From Chrysomallon squamiferum (lineage: Eukaryota; Animalia; Mollusca): a stretch of 64,000 nt of DNA. Where the stretch lies: the NCBI GenBank assembly GCA_012295275.1, contig CM022665.1:40734001-40798000 (forward strand), given 5' to 3'. The stretch's first letter is position 1. Each line of letters opens with the position of its first letter. The notes beneath the pieces were generated by a model. The model had not been told where the DNA came from and did not search any database. It was given only the letters and a program-made list of their open reading frames with translations. Positions 1-64,000 of the stretch are shown here, piece by piece. The position numbers and the translations under genes are program-made.

Positions 1-49
1 ATCCAGAGATATAAACATTAAAATATCATACCAGAAAATCATGTAAAAA

Positions 50-230
50 TCACATTGTTTGGAATTGGAAATAGCATAAAATAACATTGTTTGGAATCAG
101 AAATAATGTAAAAACCACACTGTTACATTGTTTGGAATTGGAAATAAAACATTGTTTGGAACTGGAAAATAATTTTAAAATCACACTGTTTGGAACTGAA
201 AATAATGTGCAATGTTGGATTTGGAAATTT
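50..230. repeat. Degenerate minisatellite, about 30-bp unit, about 6 copies
   Basis: Recurring ACATTGTTTGGAA(T/C)TGGAAA(A/T)A core. Confidence 0.8.
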
Positions 231-337
231 AAAGGTCACTGTCTGAAATTCAAAAAAACTTTATGACTAAAACAGTAAATAATATATTTTTTTTTTTTTA
301 AAAGAAGAAAAGCAACAGTTAAATAGAGAAATTCTAC

Positions 338-349
338 CATAGTCATTCC
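338..349 (-). CDS. Candidate 12-nt phase-1 microexon (GGAATGACTATG, giving W-N-D-Y)
   Basis: Strong acceptor TTACTTCTTTGATATCTTTCATTCAG|; completes T|GG = Trp in frame with the 37-nt exon. The donor GTAGAA is weak. Confidence 0.25.
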
Positions 350-659
350 CTGAATGAAAGATATCAAAGAAGTAATATGTTTCGACGTCACTTCACAAAT
401 ATGTGACAGTGTAAACACTTCTAGGCTCTAAAGGTGATATGTAAATACACTGATTCTTCTACTTAATCTGTCAAAGAGCCATTTGTGATTACATTTACTC
501 TCATCAGTGAAAAATTGATCTTTGGTTTACTGAGATAGTTGGTATTCCACACAAAATACCTAGAACCAAAATCTGAATGTGTGAAAATATTATTTTGTTT
601 TTAGTTTTAGCTGTTTGATTTGTAATCCACATCAGGATTCATGCCACTTGAAACAGTAA

Positions 660-1490
660 TATAAGCAGTAATAAATTATATGATTGCAAATAAAAAAATT
701 AACGAAAATAATGTGTGAATTTGTGAAATAACTAGTAATTATTTATATGACTGCAAATAAAAACATTAATGAAAATAATGTGTGAATTTGTTATATAACC
801 AACAATAAATTACACTATTGCCAAAAACAAATGCTAACGAAAATAATATCTGAATTTGGGATACAATAAATAATAAATTATACAATCGCTAATAAAAACA
901 TTAATGAAAGAATGACTGAATTTGTGAAATAACCAATGTTATATATTAAATGAATCACTGTAACCTGATGAATGTAACTGTTATATGTAACATATTATAC
1001 TGTTACCAATATTCACATTAATGGAAATAATCCATGGATTTGCTTTGCAATATAATCAATAACATGTTTTACGTGGTTAACTACTATTACCAATGCATAT
1101 AATAAAATATATAATCTAGAAATGATATAACCAGTGACAAATTATGATATCACAGCCAGAGATATTATAATATAAGGAGTAATACAAACAAAAATAACCT
1201 CTGAAATTTATCATTTAATCAATAAGAAGTTACCTATAATTAAACTGATAAATATATATAAAAATGAAAAGAACCTCTAAATCTATGATGCAGCTAATAA
1301 CATTATGCACGATAAACTACTCTCATTATCACAAACATTAATAAAAAAACCCCTCTAAAACTGAACTTAATCCTTGAATTTATGATATACCAATAACAAG
1401 TTATACATGATAAAATAGGTTATTTTCATTCGTATAATACAGTTAATAACAAATTATACACAATAAAGTAAATGACATCATAACACACAT
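660..1490. repeat. Degenerate tandem array, about 60-bp unit
   Basis: Recurring AATAAATTATATGA..GCAAATAAAAACATTAATGAAAATAATGTGTGAATTTGTGAAATAACC; clear at 660-940 and decaying rightwards. Confidence 0.65.
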
Positions 1491-1495
1491 TAATG

Positions 1496-1790
1496 GAAAT
1501 AACCTCAACAACTGAAAACAACCTCTAAAACTGAAAATAACCTCAACAAATGAAAAAACCTCTAAAACTGAAAATAACCTCAACAAATGAAAACAACCTC
1601 TAGAACTGAAAATAACCTCAACAAATGAAAACAACCTCTAAAACTGAAAATAACCTCTACAAATGCAAACAACCTCTAAAACTGAAAATAACCTCAACAA
1701 ATGAAAACAACCGCTAAAACTGAAAATAACCTCTACAACTGAAAACAACCTCTACAGCTGAAAAACAACCTCTAAAACTGAAATTAACCA
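1496..1790. repeat. 18-19-bp minisatellite with alternating (dimeric) units
   Basis: Alternation of GAAAATAACCTCAACAAAT and GAAAACAACCTCTAAAACT. Confidence 0.9.
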
Positions 1791-2070
1791 CTGAATTTAT
1801 GACACAACCAATAACTAGAAATGTCATTATCACACACATTAATGAAAGAGCTTGTGTTATTAGTTTCTGACTGCAGTAATAGCTGCTTGCTAACAATGAT
1901 GTCTTCAACCTGCTGCCTGTGTTTATCGTGTTTATTTTTTTTTTTTCTTCTTCTTCTTCTCATTAGTTTTACGATAACGTCCATGCACTTCCGAATTATC
2001 TTCCAATGCATGAACATCAAACGACCTTCTGCGAGATGCTCAGTGCCACAGTGTCGTCAGCATGGCTTAC

Positions 2071-2107
2071 ATGTAATTGCATTGTCAGTTACAGCTTGTC
2101 TGTACGT
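2071..2107 (-). CDS. Candidate 37-nt coding microexon (TYRQAVTDNAIT + 1 nt)
   Basis: CACTTACAG|ACGTAC...ATTACAT|GTAAGC. Phase 0 matches the Met-Val exon. It sits in a complex-sequence island (about 1860-2240) between minisatellites, with a TGCATG about 85 nt into the downstream intron. Confidence 0.45.
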
Positions 2108-2254
2108 CTGTAAGTGTCAAACTCAGTAAGTGCTGAACTGGTAGACATGGAAGGCAAACAGATAATGTTTAATTGCACAGTGATAGTGTTCGCTGTGAGG
2201 TGCTTAATGACCTGGCATCGTGTGCAGTTTATTTGTATGAGTTTAGAAACCACT

Positions 2255-2880
2255 TTATTAAGTACTTAAAACCTGCGACATACTATTTTGTGTTCGTTAC
2301 ATTTGTATGTATATTGGTTACAGTGGTATCTATGGTTATATTGGTATGCATGCTGTTTGTTATGTACTGGTATATGTTACACTGGTATGTATGTTAGTTA
2401 TACTGGTATATGTTAGTATATATGTTGGTTAAATTGGTATGTCTGCTGGTTACTCTGTAACCTATATGTTACTTACATTGGTATGTATGTTAGTTACTGG
2501 TATATGTACTGGTTACACTAGTATGTATACTGATAACAATGCGATGTATGCTGGTTACACTGGTATGTATGTTAGTTACACTAGTATGTATGTTGATAAC
2601 AATGCTATGTATGCTGATTACACTGGTATGTATACTGGTTACACTGGTATGTATGTTAGTTACACTAGTATGTATACTGATAACAATGCAATGTATGTTG
2701 GTTACACTGGTATATATGTTGGTTACATTGATGTCTGCTGTTATACTGAAACCTATACAGTGTACATTATAAAGTAGGTTACACTGGTATATAAGCTGGT
2801 TACAATGGTACATGTGGCTGTTACACTGGAATATGTGCTGGTTACACTGGTATACGTGCTGGTTACAACATATGTATGCT
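2255..2880. repeat. 21-bp minisatellite
   Basis: Unit about GGTTACACTGGTATGTATGCT, with periodic GATAACAATGC variants. The unit length is a multiple of 3, which explains the spurious ORFs on both strands. Confidence 0.92.
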
Positions 2881-3241
2881 GTTTACATTTTAATGAATCT
2901 TTTTATGTAAATTCAGTAACAGCAGGAATCCTTTGTAAATCATTAATTCCATTTTTAGTTCTTCCATTTTTATATGTTTTTCTCTTTTTTTATGTTTTCT
3001 GTCTTCTCTGCTGTTGTTTTTTCACTCACTTTCTGAACAATGTCAAGTAAATCGATGAAGACTTCTGTTTAACATGAAAACAAAACATCAGAGTGCTACA
3101 TGTAACCAGAATTAGAATATAACAGCATTTTTAACATTTTATTATTGTTTGAATTATGCATTGCTTTTAATTTAGGATTATTTTGTAAATATGCATGTGT
3201 GAATGTCTGTGTATATGTGCATGTGTATGTGTGTCTGAGTG

Positions 3242-3279
<38 letters not shown>

Positions 3280-4179
3280 GTGTGTGTGTGTGTACACATA
3301 TGTACTTGTGCATATATATGTTTGAGTGTCTATGAAAATATTTGAATATTTATGAATTTCGTCTTAGTAATAACATTTTCCATACATATACAAGCAAAAT
3401 CAGATTAGTCTTATTTATTTATTTATGAGTAAAAATATTATCTGGTATTCAATTTATTTTTATTTTTGTATTATTTATTTATCATAAATCACTTCTGCAA
3501 AGTCTTAGAACAGAATTCTCTGAGAACAACAGTTTTTAAAAAAAATATAAAAAATGACATTATCACCATTACCATCATAAAAACAGCCATTTACATGTCA
3601 CTTTCTGATGACTTTTATTATGAACAATGCAATAAACTTTAAAAAAAACCCAGAAGCTTTCAAAAATCTAGAAGCAGTTATTTCCTGTTCTACATCTATT
3701 GAAAGTAAAGCTTCTGGGTCAAATCCGCTATTAAATTTGCTTTCATTATGATGAATATAACTTCTAAAAACTGAATTTTATTTTTAAAAAATAAAATAAA
3801 TAAAGAAAAAGGACTGAAAATCTACTACATGCACTTGCCCCAGAACTGACAAGCATATAGAACAAGCATTAATTTTTTTTTTTTTTTTAAAACCTATTCT
3901 GTACAAAATACACAGAGATGAGAAGAAAAAAAATATTATGATGAAAGAGAGAGAAAAATAAGCCTAACACCGAGTAATTTCTGTTTAAGAAAATCAATGT
4001 ATGAAAGCAGAAATCAATTGAGTTGTTAAGAAGAGTTACAAATAAGGAATCTGTATTAAGCTGTGCTTCATTATATTTGGGAAACATGAAAGGGCAATTT
4101 GCAGCTGTATGCAGCAGTGAAGATTGATTCAGTTAGAAAATAGGTAATTAGACATCAGCTGTCAGGTAAGCACAATAAA

Positions 4180-4680
4180 TAATGAATCAGTCAACATCAA
4201 TACTAAATAAACCAGTCTGCATCGATAAAAAAATTCTCTGGTCATAATCATTAAACCAGTAGTTCTATCAACATAAAACTTAATGTCTACAATCAACATA
4301 AAAAAAAAAAAATGGCTGGTCACAATCATAAAACCAGTGGTTATATCAACATAAAACCTCATGTTTGTTTCAACATAAACATTTTTTTTTAAATTACTGG
4401 TCACAATCATAACACCAGTAATTTGTATCAAGATCAAATCATTTGTTTGCATCAATATAAAAAAAAATACTAGTTACAATAAAAATTTGTTGTTCTGCTA
4501 ACAGTAGCCACATGGATACATCAACATTTAAAAAAAAAAAAGTAATAAATGCTCTGGTCACAATCATAAAACCATAAAAATTAATGTCTGCATTAACATA
4601 AAAACATGTCTGCATTAACATAAAAAAAATCCCACTAGTTACAGTAATAAAGTCTTCATTTTGTATCAATAAAAAATGAC
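4180..4680. repeat. Degenerate tandem repeat
   Basis: Recurring CTGGTCACAATCATAAAACCAGT and ATCAACATAAAA motifs. Confidence 0.6.
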
Positions 4681-6519
4681 TTGTCTATATAAACATAAAA
4701 AAAAAAAAAAAAAAAACTCTACATCAATATATATAAACTATGGGTCTGTTATGAATATAATTACAACACTAAATATATCAATAAAATAAAAAAACTGTAT
4801 CAATAAAAAACAAGAAAAAAAAGAAAGACAAAACAAAACTATATCAATAAAAAGAAAAAGAAAAAAGCTAATTTACATCAACATATAAAAACTCTGATCC
4901 ACATCAGCAAGAAACCATCAACATGAACATAAAACTACTATTAAAACAGTGCAACTCTATACTTTACAAATCTGTATCAGTGTTAAAAAAATACAGCACA
5001 AGTCTATTTCAGAATACAGTGATAATAATGATAATAATAATAATAGCAGCAGTAATAGTAGTAATATTATCATTAACAAAAACAACAATAATAAGAAACA
5101 TACTCAGACAATACCTGACCACAACAAACTGCCAGTTATAACCAAATTTATGTTTTTCAAGTTCCAACAACTTTTGTCATGAATCTTATGGTATTAAAAC
5201 ATACTTCCTATTTTTTAAAGTTTGACTAAATGTTTTTGAGGTGTTTTTATTTTTTGTTTCTTTGGTCCCCCCCACACACACACATGCATATTAGTATATT
5301 CATGTATTAGATTCTAATATGTATGCAGATGACACACATTTTTACAAAAGTAACTATACACATCCATCTCAATTACAGCACATAATTTGTCAGCAAATAT
5401 ATTTTCATGGCAGGTAAAATATCATGTTTAATGACAAATGGGAATAAAATGAAGATAAATGTTTATCATTTTATGAAACCCAGCTTTTATAACTGCTAAA
5501 AACAGACAAATAAACTAGATATAAAAATCACTTTGTCTATCTGATCACTTAATTTAAAGTTTTATCTTTAAATATATAATTAAATTCAACGAGTTACAGT
5601 TTGGTTATGTCTGTTTTATATTCTAATCAAAATGATTATGTTACAAATTATACACTTTATGTTTTGATGTAGATTTAATTAAACTGTCCTTTAATACTAA
5701 TTTGAGAAACAAATTGGGTTATTTTTTGCTCTGTATTCTAATAAACTCTTTTATGTTTCAATTTTTTATTTCATTTTTGGCTGTTGTTCTTGTCATTCAG
5801 TCTTAGTAATAATAAAGTATAAAAACAAAAGAGTACAGTTTAAAATTTATTTGTACCATTTTAACAAATCAGTCATTTCATTTTAAAATTTAAAAAAAAA
5901 AATAAAAAAATAAAAAAATCAATCAGCCATCCATTTTGAAAAATGCATATATATTGGCTAAAGGTTCAAGCATATTTGTACTGGGCATTCAATCAATGAT
6001 CCACTGTTCAATATTAGAAAACTAGTCAGACAGAAGACATGAGGCAATAGTCACACACCTTTCCATTTAGCTGTTATTAAGAAGAGATCCTAGTATCTGC
6101 CAGCCAGAAACCAGTGGCTTAACCACTCTGTTTAAGACTAATTTGGAGTGGACAAGATCAATGGATTCTCTATGTACATCTATTACTTACTGTGGTCAGT
6201 GGTTGACAGGCAGTTAAATCTATCAGAAAATCAATTTACACAATTTGCTACTTTTGCCGATGTCCAACTGAAGTTCATTAGCTCACAATTATCCATGACA
6301 GACCAATCACTTCATTTTTACTGTAGACATTAAAACCCATCATTTTTTTAAACATTATACTGCCTTAGACGCGATCAATACATTTTATGTAACCTGGCAT
6401 CTTCTTGCAGTACTGTTCACACTTTGGAGTCATTGTGTTTCAGTGCCCCACAACAGACATATATATATATACGTTCATACTGAATGTTTATTCAAACATA
6501 TTTGCATGATGATCAAATG

Positions 6520-6654
6520 AATAAATAAATGAATGCTTAACGGCATTTTAATACTAACAATTAATATAAAAAAATTTTGTTATATTGTGAGACAGGACAT
6601 CTGATGATTTCATTCTATGGGTTACTCTCATTAACGACCAGCAAGGTTACATAC

Positions 6655-6655
<1 letters not shown>
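6520..6655 (-). mobile_element. SINE 3' fragment, reverse orientation
   Basis: ATGAATGCTTAACGGCA...ATGGGTTACTCT...CAGCAAGG matches the reverse complement of the recalled SINE tail. Confidence 0.35.
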
Positions 6656-6697
<42 letters not shown>

Positions 6698-7480
6698 TGT
6701 ATCCTTTCTCTTTCTCTCTCCCCCTCCTCTCTCTCTTTTTTCTTTCTCTCCCATGTGAACGTACATACAAAAGTAATATTTTCCTGCCTACGGGAAGATA
6801 CAAGTAAAAGAACTCTTATTGCTAACAGAAAATAATCATCCTGCTTGTGTCAATGGGTTTCCTCTTTGATAATCTATTATTGCCTTTAACAAAATATAAT
6901 GAAAGAAGAGCAATATGTGTTGAGTGTTATCAAATAAAATATTTCTTCTGTCCTCAAGTAACAAAGCTGCAGTCTTTTATAAACCTCTTAGCTACAGCCC
7001 ACTTTTGTCCAGTGGTCAGTGACAAATGGACAGTTAGAAGTAACAGAAAATCAATTCAAACAATTTGTTTTTATCTCTATTCCTTGTCTGTCATTTGTTT
7101 TCTTTGTTTTCTTTGTTTTCTTTGTTTTCTTTTTACTTCTTCTTTTTGTTTTTATTCTTTTTTAAATTTATTTATTTATTTCGTGTTAACATTCTGCTGC
7201 AAAGCATATGTCACAGTAACCTAAGATGGCCTGCAATTAAATAATGTTCCAGTGAGTTAGAAAATAGCCATTTCTCTTTTTCACCTTCTTCTCCAATAAA
7301 CATTTTGTTATTGATTCTGGCAACCCAGATCTCAGAGAACGAACAAATAGAATTATCACTTGGCTGTTTCGTTTTGGGTTCCAAATTGCCATAGACAGGG
7401 CTTCTACAAAACCAGACATGATGTGGAACTTTTGTGTGTGATCACCGGTTTAGGTAATGGCCAGGGGCTAATAATATTAA

Positions 7481-7486
<6 letters not shown>

Positions 7487-7550
<64 letters not shown>
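7487..7550. repeat. (GA)n microsatellite
   Basis: Perfect dinucleotide run. Confidence 0.97.
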
Positions 7551-7553
<3 letters not shown>

Positions 7554-8639
7554 TGATAGAGAGAGACATAACAGAAAGATTGAGAAATTGAGTAAAAGAC
7601 ACAGAGAGACAGGGAGTGAAAGAATGGCAGAATGGCCTAGAGAAAGAGAGTGAAAATCTTGCACACAGAGAGAAAGAAAAATCAAAACAAAAAGAACAAG
7701 GTTTAAAAATTAATGATACAAAAACATTTAGAAATAAACTCCACCTCAGTGATAATAAACTGAAACAAAAACATAGAACTGAAACTATACAGTAAAACGT
7801 ACAATGGCCAGAAGTCTCCTGAAGTACAGAACTGAATATCTTATGTTAACTTAATTAAGATCTAGTGACATGCCTTTGAGGAATTAATTCTCAGAATATA
7901 TACATTTTTTATGTCACACAGTATTGTGTTTTTGTAAACTTAGATATTTATTCAATGAATTTGCCAACAAAAAAAAAGGAGAGAGACAAAGAAAGAAGAA
8001 AAATATTTCAATGGTTAAGTCAGATATCTTAAGATATTTTGCTGTGTTTTGAACTTAGACAATTTTCTATTATATTTTATTATACAGAGAAGATTTATTA
8101 ATAAGTTTCTGTTTGCGATGCTGTAACTTATAATATGATTACCTGGTTTGTATGTGTATTTAATAAATATGTGTGTGTGTGTGTGTATGTTTGTCATACA
8201 TGTTTGTATGTGTGTGTATATATATATGTAAATGATTATGAAAATCTAAAGACTTTCATTTTCCAAAAACACCAAAAAAAACATTCTTAATCAAGCTCTG
8301 ATTAACTTCATTTGTAATATATTCATGTCATCCCTGCTGATAAGACTTTCACCAGAATTCTTTAAAAAGTATTTAACAAAATACAGTAATATTTTGTAAC
8401 TGGAATAGTGATTAAATGAAGATGAGCACTGTATGACGATGTGAACAAAATTAGTTTTACAAAACACTGCATTGTTCTCATGTCAGTGACCAGAATAAGT
8501 CTTAATCGTTACATTTTTTTTTTCTTTTCTTTTCTTTTTTGCTAGAACAAAAAGAAGAAAAATTGATTTATTATAAACTCTAGGAAATCTGAAGAGGTAT
8601 TAGCCGTATTAACCTTTTGAATACCTTTAGTTATCTCTC

Positions 8640-9380
8640 TGTATTAGTATGATTTTGACTTTTCTTATGCCTACAGGTACCAGTTTCATGGTCAAAACAT
8701 TAAGTTTTAACAGAATCTTGGGAATATTATGTAATATTTCTGTTAATCCAAGACAGTTCCTAGATATTCTAACCTCTAAAGCACATTTTTAGTGTCAACT
8801 ATATTTATTGGTCATATTAACTATGGTGACTTCTTTTAAGATCAAAGTAATCTGAACTGTAACAGAATCATCTGAATATCACATCATATTTTCATCAATT
8901 CTGTATGTAATCTTAAGAGTAACTTTAGTGTATACTATAATTACTGGTCATGATTTTAACTTCCCCTGTACCTGAAGGGACTTCTTTCATGGTCAAAATA
9001 TACTCAGTTATAACAGAAACGTCAACATATCGTATTTATGTTTGAGTTAGTCCAGTAAGATTCCTGGATATTCTGAACTCTAGAGTATGTTTAGTAACCA
9101 CTTTATTTACTGGTAATGATTTTGACTTCCCTTGAACCTACAGTTACCAGTTTTGTGAACATACCATACCGAGTTAAACAAAATCTTCAGCATATCACAT
9201 ATTTTTATCAGTCCTATGTGTTGTCTGGGTATTGTAATCTCAGAGTAAATTTAGCAACAGCCATATTTATTAGTCATAATTTTCACTTCCTTTGTTGTAC
9301 ATACAGTAATGTCAAAATATACTCAAGTTATAACAGAATCTAAAAAAGAACGTATCATGTGTTTGTCAGTCCTGTAAGAT
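8640..9380. repeat. Degenerate tandem array, about 150-170-bp unit, 4-5 copies
   Basis: Recurring GGTCATGATTTT(G/A)ACTTCCC...GGTCAAAATATACTCAGTTATAACAGAATC...ATATCACAT...CCTGGATATTCT motifs. Confidence 0.65.
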
Positions 9381-10457
9381 GTATGCTCTTATAATACATC
9401 AGCAAAAATATAAGATAAACAAAATATAAACCAATAACAGAAAAAACAAGAATTTTTTTCTTTCTTTTTGTTTTTTTTTTTTTTTTTTTTTTTTGACAAA
9501 TATCATTTTATGTTTTCCAGTCAAATTTTTGTTATTTTATTTTTCTCCCATAACTCGAGGGTCAATAGTTCTCAGTCTTAATAACAAGGAGGATATTTTC
9601 ATGACACTTGTTATCACTTTAATATACACCACACTCATTAGACACTGTCAGGTGGAGGGAGGTTTTTGTCACAAGTGTCAACAATGTCTGGACAATCAGC
9701 GCTTTTCTGACACCTGCAGAACGATCATGAAAATAATGGTCTGGAGAAGTCTCTGAATCTAAATGTCTTGTGTGTGTTATCGATATGCATGTACATACAT
9801 GCACACATTTATTCATATACATACACGCATTTATTGATACACACACACATTTTTATTAACACACACACACACATAAATGTATATGTGAATGTCAGTGTAT
9901 GTTTGTGTTTGTGTGTGTGTGTGTATGCACTCATGTGCATGTGTGTATGTGTGAATGTGCATGTGTGCATGCATGCATGCATAGTATAGTGACCAAAAAC
10001 ACACTTGTCTTGCTTGTATAAGTAGGTTTGTGTGTTTGCACAGTTTGAATATGTATGCAAGTCTCAAACTGTGTATGTACGTATCTACACGTAAATGCAT
10101 ATATTAATGAATACATTACGTAACTGTATTAATGAATAAGATGTACATGTTTTGCATAAACAGACATAAAAGTACATTTCCTCTGACTCATTATTAAATG
10201 ATTACAACAACTCAATAACTGCTTCATCGCTGCAGCTTTTCCCTACTCACAACAAACAGCTTAACAATAAATAACCCACCCCACCCCCTTAAAAATCAAT
10301 GACGCATCGAGCGATGTACACATGCCACACAGGAAGAAAGAACAAAAACAGAAATTAAAATAATTCTCTCCTCTTTCCACTCTAAGCAAGTTAATTAAAT
10401 AAATATTTTGCCACAGACTTGGAGAGATCACCAACTGTCTGTAACAGGAAGACTCAC

Positions 10458-10724
10458 CACCATGGATTAGAACTGCATACTACTGTCTTCCAGTTGGTAT
10501 ACACACACCACATGATAATCACTATTCTGGCTTCATCGATTAGTATTGATGTTCCTCTGGCCCTCCAGGACAGCACTGATTTGGCGAGACCTTTTGGAAG
10601 TGTTTATCTTTAATGTGGGCTAACTCGTTTCTGTCACCGATTCCGAACTGTGCTGGATCAAGCCCCCATCAGAAATAATTAGCGAAGACAGCTTGGAGAT
10701 TGTCAGATCCAGGTTAAATTGGAT
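10458..10724 (-). other. Candidate 267-nt mostly non-coding exon ending in a putative start (ATG GTG = Met-Val) of a downstream minus-strand gene
   Basis: Minus strand reads TATTAACTTTTTGGTTAG| at the acceptor and ATGGTG|GTGAGT at the donor. It is a high-complexity, GC-richer island among repeats. There is an in-frame TAA just upstream of the ATG and no frame is open across the exon. Confidence 0.55.
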
Positions 10725-10749
10725 CTAACCAAAAAGTTAATAAGTACAG

Positions 10750-11470
10750 TATCAATATAATTTTTCAGTATTAATACAGTGTTAGCATCAGCATAATTTC
10801 AATATTAATACAGTTTTAGCATCAGTATAATTTCAGTATTAATACAGTTTTAGCATCAATATAATTTCAGCATTAATAGTATTAGCATCAATATAATTTC
10901 AGTATTAATGCAATATGAGTATCAACATAATTTCAGTATTAATGCAGTATGAGTATCAACATAATTTCAGTATTAATGCAGTATGAGTATCAATATAATT
11001 TCAATATTAATGCAGCATCAGTATCTGTATAACACAGCTTTATTAGTAGTATATCTTCATTTTTAATATTAATATATTTGTATTAGCACTGGTATGGTTT
11101 TAACTGGAACATAATGTTATTAATATAAGCTTCATTATCAGAATATCTTCATTCTTAATATTAATATTTTTTGTATTATCAACTTAATATGGCTTTGACT
11201 GTGACACCAGTGTAAATTCAGTATTAACAGAGTTTCATTATCAGTCTGTCTTCATTCTTAACATTAATATATTTGTATTATTAACGTGACATCGGTATGG
11301 CTTTAACTGCAACATAAGTGTAATTTCAGCATTAATACAGTTTCATTATCAGTATATCTTCATTTTTAATATTAATATGTATGTGTTATTAACTTAATAT
11401 GGCATTAACCGTGACACTAATGTAATTTCACTATTAATATAGCTTCATTACTATTGTTAACGTTAATATA
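10750..11470. repeat. 29-30-bp minisatellite grading into a longer degenerate repeat
   Basis: GCATCAATATAATTTCAGTATTAATACAGT repeated about 9 times (10750-11030), then recurring TTCATTATCAGTATATCTTCATT.TTAATATTAATAT blocks. Confidence 0.85.
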
Positions 11471-13127
11471 TTTTATTATCCCATTAACTTTATTACATTT
11501 ATGACTGAAATGTCTCCTGTATTGATGTAGCATTATCATCCAATTAACTTTGTTATGGTTATGGCTTAACAGACTTCGTAACTTCAGTAGTGACACAGCA
11601 TCATTATCAGTTTAATTTCAGTCTCTAATTTTCACTGTTTTACTTTGCCCGCTGACAAATTTCCTGTTCTAGCTGGGTCTCTACAACTCATGAATTAAAA
11701 GTGTATTAAAGAATGCAAAAAGAAACTGATAAAATTCTATTTTCATCTTTAAATGTCTCATCTACGTCTGCATTATTATTTTTTTTACTCTCACACATCC
11801 AGGGAATTCCCTACTAACAACAGGCTTACATTCAGATCAATTGGATGTAAATCAAAATGGATGATATTTCACAATTTATTTAAGATTATTTGTTAGGAAA
11901 TATTACCCCATTTTCTTTTCTTTTTTTTTATCTATTTCACTTCTATGGTAACAGAGTGCAGCCAGACAGGAAATATGAAACGGAAATGAATCATGATATT
12001 TTAAAAATATTTTCTCTCATTTTTCTTTTTCTTTTTCTTTCTTTCTTTCTTCATTTATTTATTTATTTATTTAATATTTTGGTTTTTTAATGGTTTTATT
12101 TGTTGTCAAGCTTGTCAGTAAACACAGATGTAAATCACAAAAGCTGTGAGTAGAGGACTAACTGAAGACAATAAATCTTTTTTGAAAAATAACTCATGAT
12201 GTGCTAACAGCAATATTCCTCTTTCAGTGACTCAGCTGCATGTTATGTTCTCTTTTATATACATATAAAGAAAACCTACACTATACCCAGAATTTTGAAA
12301 ATAAAACACATTTAAAGAAATGCAGATGTCTCCTATAGTCATTTTACTTATCATTGTATACCAAAAAAAAATATTCTTACAACAAGCAATTCAACCACAG
12401 AAATTAGTATTAACACCAAGTTTAATAATTATTATATAAAATATTTAAATATCTTCTAAAAAGCTTTCATCAAAATTTATAAGAGTTTAAAAAAAAATGT
12501 AGGCATATCCATGACACTGATGTTTCTTATCAGATACATTACGACATTACATCTACTGCATTATGACAATTTAAGTCAAATTTTTAAAATAATAAATGCA
12601 AAATAAACAAAAATCTAAAATCTTCTTTTAGTTGATGAAAAATGGTTACAGTGGATGTAAATGATTGTATTAGAGAATTAATACACGGAAGATGTAACTA
12701 AACTGATATACAGGATTCATGGATGAAAACAAGAATTGTATAACTAAGACATATGTTTATTGTAAATTATTCTTTTCATAATTGCTCACATTCACTGAAA
12801 GTTCAATCACATCCAAACTGGGCACATTTCCAAATGAACTGGTGAATTTATAAACCATATGTGCTTATATATATATATATATATATATATACTAACTAAT
12901 ATAGTTTGAATGTCAAAAAAAAATAATATCTGAAACATTGTTATAACCCATACCAAAATATACTAGTGAAATAAATATTATCTGTATCTTTACCAAATAT
13001 ATGGATTTGTGCAGTCTGAAATACACAAGTCAATGCATTTATCTTACATAAGAAATGTTCTACTCTGGGCAGCCTTCATGTATATGTTGCCAACCTAACA
13101 TTTGTTTTTAATTTTCTTTATTATCAG

Positions 13128-13129
<2 letters not shown>

Positions 13130-13200
<71 letters not shown>
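13130..13200. repeat. (CA)n microsatellite
   Basis: Perfect dinucleotide run. Confidence 0.97.
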
Positions 13201-13202
<2 letters not shown>

Positions 13203-13256
13203 ATATTCTTTTTATTAATTCAACACTTCAAATTTTTCCTACACAATACTATATTC

Positions 13257-13287
<31 letters not shown>

Positions 13288-15201
13288 AAAAAAGACATCT
13301 CCAAACTAAACCCAACATAAATCAAACATCAGCCGACTTCTTCTTTCCCTTCTGCCAATGCATGATGTAATGGCTACCATAATGCTTTGAAAAACAGTAG
13401 CATATCAATCAGTGTAATAAATGATTTGAAGAGGACCTCTATGACACGACTCTCCCAGAGTGTCTGTGTGAGGCACAATAACACACATTACAAACTCTGC
13501 CTAATGAATAAAAATCTAATGTCAAGATTGCCAGTCTGATAGACAGCGAGGCATTCAGTCATGCAAAAAAAAAAATGATGGGATATTTGTGAATGTGAAA
13601 CAATCTCTAGTGAAACTGGATAAAGAAAACTTATGTAAATTACACATCACAGATTTGATGTGGAGGGTTTTTTAAAAAATAAATAGTTACTGATCTGTAA
13701 ATGTATGCTTTTGTCATTTTTTTTTTTTATATATATATTGTGTATGTATGTGATATATTATGTGTTATGTATACATTTCTCTCTGTGTGTGTGTGTGTGT
13801 GTATCTATATCTATTAATATATATATATATATATATATAATGAGTGTCACTGGGTGTGTGTCACTGGATGTTGATATTATTACATTTTATAATTTTATAA
13901 TTTTATTATTATTATTATTATATACATATATAAATGGATACTCATATTTCATTTTATTACAGCAACATACATATTTCTGTGAATGTTATTATGAAAATTG
14001 TATATATATATATATATATATCATAAACAGCCCATGCACTTCTACATGCAGATAAATTAATGAAAAACAAAATACAAAAACATGAAGAAAAAAAAATTTA
14101 ACTTTGTAGTCTCGTAAAACATATATCAATCTTTAATAAAGTAAAAGCATATTGATTTTTGTTTTTAAATTTCAGCTTTTGCAGAGAAACATTTTATCTG
14201 AAAATACTATTACCTTTTTCTTTCTTTCTTTTTTCTGAGGTTAAATTGAAACTGGTGAACACTGAAAGCAAATATCAATTTTCCAGATTTTTCTTTTAAT
14301 TATATTGTTTGGGTTCTTTTTGTTGTCTACAAAAACAAAACAACACAACAAAATAATAAAATTAAGTTAAAATTAAACAAGAAGTTTCTTTTTTATATTT
14401 TTTTCCATCTCTCTTTTAGTTTCTTGCTTTATAATATTATTTACATCATTTGTATGTATGCATGTATATATGTATATCTATATTTGTGTGTGAATAAATT
14501 ACAAATATCTTTACTGTTTTATCTTCTGTTTTAAACTAAATTAAAAATAACCATTGAAAACAAAATCATACAAAATGTTCACTAATAAATAGATGGAGAG
14601 ACAAATGGATATTCTGAATGATAACAAATAACAAAAGGATGAACAGACAAACTGAACGAACCTTTACCAACAACGCAGAACGAAAAATAACTGAATCTAG
14701 ACGAACAAATAGATCATCCTTAATGTTTTACACCAACCATTAATACATCACTAAAACTAAAAGCTTTCTTATTTAAAAATAAAAGTACTGAACTTAATTT
14801 TACACATCAGTGGTCAGATAACAATATTTTTTTTGTAACATGAAATCTGGGTTTTGTCTTCAGTCTTGTGTGGGTATAAGAAGATTTCCAGTTTACTGCA
14901 GATTCTGTTTAATTCTCGGGCTCAGTTACACTAAAATTATGATGATTTCAGTGTGTATCATATTATCATTTCTTACAGAAACTAGTCTTAGTGATACAGT
15001 GATCAAACCATTAAAAACCTGGATGGTCTTGGAATCATAATATATAACCAGCCTCAACCAAAAGAACATTAATTTCTTCTTTCTAACTGACATTCTAACT
15101 TACTAACACTAACATTGTTAAAGGTCAGATGACACACACTCCTTAATTATAACATTTATATGTCCAAGAAAGACAGTCTCCATTCTTTACAAAAATAATA
15201 A

Positions 15202-15232
<31 letters not shown>

Positions 15233-15698
15233 AAAATCTATACTCTTAACAATCCAGCATTAAAAACCAAGGTAACTTTAAAAGTGACATAAAACTGTGT
15301 TTCTCTATTTGTTAATAAAATATTTGGTCATGTAATTTGTCTTAACTGCAGACAATTTCATGCTTGGGTTTTCTGTGATTGCATGCATGTTTCAAACAAC
15401 TGATTGTTAGGGATACCACAAACACACTGCCTTAAACAAATCCATCAGGATTTAAGCTTCTCTGCTGTAGCCATCATGAATCTGAATACTACAGAATTAA
15501 CAAAACTGTTATCTTGCTAAAAGTGATCGATTTAAAACATAAAGAACGGATTTGTTCAGGATAGACAGAAAATAAAATCTGAATCAATTTTCAAGAAACG
15601 GTAATGACTGATGGTTAAAAACAACTGTTAAATTTGACTAGAATTATTACCGACAACATATCCAAATGAATCTGATATTAAAAAAATACATAAAAATA

Positions 15699-15743
<45 letters not shown>

Positions 15744-17589
15744 AATAAATTAATTAATTAATTAAAATATTTACATTTTATATTTTAGATATATCGTACA
15801 AAATCAAACCTGTACAGACAGGATAAATAAACGGAAAATACACCAACACATGACTTAATGATGAAATCCTGTATTAATATCATCATCGTCACCATCATCA
15901 CAGTCATCATCATCATTATTATTATATAATAAAACTTACTTACTAGTCCTTTAGAAAAAAATGAAAATATTTATTCAGTGAGACTGTGTTAAGTGGCTGG
16001 TTTCTACTTATTGAATAAACAAATATCATCTGCCATCTTTTTAACCACACAAAAATACTTAGTCATGTACTTCTGAGTCGTGACATTAGTCAGTGACACA
16101 AGTGTAACTTGAGAACCCACAGATAAATGAAAATAGGAAGAGATAATATCTGATACTAACACCCAACTGTATGGAGTATGTTTCATGATAGACGACTGTA
16201 TAAGTAACTACCATGTGCTGGGTAGATGCATCCGATTTCAAATTTTTATTAAAAGGTCTGATGGAAGTGATATCAAATGCTTTATCCAGTTTAGTTAAGG
16301 CCCCATAGAGATATAATTATTTTAAGGTCAAACAGAGAGAAAATATTGTAAAAATTGTTATCTGTGTAATCTTTATCGACGTTTAATATAATTTAAATTT
16401 TTATAATCATGTTGATACTAATGATATACTGGTATGTGCATTTTGTTTAAAAAATAAAAATTAAAATAAAAATTAAAATTATTTATATATATTAAGATTA
16501 AAGATTTACATATCTATTATTAAAAAACCAAAGATGATGATTAGAAAGAAAAACTTAAATATAAGATAAATATAAACATCTTGCATGTTATCTGAAAAAG
16601 AAATCTTACAAAATATTCACAGAGAAATGAATACTCATGGATGGATAGACTGATACACAGAAACAATTTTAAACTTTTTAACATTCAACAGAACTGTATC
16701 ACGCAAATCTCCATGTCACACAAACATATTTTCTTTTTCTTTTTTATGTTAATTAAGAAGCTCTTTGGTACAGAACTAAATACCATTACAAAGAGTGGAT
16801 CCTGATTATGATTATATCTGGTATCACAGAAGACAAGAAGTATCATTCTCCTCTCTACTGACATTATTTCAAAAACATAAGAAGTCAATTAGTCTCTTCT
16901 ATTCAATGAATAACAAAACAAAGAATAGCTAGCTGCAAATACGTAGCCACAGTTATCACTCTGGCAAATACTAATCTTTATGACAAATGGTTAAACATCA
17001 TACTAAAAAGACTTGTTTGTTCTAGGATCTGATTCTGGCATCAAAGCTTACTGAAGAACTAACTATAAGACTTTTACATTTTAATTTTTCTCCTAATTAA
17101 TACTCTTACATGCTACACATCATGGTAACAATTCAGGTTCTTGGACTGTGAAAGTAAGTGTAGGAATGTTTGAATGATTGATTGAGTGACTGTGATACAC
17201 TCTGAATTATTTATTTCCAGTACACCTGAGTGTGAGATACTTGAATCATATCACCTCTTTCTTTCTTTTCATCCTGATATAACAACATTTTGACAAGACT
17301 ATTATTTATAATCATTCGAACATATATGGAACCAGTTTTAAGATTTTATGCCCCCACTACCCCCAAAATATACATATATTTTAAATTAATGTAAATAAAT
17401 TATAATTTGAGGAATTAATCATTTTAAATTTTAACACCAGTAATGGATTGGTTTTGTTAATATTGCTGCCAGGTCAGGTGACACTAACACAGAGTAGATA
17501 ACATAAAATATTTATAAAAGAGTTTTCTCACATGATATGCCATGGTGAATGTTATCTCTATGGAATATCCAGAAATAAACTGTACCACA

Positions 17590-17990
17590 GAGGTAAAGCG
17601 TTCAATTCTTGTAAGAGTAAATTGTTCAATTCTTGTCAGGGTAAATAGGTTCAATCTTTTCATGGTAAAATGTTAGGTCTTTTCAGGGTAAAACATTCAG
17701 TTTTCTCACGATAAAATTTTCAATCTTTCAGGATACAATGTTCAATCTTTTCAGGGTAAAATGTTCAACCTTTTCAGGGTAAAATGTCCAGTCTTTTCAG
17801 GATAAAATATTCAATCTTTTCAGGATAAAATATTCAATCTTTTCAGGATACAATGTTCAATCTTTTCAGGGTAAAATATTCAATCTTTTCAGGGTAAAGT
17901 GTTCAATCCTTGTCAGATAAAGTGTTTAATCTTTGACTGTAAGTATTCAACAGCTGTTAAGGTACAATGTTCAGTCCTTATCAGGGTATG
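17590..17990. repeat. 20-21-bp minisatellite
   Basis: Unit about TTTTCAGGGTAAAATGTTCAATC, most homogeneous at 17720-17900. Confidence 0.9.
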
Positions 17991-17992
17991 TA

Positions 17993-18220
17993 ATGGGCTG
18001 TTTCTCATTTCAGCCAATGGCCCACAAACATGTATCAAAAGCCATGGCATGTACTTTACTCTGAAATCTTATTGATCCATTTGCTAATCAACAACAGCAG
18101 CCTGTACAACAAAAGCGGTGTGTTTTATTTGTCAGATATCATCATTACCCAAAATAGCTGTGTCTGACACCTAATAACCATTAACATCAAAGTTTGTTAC
18201 GATGTCAATAAAAAAAACAC
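17993..18220 (+). mobile_element. Degenerate MetaSINE-like element (core and 3' tail)
   Basis: ATGGGCTGTTTCTCATTTCAGCCAATGGCCCAC...TATCAAAAGCCATGGCATGTAC...GATCC...TTGCTAATC...TGTCTGACACC.AATAACC resembles, from recall, the molluscan MetaSINE core GGGCTATTTCTCGTTCCAGCCAGTG...ATCAAAGGCCGTGGTATGTGC; A-rich tail. Not verified by a search. Confidence 0.6.
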
Positions 18221-18809
18221 TGGCTCACACATTCTGCCATTCAGATAGCATGTGAAAGCTCCAAAATAAAACATTTTAAAAATATTTTTATTATTTTATT
18301 GTATTCTGTTACCAGTTTACTAACTTCATTAAGGAAAGATAAATAAGCAGTATTAATTTAAATGTAGGACATAGTTTTTATTTCATTCAAGGGTTCATAA
18401 GATTTCATAAAAGTAAGAGAAAATCTAAAGCTAACTGATTCGTTAAATATTTGTACAGTTTTAGAATGAAAATATATACACACACAGGCACAAACACATA
18501 CATACATACACAAACACACTAACAAACATGGAATTAAACACATTTCTAAATTAATGTGAATTATCAGAATCATATGAAAATGCTTCTGACCACATTGAGA
18601 TTTTCCTAACAAAACTTATTGATAGCTGATTGGCCTGTGGAAGAAATGATGGGCAATGTTATTTACAGGGTTTTATTGTTGTTGTTGTTTGTTTTTTGTT
18701 GGTTTTTTTCCAGTTTTTTTTTGTGTTTTTTGTGTGTGGGATCATTTTTTAAATAACAGAATAAACAAATACTTACATATTTGATGTTGACATCTATATT
18801 ACATATTAT

Positions 18810-20699
18810 CTACATCAGGTCTTCATCACTGGAAAGTGCTTCTTCCCTAGCAGATGGCTGACTAAATTCTGTAGCTGATGGTTGACTAATTTCTGCAATG
18901 GATGACTGACTAACTTCAAAAACAGATGCTTGACTAACTTCAGCAACAGACGACTGACTAACTTCAAAAATCAGTTCTTCACTAACTTCAGGAATTGATG
19001 CTTCACTAATTTCAGTAACCGAGGCTTGACTAACTTCAGTGGGTGGAGGATGTTCTGTGTTGGTGTCTGGATTGTCACTTACTGACCTGGCAGCTGATGA
19101 TGAACTCAGCTGACTTGAATGGCTGGAGGAAGATGACAAAACAATGTCTATTTCGTGCCCTCCACTAGGACTAATACTGCTAATGTTGACAGTCAGAATG
19201 TCTTCTTCCAAAGGAATTTCATGTTCCTCTTTTGCATAGATGGGTCTGGGCAGGACCTGACAAGAGCTTTTCCCATCAGTCACACTACTGTCCTCTGGAT
19301 TAAGGTTTTCTTCAGGAAACACGGCCCAGTTTTCTGCTTCAGAAACTTCTATTTCTGTTTGGAAATATAACAGTTTGGGTATTTTTTCCTTTCCTTCAAT
19401 TGGAGCATTCACTTCAGCAATTTTAGGATGAGTCGAAGGAGAAATTGTAGGAGGAATGAGAACTCTCCTGGGCGAAGAAGGTATGATTCCAGTCTCGTCT
19501 ACAACCAGTGCTGAACGCGTGCGACTGAAAAGAATCTCTTCATTGAACTCAAAAACTGATTCAGATTCATCAGAGCTAACTGAAACATTCCTCTCTGTTC
19601 TCAGGGGTTTTGATTTGATTGAGAACTCGTCCGGTGGAAGTGTGATTTTCAACTTTTCTCCTAAATGAAGAGTAGGAGACAGAGGAGAATTCTCTGGTGA
19701 ACTGAGGACACTGGTGTATTCGTCAAGGGTAACAACACTAATGGGAGTTGTGCTTCGGGGGCGAGCAATTGGAGATGTTTTAACTTGCTGCCTTCGTAAT
19801 CGGTTTTCATATGCCTTTCTCTTCGATGGTGAGGTGATGGTGGATGGATCTACCAGTTCTGGAGATAAAGTTAAAGGACTCTGCACAGGGTGGGAAGGTT
19901 TGTCACTGACATGTTCATTTTCCTTAGCAAAACTCTTTTGGACTGGTTGGGTCTTTTTACCTTGGGAAATTTCAAAATCTGATTCTGAATCTGATGATGA
20001 AAAAGAAGCTGTTCTTTGAAGTTGTGGAATATCTTGGTTTGGTTTTGGTGGTGGTGGTATGAAAACAGTCTCAACTTTTCTTCCCTCACTACTTATTTCT
20101 GACAAGTTGCCACTGACATTGCCAGGGTATGGTTCATGTCTGATGTAAACATAATTGTCTGTTTCTTTTTCATAGTCACAACTTGCACAAGCCTGGTTTT
20201 CATTGCATTTATTCTGTAGAACATTGACATCTTCTTGCTGAACACTGGAACTGTCTTCCTTTACTTTCAGCTTGCTGTTACTTTTAACTTTTTTGTTATC
20301 TTTGTCTTTTTTCTTTTCACTTTTTGATGACTCTTTCTTCGAACTTACTTTACTTTTGTCCTTTTTTGGACTTCCTTTCCTTTTATCTGGTTTTGGTGAA
20401 TCCTTTTTAATTGCATCTTTCCTCTTATCAAACTTGAAAAATTCTCTTTTTGGACTTGGTTTTTCAGGCTTCACTGCCTCTGGCTTTGGCTCTTCTTCTT
20501 CTTTAATACAACAGTTATCATTCTCATTCTTCACTGTAATGTTTGTTTCCTCAATAATCTCCTTGTTACATCCTCGCACAGACACATTTTGATGGACTGA
20601 CTTATTTGGCAAATCATCTCCAAGATCAATAGTATCAAACGTTGCTAGAGGTGCTCGGATAAGGAAACTGTCCTTCTGAAATTCTGGAGATTTTTGCAT
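18810..20699 (-). CDS. Uncharacterised single-exon, S/E/P/K-rich, probably intrinsically disordered protein, 629 aa (MQKSPEFQ...EDLM)
   Basis: 1890-nt uninterrupted ORF in AT-rich DNA, with coding-like composition. First in-frame ATG after the upstream stop is at 20699 (context GCGATGC); the ORF track begins 9 nt earlier at a TTG. It lies in a candidate exon 20799..18777. I recognise no globular domain. Confidence 0.82.
   Translation of the reverse strand: MQKSPEFQKDSFLIRAPLATFDTIDLGDDLPNKSVHQNVSVRGCNKEIIEETNITVKNENDNCCIKEEEEPKPEAVKPEKPSPKREFFKFDKRKDAIKKDSPKPDKRKGSPKKDKSKVSSKKESSKSEKKKDKDNKKVKSNSKLKVKEDSSSVQQEDVNVLQNKCNENQACASCDYEKETDNYVYIRHEPYPGNVSGNLSEISSEGRKVETVFIPPPPKPNQDIPQLQRTASFSSSDSESDFEISQGKKTQPVQKSFAKENEHVSDKPSHPVQSPLTLSPELVDPSTITSPSKRKAYENRLRRQQVKTSPIARPRSTTPISVVTLDEYTSVLSSPENSPLSPTLHLGEKLKITLPPDEFSIKSKPLRTERNVSVSSDESESVFEFNEEILFSRTRSALVVDETGIIPSSPRRVLIPPTISPSTHPKIAEVNAPIEGKEKIPKLLYFQTEIEVSEAENWAVFPEENLNPEDSSVTDGKSSCQVLPRPIYAKEEHEIPLEEDILTVNISSISPSGGHEIDIVLSSSSSHSSQLSSSSAARSVSDNPDTNTEHPPPTEVSQASVTEISEASIPEVSEELIFEVSQSSVAEVSQASVFEVSQSSIAEISQPSATEFSQPSAREEALSSDEDLM
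18846..19037 (-). repeat. Coding 24-nt (8-aa) tandem repeat, 8 copies
   Basis: EVSQASVT EISEASIP EVSEELIF EVSQSSVA EVSQASVF EVSQSSIA EISQPSAT EFSQPSAR. Confidence 0.9.
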
Positions 20700-21090
20700 C
20701 GCCAGCAAAAAACATTTGAAAGCAACCTTAGATATTCTCTAATAAACTTCTTCCAGTAAATCATCAACATATAACTGTCCATCCATGGGATTACAATAAC
20801 TGAAGCAATGAAGTAATGAATAACTAAATAAGAACTGTCAGTGTCTTGATTGTATTTTATATGATTTGAAAAAAAAAGTCATTTGCCCAAGTCATCATCT
20901 TGATAATTATAATTATTATCACGGAATTGTCACTTACTAGATGAAATCCCAATGTGATATGCTATAAATAGCTCAGCAACTGTGATCTATAAATGATATG
21001 CATTGTTAAAATTGGTAATGAATATAGGCCTGCAGTCAGAAACGAAAAGGTCTTAGAAGTCAGTCAAAAACTTAACAACATCCAACCTAC

Positions 21091-21360
21091 CGCCTACAAA
21101 AGCCCGAATTTGGCAATCAATCAATGATCCAATATTCTCAAGAAGAACTTGAATTCTATATGCATCGAGACCAACACCACGGAAATGGTGTTCGATGCCA
21201 CGCTAGAGACTATTAATCGATATTCTCTTCCAAGACTTTCTTTCCTTGAACCATTTTTGTTTACGGAAGTGAGGTAATCGCGTAGTTTCGTTTTTCGAAG
21301 ACGGATGTCCAACTATTAAAACCATCATTATATAGTAATACTGAAAGTGTTACTATACGA
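21091..21360 (-). promoter_or_regulatory. CpG-rich promoter / non-coding first exon of the minus-strand unit
   Basis: Local CpG cluster in otherwise CpG-poor DNA; ETS-like ACGGAAGT at 21263-21270; minus-strand donor CG|GTAGGT at 21091/21090 pairs with the acceptor TTCATTGCTTCAG| at 20800. Confidence 0.55.
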
Positions 21361-21869
21361 GCAGCCACAATAATTTCACAAACATTACTTGATTTAGAAT
21401 ATTTTTATTTATTCATTTATTCATATGTTTATTTATTTATTGCAGTTGACTATTTTTAAGTAACTTGTCGTTTTCCAACAATTTTAATAGTTCATAAGTT
21501 TATAAATGAATTTTAAAACTGTCATTTAAAAAAAGAAAGAAAATAGAAACACTAAAAGATAGAAAATATTAAAGCATTCCATGTGGAATTTAGATGTGGT
21601 TACTTGTTATTATTGTTAATGGACTATATGTATTCTTATCATTCATGCAATGCAGTTATGAAGAACTAATAACAAGCCTAAATTATTCCAGCTCATCTCA
21701 ATAAATTAAAATACTTTAATTAAACTATGAGATTATGCAGATGTTTGAAAACATCTTTAAGTAATAAATTATACTGATTTAAAAAAAACCCACAAAAAAT
21801 GCAAAAAAATACATGCTATATATAAAATACAGAAGTGACTTAAATATAATTATTTACATCTGATTGTTA

Positions 21870-22290
21870 CAATCGTTTACGTTTCATTTGACAAAGTTTG
21901 ACGTATAGATACTAGCTTCTCACGGAAACAGCCGACTCTCTTTTTCCATATCTCCGAAGCTTCACCAACGTGACCAGGATAAACAAATTCATTCAATTGT
22001 GAGATTTGATAACGGTTTAAAAGGGCTTGTGACAGAGGCGCTGAAATTGAAAGTTAGGCGTGACATAGTATTATGTAAATTATCTTTCTTCATCTGACAT
22101 TATAATGATGTTATGTCTCGATGTATTTTTTATTACTCAAATATGTTTCGACGGGCACCTGCTCCAGTACTTGCAGTCCGGAAATGACCTTATTAATAAT
22201 TAAGTTCTTAAAGTTGCAGTAAGCCTATTGCAGTTAATCACTGCACCGAACCATTAAAACTAAAGTTTATGAATATGTCACGGACAGACT
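21870..22290 (+). promoter_or_regulatory. CpG-rich promoter / non-coding first exon of the death-domain gene
   Basis: CpG cluster; ETS motif CCGGAAAT at 22178-22185; donor CA|GTAAGC at 22219; acceptor AATTGCAG| at 22648 ahead of the ATG at 22718. Confidence 0.5.
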
Positions 22291-22717
22291 ACTGTGCATG
22301 TTTTTATTTAACAGCAGAATAAAATAATGTTATTGGCTTGTAAAGTAAAGATAGTGGAAGATGGTAAAGAAATAGTCATTTAATATCATAAGTATTAAAA
22401 TAAACTGTAGCTTGAAATTGAATAAGATGAACAATTCCACATTTATGGTACATAGTAATATCCCAAAATACTTGAGATAACCAGTTTAATTTATTATTTT
22501 TAGTGGATTTTAGATATTTTGGTTTAAAAAAACAAAACAAAAAAACATTGATTAGTTAGCATTATATTTAACTTGCAAGCTAAATAATTTATTTATTAAT
22601 ATACTTTTATAAATGATTAATAGATAATTAGATCTGATATAATTGCAGGATGTGCCATTATGGAATGGAGCAGAAACAGAAGGAAACTTCAACAGATAAT
22701 TTTCAATAAAATTTGAC

Positions 22718-25420
22718 ATGGCACAGGCGAAAGGGGTTCATTCAAAAAAAGAAACGATGAAACCAAAGACAAACATACGTCCCACTTCTGCTGTCAGATC
22801 AATTAAATCTGCCTCAGCACTCAGGAATCACTGTGAAGTTTTAACCAAGGAAAACACAGAACTCACAGCTTCCCTAGCAAGAAAAGAAGAAGAAAATACT
22901 CTTTTGAAAGAAAAACTTCGAAGTCTTTCATATGAAATTATAGAGTCGTCAAACAAATCTGGCAAACAGTACGAGTTTGATCCTAATACAGATGTCCTGG
23001 ATATTCCATTAAATGATTTAAAATCACTTATTGTTGTCCTGTCTACCTCACAGTCAAAACCTAAGTCAACAGTATTTGAAACAAGGATAGAGGAAGTGGA
23101 AACTAGAATTACGTTGCTAAATGGTGAACTTGCAAAGCTTGTCAAACTTAAACTCAAAATTCAAAATGGACTCCAGAGTATTAGTGATTCTGTGAATCTA
23201 GAAGATGCTAAAAAGTTAGCAAGACAGATGTGGGTTGAGTCAAGTAAGTTTTTATATTTAAATTTGTAAAAATACATTTTTTTCTCTAAAATTTATGTAC
23301 TTATTAAAAAATATTTAATTTAATATAGTTCACTTGTAGTTAATCTAATATAACTGATAATCATTCCCATAAAATTATGTTGGTGAATATAACTATTTTA
23401 TTTTTAAATCTTGTTTTTATTTTGGGACATTCAAAACAATGGATTAACTGAAATTTTAACTGATTTTTGTTATAATAATTTTTAAACTAGACTGTATTTA
23501 GTCAAAATTACATATAACTGTGCATGTATTTTGTATTAAAAAGATGTTGAAATGTTTTATTATTGACTAATTTAAAAATCATATTTTTTACTTTATTTTA
23601 TTTTACTTTTATTTTATTTTATTAATTTGTGTTTTAAAATTACTTCATTATTTAGTTATTTTTAAAATTACTTCATTATTGGATTATTTATTATATTTTT
23701 AATTAGATACATTATTCTATAGGTGCAACAGAAGTGTTTGTTAATCCTGTGTCTGAAAAGGATAATGAAACTGAAACAAGTGATGTCTTTTCTACTGAAA
23801 AATCAAATTTAGAAAGCAGAAAATCGCCCATCACAGTAAAATCTAGATCATCTCGCTTTCCACATGCTCTAGCAGTCAACTTGCAGCAAGTGGAAATTTT
23901 ACCTGTATGTTTTAATTTATCATTTTAATTTTGAAATCAAATGAAGTTCTTTTCCATATTTATAAATGTTCTTTTCCGCATTCGTAATGTGTTTTTTTTT
24001 TCACATTTTGTTACATATTTTAATGAATAATAATAATTTTATATATTGAGAAATAACTGTTTGATTAACAGAAATATAATTTTGTTTTAAGATTTAAATT
24101 TGTTTCTGTGGTTATTGCACTGTTATAGAGTTGTGTATTGTGTCCATTTTGAATTTTTCACTGTTCTCATCTATCATCAGATTTATAACACTTAGGAAAC
24201 AAAATAATTGTAGAAGTTGTTTCAATTTTTCAGGTTTCTTGTAAACTTCCTGGCAACACCCATATCAAGGAAATGTCTGAAAGTCTTACTAAGCTAATTG
24301 TTCAGGAGCTTAGTCTTTACAAAGGCAATGGTATGAAAAAATTTAATTTTAATATCTTAACTTTTGATAAATGAATATAACTATATATCTCACCTAACAG
24401 TATAACACATATCACAAAACAGATCAGTTGATATGATGCATAAAGCAATGTCTAATTAAATCATGAAACTGGAGATCATATGAAAGATATGAAATATAAC
24501 TGATAAAAAAGGAGACACTGATTAAAGCGATTTTTAATTTTAAAATATTGACCTAATAAATACATCAACACAGAGATAAAAAACAACAGCAAAATATTGC
24601 AAATATCATGCCTTAATCAGTATTATATCAAAATATCATGTTTCATGACTTCCATCCAAGTTAATACCATATGGATCTTTTCATTCTTTTTTAAAACGAG
24701 GGGAGATAATTTACTTGAGAAACTGAAGACAGTTGGTTCAAAATTTTGTTTCAGTCTTGTAACAGTTTTTAGGTTATTACTTTAGACTGATATTAGCAGA
24801 AGTATGTTTTAAGTCATTTGTTTTTAACAATGGTATTTGAATGTGTAAACAACATTTTATTGGGTCATTTGAAAAATAATAATTTATGAAACATTTGTAA
24901 ATGAATATTGTAATTTATAGTAATAAAAAATTGTCATTTACTTCTTTTAATTTTTTAATACTATATTTTATTTTTCAAAACAAAAACACATAAATTTTCT
25001 TTAAATATTTTTTTTATTTCTTTATTTTGTTTTTTTCATTTTATTTCATTTATTTTTATTTTTATTTTTATTTTTATTTTTATTTTTATTTTTATTTTTA
25101 TTTTTATTTTTATTTTTATTTTTATTTTTATTTTTATTTTTATTTAATTTTTGTCACAAAGTTTTGAAATTATCCAATCGTAATGTCTTGTTTTGTTAGG
25201 TGCTGATTGGAGGATGTTTGCTGAGAGAGTTGGTGTTCCTGATCACATGATAAAACAGTGGGAGGTGATGAAACTGGCACAGCCTATGAAAAATGTCCTG
25301 GTTGTGTGGGGGGAAAGTTCTGGTGCAACAGTGCGCATGCTTCATCGCCATCTAATTTCACCACAGATGAAGAAAATTCTTCTGGCAAAACGAATCAGTG
25401 ATCATTATATTGTTGACTGA
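22718..25420 (+). CDS. Uncharacterised coiled-coil protein with C-terminal death domain; join(22718..23243,23723..23904,24234..24330,25200..25420), 341 aa
   Basis: Donors GTAAGT, GTATGT and GTATGA; acceptors TAG, CAG and TAG; phases 1,0,1 give one continuous 1026-nt frame. Heptad-like segments LTKENTELTASLARKEEENTLLKEKLRSL and IEEVETRITLLNGELAKLVKLKLKI. The C-terminus GADWRMFAERVG...PMKNVLVVW...ATVRMLHRHL matches the death-domain pattern (DW..LA..LG, P...LL..W, ATV..L...L). Confidence 0.85.
25054..25145. repeat. (TTTTTA)n simple repeat just upstream of the death-domain exon acceptor
   Basis: Hexanucleotide run. Confidence 0.9.
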
Positions 25421-25616
25421 ACTTGATTTGTATTTAGTCTCTTTATTTATTCATTAATACAGTGACAAATTCAAGAGAGGGTGATTAGGTGATGGTAAAA
25501 GAAAAACCTATTGTGTTGTTATATGAAAAAAAACTTACCATCATCTGACTCCATCTCATTTACATTTCTGTAATATTTACAGTTACAGTTTAAGAGGTGT
25601 CTTTTACACATTTTAC

Positions 25617-25650
<34 letters not shown>

Positions 25651-25798
25651 ACCATTTTTCTTTTTTATGCTGGAAACCAATATGTGCTTGTCAAAAACAC
25701 CCGAATCTTATAAATGATCTGCAAAACTGGTATAAAATATTAGATGTATCCCTAAAGTGTCATTTTTATTTTATTCTTATTTATTCTTATTCTTATTC

Positions 25799-25850
<52 letters not shown>

Positions 25851-28800
25851 TCCTTTTAAGATTACCAAACAGTAACTTTTCGGGTTTATTTTTAAAATAG
25901 ATTTTACTTTTTAACAAAGATGGGTTCATTTCAAAATAGATTTTTGCTTTCAAGATAAGGTTTAATGTGAAGATGTATGTTATTTATTATAATTCTTGGA
26001 ATCAGTATGAAAATAGTGAATGAACTGAAAATTTAAGTGACAAGATTTGACCAGAACTTGCAATTATTTACTAATTTAATTATCTTTAATCAATAATTTA
26101 AATATTTATGGTTATATTTTGTACATGGTTGATCATGTTTGTGATATGAATTACTAACTTTGAAATGTAAATAAATGAACACCATTAAATATAATTTGTT
26201 TTAGAAACACAAGGTTTAGTATCGTATTTCAAATCCTAATTTTTTTAATTTTCTCTCTATAATTATGAAATTTAAAAAATATTTTGTTATTGTAATAATT
26301 TTATAACTGATCATAATTATTGTATTAAAATAGCATCACAGTTTTACATATTTATATTTCTCTAAAAACCTTTTTATTTTTCATTCTAATTGTCCTGTTT
26401 TGGTATTAATAGCATAATACTTTTTTTTATTTTATTGTCAAAAGTAATGATTTTTTGCTACTAGATCATTTATCTCTGAAATTATCAATATATGTTACAA
26501 ATATATCTGTGCCATTTTAGAACCTCAACAAACTCTGTGCAATTTTAATTTGTAGACCTTTATCTGTAATCTATTTTTGTGTGTCCTGTTCATAGCCTTG
26601 TGTTGAATTTATTCATAATACTTATGGTGGACTGCCATATTAACAAAACACTGACTGAGATATTTGTAGTAATAAAAATACATCAATTTGAAACATGAAG
26701 TTAAAATCAGAACAGCTATTATGATTTCCTTTTTTTTTTTCTTTTTTTATTATTCTGAAGTTAACATAAATTCATTCATCCAAATTTGAAAACCCCCACC
26801 CAAAATAAAACATTTTAAAATTGTTAAATTTTACATTAATTATTGAATTTAATTTCATGAAGAAAGGAACATAATTATTAGGTTTGGCACTTTTGCTGTA
26901 TGCTACTGTACCATCTTACCCCTCCCATCCCATTGGAAAATCATCTTATGATGTCTTCATAATTGACAGTATTAGACACTGCTCAAAGTATTTATTTATA
27001 ACATAACTGGTCATAAAACTGCTGAAAACTAAATGCCAAAAAGAATCTGCCAAAATAAAGGATATGTTTTATGTGAAATGTTTTTCATATGTTGTTTTAA
27101 TACAGTATTTTCATGATAAACTGACAAACAAATAAAATCCATTTTAGTATGAAAAAAAATATCAGTTTAATAATAGCTACAAATTAAAACTGAAATAAAA
27201 TATAGTATTGCAGAAGACTGCAAGCAAAAATAACTTGTTAACAGGGGTGTGCAATGGTTGAGTACCATTAACAATGAAATCAAAAACTTAACAAGTTTGT
27301 GCATTAAAACAGGATGCATTCTTTTACACCATAAATGTAAATAAATGATGGGGATTACTGGTTTCTTATTTTAAGGGCAGACTTCAGAAGACATAAATAT
27401 ATGCCAAATATACACACATATTAGCAGTGTGTTCCGTCATTCAGTAGGTTGGTTTTGTTTATGTGTCTATATATAGAGATTTCTGTGTTGATATAATTAC
27501 ATATGTGTTTAAGTATCTTAAACAAAATTCATGTAACATTTTAGAATACTTCTATCACTTTTGTGTTTCTTCACATTGCTGTGTATGTGTTACTAATAAT
27601 TGTTATGTTCTATTTATAATTTATGTTACTGCTCTGTATTTTATGATCTTTGCATATTTTTATCTGATATTTACTTACTCTTATTCTCTTTTCCAAAGAT
27701 ATTATTTTTTACTGATTATACAAAAACTGTATTTATACATTTACTCCCTATTTATCTGTTTTGACTAAATTTGTCAATTTTGTTGGTATATGTTGTATTG
27801 ATATTAAATTTTATTTTGTTTCTCGTGGTTCAGTTTAGGAAATATTTACATATTCATATATATTTATCTGCTGCAGTTTAAATATATTATTATTATGCAT
27901 TAAGAAATATTTCTTGTTAGAGTTAAATTGTTCTTCATTCAAATTTTAATTTTTGTTTGCCTTAGAAATACAGTATCTTTTTATTTTAATTAATACAACG
28001 TAAAATTTACATTTTCTTAAATTATTTTATTTCTTGCCATAGATTGCTATACCATTTCTGATATTATTTTAATTACTATATTGCTGGGATGTGTTTAAAC
28101 ATTCATTCATTCATTTATTTTTTAATTGCAAATGACAGTGAGTAAATGTTTTATGACTAAAACAGATTTACTGTTTGCTTTGCCCACAGTTAAAAAAGTG
28201 ATGAAAGAACAACAGCCTATCTGCTGACAGACAAATTTTTCTGTTCAACTGGATGACACAATTGTTAAACTGTTAACTTTCATTCTGGATGGTTATGGAA
28301 TCTCGAATCAGTATTCGCTCCTGTGAGTGTTTATTCAGATGATGTTTAATAATATTAATACGCTTTCATAATCTTTAATTGACTTAATTAGAAATTAACA
28401 TACACTAACAAGCACCAGTTTGGAAGTGTAAGATCTGTTTTTCTGTGTGCGTAAAGTTTTAATATACTAATAGTTGAGCATCCAGAACAGACACATTTGG
28501 ATGTTCACTCTGGATGTAATTAATATTCACATTTCACTGCTTCATAATAAAGCCTCTATTGTATTTACAAATAAGGAAAAAGAAAATTCTGGAACCAAAT
28601 TTCATATAAATTATGATTTAATTCATTTTGTAATTGTGAAATATTTCATTATTTTTATTATTATATTTATTTTATTTTATTTTTTTTTTTATTTTCATTT
28701 TCATTTTTTTTTTTTTTTTTTTTTTTTATTCTGAATTGCTTTTTTATTATAATAATTAATTTCTTTATCTGTGTATTATTATTTTGTTTTTATTATGTAT

Positions 28801-28997
28801 TTTTAAATATTATTGTTTTTATTATTATTTATTCAATTTTATATGGATTATCATTAGTTTTATTATTTATTTTATTTTATATTGATTATTTACTTACTTA
28901 TTTATTTATTTATTAATTAATTTATTGATTTATTTATCTTATATGGATTATTATTACTATTATTTTATTTATTTATTATATATGGATTGTTACTATT

Positions 28998-29035
<38 letters not shown>

Positions 29036-29569
29036 AAGAGGAATAACGTCTTAAAATGTTTTTAGTATTATATGGAAAAGCTGCTGGATAATAAGTGCCA
29101 ACAAAGCTGCCAAAAATGTGAACAAATATGAAGTAGCAAAATAAGTTTTGATTATTTTTTTCATGTGATGGTATTGTACATTATGAGATTAGTTAAATAT
29201 ATATTCCTGCTGAAATTATGGGCCAAGAAATTTGCCAAATTTTAATGAAAATATTCATGTAAAATTATTTAATATTTTTGTATTTATTGTCATTGATATG
29301 TTTAGGTGAATAAACTATAATTATTGTCTTAAATTATGTCTGAGTTTTATTTTTGTGATGAAAAAATTTTATAATACATTTTTATAAATGAGATAAATAT
29401 ATGAACAACACTTCTATTTTACTTTTTTTTTTTGTTGTTTATTTATTTATTTATATATTTATTTTAAAGTTCATCTCATTTGATTTAATCCTTTTTTATT
29501 AAATTATTATTTAATTTATTAGTAATATTATTATTAGTAGTAGTAGTAGTACTTTAAATGAACAAAATA

Positions 29570-29797
29570 TCGTATAGCAATATTAGCCATTGTGCATTCA
29601 TAATTACTTTTTCAGAACATCCCGACAAAACCTTAAATCACCAAGGTCGGACATTTCCGATTAATCTTGCGGAAGAAGCCGAACTATTTATTTTCAACGA
29701 TTCTTCATATTTTAATAAATTAGAAAGTTTGGAGTTGTGTCCCTTCTACTTTTATTGTGGTGTACTAGCGTTTTTATTTTTATTTTTTTTTAACAAA
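29570..29797 (+). promoter_or_regulatory. LCLAT1 promoter / 5' UTR
   Basis: CpG-containing island after a long AT-rich tract, with TTTCCG and GCGGAAG ETS-like cores; start context AACAAAATGG. Confidence 0.5.
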
Positions 29798-30278
29798 ATG
29801 GGGGGTTATATCGGCGGTATTTCTTTTTCTGGTCTGCTCTTTTTGACAAGCTTTTTTGGGACTGTTTGTTTTCTTACACCATTAATGCCGTTTGTGTTAT
29901 TAAATCCATGGTTAGCACGTCGGGCTTTCGATTTCTTCTTAACGTTATGGCTTACATATGCGGTGGTAAGTAGTCACAGCAACCGATTAATGACCTTGCA
30001 TTAATAATTATGATGTGAATTAATTAATATGTACGTAATTTGTGGAAGGCAGGTAATGGAAATTATAAGATATCCATTTGGTTTCATTCTTTAATAGTTA
30101 GTAGTGTTCCTTTTTAATTATTAATAGAAATTATTGATAGATAATTATAATGTATGAAAAAATAAGTGCAGAAGTAAAATTTCGATGGCACTAGCATTAA
30201 AAACATGTTGCAGTAGTAATTAGTTTTATTATCCTATGGTAAAACAGTTTTGAATTGCAAAGATCTCAAATATATGAT

Positions 30279-30371
<93 letters not shown>

Positions 30372-33300
30372 CACACACATAAACACAGTATAAATACACA
30401 TACACATACAATACACATACACAATACACAAACACAAACACAAACACAATTACACATCTGCTTTTTTTCTTTTTTTCTTTTCTTTCTTCATACATCAGCC
30501 AACAGAATTTTCATTAAGGAAAAATCAATTGCATTATCTATTTACAGGCTGTTTGTGAGATTATTATGGGTCTCAAGGTAACTATTAGCGGAATGCCGTC
30601 AGATGTATCAGAAAGCCAGCTGGTAATCATGAATCATCGAACAAGATTTGACTGGCTATTTTACTGGTCCTATCAAATACGATGTGGCTCGCTGCATAAC
30701 ATGAAGATATCAATGAAAGACAGTTTGAAATTCATCCCTGGACCAGGTATCAACAGACATTATTTTTCTGTAATCCTGCAGTTTAGATCTAAACTTGTTA
30801 CCTGAAAATGTACTCGGTATTTTGCTGCTGCAGTGTTGTTTTTTTTTTTCTTTTCTTTTTGTGTTTTTACTGCTAGTACAGACAAAAAAAAAGGGTGATA
30901 TTAAAATTGTATAAATCCACTTTTGTGGTCAGACTTGTGAAATCAACCAGTTTTTTTTTCTTTTTATGATTTAACAGACAGCCACATTACCATGGTAACT
31001 GGTGTAAATGCAAAAAATAAATTTAATGGGCTGTGCTGATCAGTTTTTGGAAAAGTAAAATGTATTTTTATTACATTACATTTTATTTTATTTTATTTTA
31101 TTTTATTTTATAAACAAAACTGATCCAAAGGTAAACTGATATATTACTTTTATGCTTACAACTAAACTATACAATTTTTTTGCTTTTTTATTTACCATTA
31201 ATAGTACTTGGTTAATAATATTTTTATTTATTAATTTGCTGTTGCTGTTTTTTTTTTTTTTTTTTTTTATTGTTGTTTTCATAGCTGTTTTATGATAATA
31301 TATATTATTTTTCAGAAATGAAATATGTTTTACCATTTCAAAATAGGTTAATTTATGTAAAATAATTAATATCTTTTTTTGTGTTCAAAACAACAAAAGC
31401 AAACCTTTTTTAAATGTCAAGCTGTTATTATAATCATATACATTTTTTTATCATTTCCAATAATAGTGGGTTTTTTAATATTACTTTATTTTTAATATTA
31501 TTTAATAATTTTAACGTGAACATGGCAAGCATTTAGCCTTTTATATTAATTTTTGGTCTTTTTGTATAAAATATGTAACATTTTTATATTATTTTTAATA
31601 AAATATATCTATGTACATGGTAACATTCTGAAATACCCCAGGAAAGCAATTTTCTGAATTAAAATGTTAATTTATCTTTTAACTTTAGTTATTCTTATTA
31701 AGTTTAGTTATTCATTCTGAGACAAGGGTGCTGTTTATTTTTGTTGTTTTAATTTTGTTGTTTTTAATTGATTGATTTTAGAGGTTCCAGAAATTGCACT
31801 TTGTTTTTAAATTGATACTGTTGTGTGTTTTGATAAATATTTGCCATTTTGTTTATTTTTATTCCAGGCTTTTGTTGTTTTTAATTTATTGATTTTAGAG
31901 GTTCCAGAAATTGCACTTTGTTTTTAAATTGATACTGTTGTGTGTTTTGATAAATATTTGCCATTTTGTTTATTTTTATTCCAGGCTGGGCTATGCAATG
32001 TGCTGGTTTTATTTTCCTCCAGAGAAAATGGATGTCTGATCAACCAAGACTTGCAGCAGCCATTAAATACTACAAGCTGGTGAATATACATCCCCAGGTA
32101 ATAAAAATAAATAATCCATGATAATAAGGGGAAGTAACTGTATTGTATGATTCAGAGTTCTCTCTTTTTAACTGTTAGTAGCTAAAATTTAAAAAGAAAT
32201 GTTTTCATTTAAATTTAATGAAATTCTTTTACCCATGTCGGTTTGGATAGTTTTAATTTAATTTAAACTCTATATTTTTATTCAGTTGAGTGGATTTGTA
32301 ATTTTAGGCAAAGTTTGGACATACATTAAATGACATTCTTTTTTATTGTTATTATTATTACTATTTTTATTATTATTGTTATTGTTGCTGCTGCTACTAC
32401 TACTACTACTATTACTATTTTTTTTATTTCTTTAACTGTTTATTATTTTTTTTATTTTTTATTTTTTTTGTTGGGTGTGTGTATTTACTGTTTTCAATTT
32501 ATTCTCTAGACAAGATTACTATTCTTTTCTCAGATCTTACTGTTTCCAGAAGGAACTGATTTAACAAAGGAAACACTGGTTAAAAGTGACGCTCATGCAG
32601 AGAAATATGGCTACAAGAAATACAAGAAAGTTCTCCATCCTAGGACAACAGGCTTCTGTTTTCTAGTTGAAGAAATGAAGAAAAGTAAACTTTTAATTCA
32701 AATAAACTTTATGGACAAAAAACCCCAACAAAAAACAAAAAAAGACAAAATATACATATTTTGTATTCTATATTAACTGAATGTATTTTAAAATATTATA
32801 AATACATTTTTGTATCCACCAAGTTATTTTAAAATAATTTCTTTTTATCATTATTATGACCATAGAATAACATCCTATAGCTGCCTTTTTGGTGCTAGTG
32901 TTGTTGTAACAGTCATTCATTCATTATGAAAGGTCTTTTTTGTCCCAAAAGTTAAATTTAAGAATTTTCTTCAGTGAGATAATTATATGCACAATTTAGA
33001 AGACATCAGTTTTAGAATTACTGTTGAAAGCAAAATTCAAAGTGAGTATTTTAGTTAATTATAAATTATATTATTTGATCCATACATTTAATTTTTAAAA
33101 AGAAAATTGTAGAGGAATTTAAAATAATCAATTTTCCATCTCAAAAGTATATAAAACTTTACTCTAATTTTACTCTATTTTTATTATTTGTTTAAATAAA
33201 ATATCATCTGCTATCAGTAAATGCTGAAAATTTATTATTATTATTATTATTATTACATTATTTTTATTTTTTTTTAGCATAAAATTATATTATTCTTTTC

Positions 33301-33804
33301 TTTCTTTTTTAAAAAAAATTATTTACAGATGGAGTTTTAGATTCAATACTTGATGTCACAGTCGCGTACCCAAATAAACTTGCACAAACGGAAGAAGATC
33401 TGCTTCATGGAGACTTTCCAGATGAAATTCACTTTCACGTCCGCTCCATCCCCATTGCCACACTGCCAGAATCAGCAGACGACGTCGCAGCATGGTGCCG
33501 AAAAAGATGGGAAGAAAAAGAAGACAGACTGGAAGAGTTTTACGAAAAGAAACAGTTTCCAATCGAAGAGTTACAGAACAATCAAATTAAATGCGACGAG
33601 AACAGAAATTGTGACGAAACGTCAGTCAAGCTGTACATGTACGGGGCTTTGATGTTTTGGAAAATGTTTCTCATCGTGGTTTTCTATGGACTCTTCGTCT
33701 TGCCATATTTTCGAATATATGTTGTTATAAGCATGTTCTGTTTTTACATAGCTGGCAGACGGCATGGGGGTCTGGATGATGTAATGTTTTCACTGAAACA
33801 TTAA
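29798..33804 (+). CDS. LCLAT1: Lysocardiolipin acyltransferase 1 (AGPAT family); join(29798..29965,30548..30746,31985..32097,32534..32684,33329..33804), 368 aa
   Basis: Five exons with GT-AG sites and consistent phases (0,1,0,1); 1107 nt, ending TAA. Acyltransferase motifs NHRTRFDW (HxxxxD), GWAMQ..FIFLQRKW, LLFPEGTD, VLHPRTTGF and DVTVAYP, with N- and C-terminal transmembrane segments. Confidence 0.93.
30282..30368. repeat. (TC)n microsatellite in LCLAT1 intron 1
   Basis: Perfect dinucleotide run. Confidence 0.97.
31753..31986 (+). repeat. 117-bp tandem duplication (2 copies, 1 mismatch) of the 3' end of LCLAT1 intron 2, including the acceptor
   Basis: 31753-31869 versus 31870-31986 are identical except G31770/T31887; both end in TTTTTATTCCAG|GC. 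Confidence 0.95.
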
Positions 33805-35149
33805 AGAGCATATGCAATAATGATGTTACATCATTTTTCTGAGCACAAAAAAAATCAATGTGTAGGGCTCTCTTTGTTTTTGCCAATGCAATTAGTGTGT
33901 AAATAGTCATTCTCTTTTTAATTCACTTTGCCTGAGAAACACTTTTTTTTTTTTTTTTAATACAAATTATGCAGTTTAAGCAGTATACTTTATTGATATT
34001 TTTTAATTAAACAGTTGCTTTATATTAAAAAAGGTTAAATTATAACTCAAATAAACAGTTGCCACTCAGATGGTATTTTTGTGGAAAAAAGAAATGGGTA
34101 ATGGAAATAGATCTGGAATGATTTTTTATTTCTATTTTTTATTTTTTATTTCTATTTTTTATTTTTTATTTTTTATATTTACTGAATTTTGGCATTAAAT
34201 TTATTTTTTATATTTTATTTTTTATTTTTGTCCATTAACTGAAATCTGGCATTAATTTTTTTATTTTTTATTTTTAAATTATAGAGGAATCTTGTTTGTA
34301 TCTGCAAACAAAGAACTTTCCTAAGTTACTAATCTGAAGTAAATGTTTTCTTTTTGAAGAAATGAAAACTGTACCAAAGAAAATATGTCAAATTTAAACA
34401 ATAAAATCAAAACTGTTTATTTTTATATTAATTAAATGAAGTTGACTCTGACAAAACTAATTTTCTTAATACCAAATATTTGATGTAAATTATTCAGTTC
34501 ATTTGTTAAAAGCTTTATTTTTTTTCTTTTCTTTTCCAAAAAACATGTTAAAATTGGATGCAAATTATACTTTTCTGGGTCCTTTTCAGTATTACAGTTT
34601 CAAAATAAAACATTTTAACCAAAGAAATAAGCAACATAACTACAAGTTGTTTACTAAATCAAATAGAGTTGGTAGTTTTTACTGTTAGATTTAAATGTAT
34701 GAAATTTTACTTAAATGTAGTAGTTTGTATTAGAAATATTTATAGGATACATTATTCTCCACATTAGTATGATTATGCAATTTGAAATTTTATTTATTTT
34801 GAAAATGAAATGTATTATATGAAAAGCTAGTTCACTGCTTCTTTGTTTTTTTAACTTACTGTTTTTACTGATTTTGTTTATATGGCTTGCGCACAGTGTT
34901 TTAATGTTTATTGTGTCTGTTTTTAATTTATTTTTCACAAGAAGTTTAGAATTCTATTATAAACTTGATGTATGATTCCTATCAATTCAATTTATTCTAA
35001 AATTGAATAAGAAAGGATATTTTTAATGTTGTATTTTTTTTGTGATTCCTGTTATTCTTTTGTTCAGTTCCTTCTCCATAAATATTTCTTTTGTTCTTTT
35101 CTTCATTATGTGTCAAAGAATGCAACCAGAACAACCACATGAAATTAAT

Positions 35150-35470
35150 CCACTGGTTATCCCTTTTTCCCATTCCAAGCTTCATGAATTGTTATATACT
35201 AAGCCTACAATGTGTTCTTTCCTGCCTCAGGGAAGGTACATTGAAATAAGTAAAAACAACTTAATGAAGTGACGCCAGCAGGGTTCATTTGTATTAACAT
35301 TACTAAATCAACACCATCTAATGGAGAAAAAAAAGAAAAAGGAATCATATTGAGGTGTTCATTTTTTCCATCTTTTTAAAAAAAAATAAAAAAAAAATAA
35401 AAAAAATAGGTTAGTAGAAAGATATGTCGTGTGACAGCAAATACCACAAACAAAGAGCATATTAAACCAC
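35150..35470 (+). mobile_element. Highly decayed SINE remnant, same family
   Basis: ATGTGTTCTTTCCTGCCTCAGGGAAGGTACAT...ATGAAGTGACGCCAGCAGGGTTC resembles the recalled SINE body. Confidence 0.35.
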
Positions 35471-38400
35471 ACATCTGAAATACTGAGTAATCCACTGGGT
35501 TCACTGGTATTCATGAGTCCATTCATTTCACAGTTTACAATTTTTACTAATCATCTCAGTTGTAGAATAGTATTTACAACTGTCTTCATTTCATAAACTG
35601 TATAATGGAACCTGAATATCTCTCTCTCTCTCTCTCATTCTCTCATTCTCTCTCTTACTCTAACTCACTTCATAACTAAGATTTGGCAAAAAATAGACCA
35701 AGTAATAAAAAATTACTTGGCAGTATTTCAGGCTTTACTGTTACGTTGTGAAAATGATTTAGAATTTTAAAAAATTTTATCAATAAAATTTGGTTTATAT
35801 TGTGTTTTCTATGTATTTGTATGTTTGTTATGCACATGTGCATATATAAATACATTATGTATGAATGTTTTAGGAGCTCACAGCATTTTTGTGTCAAACA
35901 TTAAAATTTAAATTCACACATTTGGGAGTTTGTTTTCATTTTTATTTTTGTTCTTTTAAAATGAGCCATAAATAATATTTGTTAATAATTTTAGAACCTT
36001 TTAAACTATACAATACAGTTGTTTTTATACTGTTTGCAGTGCTTTGTGGCTTTATATTTTATATATAAATTTATTTTAGAGGAGATAGTAAGTCAATCAG
36101 AAAGCATTTAAAATAGCCTAATTTGATCTTTTAATTTGAACCATTTATTTTAATCTAGAAATTAATTAATTAATTATTTTTTTTAGAATAATGAAAATAA
36201 GCTGAATTAATGAAAACTGATGTATTTAGATATGGTGTGTTTTAGTAATCTAATCGTGTTGTAAAACAAGGGAGATAATCTAAGTGTGCTGTTTGAACTT
36301 GAATGTATAGTACTTACTTCCCTTAGATATAACCTTTATTGAATACAGAACTGAACGGTAAAATTTGACGATCTGAATGTATTGTGTATGAAATAGTAAT
36401 TATTATATTGCATGCTGTCTGTAAAAACCACGAGGGAGTTTTTCTCTTTTTAATTCTTTTTTTTTTCTTTTAGGACATTAACTGCTTTTCTTTGTATTAA
36501 AAGTATTAACAGAATACATTTACTCACTCTCAGTTTTTGAAATTATGAATTACTCAGTCTCAATTATTTAATTTTTTTCTCTGTATGTATGAAAGGGTTG
36601 GAGGTTCAGGAATTAATTATAACAAAGAGCGGCAAAATGTTATTCTATGTTTACTTAGCATTTTTCAATTCCATCATAAATTATAACAGGTTTTTTTTTT
36701 TTTTTTAATTTTTTTTTTTGAACCACGTGGCCTCGGACCCATGATGAGTAGTAGTCTTTTTCATTATTTTCATTATTCAAAAGTCGAATAATTTTCATGG
36801 CAAGTAGTGTTTCATTATTGTGACTAACTCACTAAAAAAGAAAAGAAACGGCTTGTATCTTTCATACAGTGCTTCGCGAATTTTTATTCTTTTTATTTAT
36901 GTTATTATCCTTTTCTTCTACTACTACTTTTTTTTTTTTTTTTTTTTTTATCAAACACCATGGTATATATATTGAACAAACAAAACAAACATTTCATACA
37001 TGAATATATTTTTTAATAAATAGACCACCGTTAAGTACATGTACACAGTTGAAGACAACATAACTTTCTCTCTTTCTTTCTCTTCTCTCTTTCTATCTCT
37101 ACAAAATGCATGTTCATTCTCATTAAAATAAACATTATATCTTCTTTCTTTTTTTTTTTTTTTTTTTTTTCATACATAGTTTTATAAATTACATATGACA
37201 AGTTTATCAACCATTACATCAACATAATAATGATGAACAAATTAAACATTTACAATGACTATGGTCCATTTCCAACATGAAAAATAATTCTTCGGCATAA
37301 ACGTCCGCTCTTACACTACAGAACATGTGAAGGAATAATAAATAAATCTCCAGTAAAATAAAGAATATATATATATATATATAAAAAAAATCTGGGATGC
37401 GAGACATCTGTTAGTAATTACGTATATCTGAACCATTATTTTCATTGCTATTCTAAAACATTAAATTTCTACTCGGTCAGACAGCGCTCAAATTAGAAAG
37501 TTTGCTGCAGGAAACTCAATGCGAAGATTGAACTATAAAAACGTGCTTGTCGTTCTGAAATGTCGCTTATTATTACAGGAGTATTGCACACACGTAAACA
37601 CCTCAAATGGGCAATTTGTTTTGATTTGTGTCCAGGCTGTAATGACGCATTGTTCTTACTCGCCAAATAATGAACAGCCAGTGCCATAACGTGCACGAAT
37701 ATGTCAAAGCGTTTCCTGTTAGTAAGCTTGGCTTTCTCCAGTCTCCGCGGCCAAAACGTCACTGAAACCGCTTGCCAGGCGCCACGAAAACATAGACGCT
37801 GGCGCCAATTTCCGTTATGCCGTCAATCCTTCAAGACTGGCCTTATTATTTTCCTGAAAGTTTCAGCAGGTTTTATCGATTTGAAAATTGATTCCATTGC
37901 TAAAGGCTTTCAACGGCTTTCTAAAACAGCGCAGTGTCAAAGATGGCCGTCCATAGTATCGGTGAGTCATCGAGGCACGCGCGGACAAGCAGACTTCGTG
38001 ACATTGCAAGGATCTTCATAATAATAATACGCCAACCGCAGAGTGCAGCGAGTTTGAAGTAGAGAACCTCGAGAGATTCCGATGAACGAAGAATCTCATC
38101 ATGGCCACAGTTGAACAGAAAATCAATTATCAATCATCGAGTCTGAGAGAATTTCTCCTAGCAAAGGCTTTGGTAAATTTGAAAGGTCTTGCTAGTGTGT
38201 GTTGTTGACATTTTTACATCTACCGAGAACAGCAGTTTTGGAAATAACTAGATGCTGATGTCATTTGTATCAGATATAATATTAGTGATATTTATAGTAC
38301 ACATACATAGTATATGTAATTTAATCTTTTTTTCCCATATAGAACTATTATGATTTTAAGAAGTGATTTTTTTTTTTTTTTTCTAAATAAGATATGGTAT

Positions 38401-40706
38401 ATTATAATAGTAATAATAAACTGACATACAAAGGATATGTATATTCACCCCTCTTTTCACTCAGAATAAAATATAAAATATACAATTAAATGGTCGATGG
38501 ATTAAGAATGAGCCATGATAAATAAAAATATTAAATATTAGATGGATCAAGTCATCACATTGTGATGCAGTGTTATTTTGATGTCAGCTACATCAAAATA
38601 GTGACATGTGAACTAAGCGTTTCGTTATTTTAATTACAAAACAATACTTTTTTATTATTATTATTTTGTATCGATGTTTATGCTTGATCGTGTGTTATAT
38701 AGTGCACACATTTATGGGTCAGTCAGTCAGTACATTGCAATTACAATTTCACGTTTCATCACAATATAGTACCAGTAATGGCCGATTCTTCAGAACGTAT
38801 TTATTTTCAAATGAATTAATGTCGGTGATGAAAATAATAATAAAACGTGTTGTCGGTCGATGATTTATACTGCAGAGTATGACAAGTGATGAAGTGGTTT
38901 TATATAAATGATACATTAGCGCGGATCTGGGATTATAAAACTGATGTTTATACAGAATTACATGTACAGTTTTAGAACGGTGAACTTATTAAGGTTCAGT
39001 AAGGTGTTTTTTTCTTCATAAAGTGAATGAATGCTTTACGGTTTATGAGTAACTCGTCGTCTGCAAAGAAAATATTGTAACCGACGTTTAAAGTGTTTTG
39101 AGAAAAGTATTAAAAGCATATCTAAACATTCGTGAAAAGTATGCTCTAAGCTTGGATTCCAGAGAAACTCTGAGAATATTTGTTTTCCACTAAGTAGTGA
39201 GAAACTGGTCGGCGCCAATAAATTTAATGGAACAAAACAAATTTTGGCACGAGTGCTTTTGAAAGAAGATGATCTAAGCATGGCAATTAAACGATACATT
39301 AAAAAAAAAAAAAAAAAAAAAATTTAAAAATAAAAAATTCTGTTTTACTCTATATCATTTAAAACATTATTGTTTTTTTTTTTTTTTTTCTATATTTACT
39401 ATCTTGTTTTGTCTTGGATACGTAACTTAAACTATAATTTAAAGTTATGTATCCAAGATAAAGCATCTACATCATTCTACGTTTTTAAAATCTTCGTTGC
39501 AGATACAACAGCTTTATCAGAATTACCCAGAAAACCGGATTCCATCAGTCAACATTCTCTGCATTAAAAACAGAATAGAACCACACTGCTGCCTCTCAGC
39601 TATCGCATGCCTTTCGCTTGGTAATTATTATACTTGTTACTGATACGCGCAGACGCATTGCGTCACACGACAGTTGTGAGTTATGATGTCATTACGTAAT
39701 CGTAATCACAAACAACAGACATACTTTCTGCGGCAGAAATGACGGATAGCATAGGGAACGGAGCCTTTCTAAAATTTCAAGTAATCATTCTTGTCACACA
39801 AAACCAAATAATCTCGACGATACTTCAAAACGTTAAGAAAATAAGTATGGTTGGATTTAAGGCATGCAGTGATGCAATTCGTTGATCGTTCTAATTTAGT
39901 AATGTACTGGTTTCAAATTTCTTTTTATCAAATAATACTTGGATATATTTTTCAGTCTATTTGATTTATTTGTAACTTTTTTCGGTCTGGGGGAAAAAAA
40001 AAGAGAGACAGAGGGATGAAATCAAACAGTAATACTTCTTATTTTTAGGTATATATATATGTTTACATCACTCTGTTTAAAAGAATCCCTTTTCACTTGT
40101 TATTTCTAGAAAACCATACAAAGGTATTTTATATCTTAACAATACATTCACAATAACTTAATTAGAGCGAATAATAATAATAATGAATAAAAATAAACAA
40201 ACTAGAAAACACAATGACACAACAGTTATTATGGACTACCTTTGTAATTTTTACTTTCTCAGAAGAAGTACTCTCAACAAACATTTTGATACTTCCACTG
40301 TATTTCTATTTCAGTAACTATGGTGATAAAATCCATTACGTTTTTGAAACAAGTTCGTTTCTATGTTTTTATTATGTCATATCGATATAGATTCTTTTAT
40401 TTATTCTGCTTACGTATCCAGGTTACTGTCCTCTATATTACAGTGTCTATGACGTAAAAACTTCTCCAGCTGACGTCACAACGTATTTGATCTTCTTTGT
40501 CTTACGTCAAGCAATACTCGACCAGCCCTCACGTGACGTACATATATATATATACACATATATTACGAAAGATATATACGTGGTATATATCTTTTATCCA
40601 TACATCCGTTTGAAAGCACCATTGGTCAGTTTGGGACGAATGGTACCCGTCCGTCCGAATTATCACAGCTTTGACAAGAGATAACCTTCAGCTTGTCAAT
40701 ATGACG

Positions 40707-40856
40707 TCATGATGGTTTGATGTATAAATCTGTTTGTTTGTTGTAAGAAGGAGGAGCTATGCCATTTTTCAAATGGACAATATTTCTTCCTGAAAGAAAG
40801 AAATAACAGAAAGTTATCACAATGATAGTGATAAACTTATCTATCCCTATATTCAT

Positions 40857-40931
<75 letters not shown>

Positions 40932-43377
40932 GTACACACACACACATACACATACACATACAGATCTATTAACACCAACATTACAACAAACAGTATTTTA
41001 ATAGATTTCAAGAGGATACAAATTTCATTTATAAAGGGTAAAATATTAGTCAACAATTAAATTATTATTTGTAAGCCCTCTGGAACTGCGACACATTTAG
41101 CAAACCGGATGTAAACACAAGATTATGTTACATATAAACACAGCTTTTCACTCTTATCGGCTACAGCTTGATTGTTATATATTTTCAAAGGATTTTGTTT
41201 AAATATTTTTAATTTCACATGCAAATACCAAGTAAGTTGACAAATTTGTTCTTTTATGTGTGAAACATTGTACACTATCGTTCTCTGTTTCTTTTGGAAG
41301 TATAAACAGAAACAATCCAAGCATTTGACAGTTTTTAGCAAGCAGTTAAAATATATGTAATGTAAATAATGTAAATAACAAAACTGCTGCCTATCTAGGG
41401 CATAGTGGACATTTTTGGTCTATTATTTATTATGAAAAGAGCACTTTTTCAGCAGTTTTATTAACAAAATTAATTGAATAAAATATATATATATAATAAG
41501 TTTAGGGGTGCCATTATTTAAATATTTAAAATAAATTGCTTACCTACTGCATGTTCTGGGATGAGCCCATTTATTATTATTATTATTATATTATTATTAT
41601 TATTATTATTATTAATGAGCAGAAACGGTGCTATTTATAACTATTATTATTATCATCATTACTGTGAAGAAAAGATGAATAAACTAAACTATTAATGATC
41701 TTTAATTCATCAAACAGCGTTCTATTTACCTGTCCACGTTTTCTGATTGGTCATCACAAAACCCTCACAGTCAGGGTCCATATTACATATGCTTTCAGCT
41801 TCTAATGAGTCGAACACTGACAGAGTACAGCCCCCTCCGGACATGGAGAAGCGACATCTGTAGTCAAACTGACCAGGCAGGTCGCTGTCTTTGTGAAACT
41901 TGAACTCTGGAACAAAGCAAATTAAGCATTCAGTCGGTGCTCGTTGCAAAAACGAACTGTTGTCTTTAAATTAGTGTTGCTTGTAGTAACTGATAATTTG
42001 TTGAACAATGCTTGACAGACCTTCTGCTCTCCAAACACAAGTGACTGACACTTGAACAGTCCCAGGGGTGGTCACCATATCAAGAACAAGACTTGAATAT
42101 TAAATACCAATATTAAATGTGGACTTCAGACAATCTGATGAAGAATACGACAGATATTACTGTATAAAAGTCTGGGTTTCAAACAAACTGAAGCTAAAAT
42201 TAGAGCCTGGTATAAAACAGGATAAGGAATTTTTTTTTTTTTTGCCACAGACCTGCTAAAAACGGTAAAAACGAAATCTGAGCAAAGTAGCAACAAAATT
42301 CATATAAAGATAAACGCTGTTTATTAAAAGTTGGTTGTGGGCTCAGTAAAGGTAAGATATCATTTCCAAGATAAATCGAAGATAAATCTTCCGATATAAA
42401 CGGGAGCTTAAAGATATAACAAACAGTACTTTATTAACTACAATGGGACAGGGCTCAGTGAAGTCAGCCGTGAAGTACTTTTATCAGAAAACAATTTAAA
42501 AGTATCAGTTTATGTGTATTTTGTTTGTGTGTGTGTGTGTGTGTTTTTGTTAAAACGGAATTATAATTATTTGTGGTGTCTTCTACGTATTATCTGTATT
42601 GTGTTTGGTAAGCTGAACCCTAAATTCAGAATTTGCAGAAATACCTGCTTTGTATCTAAACAGACTAATCTTATTATGCAGAAGAATGAGGATTTTATTT
42701 TATTTTATTTTATTTTTTTTTTCATTTTAATTATTTTTGTTATTATTATATATATATATAAATATATATATCTTTTTTTTTTTTTTTTTTTTTACATAAA
42801 CTATTAACTATTTCATACCTGATTTTTGATTCTGGTCATTGCTTCTATTCAGGTACCATCCACGCGTGTACATGTCCACCACTTTGGCTATACTTCTGAC
42901 CAGCTGTTTTGAATCCATAGTCAAGTTTTCGTACGCAGACACAAGTCTGTCAATGGCTGGTCTAAGAAGAACGGGAGCTCCATGAGGTAGTAAAAAAGTG
43001 GTGAAATGACGTCCTGCGTTAAACAGATTCCTCTGTTCATTATATCCAACACATTTTCCTTGAATACAGGACATCCTGAAAATATGTATATATTTTTTTT
43101 AATGAATTTATGGATTTCTAACTGTGATGAGGATGATAATTAATATCAATAGTAGTAATAGTAGCAGAAATTGTTGTCGTTGGTGTTGTTGTTGTTGTTT
43201 TACAGTATTAATTAAGTATTATGAAACAAACCAAAAAAAAAAAAAAAAAAAAAAAAAAAAGAAAGAAAGAAATATGATCCAAGTATAATCCAAAGTGGCA
43301 TTATTAAATAATGAATTTCACCAGTTAATATGCTGAAAAACCACAACCCTCTCAAAAAAAAAAAAAAAAAAATAAAA

Positions 43378-43413
<36 letters not shown>

Positions 43414-43851
43414 TAATAAATTTTAAAACTCCTGTTTGGTACTATCACCACTATAACTATTACAAACTTACCCATGAAAATATTCTGTTTGATAACTGTC
43501 TAAATCTAAAATACAGATACCATAAATTCATGAATGGAAACCCTTAGTTTTTGTATTCTGCGAAATTCACAATTTAAAGGAAATTACGGTAATTTATTTT
43601 ATTCTATTACCTTTTTGTAAAATTTGAACTGGAGAAGTGAACAACACAAGCGCTGTCGTCGGAACATGTTGGTTCACCGAAGCCAACGTCGTCCACGTCC
43701 GATAATTTCAACTGGCCGGAAACAAGTACGAACTGCTGACGCCGGAAGTCGTTCATACTTATGGAACCTAGAGGGCTGCTTGACAGGAAGCGCAGAAGAC
43801 GTGTAACGTCATACGATATCTGAAACAAAAAAATGAATGAAAATTGTTTTT

Positions 43852-43885
<34 letters not shown>

Positions 43886-44405
43886 TTAAAATATAAAAAA
43901 TGTAAAAGAAAGAAAAGGTAATCATCCAATGCTTAGTAAATTATTTACCGTTTCATCCGTATTATCGTTAAGTTCCTTTTGTTTTACTTTTTTTTTTATT
44001 ATTATTTTTGTTACTATTTCATTATATTTATTTTATTTTATTTTATTTTATTTCTTCTTTTTGTTGTTGTTGTTGTTGTTGTTGATAAATTAACATTTTT
44101 GTTATTATTATATTTTTTCGTAAGTGTATAATCAATATATTTTTTATGATATTTACTCATTTATTCCATACCGGCATCTTTGTGCGGGAGGAAAGGAAAA
44201 AAAAAAAAGCTGTGAATTTCGGATTAATTTTCTAAATGAAACTGACAAAAACGGTCTTGTTAAATTATCCGAAATATAATTCATGACCCAACAAATATAC
44301 CGGAAAATAATAAACAGACATACAAAAACAAAAACAGAAGGAAAAAAATACAAGAAAAAAAAAAGAGAACACTCCAATGATTTATTCGTTAATGCAAGAA
44401 CTGTC

Positions 44406-44439
<34 letters not shown>

Positions 44440-47105
44440 GTGCCAAAAGCGCATATGCAACCAGTGCAAATAAGTGGAGATTTTTGAAAGCAGGGAACCA
44501 GTCACTTCCAGTAATATGTAAGCGCATGAAGACAAAATCTGTTTACGCTGAAGGATGGCAGGCAGCAGATCGGAAGATACACTAGAAAGTTCACTAACTC
44601 CGTTTGTCTACACTAACGTACGTCTACACTAAACAAGATCGCTTCGATATTTTCCCAGTTTTATTGTAAACCAGATCAACTAGATCCCGTGTGAAAAGGA
44701 ATTTCCTCCTAGACAGAAATAAACTCAAAAAAAAAAAAAAAAAAAAAAAGAAGCAGACGGATCAAGATGACCAGGTTATGTCGAGACTGAAGCTGATTTA
44801 ATCACGATTATACAGATTTCATGCTATGTTTTCACTCCAACTGCCAAACCCTTTTTATTTCTTCTTTCAAAACAAACTGTTTATCTCTCATTTATATGGT
44901 ATTTATATTTATTTCGTATTTGTTAATGAGTTCTGATGGTGATGATGACGGTGATGATGATGGTGATAATGATGATACTAGTAATAACAGTTTATTTTTT
45001 TAAGACATTTTAAAAAAATTAAAAATAGAACAGCTCGTCCCAGAACATTCATTCAATTTTTCCTTTACTGTGTTTCGAGGATGTCAGAATATTTAGCTTC
45101 CATGTACACGTAAATAAACATTTTCTACAACTGAAATAGCCGTGTGGTAATTACACCGGGCATAAAGTCTACATTTTCACCTGTCTCATTAGAGAGGTGA
45201 TGACGTATTTACACCACAACCGGCACTTTGCCGGCAGTCTTCATTTCCCGCTTAGTTAGGCAAACGCCAGGGATACTCCGCCGTTGTGTCAGTAAACAGT
45301 TTCGACTGGTTATATATCTTTCTCTCTCTCTCTTTTTTTTTTTTTTTTTTTTTTTTTTTCTTTCGCTCTCTCACTCTTTCTTTCCCCTTCCTGCCGTAAA
45401 ACCTGACGCTATAAGTTTATTTGAAAGATAAGTGAGCTTGTCACACTTAACTGAACCTTACGGTCATATATCTCTCGATTCTATACGCGAGGAACATCTT
45501 AAAATGTGGATTCAGTTTCGTCTATTTATTTTTCTCTCTGCCTCGCGTATTTTCGATTGTTATTTGTGATAACCCAGTTGATAGTGCGGGATTTTATTTC
45601 GGAATATTTTGCAGGTAAAATAGAACAAGTGGTACGTTAATCAGGGTCGCATCTACGGGACGGAATGGCGTGAAAGGTTTCTGTACAAATTGGAGTTCTG
45701 AACAGAAAAACTATTTTCTTTATTTCAATTTACCAGTCTTCAGTTTTAAAACTTTAACTGTGATTTGGCAAATGTCTTTTCACAAAAAAAAAAAACTCCC
45801 TCAAACCCCCCAAACAACAACAAAGGGTGTGAAAAGTGGTTTCACAGCCCTAACAAGTTCCGACCCTGTTATGCTATAATGAAACAGCGGGTTACGTGTG
45901 ATTTAATCTAAATTTGATATAAAACCTGAAATCAAGATCGGAAGAGGAATGAAAAAAAAAATATATATATATATAAATAAAAAATCGAAGTTGTGTATAA
46001 TGTGTTATGCCAAAAATTAAACATTCTTTTAAACAATACATAAATACATACGGATTTTTTGGTTTAAATCTTTAATATGCATGTTGTTGGTTTTTATGCT
46101 GTGCTTTGAGACATTTATTAAATATTTGTTGATTCTTGTCCAGGTTTAAAAAATAACAACAACAACAACAACAAACATGGGCAGAAGCAACACAGATACA
46201 ATTTAATAAAATTAATGTTCTTCAGGCTACTGCTGTACTGTATAACTAAATTCTAATCAAGAAATATACGGTTTGATTTTGGAAAAGAAGTCCCTTTTAA
46301 GTGTGATATCCTATTTGTTAATACTCTCCGGAGATTGTTACACTTGTACTAGTAAAAATAATTTTACACAGCTTTGACAATAACATATCGGTAGAGCAGA
46401 TGAGTATTATAATCTTGAAAAGTATTTTACACTTTTTAAAAAGAATTTTTGAAATTTAAAATAACAAACGATTTGTGGAATCAGTAGAAAACATGATTAT
46501 TGTCGTGAATTGCTGCGACTGTATTAACGACGTATAAAATTAAATATTTTCACAATCTTATTTCCATGTTTTAAACGAGAACAAAAAGTCGTGCAAACTC
46601 ATGCACGTGTGCAACCTGCCCCACAGCAGCATCACCGCCTTAATGATTTACGCCGTTAACCGATACGTTTTGTACAACTCCATTTCCAGAACGTGCATCG
46701 AACAGACGGCATCAGTCATGTGACAGCGGAGAGCAGACGGACAATGCGTAGCGTCCATCGTGTCGGCGAGTCATCGGCAGAGCTGTCAAACCCGACTCTG
46801 CAGGGAAGAATTTTTATTTTTTTATTTTTTTTTTTCAAAAAGAAGAAAAAAAAGTGACAGAATAAACTGCAACGCGACACTGATTCCCTTTGTTGAACAT
46901 GGAAACTGGACACGGGTAAGGGAAATACGCAACCCCGCGAATGTGCCATTAAGATGGCGTCTCGGCTTTCGAGAAACAAACGCCTTTAGGAGTAACCTTT
47001 GACCCGAGACCCCAAGTGGAGACCTGAATGTCGAACAAGGGTCATTTAATATGATCAACGCAGTGAATGATTGTGACAATACACGCAAACGTATTCTTCT
47101 ATTTC

Positions 47106-47139
<34 letters not shown>

Positions 47140-47496
47140 CTCCATATCTCGTGTTTTCCTTCATTTGTTTTGTTTATTGTTTGGAGTTTGTATCAATTCA
47201 TTTCAGACTGTTTTTTTTCGTGCTTTTTTTTCTTTTCTTTCTTTCTTTCTTTCTTCTTCTTCTTTTTTCGTTTTTGTGGTTAATACAATTTAGTCTCCTG
47301 CTGAGGTATTGTTAACGTTCGCGACGAAAGACAAACTGCTAAATCATTAGCTGTTTTGACGTAAAAACTTCCTTGATAAATTATTTCTAGTACGTACACA
47401 AAATAAATATTGAATCGTTGTATACAAAAAATAGACCTTATTTGATTACTGGTACAACTTAGAATGAAAACTGGAACTGAATATAGATAGATAGAT

Positions 47497-47530
<34 letters not shown>

Positions 47531-49218
47531 TAGATCTGGCATGCATAACACATTTCAACTGCGGTTCGCATTTCTCTCTTTAGCTTTCATTTTTAATATG
47601 TAATAGTTCAGAAAATGTTGGATCCTTTAAGTTCGATGACCATAAAATTCTGAGAAGTCTCATCCACGTGACCATCTTCTGATCTACGTCACAGAAGAAC
47701 TGTGTGCGTTGAGAATAGCCGCTGAGGCATAACAGATAAAAGATTACCTGTATGTCGTATAGGGATTACTACGGACGGCTGGCAGATAATTTGACAGTGA
47801 TATATTGTATTAACAAAACAAAAAGATTATATTCTCACAACAACAGATTATCCCGTTTGGAGACTCGTTTCTGTGTGGAAGATAATTAATGTGTTTCTTT
47901 TTCATTATTGTCACCGGAATGTAAAAACGTGCCTGAAAACATACCCTGAACAAAAGACCAACTGAGTCTGACTCACTCATTTTGTGCATCCCTTGCTTTC
48001 CGATACAATTTCAAGATTTGAAATTTTTTTTAACTAATCCCTTAAATTCACTACAGACAAGGCAAAAATATTTCATAGAAAAATTTAAAAAACTGAACTT
48101 TTTTCATTTAAATTTTTGTTTTGTTTAAATTTATAAAAATAAAATAGTTAAATTTTTAAGATTCAACACAATGCCTATTCTTTGCAGTCTGATTTTACTT
48201 CAGAAGTGTTTAGCTTAATATTTAAAATGTTCTATAATTATTTTCCGATTGTTCAGGTAACATGAACAGATTGGTATCGAACACCCTATGACTGTTCAGT
48301 TATTTTGTATTTTTAGGGAAGTTGTCATAGAAAGTTATATGCTGTGAGTAGAAAAATGTGACGGATATCATCTGAAAACTAAATGTAGGATATAATAAAT
48401 GTCTGGCATCCAAAAGAACACTTTAACAGTTGTCTCCAATGGAATATTGAAATAAAACGATAGTTCATTTTCAGGTTGATAAGGATTGGTGGATAAATAG
48501 CCTTGTGGTGTACATTTTGGTCACGTTATTTTATTTATTCATTATTTTATTTTATATTATTTTAATATAATTGTATCTGAAATTCGAATCTGGTCGTCAC
48601 AAATGTTCAGACAAATTTCTGCTCAAAATAAACAGAACTGACCACCGCTATCAGAAACAGACGATCATTAATTTCGTGTCCAGACGTTTGTCAAGTCCAG
48701 TTTACATCATCTGACCACTAGCTGCTTTGAAGCCTGAGTTTAGATTTAGAAATAAGTGATAGCATCTCTAGTAACGATAATCTTTCTGAATCGACGTGAC
48801 AGTTCTCCTGACCCGGAACACGGATGTCGGCGCATGACCGGAAGTTCAAAGAGGTGTTCACGGCGTCCCGGAATCACTCGGATGTGGGCGTGTCCGAATA
48901 ACTTCAGTGATACGAAAATTTAATTGTCACGGAAGATGGAGACAGGAGTACCAAGCGCCACTTTAAGAGTATTCAAATAGGACACAAATAACGAAAAATG
49001 TCCTTTGCGTCCAGAATAAAATTAAACGACTAAATGTGTTACACGGCTGTAGTTGTGCTCTGTATTTCTGAATTGAAACCTGTTATTATTTATTCAAACG
49101 TAGAATGTTTTTAGACCATCAGTTTTACTTCCGACAACATTTCATTGTCAATAAAAAAAAAAAAATAATAATAAAATAATAAAAATAATAATAATAATAA
49201 ATTAAATTAAATTAAATA

Positions 49219-49269
<51 letters not shown>

Positions 49270-50959
49270 CTAAACGAAATTAAAAAAAAATATATAAAGT
49301 TTTGAATTTGCATATGTAACTTATGTTGTCACCATTAACGTATTACATTAGAATCTATTAACTGCTAATAAATCAAATATTTTGGGGTTCTCTGAGAATA
49401 TCCATCAATCTGCATCGTAAATAAACGCCTCCTGATGGGATCCAGTGTATTCCACCAATTTCCTTAAATCAGTTATAAATTTTGTCTATCATTTGTCCAT
49501 TAAGGCTGTCCCATCACATATTTTACTTTTATAAAAATCACTGCACGCAATAAAGTATTAACCACTATACCATCATCAGGCTATAATTTCATGAACAGCA
49601 TTTTTATTTATTCATTTTTATTAATTTTCTTGTCCCTTGAGACAGTTCTTTCTACATGGTAACCAACCAATTTATCCAATTTTTTTTTTTTTTTTTTTTT
49701 TACTAACGGCAACTGTTAAACGAAACATAATTATTGTTCACACAAACCTCGGCCATAAAACTAACACACATGAAAACTATCTAAGTGGTTCCGTGTGTTC
49801 AAGCAGTCTCCCTCAACTGTTCTCGAAACCAGAAATTAGTCTGACCATCACGTGACTCGTATATTCAATTAACATAAAGTTCCTGTCCATTACTCTGATA
49901 ATGGGTTTTTACAGTTTTATAGTAAATCTATATAACATCTGACCATGACCATCTGTTGTACGTTTCCTTGGTAACAGGTTACTAGTGTTTGTCTTGAGGG
50001 TGGGTAAATGAATGAATGGGGCTTGTGGGTGTTGATTCTGTTATTATTTTATTGTTTTTGTTTTCCGATAAAATAGGTATGCGTTATTTCACAAGAAACA
50101 GAAATATAACGAACACTAAAGAAGACTGATAATATTTTTAAAAAATGGCGGCCGGTTATGTGTTCGTATAAACCATATATAAAACACACACACACACACA
50201 CACACATATAGATGTATATCTTTAAATCAGTTACAAAAAGAACTCGTTCTTATTTGTACATAATGGATCTTTTTTTCTTTTTTTTTTCCTGATTCAGTTT
50301 TAAAACTGTAAAAATATTATCTGATGTGAACATCCGCCATTAGTTCGCCGCAAAAGCGCCATCTATTTTCACCGATAGCGACACCTGCCATTCAAACAGC
50401 GTGAGACAACCCTAAGACAATAAATCAACATTTGAAAAGGCGGCCAACCCCTAGTGTGCAAATTACCCACACAAAGCAAACACGAGGTCACCAGTGTTTG
50501 TTTATGGCTCTCAGTTCGAGCTAGACTAAATATCTTTGCAAGTATTCCCGAAAGAATTCATTAAATACAGTACACAATATATTTCATATTCGTTAATTAA
50601 TAGACAATTTAGTTATGTAAATAAAAATAATTTTAAAAAAAACCGGACAAAATATAATTCACCAGTTAATTAATAGATGATTTATTTATAATCAATCAAA
50701 ATAATTTAACACTTGGTATTAATATAACTTTCTTTCGTTAATTAACAGACGATTTATTTATGTAACACATTGATTGAATGAATGCAAATAGTGCTGTCAC
50801 TGCTGCTGCTGCTGCTGCTACTACTACGTCTACTGCTACCACTACAGCTACAACCACATGAATCGTAATAAAATTTTAATTATTTTTCATAATAGGACGT
50901 AGACAATTTTTCATCTGTGCTCTGTATACCATAACATTCATGCGCCATTGTAATTTCTA

Positions 50960-50999
<40 letters not shown>

Positions 51000-53305
51000 C
51001 AACAACATTACTTCTGTTTAATAAATGAATCCTGTTTTATTTCTTCCCTTGGTATAAGAATACGACCAGACCCTTAAGCATGTTGAAACATCTGCCGAGT
51101 TTGATCCCTGCCACGAGAAACCATAAATTAAGCAGATAAACAGACAGACGGAAAGATTTAGACTTTCGATGATAAAGCCGGCGCAGGTACGCGTATTATA
51201 AATCACACAGATAAACATTTATCTGCAAATGGTTTGCATTTTTAACTGAGTACCGTGCCTAGGCAAGTGAAAATGGTTTATGTTCAGATTTTTTTTTTTT
51301 TTCTTTTAATCCTTCCATCTTTTTTATTTTCTCTTTTCTCTCTCTCTCTCTCTTCGTATATGCGATAAGCAAGCCGGCAACTCCATACAGAGCTTGCAAG
51401 ATAATCGACCTTTCCCCTTCACAGCCGCGGAGCACATAAACAGCTCGCAGTCTTGCAATGTTAATGTCAAATTGAACGTCCCGCGGTGCACGCCTCGTTA
51501 CCCTCAATTATTAGCCCGCTGGGAAGTACACGAGAATGGAACAATATTCCGACCATGTTGCGCCGAGTAATCACTGTGTTCTATTGAATACGGACTGCGC
51601 TACCAGTCTATTTTAAAGCAATTTGCGTTCGCAGTAAATCGGGATGAACTACCCAAAAACCAATTTGAGGTTACATTAAATGGGGATTTGTTGTGACTGA
51701 CACTTTTCATAATTTTACAGACCATTAATAAGTCGTACAGTGATGGGGGTTTTTCGTTATCGTTTACGAACGTGTTCTGTATTTTTTATTTTATTTTATT
51801 ATTATTATTATTACTTTTTTTTTTTTTTTTTTTTTTTTTAACAATGATGTTTGAACAATTAGCTGTTTAATATTTTAAAATAAATTAACTTAGTTATCAA
51901 TAAAATTATTAACAAATACTTGGGTGTTTGTTTTTGTTTTATAAAAAAAAAAAATGTATGATAATTTTTTAAGTCATTCTTTTTATTAAAACCAACAAAC
52001 ACGACTACTTAAATAACCGTAACCTAACACAGATGCATAATCTCAAAAGACTTGGAAATTAGTCTCTGTAAATGTAATAGGTTATGCATTAACAATCCTA
52101 AGATGGAATCATGTTAAAAATCACACACGTCTGTATAAATGGACAACCTTAATGGTTCACATAATACACTGATACCTTTTTAGAAGAGGTTTGTTAAAAG
52201 AATCACTGAATTAAACCTATGTGGATTTTTATTAAGTTATTGTGGAAGTTTCTAGAATCGTTCCTGAATTTCGCGGCAAAAACATCACACTTCCAACTTT
52301 TTTCTTTTTCATTACTCACTTGGATTTCATCTGCCCACTGCAAATGGTTACTCCCAACGAACAAAATGTAATAAATGCATTTTATATAAAAGTATTTCTA
52401 GTATGCTAACAGAATTCTTAAAAGGAAAGACGAGAAGAAGAAGAAGAAGAAGAAAAAAAATAGTGTTGATGTAATTTTCCTTGTATTGATCGTATAAGCA
52501 TGGCAGCGCCATTTACAAGAACATGGCGTCTTCAGTCGATGTTTGCACGTATCGAGATCGTGTCTATTACATTACATAATCGAGATATTTTCCTTTCTCA
52601 ATTAATAACTTACCCTTAATCGATCTTCCCATGACATCTGAAGGAGTTTAATCAGATCAATAGTCTCTCCCAATTCCGTTACCATGACGACGGCGGTATT
52701 GCTGTCGCCGTTATACCGTTGCTTGGGAACACAAAAACCAATCACCTGAAGTATAGAGAAAGGGGAGAGAAAAAAAAATTGTTTTAAAAAATGTAAAGAC
52801 AAAATAAGGATTGTTAAAAATGTGAAATTTGATATTAACTGACGTGTAGGTGTTTGCTGGTGGCGTTGTGCTTTTAATTAAGTAGAAAGAAATAAAAGTT
52901 AGATCGATAACTCTCTGAAGGCGCAAAATTGAATTAATAATTTAATTTTTTTTTTTTTTTTTTTTTTTTCATTCAAGATAATCGTCTGAATTTTTCAGTT
53001 CTTATAAAGAAGACTAATATCATTACTTTTACTTTTATGTATTTTATTTTACAGTTCTGCTATATCCAAAAGCTGAAGTTAAACTCATTGTGTTTCTGGT
53101 GTAATTATTAGTTTACGGGTGTAATACTTGTAACAATGTGAAGATATTTGGTACGTTGTATACATTTGTCAGTCATTAAATCACCACGTTTTAAATGTGT
53201 TTTTTTTATTATTGTTATTTCTATTTTTTTTATTTTTTATTTTTTATTTTTTTTTTTTTTATGGCTACTACTGTTTTTGACTATTCATCAATCCATTTAT
53301 CCACT

Positions 53306-53341
<36 letters not shown>

Positions 53342-54395
53342 TAATTACATCCATCCATCCATCCATAGACACATACAGTCTATGTACCTACATATACAGG
53401 CCTGTACACTTATATATTCTTACAAAAGAACTGCCATAAGGAACGTATCCTAAGCCTCTACTTATTGTATATTAACAAATAATAAAGCCTTAATGTCGAT
53501 TCACTTGCATGAATTACTTATCCAAATCTGCGAGCACGTTAAGTACTAAAATAAACAAAAAAAAAAAGGAGGGGAAAAGTAAGTTTCTTTGTGTGTGTAC
53601 GTTCTGCATCAGATAAAACCCGACTGAGAGTTCGTGTCCGCCTCTTGAGCTGAATGCAGTGTTTTCAAGTGTCAACCATTTAAATCTTTAGCCGTTCGTC
53701 ATAACAGCTTGCCCAAATCTTTATTTATCGAACGCGTCGCGTTAGAGTTAAACAAATAACGAGTCGTCGACAGTACATTTAAATCTGTCAATACGCTATT
53801 AACAGGCCATTTTCGATTATCGTTCCAGAATATATTGACAACAGAAATGGCATTTTGTGAATGAACGGACTCCATTCTGCTTTCGTAGTTCCAATAACAG
53901 GCGAGGGATTGACACTCTCAATGGGTTTTCTTGTTGTAGACGGTCTCCCACTGTCTCGCTCTTGTTGTTGAACCATTGGCAGACGATCGCGCATTGAAAA
54001 CGTTACTCGTTGAACTGTGCTACCTATACAGTGTTTTTGTCTCTCGGGTTTATTTTTCTTAAATTAATCATGGTATGTGACATGCTCAGGTGTTGGGCCC
54101 ACGTCGAATGTATCTCAACTATAATAATGTAATGGAATAATGATTAAAGTAATACAGAGCCGTTTTATTTTTTATTTTTAAAAGGGAGTGTTAATTTCGA
54201 CGAAGACGATTTTGCTGTTGTTAATAAGGGCAGATGTTATAAACCATAATAACAGTGAAACAACTGATACTGATATTAATAAGAAGAAGAAAAACAATAA
54301 GAAGAACAATAAGAGTAACAACAACAACAATAATAATACGCACTCCCTCACACATATAATAATTCATACAAATTATTACCATCATCATCATCATC

Positions 54396-54443
<48 letters not shown>

Positions 54444-55675
54444 ATTATTATTATTATTATAACAACAGTGGAAGCTCACATCATCACGTTAGATATTTTT
54501 GTGTGGGAAACAAAACATCAATCCAATAACAGAAGATACCTTTTAAATTTTTACATAAAACAAACACACAAATGAAAACAACAAAACAACATACAGAGCT
54601 AAGTGAAAAACCCCACAAAGATCTATCTTGACGATAGTTATTATTTTGAATTGAAATCAAGGATTCGGTGGCAAACTTCAAAGAGAGTTTCGAATCTGAT
54701 TGTAAGAGAGAATGACTTAACATTTACTTCTGCGGAGCTGACTCCGATAAAGGCTAAAAGAGCCGACAGAAAAGATGTCTAAGTTCGCGATACGATCACA
54801 GATGTCTGCAGGGTACAAGTAATTTCTTGTAATCTTTTCTCAGTTTCTACTTCTTAATACCATTACTGCCTTGAAATGAAACCCGGCAATACGCTCAAAG
54901 AGACGGGAATTACGGGTTCTGTTAAGTAGCTCTTGGTTTGGGGGAAATAAATCTACGTTAAATCAATTGTATTGTTGGGTATAGATTATTCTGGATTAAG
55001 AGATGGAGAAAATGAATAAAATGGCTGAAAAATAAACTGTCTCCGCCCTAGATGAAACACAAAAACATTACTTGCATTCCCGCGTTTTAAACTGCCTACT
55101 AATATTGTGTGACACATGGACGAATGGACTGATGGACGGATTGATAAAGAATGAAATTCTCAAACTGTATATTGTCTGTTTTTATATATAAAATAAAACA
55201 GCACCCAAAGAAACCACTAATTTTAAAACTTAAAAGAAAGTTAGAAAGAAAATGCTTAACGTTATTACTAAGAATTAGTTGTGTTTGTTTTAACGATGCT
55301 TTCAAATGCTGTGAATGTTTAAATACATCTAATTTTTTTGTAATATTAACATTGTCAAATATAAATATGCTTTTTGAACAGTTGTGACATGAAAGTGGAA
55401 ACCCGATACTCCCACTTAACAGGCTATATTTATCAATGTGCCCGCTGCCTGATAATAAACCAGTTGTGGAGAAATAAAGAGCAACCAGGATTGATCCGGC
55501 GACCAGTAATACCCCAGGCAGCTCTCTATCACTGAGTTATAATTTGTTCCACTTTTAACAATAGCAACAACTATGACTACAACAATAATAATAATGATTA
55601 TAATAATTACACTTTTTTTTTTAATAAAGATGGTGGAGGTGGTGGTAGTGGGTGATAATGATGATGATGATGATG

Positions 55676-55734
<59 letters not shown>

Positions 55735-56574
55735 GAGCAGGATGACGAACAAAGATAAAAAGTTCAATGCAAAATACATTATATCAAAATATCAGAGATC
55801 GTAAACCAGATATATAATTATACATCACTAATAATACTTCACATTTCAACATACCATTATACCTAACACTGCTGTGCCATACAATACGTTCGATATCTAT
55901 CCAGTGGAGCATTGTTAATTAATTATAAGCGCCACATAAAGACTTACCTTAATGACATTCTCGTGCGGAAGCGCCTGCAGTACGAGTATTTCCTTTATAA
56001 TCTTACGAGCAGCTCTTTGGTAGCACACATCAAACGACAACATTTTCTCCATACACGACTTAATATCCTCTCCGCCTGCATCAACAGTTTTAATAGCGAC
56101 GGGTTTCCCTTGGTATTTTCCTTTAAACACCGCTTTCGTCCATCCAGAAGCAATGTACTTCTGTTCAGTGATGTTTTTGATGTCATCACAGTTCAGAAGA
56201 TCGTCTCCAGTGCTGGGCAGTCCGTCGGGGCCAAGAGAGAGATAAGGAACAGAAGAACGTATTTCAGAACGAGAACTGTCTCTCATATTTCCCATCAGTT
56301 TCCTCATTCTGCCTTCAAACACGAAGTACTGGCTGCCTTTCGAGTTACCCAGAGAAGCACCCAACAACTGGTTGCTGAGTTCCCTGACGAAAACAGAATG
56401 GTCGGAAGTATCCGTATCGTACACTGTTTTCTGTTTGTATTTATCCGTATTTTCCACAATGCCGTGATAGCTTTGAAACATGATGAGATTTCCAAAGAGG
56501 AAAAATAAAATACACGACCCTGCGATGTACCAAACGTTGTCCATCGTTCGTTTGTGACGTCTTCGAAAACCCAT
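40707..56574 (-). CDS. PKDCC: Extracellular tyrosine-protein kinase PKDCC (VLK); complement(join(40707..40789,41730..41906,42819..43075,43611..43819,52614..52745,55948..56574)), 494 aa
   Basis: Six exons with GT-AG sites and matching phases (0,0,2,1,1); 1485 nt in total, ending TGA. N-terminal hydrophobic segment VWYIAGSCILFFLFGNLIMF, G-loop YIASGWTKAVFKG, VAIK lysine, VLK-type catalytic loop DFRRQQFVL, KLSDVDD in place of DFG, and a Cys-containing C-terminal domain (GQFDYRC...C...C...C). An upstream acceptor (exon start 56684) implies non-coding 5' exon(s). Confidence 0.93.
40860..40929. repeat. (TC)n microsatellite in the last PKDCC intron
   Basis: Perfect dinucleotide run. Confidence 0.97.
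55395..55550 (-). mobile_element. Degenerate, internally deleted tRNA-derived SINE
   Basis: Minus strand shows an A-box-like TAACTCAGTGATAG and a B-box-like GGATCAATCC, followed by CCACAACTGGT and CGGGTTTCC segments of the same recalled family. Confidence 0.5.
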
Positions 56575-58850
56575 GCTGAACGATAGTTTTGATTCAAATA
56601 AGCACAATTTTTTCTCTGTTAGTCTACAAGTTTATAAGTATAATATCCATACGTTGGTTTGTTTTGTCAGTTGAAGAGTTGTTTCTGAAATGATATATAA
56701 AATAAATGTAAACATACAATAACATGTTTGGAAAGTTTGTGAAAAAACTAAATTTGTTTCGACCTTTTTTTAAAATGTTCTTATATATTGCGATACATTT
56801 CCATGCATGTGTTTATATGTACGTATGTAGGAGTTTATGTATGTATGTATGTATGCATGCATTTACGTATATGTAAACCTGAATATGCATTTAAGTCATT
56901 AACCTGTTTTGTCACGTTTGTACGTAAAATAATCATAAAATATACAAAGCGTTTGCTGAAAAAGAAATTATAAAAATAAAATCCAAGATTCGGTTGAATT
57001 CAAAGCAAGCAATAATACGTACATGAAACATGCACATAACACAAACAAATACATAATAATAAGGTACTGAAGTTCACATATATGCAAATGTAATATGCAT
57101 TTCCAATAAACAGTCATAGAATAACTAAATACACAAAACTCAATAACACAGTTAACAGCTGTAGTTTCAAAAATGATTAGTAAAACGAACACCGAATGGT
57201 TTTTCCATTGCTTGTGAAGATCATATGGTCCATTTCCAGACACGGTATTTAGGATTACGTACATGTTTTTCTACGGCACACCTGGTCTCGAAGCAAACAG
57301 GCACTGTGAGGTAATCAGTTAGTTTTGTATCCATCATCGAGCGACACAGATGGGCTAAAACGAGGATGGCCAAGTGGAAAACAAGAAAGCACCGCTAGCA
57401 GCCTAATCTGACCGGTTGCGAATAAAGAAAAACAAAGTGTACGTACGTTTTGATGAAGATGGAAGATTGGCTTCAAAAGCAAGAAATTTCAGGCCTGTTA
57501 ATCTGACATGGAGAATCGTGTTGTCATTTACAATGAAAGTAACTCGTGGGAAATAACCCGTTTTTTTTTACATCATCTTTGTTTGTTTTTGTGTATTTTC
57601 ATCTTATTTATGTAAATAAACAAAGTGCGTGAAAGTAGAACATAGCATACATTGAAAGTTTGTCACTGAAGAATTAAAATGTTTTGAAAAGTAGTAAAAA
57701 CACGGTGTTTTTGAAATTATAGTTACCGACAAGTGAACAGAATTTGTTCGTGTCATATTATTGCAAAGTAAATGGAGGTGGAAATAAGTAAATATGTAGA
57801 AAATGAGACGTTGAGGCAGATATCTAGGGCTTTACAAACATCCATGTACTTGTCAGAGTAGATTTTTCAGGAATGCCATGACATACGTCTTGTGAATGTT
57901 TTACATAAGAGGACCATACATAAAATACGTACTAGAAGAGGGAGGTGGCTTCGGGCATTACGTTCAGTCAGTGTACAAGGGTAAAGATAAGGGTTTTCTG
58001 ATGAAGTGAATGTGAAAGTGTGGAACTGAAAAATGCAGAAATGTCAGAATTTAAATGCCAGTGTAAGGATGTTAAGTCCCACACAAACATCGAGCTTGTT
58101 TAAAATGATAAATTCTTTAACTAACCAAACTGCGACAACAAATAAATAAATAACTAAATAAATTAATTAATTAATAAATTAATTAATTAAATAACAACCT
58201 GTTATACGTCGAAGCTTCAGAATTACAGATTTTCAAAAACGCATGGCTCCTAATTTTATCCAATTCTCTTTTCACAGTCAAATGCTGATGTACAGAGGAT
58301 GCGATGATCAACCATTAAAAATAGTGTTAGAAAACCTCATATTTTATGCATACCCTTTTTTTTTTTCTTTCTTTCTTTCTTTCTTTAGTTTTTTAACAAG
58401 TGATGATGCTCTGCCTCGTTAAATATAAACCCCCAGAAAGAAGTGGGAGGGCTATGAGCAGACAGGTTCATACCAACCACATCCAGCTGCTGAAATGTCC
58501 GGGAAACTCAAAACAAACACGAATGTAAAACGTTCTCCGGTTTTTCTGATAAAAACTGCCAGTCCTGCAGAATTGCTGTGTCGCGAATTGCTGTGTTCAC
58601 ATATGCCAGTTAAGACTTTGTTGTTTGCTATAAAAACGTCCAGCAAATGACATTATGACTCGGAGGTGACAAAATGGGGTGGGGTAGGGACTGCGTCTTT
58701 ATTTAAACAAACCTGTGTTTGTTATATGTGTGGCATCTGGTACTGTCTGAGCTGATGTCCGTCCAAGAAAGGCTTGCTTTAACAGTTCTCCGTTGGACAT
58801 TGATACAAGTTACCCAGGCCCTTATTAAATGGCATGATTGTGGGATTTTA

Positions 58851-58923
58851 AATAATAATGATGATGATGATTATAATAACAATAATAATGAAAATGATAA
58901 TTATGATGATGATGATGTTGATA

Positions 58924-58955
<32 letters not shown>
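58851..58955. repeat. (ATG/ATA)n compound trinucleotide repeat
   Basis: Runs of GAT and AAT. Confidence 0.9.
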
Positions 58956-61900
58956 AAAACTGTTAGATCTACGCTCTATGATGAACCTATTCTCTATTTT
59001 ACGGGAAACATTTTTACTGAATTCTTCTAAAGCACTTCTTGACAAAAAAAAATATTTGTTTATAATCATTAAAATTAAAGCCGATAAATATGCTATTAAA
59101 ATATTATTTTTTTTATACGTACACAAAACAATGCACATCATACATATTCACCCAAACGAAATTTAAGATAAAAAAAAAATTTAAAAATTTAAAAAGAAAA
59201 AAAAAAAAAAAAAAATGCAACCGAAAACCAAAAACAACTTTTTATCATTAGATTTCAGTTAAGGACCAAATTTCATTTTTGAACAAAAATCCACAAATAT
59301 TCTCAAATTAATTACACGAATACGTACATATGTATGTAGATAATGACAGCATTAATAACAACGAAATACATAAAGCAATGAACGCAACCAAAAATTTCGT
59401 TCCCTAATAATTTACCTGTTGTGTATGAAGTAATGAACAAATTCCGGTAACAGAGATTAGTAATAAAACTATCCTCGACTCGCTGCTAATCCAATACTGA
59501 CAGACACCAGACTGATTTTTAGTCAGTAAATAACCAATTTGTCCGCGGGAACTATGGCCAGCAAAAGAAGTCTGTGGCAAAGCCCTGTTATCGCACCTCG
59601 TTATCGGATCTTCACGATGCCAAAACTTGAATTGCGTAAGAATTTCCTACGCCGGTAATCCGTGTTGTCCCGCTGACCACTCGGCTAACAATGAGGGAGG
59701 GCAGTGACAGCTTCGCGATTGCTCTCACATTCGAAACGGTTTGTTCGCAAAATCCACACTTGTCAAGCGAACACAAAGTCCAATGAAAGGCGTTTACAGC
59801 TTTCATAAAGAGGCGACAAAATTCTATTGACGACCAACGGTGTATGCTTGTTCCGCCATGTTTACACGCCAAAACCGATCGTGATTCGGGGACCTGTACT
59901 TTTTTTCTTTCTTTTTTTTAAATTTTTAAATTTGTTTTTTTTTTATTTTATTTTTTTTTGTCCTCGTGCGCTGGAAACAATAATGAATGTTTTCGCTAGC
60001 AGACGTGAGTCTCTAACGTGGCGGGAAACATTTCGTGTAAACTGTGACAGAGGATGTGTAAACTGCATTTAGATACAGAATTTTTGTAATTATTTTATTA
60101 TTGCGCCTTGTTGTTATTACACATTAGAGATTAACGTTAGCGATTACACAATGACAATAGGATAATGACGTTGTATTTGTCACGCGTTAATGTTAATTAA
60201 AACAGGGTTAATGAGTTTTAAGTCGTTACTTATTGACACAGGTGCCGAAATAAAACATTGTTCTCAATAACCGTGGGAGTTTGCTGGATTTATCTGGAAT
60301 ACATTTTGTTGAATCTTTTTGAATAATTACACATTTGTACCCATCCTTATATTATACATACAACATATAAATTTGTATGTATATAATTATGTGTAAAAGC
60401 TAGGAACACCATTTAAAAAAAAATAATAATAAAAAAAATAAAAATAGCACATACATATATACACAAAACAATACAGAATAGAGATTTTGGTTTCATTAAT
60501 TAACCGTTTGTAATGAAACAGGATTTTAACCCAAAAATTCCCAACCAAAAAAAAAAAAAAAAAAAAATGCAATAACAACAATAATAATAAAAATGAAGAA
60601 CAACAAATTTTATCAGAAAAAATGAAAGATGTTTTTTTTTTCTTTTCTTCTTCTTATTATCATTATTATTATTATTTTTTTTTTTTTTTTTATTTTATTT
60701 TATTTTTATTTTTTTGGTTAACCGAAAAAAAAAAGAGAAAAAAAGACGCCATTAAAATGTTAAAAGAAAAATACTATTTCAGGTATTAATTAATCTCGAA
60801 TATTCATTAAAAATATTTTCAAAATTCTAAAATCGCAATTTTTTTCTTCTTCTTCTTCTTCTTCTTCAAACAATGAATTTAAATAAAGCTAAACTAATAT
60901 TATAAATCAACAGATTAATAAAGAAAATAAAAGAAAGAAAGAAAAAAAAAATAATTAAAGAGTAAAGAAAACAATAAAAACGCGAAAAGGAGCAAATGAA
61001 TTTTCTAGACAGACGGTATCAGTTTCAAATGAATTTTCTGCTTTAAGGCTATCAAATACATTACGATAAATCTGCTGCGTTAAATCATGACAAAAGTTTT
61101 ACTATACAGAAGACAATAACTGGAAAAAATTCAACGTGAGAGAAGTAAAACCTGAACTAAAGAGATTGTCTTACATTCTTTAATATCATTATTTTAAATT
61201 TTAACATTTTCGATAATTCTTGATCCATTTATGGTTGTAGTAGAAGTAGCAGTAATGGAATGCAATGATACATCAATCCATATTGCACACAGATATACAT
61301 ACACGTACACAGAGAAATACATTCATTTATACATGCACAAAGAACACATGTATATATAAATATATATACACAAAGACGAATACACACCTACAGACACATA
61401 CACACATTTATATATAATTTATACTGTTTTCCAAACATTTTTCTATATTTCCCATTTTCTTGAATGCATCTTTAATATTAAACAGAACTTACAAACGGTG
61501 TGTATTACAGTTTCTGTATTTGCAGTTGGTAAGTGCGTCTGGCATTAAAAACAATAAACCATCTGCCAAGCTCATTACTTAAGAAGAGGAAGAGGAAATA
61601 ATATTATATTTAAAAATAACAATGATCCCAAGCAAACTCTTCCTTCATTACAGAGCTATGTTGAAAGACATCAGGTAAAAATGTAAATAAGTAGCTGTTC
61701 ATTCATTCCAGTGTAATCTTGAACTGAATTTGAAACTTCAATAAAAGATAAACTTAAACGAAAATCAGTCGCATTATATAATTAAGGATTTTAAAGATTT
61801 TAAAGTCGAAAGTTGCATATATACAAAATCCTTCACACAGACACATAAACAGATAGATACACAACATTATATATTTCCCGTTGATAAGTACTTAAACAGG

Positions 61901-64000
61901 TTTTAACTTTTTTTTTTTCTTCGTTTTTGGGGAATGGAAAACTGCATTATGTGCTTTAAAGCAATCATATATATCCATGTCCTTAAAAACTCATGCTAAA
62001 AAAAATATCCACTGAAATATATATATGTTTTCTTATAATTGCTTCAGCGATAATTAGAATAACAACACCAGCAGCCACAGTAACAAAATTAACAATAACA
62101 GCAACAGGAATAATAATAATAATAATAAAATGTAAAAATAATGGTGCTTTTATTAAAAAGCTCAGATCATTTTACTCTGAACTGGAAAAAGAGAAAAAGA
62201 GTTAGTTGACCCGGTAACTACTAACATACCAAATAAATCTACTGGGAAACGCTTCATAAAGTCAGTCACTCGACACGTTATTAGTACGAGCAAAAACAAT
62301 CCATTATTATGTCATCAGTCTTGTTTACACATGTGTCAATGCCATGAGAGTAAACTTGATGTCACATCTGACCTTCCAGTTTAGTTGAACCGTCAATCAA
62401 CACGACCCGATTAGATTCTGCCATTTAATACATACGCATGCCACTGCAACCATACACATTTTATAGCAGCTGAGATGGCCCATTCAGTCATAGATTTATT
62501 GGCCAAAATGTTTTTACAAAAAAAAAAAAAAAAAAGAACAAAAAAACAAAACAAACAAAAAACCTGGGACAAGGTGTCATCTAGATCATTTCTAGTTTCA
62601 ACAAAAGTCGAGCAGCAAAACTATAGATTGTGACAAGACTAAAAAAATCTTCGACTTTTATAAATGATCTCTGTCAAGATAATATATATATATTTTTTTT
62701 TTTTTTGCTGCATAACAATGAGTCAGCAATTTATTATACGTGTTTGTGTGTGTGTGTAGACATAATAAATAAACTAATATTATTTTCAAATATCCAAATA
62801 CCGTGAAAGCAAAATGTTTCCAAATGCATTTCTGAGGTAAATGTTTATTTTTAATACAAAGTTCAACCAATCATGGATTATCACGAATATGTATGCGTAA
62901 TATATTCTGCATTTAATAAACAAGAGCATTTTAATTCTAAAACACTAAAAAGAAACACACACACACACATTGTTCAAATACGTTTCTAATAACTAAACCT
63001 TTAATTATAACATTTTGCCAAACTAATGGCAACAAAACCGACATTTACTTTGTCAACAGAACTTTACCCGTGTACAAGGTAGGCTACAATAAACCCTATT
63101 ATTCTTTAACATGTTGGTGGAAGAATTGAAGAAAGGTCAAACCTAGAACAGGGCACTTGTTCTGATTTAAATAACGCGTCCATACGATGACCAAACACGA
63201 GCGAGTTTGGTTTTCCTGTTTACATCAATATCACACAGGTGTCATGTTTACCCTGCCTCGTCCAGGTAAACGCCGGAATTTTGTTTACCAATCACATTCT
63301 TTCGTCTAACGGTTTAGCCGCTTCTGTACACGAAATACCAGAGGTTAAAAACTGCAGTCCACGTTTCTATTTCTTTTGTGTTTTTTCTCCCGAATTCATT
63401 TTTTTTTTTTTTCTTATTTTTATACAAGAAAGAAAAAGAAAATTTATGGAAGTATTCAGACGATTAATTTTTTTAGTATAATGTTACGTTATTATTATTA
63501 TTTTTTTTTTTTTCTTAAAATGTTTATGAAAAATTAAATAATATAATTTTGTGTGTGTGTGTTATTATTCCTTACAACAATGTCAACAGTGGTAGTAGCA
63601 GTAGCAGCGGCAGCAGCAATAATAATAATAATAATAACAACAACAATAATAATAATAATTTATTTTTTATTATTATTATTATTTTTTTTTTTTTTTTTTT
63701 TTAAATTAAATAGCTGTAAGATGGATATTGGTTACCATGAATGCTAAATAAATACAATTACATTTTATATCAGCCCACAGTAACAAAAATGGCGGCAAGG
63801 AGATTGGTTACCATGAATACCGAGTGACTCACTTCGCTCGAAGTACACAGGTAAAATGTCAAAACACGGAACACTGACAAGTTTTATCTGCGAGAACGAT
63901 TTCGTTTCAGTTTACATTAACCTTCTGTAAATACAAGTGATTCGCAACAGGTTACAATGAAATTTGCCCGTTGGTTGTAAAATCGTGAGACGGGTAACTA

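What the first reader, a model, noticed from the sequence alone, without database searches (positions are those of the whole stretch)
10458..21360. Possible two-ORF transcription unit: a complete 629-aa ORF inside a spliced exon upstream of a second gene's start
Seen: on the minus strand the order is a promoter exon (donor GTAGGT at 21090), then an acceptor at 20800 opening a 2023-nt exon that holds the whole 629-aa ORF, then a perfect AT|GTAAGT donor at 18777/18776 only 33 nt after the TAG. The next convincing acceptor is at 10725, opening a 267-nt exon that ends ATG GTG|GTGAGT. I see no comparable CpG-rich promoter between 10.7 and 18.8 kb. Inference: one promoter drives both proteins, either as a bicistronic mRNA (about 290 nt between stop and second ATG) or through a giant cassette exon whose inclusion or skipping switches which protein is made. 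Such arrangements are rare in animals outside trans-splicing lineages. Competing view: an AATAAA on the minus strand at 18677-18672 could end a stand-alone mRNA.
Basis: partly seen in the sequence, partly recalled or inferred. Interest (0 to 1): 0.8.

Follow-up and report, generated by a model that had tools for sequence, protein, structure and literature searches.

The report
Snail two-gene mRNA upstream of stonin
In this snail, an RNA contig splices the end of an unnamed, conserved 629-amino-acid gene straight onto what is likely the start of the stonin (synaptic-vesicle recycling) gene, 53 bases after the stop, so one mRNA likely makes both proteins, as the fruit-fly stoned mRNA does but with a different first gene.

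Summary
The splice signals and the 629-aa ORF are as described. The ORF is a real, unnamed, mostly disordered protein found across molluscs, with distant relatives in other protostomes. One RNA contig uses the post-stop donor at 18777. It does not join the 10724 exon; it joins an exon outside the window. That exon has an ATG 53 nt after the stop, out of frame, reading MSTG, the way many mollusc stonins begin. Lingula's annotation fuses them. Like Drosophila stnA (52-nt spacer, no internal in-frame AUG), the ORF lacks internal methionines: 0.14% in gastropods against 1.05% in gastropod stonin N-termini. Best reading: a stoned-type dicistronic mRNA whose first cistron is not StnA. Limits: the junction rests on one contig, translation of stonin from it is untested, an unspliced read-through form exists, and some bivalves lack the methionine depletion.

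The parts
21091..21360 (-). Predicted non-coding first exon and promoter region
   Evidence: Donor GTAGGT at 21090; CpG o/e 1.19 in 21001-21500. The length of X1 contig 5 fits a spliced 5' end at 21340 but equally an unspliced end at 21049. Junction not observed.
18777..20799 (-). Exon 2 (2023 nt): 100-nt leader, whole ORF, 33-nt spacer
   Evidence: RNA contigs cover 30, 28 and 24 of 30 bins of 18740-20240 in X1, X2 and X3. A bivalve-like genomic homolog also starts inside an exon, 3 nt after an acceptor (L001).
18810..20699 (-). ORF-X, 629 aa, first cistron; Met only at residues 1 and 629
   Evidence: (42 homologs, best Gigantopelta 65%). AlphaFold mean pLDDT 48, short helices at 291-304 and 325-332.
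20625..20654 (-). Conserved N-terminal motif APLATFDTID (aa 16-25)
   Evidence: APLA[TS]F[DE] in 51 of 54 family members; alignments.
19440..19823 (-). Conserved core (about aa 293-420), including the invariant RPRS..P
   Evidence: Matches Lingula P0072 aa 143-254 at 42% identity, E 3e-16 for the pair.
19317..19328 (-). WxxF motif (aa 458-461), predicted AP-2 alpha-appendage ligand
   Evidence: W..F in 54 of 54 members; W458 and F461 at least 90% conserved among 64. Binding not tested.
20635..20782 (-). Two short out-of-frame uORFs (45 and 26 codons) that overlap the ORF-X start codon
   Evidence: first ATGs at 20782 and 20715. Translation not tested.
18777..18809 (-). First 33 nt of the 53-nt intercistronic spacer
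   Evidence: The other 20 nt lie in the joined exon.
18771..18776 (-). Post-stop splice donor GTAAGT, used in RNA
   Evidence: Contig branch in run X1.
1..18776 (-). Intron running out of the window to the inferred first coding exon of stonin
   Evidence: Joined letters absent from the window; no stonin exon in the window by tblastn of 25 stonin-type proteins.
18672..18677 (-). AATAAA, possible end of a monocistronic form
   Evidence: A read-through contig exists, but its 187 loose letters would carry it about 120 nt past this site (inference).
10458..10724 (-).
   Evidence: two open frames, no Pfam hit; no Rfam hit in 1-24000.

Best explanation
The ORF-X exon is spliced, 33 nt after its stop, onto an exon that likely begins the stonin gene, giving a likely dicistronic mRNA from which stonin would be made by ribosomes that bypass ORF-X. 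Inferred mechanism: some scanning ribosomes miss the ORF-X start or are diverted into two short uORFs that overlap it. They then meet only short off-frame ORFs (12 in the coding region, 1-49 codons) and no in-frame AUG that would commit them to a long product, and they reach the stonin AUG 53 nt after the stop. This is the rule reported for Drosophila stoned. ORF-X is predicted to be a disordered endocytic accessory protein (WxxF motif for the AP-2 alpha ear), so the mRNA would couple it to the synaptotagmin adaptor stonin at a fixed, probably low, stonin-to-ORF-X ratio. A weaker unspliced form would make ORF-X alone. Shown: ORF, donor use, 53-nt spacer, MSTG, Met depletion. Inferred: identity of the partner, one molecule carrying both full ORFs, translation of cistron 2, ORF-X function.
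For: (1) Junction contig at a canonical donor, three times deeper than the read-through contig (contig depth is a crude measure). (2) The joined letters give an in-frame TGA and then ATG-Ser-Thr-Gly; 7 of 60 stonins start MSTG and 35 of 60 have M..S[FWYC]D[DE] near the start; chance of MSTG in 30 nt is about 1e-4. (3) Linkage: 7 of 7 species named in both searches show the same longest-contig length for both proteins. Tags are consecutive in Potamilus, Mactra and Elysia chlorotica and two apart in Babylonia; Mercenaria accessions are close. Two unnamed ENA pairs also share contig lengths. (4) Lingula XP_013388524 is annotated as ORF-X family plus stonin in one chain. (5) Internal Met: 123 of 35,326 residues (0.35%) in 54 members against 800 of 46,850 (1.71%) in 59 stonin N-termini, the most depleted of the 20 residues. 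Lower in 9 of 9 same-genome pairs. Gastropods 19 of 13,114 against 60 of 5,692, with 14 of the 19 within 90 aa of the C-terminus, at 36% median pairwise identity. (6) Drosophila stnA-stnB spacer is 52 nt, and absence of in-frame internal Met is reported as needed for cistron 2 (PMC2978622; PMC11892635). (7) The junction contig runs 128 nt past the joint with no other 5' partner merging in (weak inference from assembly-graph logic).
Against: One contig in one run, and only 30 joined letters (4 codons of stonin) were seen. No piece spans both ORFs. Off-frame ATGs are not depleted: 25 in the coding region, 23 in one frame against 15.9 +/- 2.1 expected, which CpG avoidance may explain (C before G 5, T before G 79). 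The spliced spacer holds three ATGs; two of them, one created by the joint with A at -3, are in a frame that stays open across the stonin start as far as seen. Exon 2 has 5 upstream ATGs and the predicted exon 1 has 4 more. Met depletion is weak or absent in some bivalve-like members (L001 13 of 531; P0058 13 of 656; named bivalves 0.66%) and in insect-like members (about 1%). The sequences are related, so the counts are not independent. Gene orientation and junctions in other species were not seen. Downstream stonin introns would make the mRNA an NMD candidate under the mammalian 50-55 nt rule (established knowledge; not tested in molluscs).
Confidence: 0.6

Rival explanations
1. Shared transcription unit with a splicing or promoter switch. 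The joined mRNA exists but yields only ORF-X (or is degraded by NMD), and stonin is made from isoforms that skip exon 2 or start at another first exon, possibly the 10724 segment.
For: ORF-X sits in an internal exon here and in L001. The many upstream and off-frame ATGs argue against efficient scanning. In Drosophila only 45 of 159 dicistronic loci are exclusively dicistronic (PMC4528330 passages). The 10724 segment is unusually GC-rich.
Against: It does not explain the loss of in-frame Met across divergent gastropods. No alternative 5' partner is evident in the X1 junction contig (weak).
Confidence: 0.25
2. Two ordinary neighbouring genes. ORF-X ends at an intronic poly(A) site, and the junction is incidental read-through splicing or an assembly chimera.
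For: A read-through contig exists and AATAAA lies 100 nt past the donor. The junction is seen in one run only.
Against: The junction falls exactly on a canonical donor, is the deeper branch, and lands 20 nt before a stonin-like start. Conserved linkage, the Lingula fusion and Met depletion all need another explanation.
Confidence: 0.1
3. An ORF-X-stonin fusion protein is made by recoding or by another splice, as annotated in Lingula.
For: P0072 is annotated as one 1533-aa chain.
Against: The spacer is 53 nt (frame offset 2), and a TGA in the stonin frame lies 18 nt before its ATG, blocking any in-frame fusion through this acceptor. Only 1 of 36 family members scanned has the mu-homology domain; the search for longer forms found none (weak). 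The Lingula model may itself be a merged dicistron: its ORF-X part has 2 Met in 393 aa, and P0075 is a stand-alone relative.
Confidence: 0.05

Closest known systems
Drosophila stoned dicistronic mRNA (stnA-stnB)
   Same: Stonin as second cistron (inferred here); spacer 53 nt against 52 nt; first cistron without internal in-frame Met; first product carries AP-2-type motifs.
   Different: The first cistron is not StnA: it has 0 DPF motifs against four DPF repeats in STNA, and its family has separate long insect members (hoverfly, Trichogramma). An StnA-like layout (Lys-rich start, conserved EEW..F..MQ.RI segment, DPF motifs) appears inside mollusc stonin itself (inferred from layout; not aligned to StnA). 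The spacer is split by an intron of more than 18.7 kb.
Leaky-scanning polycistronic mRNAs (Drosophila Snapin locus, silkworm uENF1-uENF2-PP, green algal bicistrons)
   Same: AUG-poor upstream ORF and short spacer.
   Different: Here only in-frame AUGs are depleted, and the upstream ORF is 1.9 kb long.
Human STON1-GTF2A1L (SALF) read-through
   Same: A spliced transcript joining a stonin gene and its neighbour.
   Different: SALF is one in-frame fusion protein with stonin upstream; here stonin is downstream and out of frame.
WxxF-bearing AP-2 appendage ligands (stonin 2 N-terminus, UNC-41)
   Same: Disordered chain with a conserved WxxF motif.
   Different: No Pfam or PDB match and no clear Atlas match; no folded cargo domain.

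Membership tests
stoned-type dicistronic locus | One mRNA joins two long non-overlapping ORFs | tested here: inconclusive
   A junction contig links the ORF-X end to the second start; no piece spans both ORFs.
stoned-type dicistronic locus | Second cistron is a stonin (mu-homology domain) | tested here: inconclusive
   Strongly indicated by MSTG, linkage in 7 of 7 species and the Lingula fusion; only 4 codons were seen in this species.
stoned-type dicistronic locus | Short stop-to-start spacer | tested here: met
   53 nt against 52 nt.
stoned-type dicistronic locus | No internal in-frame AUG in cistron 1 | tested here: met
   The only internal Met is the last residue; holds in gastropods, not in all bivalves.
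stoned-type dicistronic locus | Cistron 1 is Stoned A (Lys-rich N-terminus, coiled coil, four DPF repeats) | tested here: not met
   0 DPF; motif-level test only, as no StnA sequence was at hand for alignment.
stoned-type dicistronic locus | Both proteins translated from the same mRNA | not testable with these tools
   Needs ribosome profiling or reporters.
stoned-type dicistronic locus | No monocistronic alternative | tested here: inconclusive
   A read-through contig exists; it may be pre-mRNA, DNA or a monocistronic form.
Read-through fusion gene (SALF type) | In-frame joining of the two ORFs | tested here: not met
   Frame offset 2 and an in-frame TGA before the second ATG.
SL trans-spliced operon | Spliced leader added at the downstream gene's acceptor | not tested
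   The acceptor lies outside the window; the one joint seen carries the ORF-X exon upstream.
WxxF AP-2 alpha-ear ligands | Conserved WxxF in a disordered region | tested here: met
WxxF AP-2 alpha-ear ligands | Binding to the alpha-adaptin appendage | not testable with these tools
   No binding data or model obtained.

The most novel reading that the evidence does not exclude
The stonin locus carries an unrecognised third Stoned component. ORF-X is an ancient protostome endocytic protein that is co-transcribed and co-translated with stonin across molluscs and fused to it in a brachiopod. Dicistronic translation by loss of in-frame AUGs has then been used twice at this locus with different first cistrons: ORF-X in molluscs, and in insects StnA, split off the stonin N-terminus.
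Probability: 0.45. Interest if true: 0.85.

Novelty: new variant of a known kind. Interest (0 to 1): 0.72.

Why it matters
Conserved dicistronic mRNAs with two long ORFs are rare in animals, and stoned is the textbook case, described from insects. A mollusc version with a different first cistron, nearly the same spacer length and the same in-frame Met loss would be a natural replicate of a poorly understood translation rule. It is testable in Aplysia or Lymnaea neurons. It also gives a pathway lead (AP-2/stonin synaptic-vesicle endocytosis) for an unnamed protein family that runs from snails to insects, and it questions the published statement that Stoned A-like sequence is insect-only. No description of this arrangement appeared in six library searches (listings read); subscription papers, including the Stoned review and the primary stoned papers, were not available.

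Tried and rejected
10724 segment as the second gene's start: rejected. Other exon-like bits at 9712 and 3064-3030 gave no stonin match. Stop read-through into stonin: rejected on frame. No whole genome is held, so the acceptor could not be located. RNA was laid only over 18740-20240, which leaves exon 1, the skip junction, the poly(A) site and the 10724 segment open. X5 (kind not on record) spans the donor unspliced in one 3550-nt contig and looks DNA-like. Pfam (35 of 36 without a hit), PDB, ESM Atlas (best score 0.80) and Rfam gave no family. The search for longer forms found none. The metagenome scan gave 1 locus from 72 candidates, cut off before the stop. The AlphaFold model was too poor for a fold search. 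No ORF-X/stonin complex model was obtained, so direct binding is open. Linkage in arthropods could not be judged. Earlier-findings look-ups were empty. The Biomphalaria sudanica paper's polycistronic passages concern mitochondria only; 15 of its 27 supplements were not searched. Wall 2005 and Estes 2003 were not held and are cited only through other papers.
Full report
Observation.

ORF-X is a real gene. It has 42 homologs at E up to 0.001 among 7990 candidates scored; all the named ones are molluscan, and the best is Gigantopelta aegis at 65%. The window is therefore likely from a related gastropod (inference). A profile search gave 108 hits, including Lingula, a spider, a horseshoe crab, a mite, a hoverfly and a wasp among the named ones I looked up. 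Conserved blocks are an N-terminal APLATFDTID, a core around RPRSTTP and a WxxF. The protein is predicted mostly disordered (mean pLDDT 48) and has no Pfam or PDB match and no clear Atlas match.

RNA evidence. Four RNA runs of one study and one run of unknown kind hold the region. I laid four of the five over 18740-20240. In X1 the assembly branches at the post-stop donor: one contig (158 nt, depth 17.3) leaves the genome with 128 loose letters, and another (250 nt, depth 5.9) continues into the intron. X2 and X3 do not reach the site; X5 spans it unspliced. The 30 loose letters shown are not the 10724 segment and occur nowhere in the window. So the donor is used, and the acceptor is more than 18.7 kb away, or missing from this assembly.

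The partner is most likely stonin. One profile hit, Lingula XP_013388524, has the ORF-X region at its N-terminus and a mu-homology domain at 1187-1507; it is 1 of 36 members scanned with such a domain. Searching with its downstream part returned 61 proteins, all with that domain and several named stoned-B. Many mollusc stonins begin MSTGS(F/W)D(D/E)SSNLV; 7 of 60 start with MSTG. The joined letters read TGA, five codons, then Met-Ser-Thr-Gly, with the ATG 20 nt into the exon and 53 nt after the ORF-X stop; the chance of this in 30 nt is about 1e-4. All 7 species named in both searches show the same longest-contig length for the two proteins, with consecutive tags in Potamilus (040122/040121), Mactra (002959/002960) and Elysia chlorotica (016136/016135) and tags two apart in Babylonia. 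Orientation was not seen. Oysters, mussels and scallops appear among the named stonins but not among the named ORF-X hits; unnamed hits may be theirs. No stonin exon lies in the window.

Mechanism. The two ORFs are out of frame and a TGA precedes the stonin ATG in its own frame, so no fusion is possible through this acceptor. Drosophila stoned is dicistronic with 52 nt between stop and start (FlyBase table in the PMC4528330 supplement). Its second cistron is reported to be translated by leaky scanning that requires the absence of in-frame internal Met in the first (passages of PMC2978622, and PMC11892635, both citing Wall et al. 2005, which I could not read). ORF-X shows this signature. Its only internal Met is the last residue (P = 2.5e-4 at a 1.7% rate). 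The family has 0.35% internal Met against 1.71% in stonin N-termini of similar composition, lower in 9 of 9 same-genome pairs. In 18 named gastropods it is 0.14% against 1.05% in 6 gastropod-type stonin N-termini, and 14 of the 19 Met lie within 90 aa of the C-terminus. Two uORFs overlap the ORF-X start and could supply the bypass; the 12 off-frame ORFs inside are all under 50 codons.

Against. The junction is one contig in one run. Off-frame ATGs are plentiful (25), and the spliced spacer holds three ATGs, two of them in a frame that overlaps the stonin start, so stonin output from this mRNA may be low. Met depletion is weak or absent in some bivalve-like members (13 of 531 in L001) and in insect-like members. 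The counts share ancestry. A read-through form exists, though its length suggests it passes the 18677 hexamer. Exon 1, the skip junction and the 10724 segment were not covered by reads, so a splicing or promoter switch remains a live rival (0.25).

Comparison. The locus works like stoned, but ORF-X is not Stoned A. STNA has a Lys-rich start, a coiled coil and four DPF repeats (PMC3373503 passages); ORF-X has no DPF. That layout instead appears in the N-terminal half of mollusc, spider and brachiopod stonins, although PMC3393740 (passages) states that STNA is insect-only. This last point is an inference from layout, not an alignment to StnA. The proposed endocytic role of ORF-X rests on its WxxF motif (an AP-2 alpha-ear ligand in stonins; passages of PMC3393740 and PMC5649181), on the linkage and on the fusion; it is untested.

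Papers seen. Passages only for PMC3393740, PMC3373503, PMC4528330 (plus two supplement rows; 1 file not searched), PMC2978622, PMC11892635, PMC5649181, PMC10875847 (15 of 27 supplements not searched), PMC2174325 and PMC2374702. Listings only for the six searches, none of which showed this arrangement.

Verdict. A new variant of a known kind: a likely ORF-X-stonin dicistronic unit in molluscs. Interest 0.72.

Noticed in passing
window 22649-23243 (+): Exon-like 183-aa ORF (22718-23269) with only weak coiled-coil-type Pfam hits, flanked by an acceptor at 22648 and GTAAGT at 23244. It is divergent from ORF-X and may share the 21.3-22.3 kb promoter region.
   Followed up: partly
window 29558-30004 (+): ORF ending in a hydrophobic segment at a CpG-rich spot. 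It resembles an acyltransferase N-terminus (recalled, untested); only a weak DUF7535 hit.
   Followed up: no
window 55915-56574 (-): 219-aa ORF with an N-terminal hydrophobic anchor and a kinase-N-lobe-like end (PKDCC-like label is recalled); no Pfam hit at E 0.1.
   Followed up: no
window about 36500: Sharp change in CpG o/e from mostly under 0.5 on the left to about 1 on the right, suggesting a boundary between methylated and unmethylated DNA.
   Followed up: no
window 18851-19039: 24-nt tandem repeat (about 8 copies, EVSQ-type octapeptides) in the ORF-X tail, largely absent from the Gigantopelta homolog.
   Followed up: partly
window 20045, 19264, 19356: A 3-nt insertion in the polyproline codons in X5, and two substitutions shared among runs; likely alleles.
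   Followed up: no
P0147-P0205, P0072: Mollusc, spider and brachiopod stonins carry an StnA-like N-terminal layout, which would mean insect StnA and StnB arose by splitting one ORF. Not aligned to StnA.
   Followed up: partly
P0007; P0008, P0050, P0207, P0029: The Patella ORF-X homolog is annotated as 'isoform X2' of its gene, and several homologs lie on 7.6-10.2 kb Logan or ENA contigs long enough to hold both ORFs. Not opened.
   Followed up: no
window 10458-10724, 9712 downward, 3064-3030 (-): Exon-like segments inside the large intron; the first is among its most GC-rich windows. They may be alternative UTR exons or a nested transcript.
   Followed up: partly
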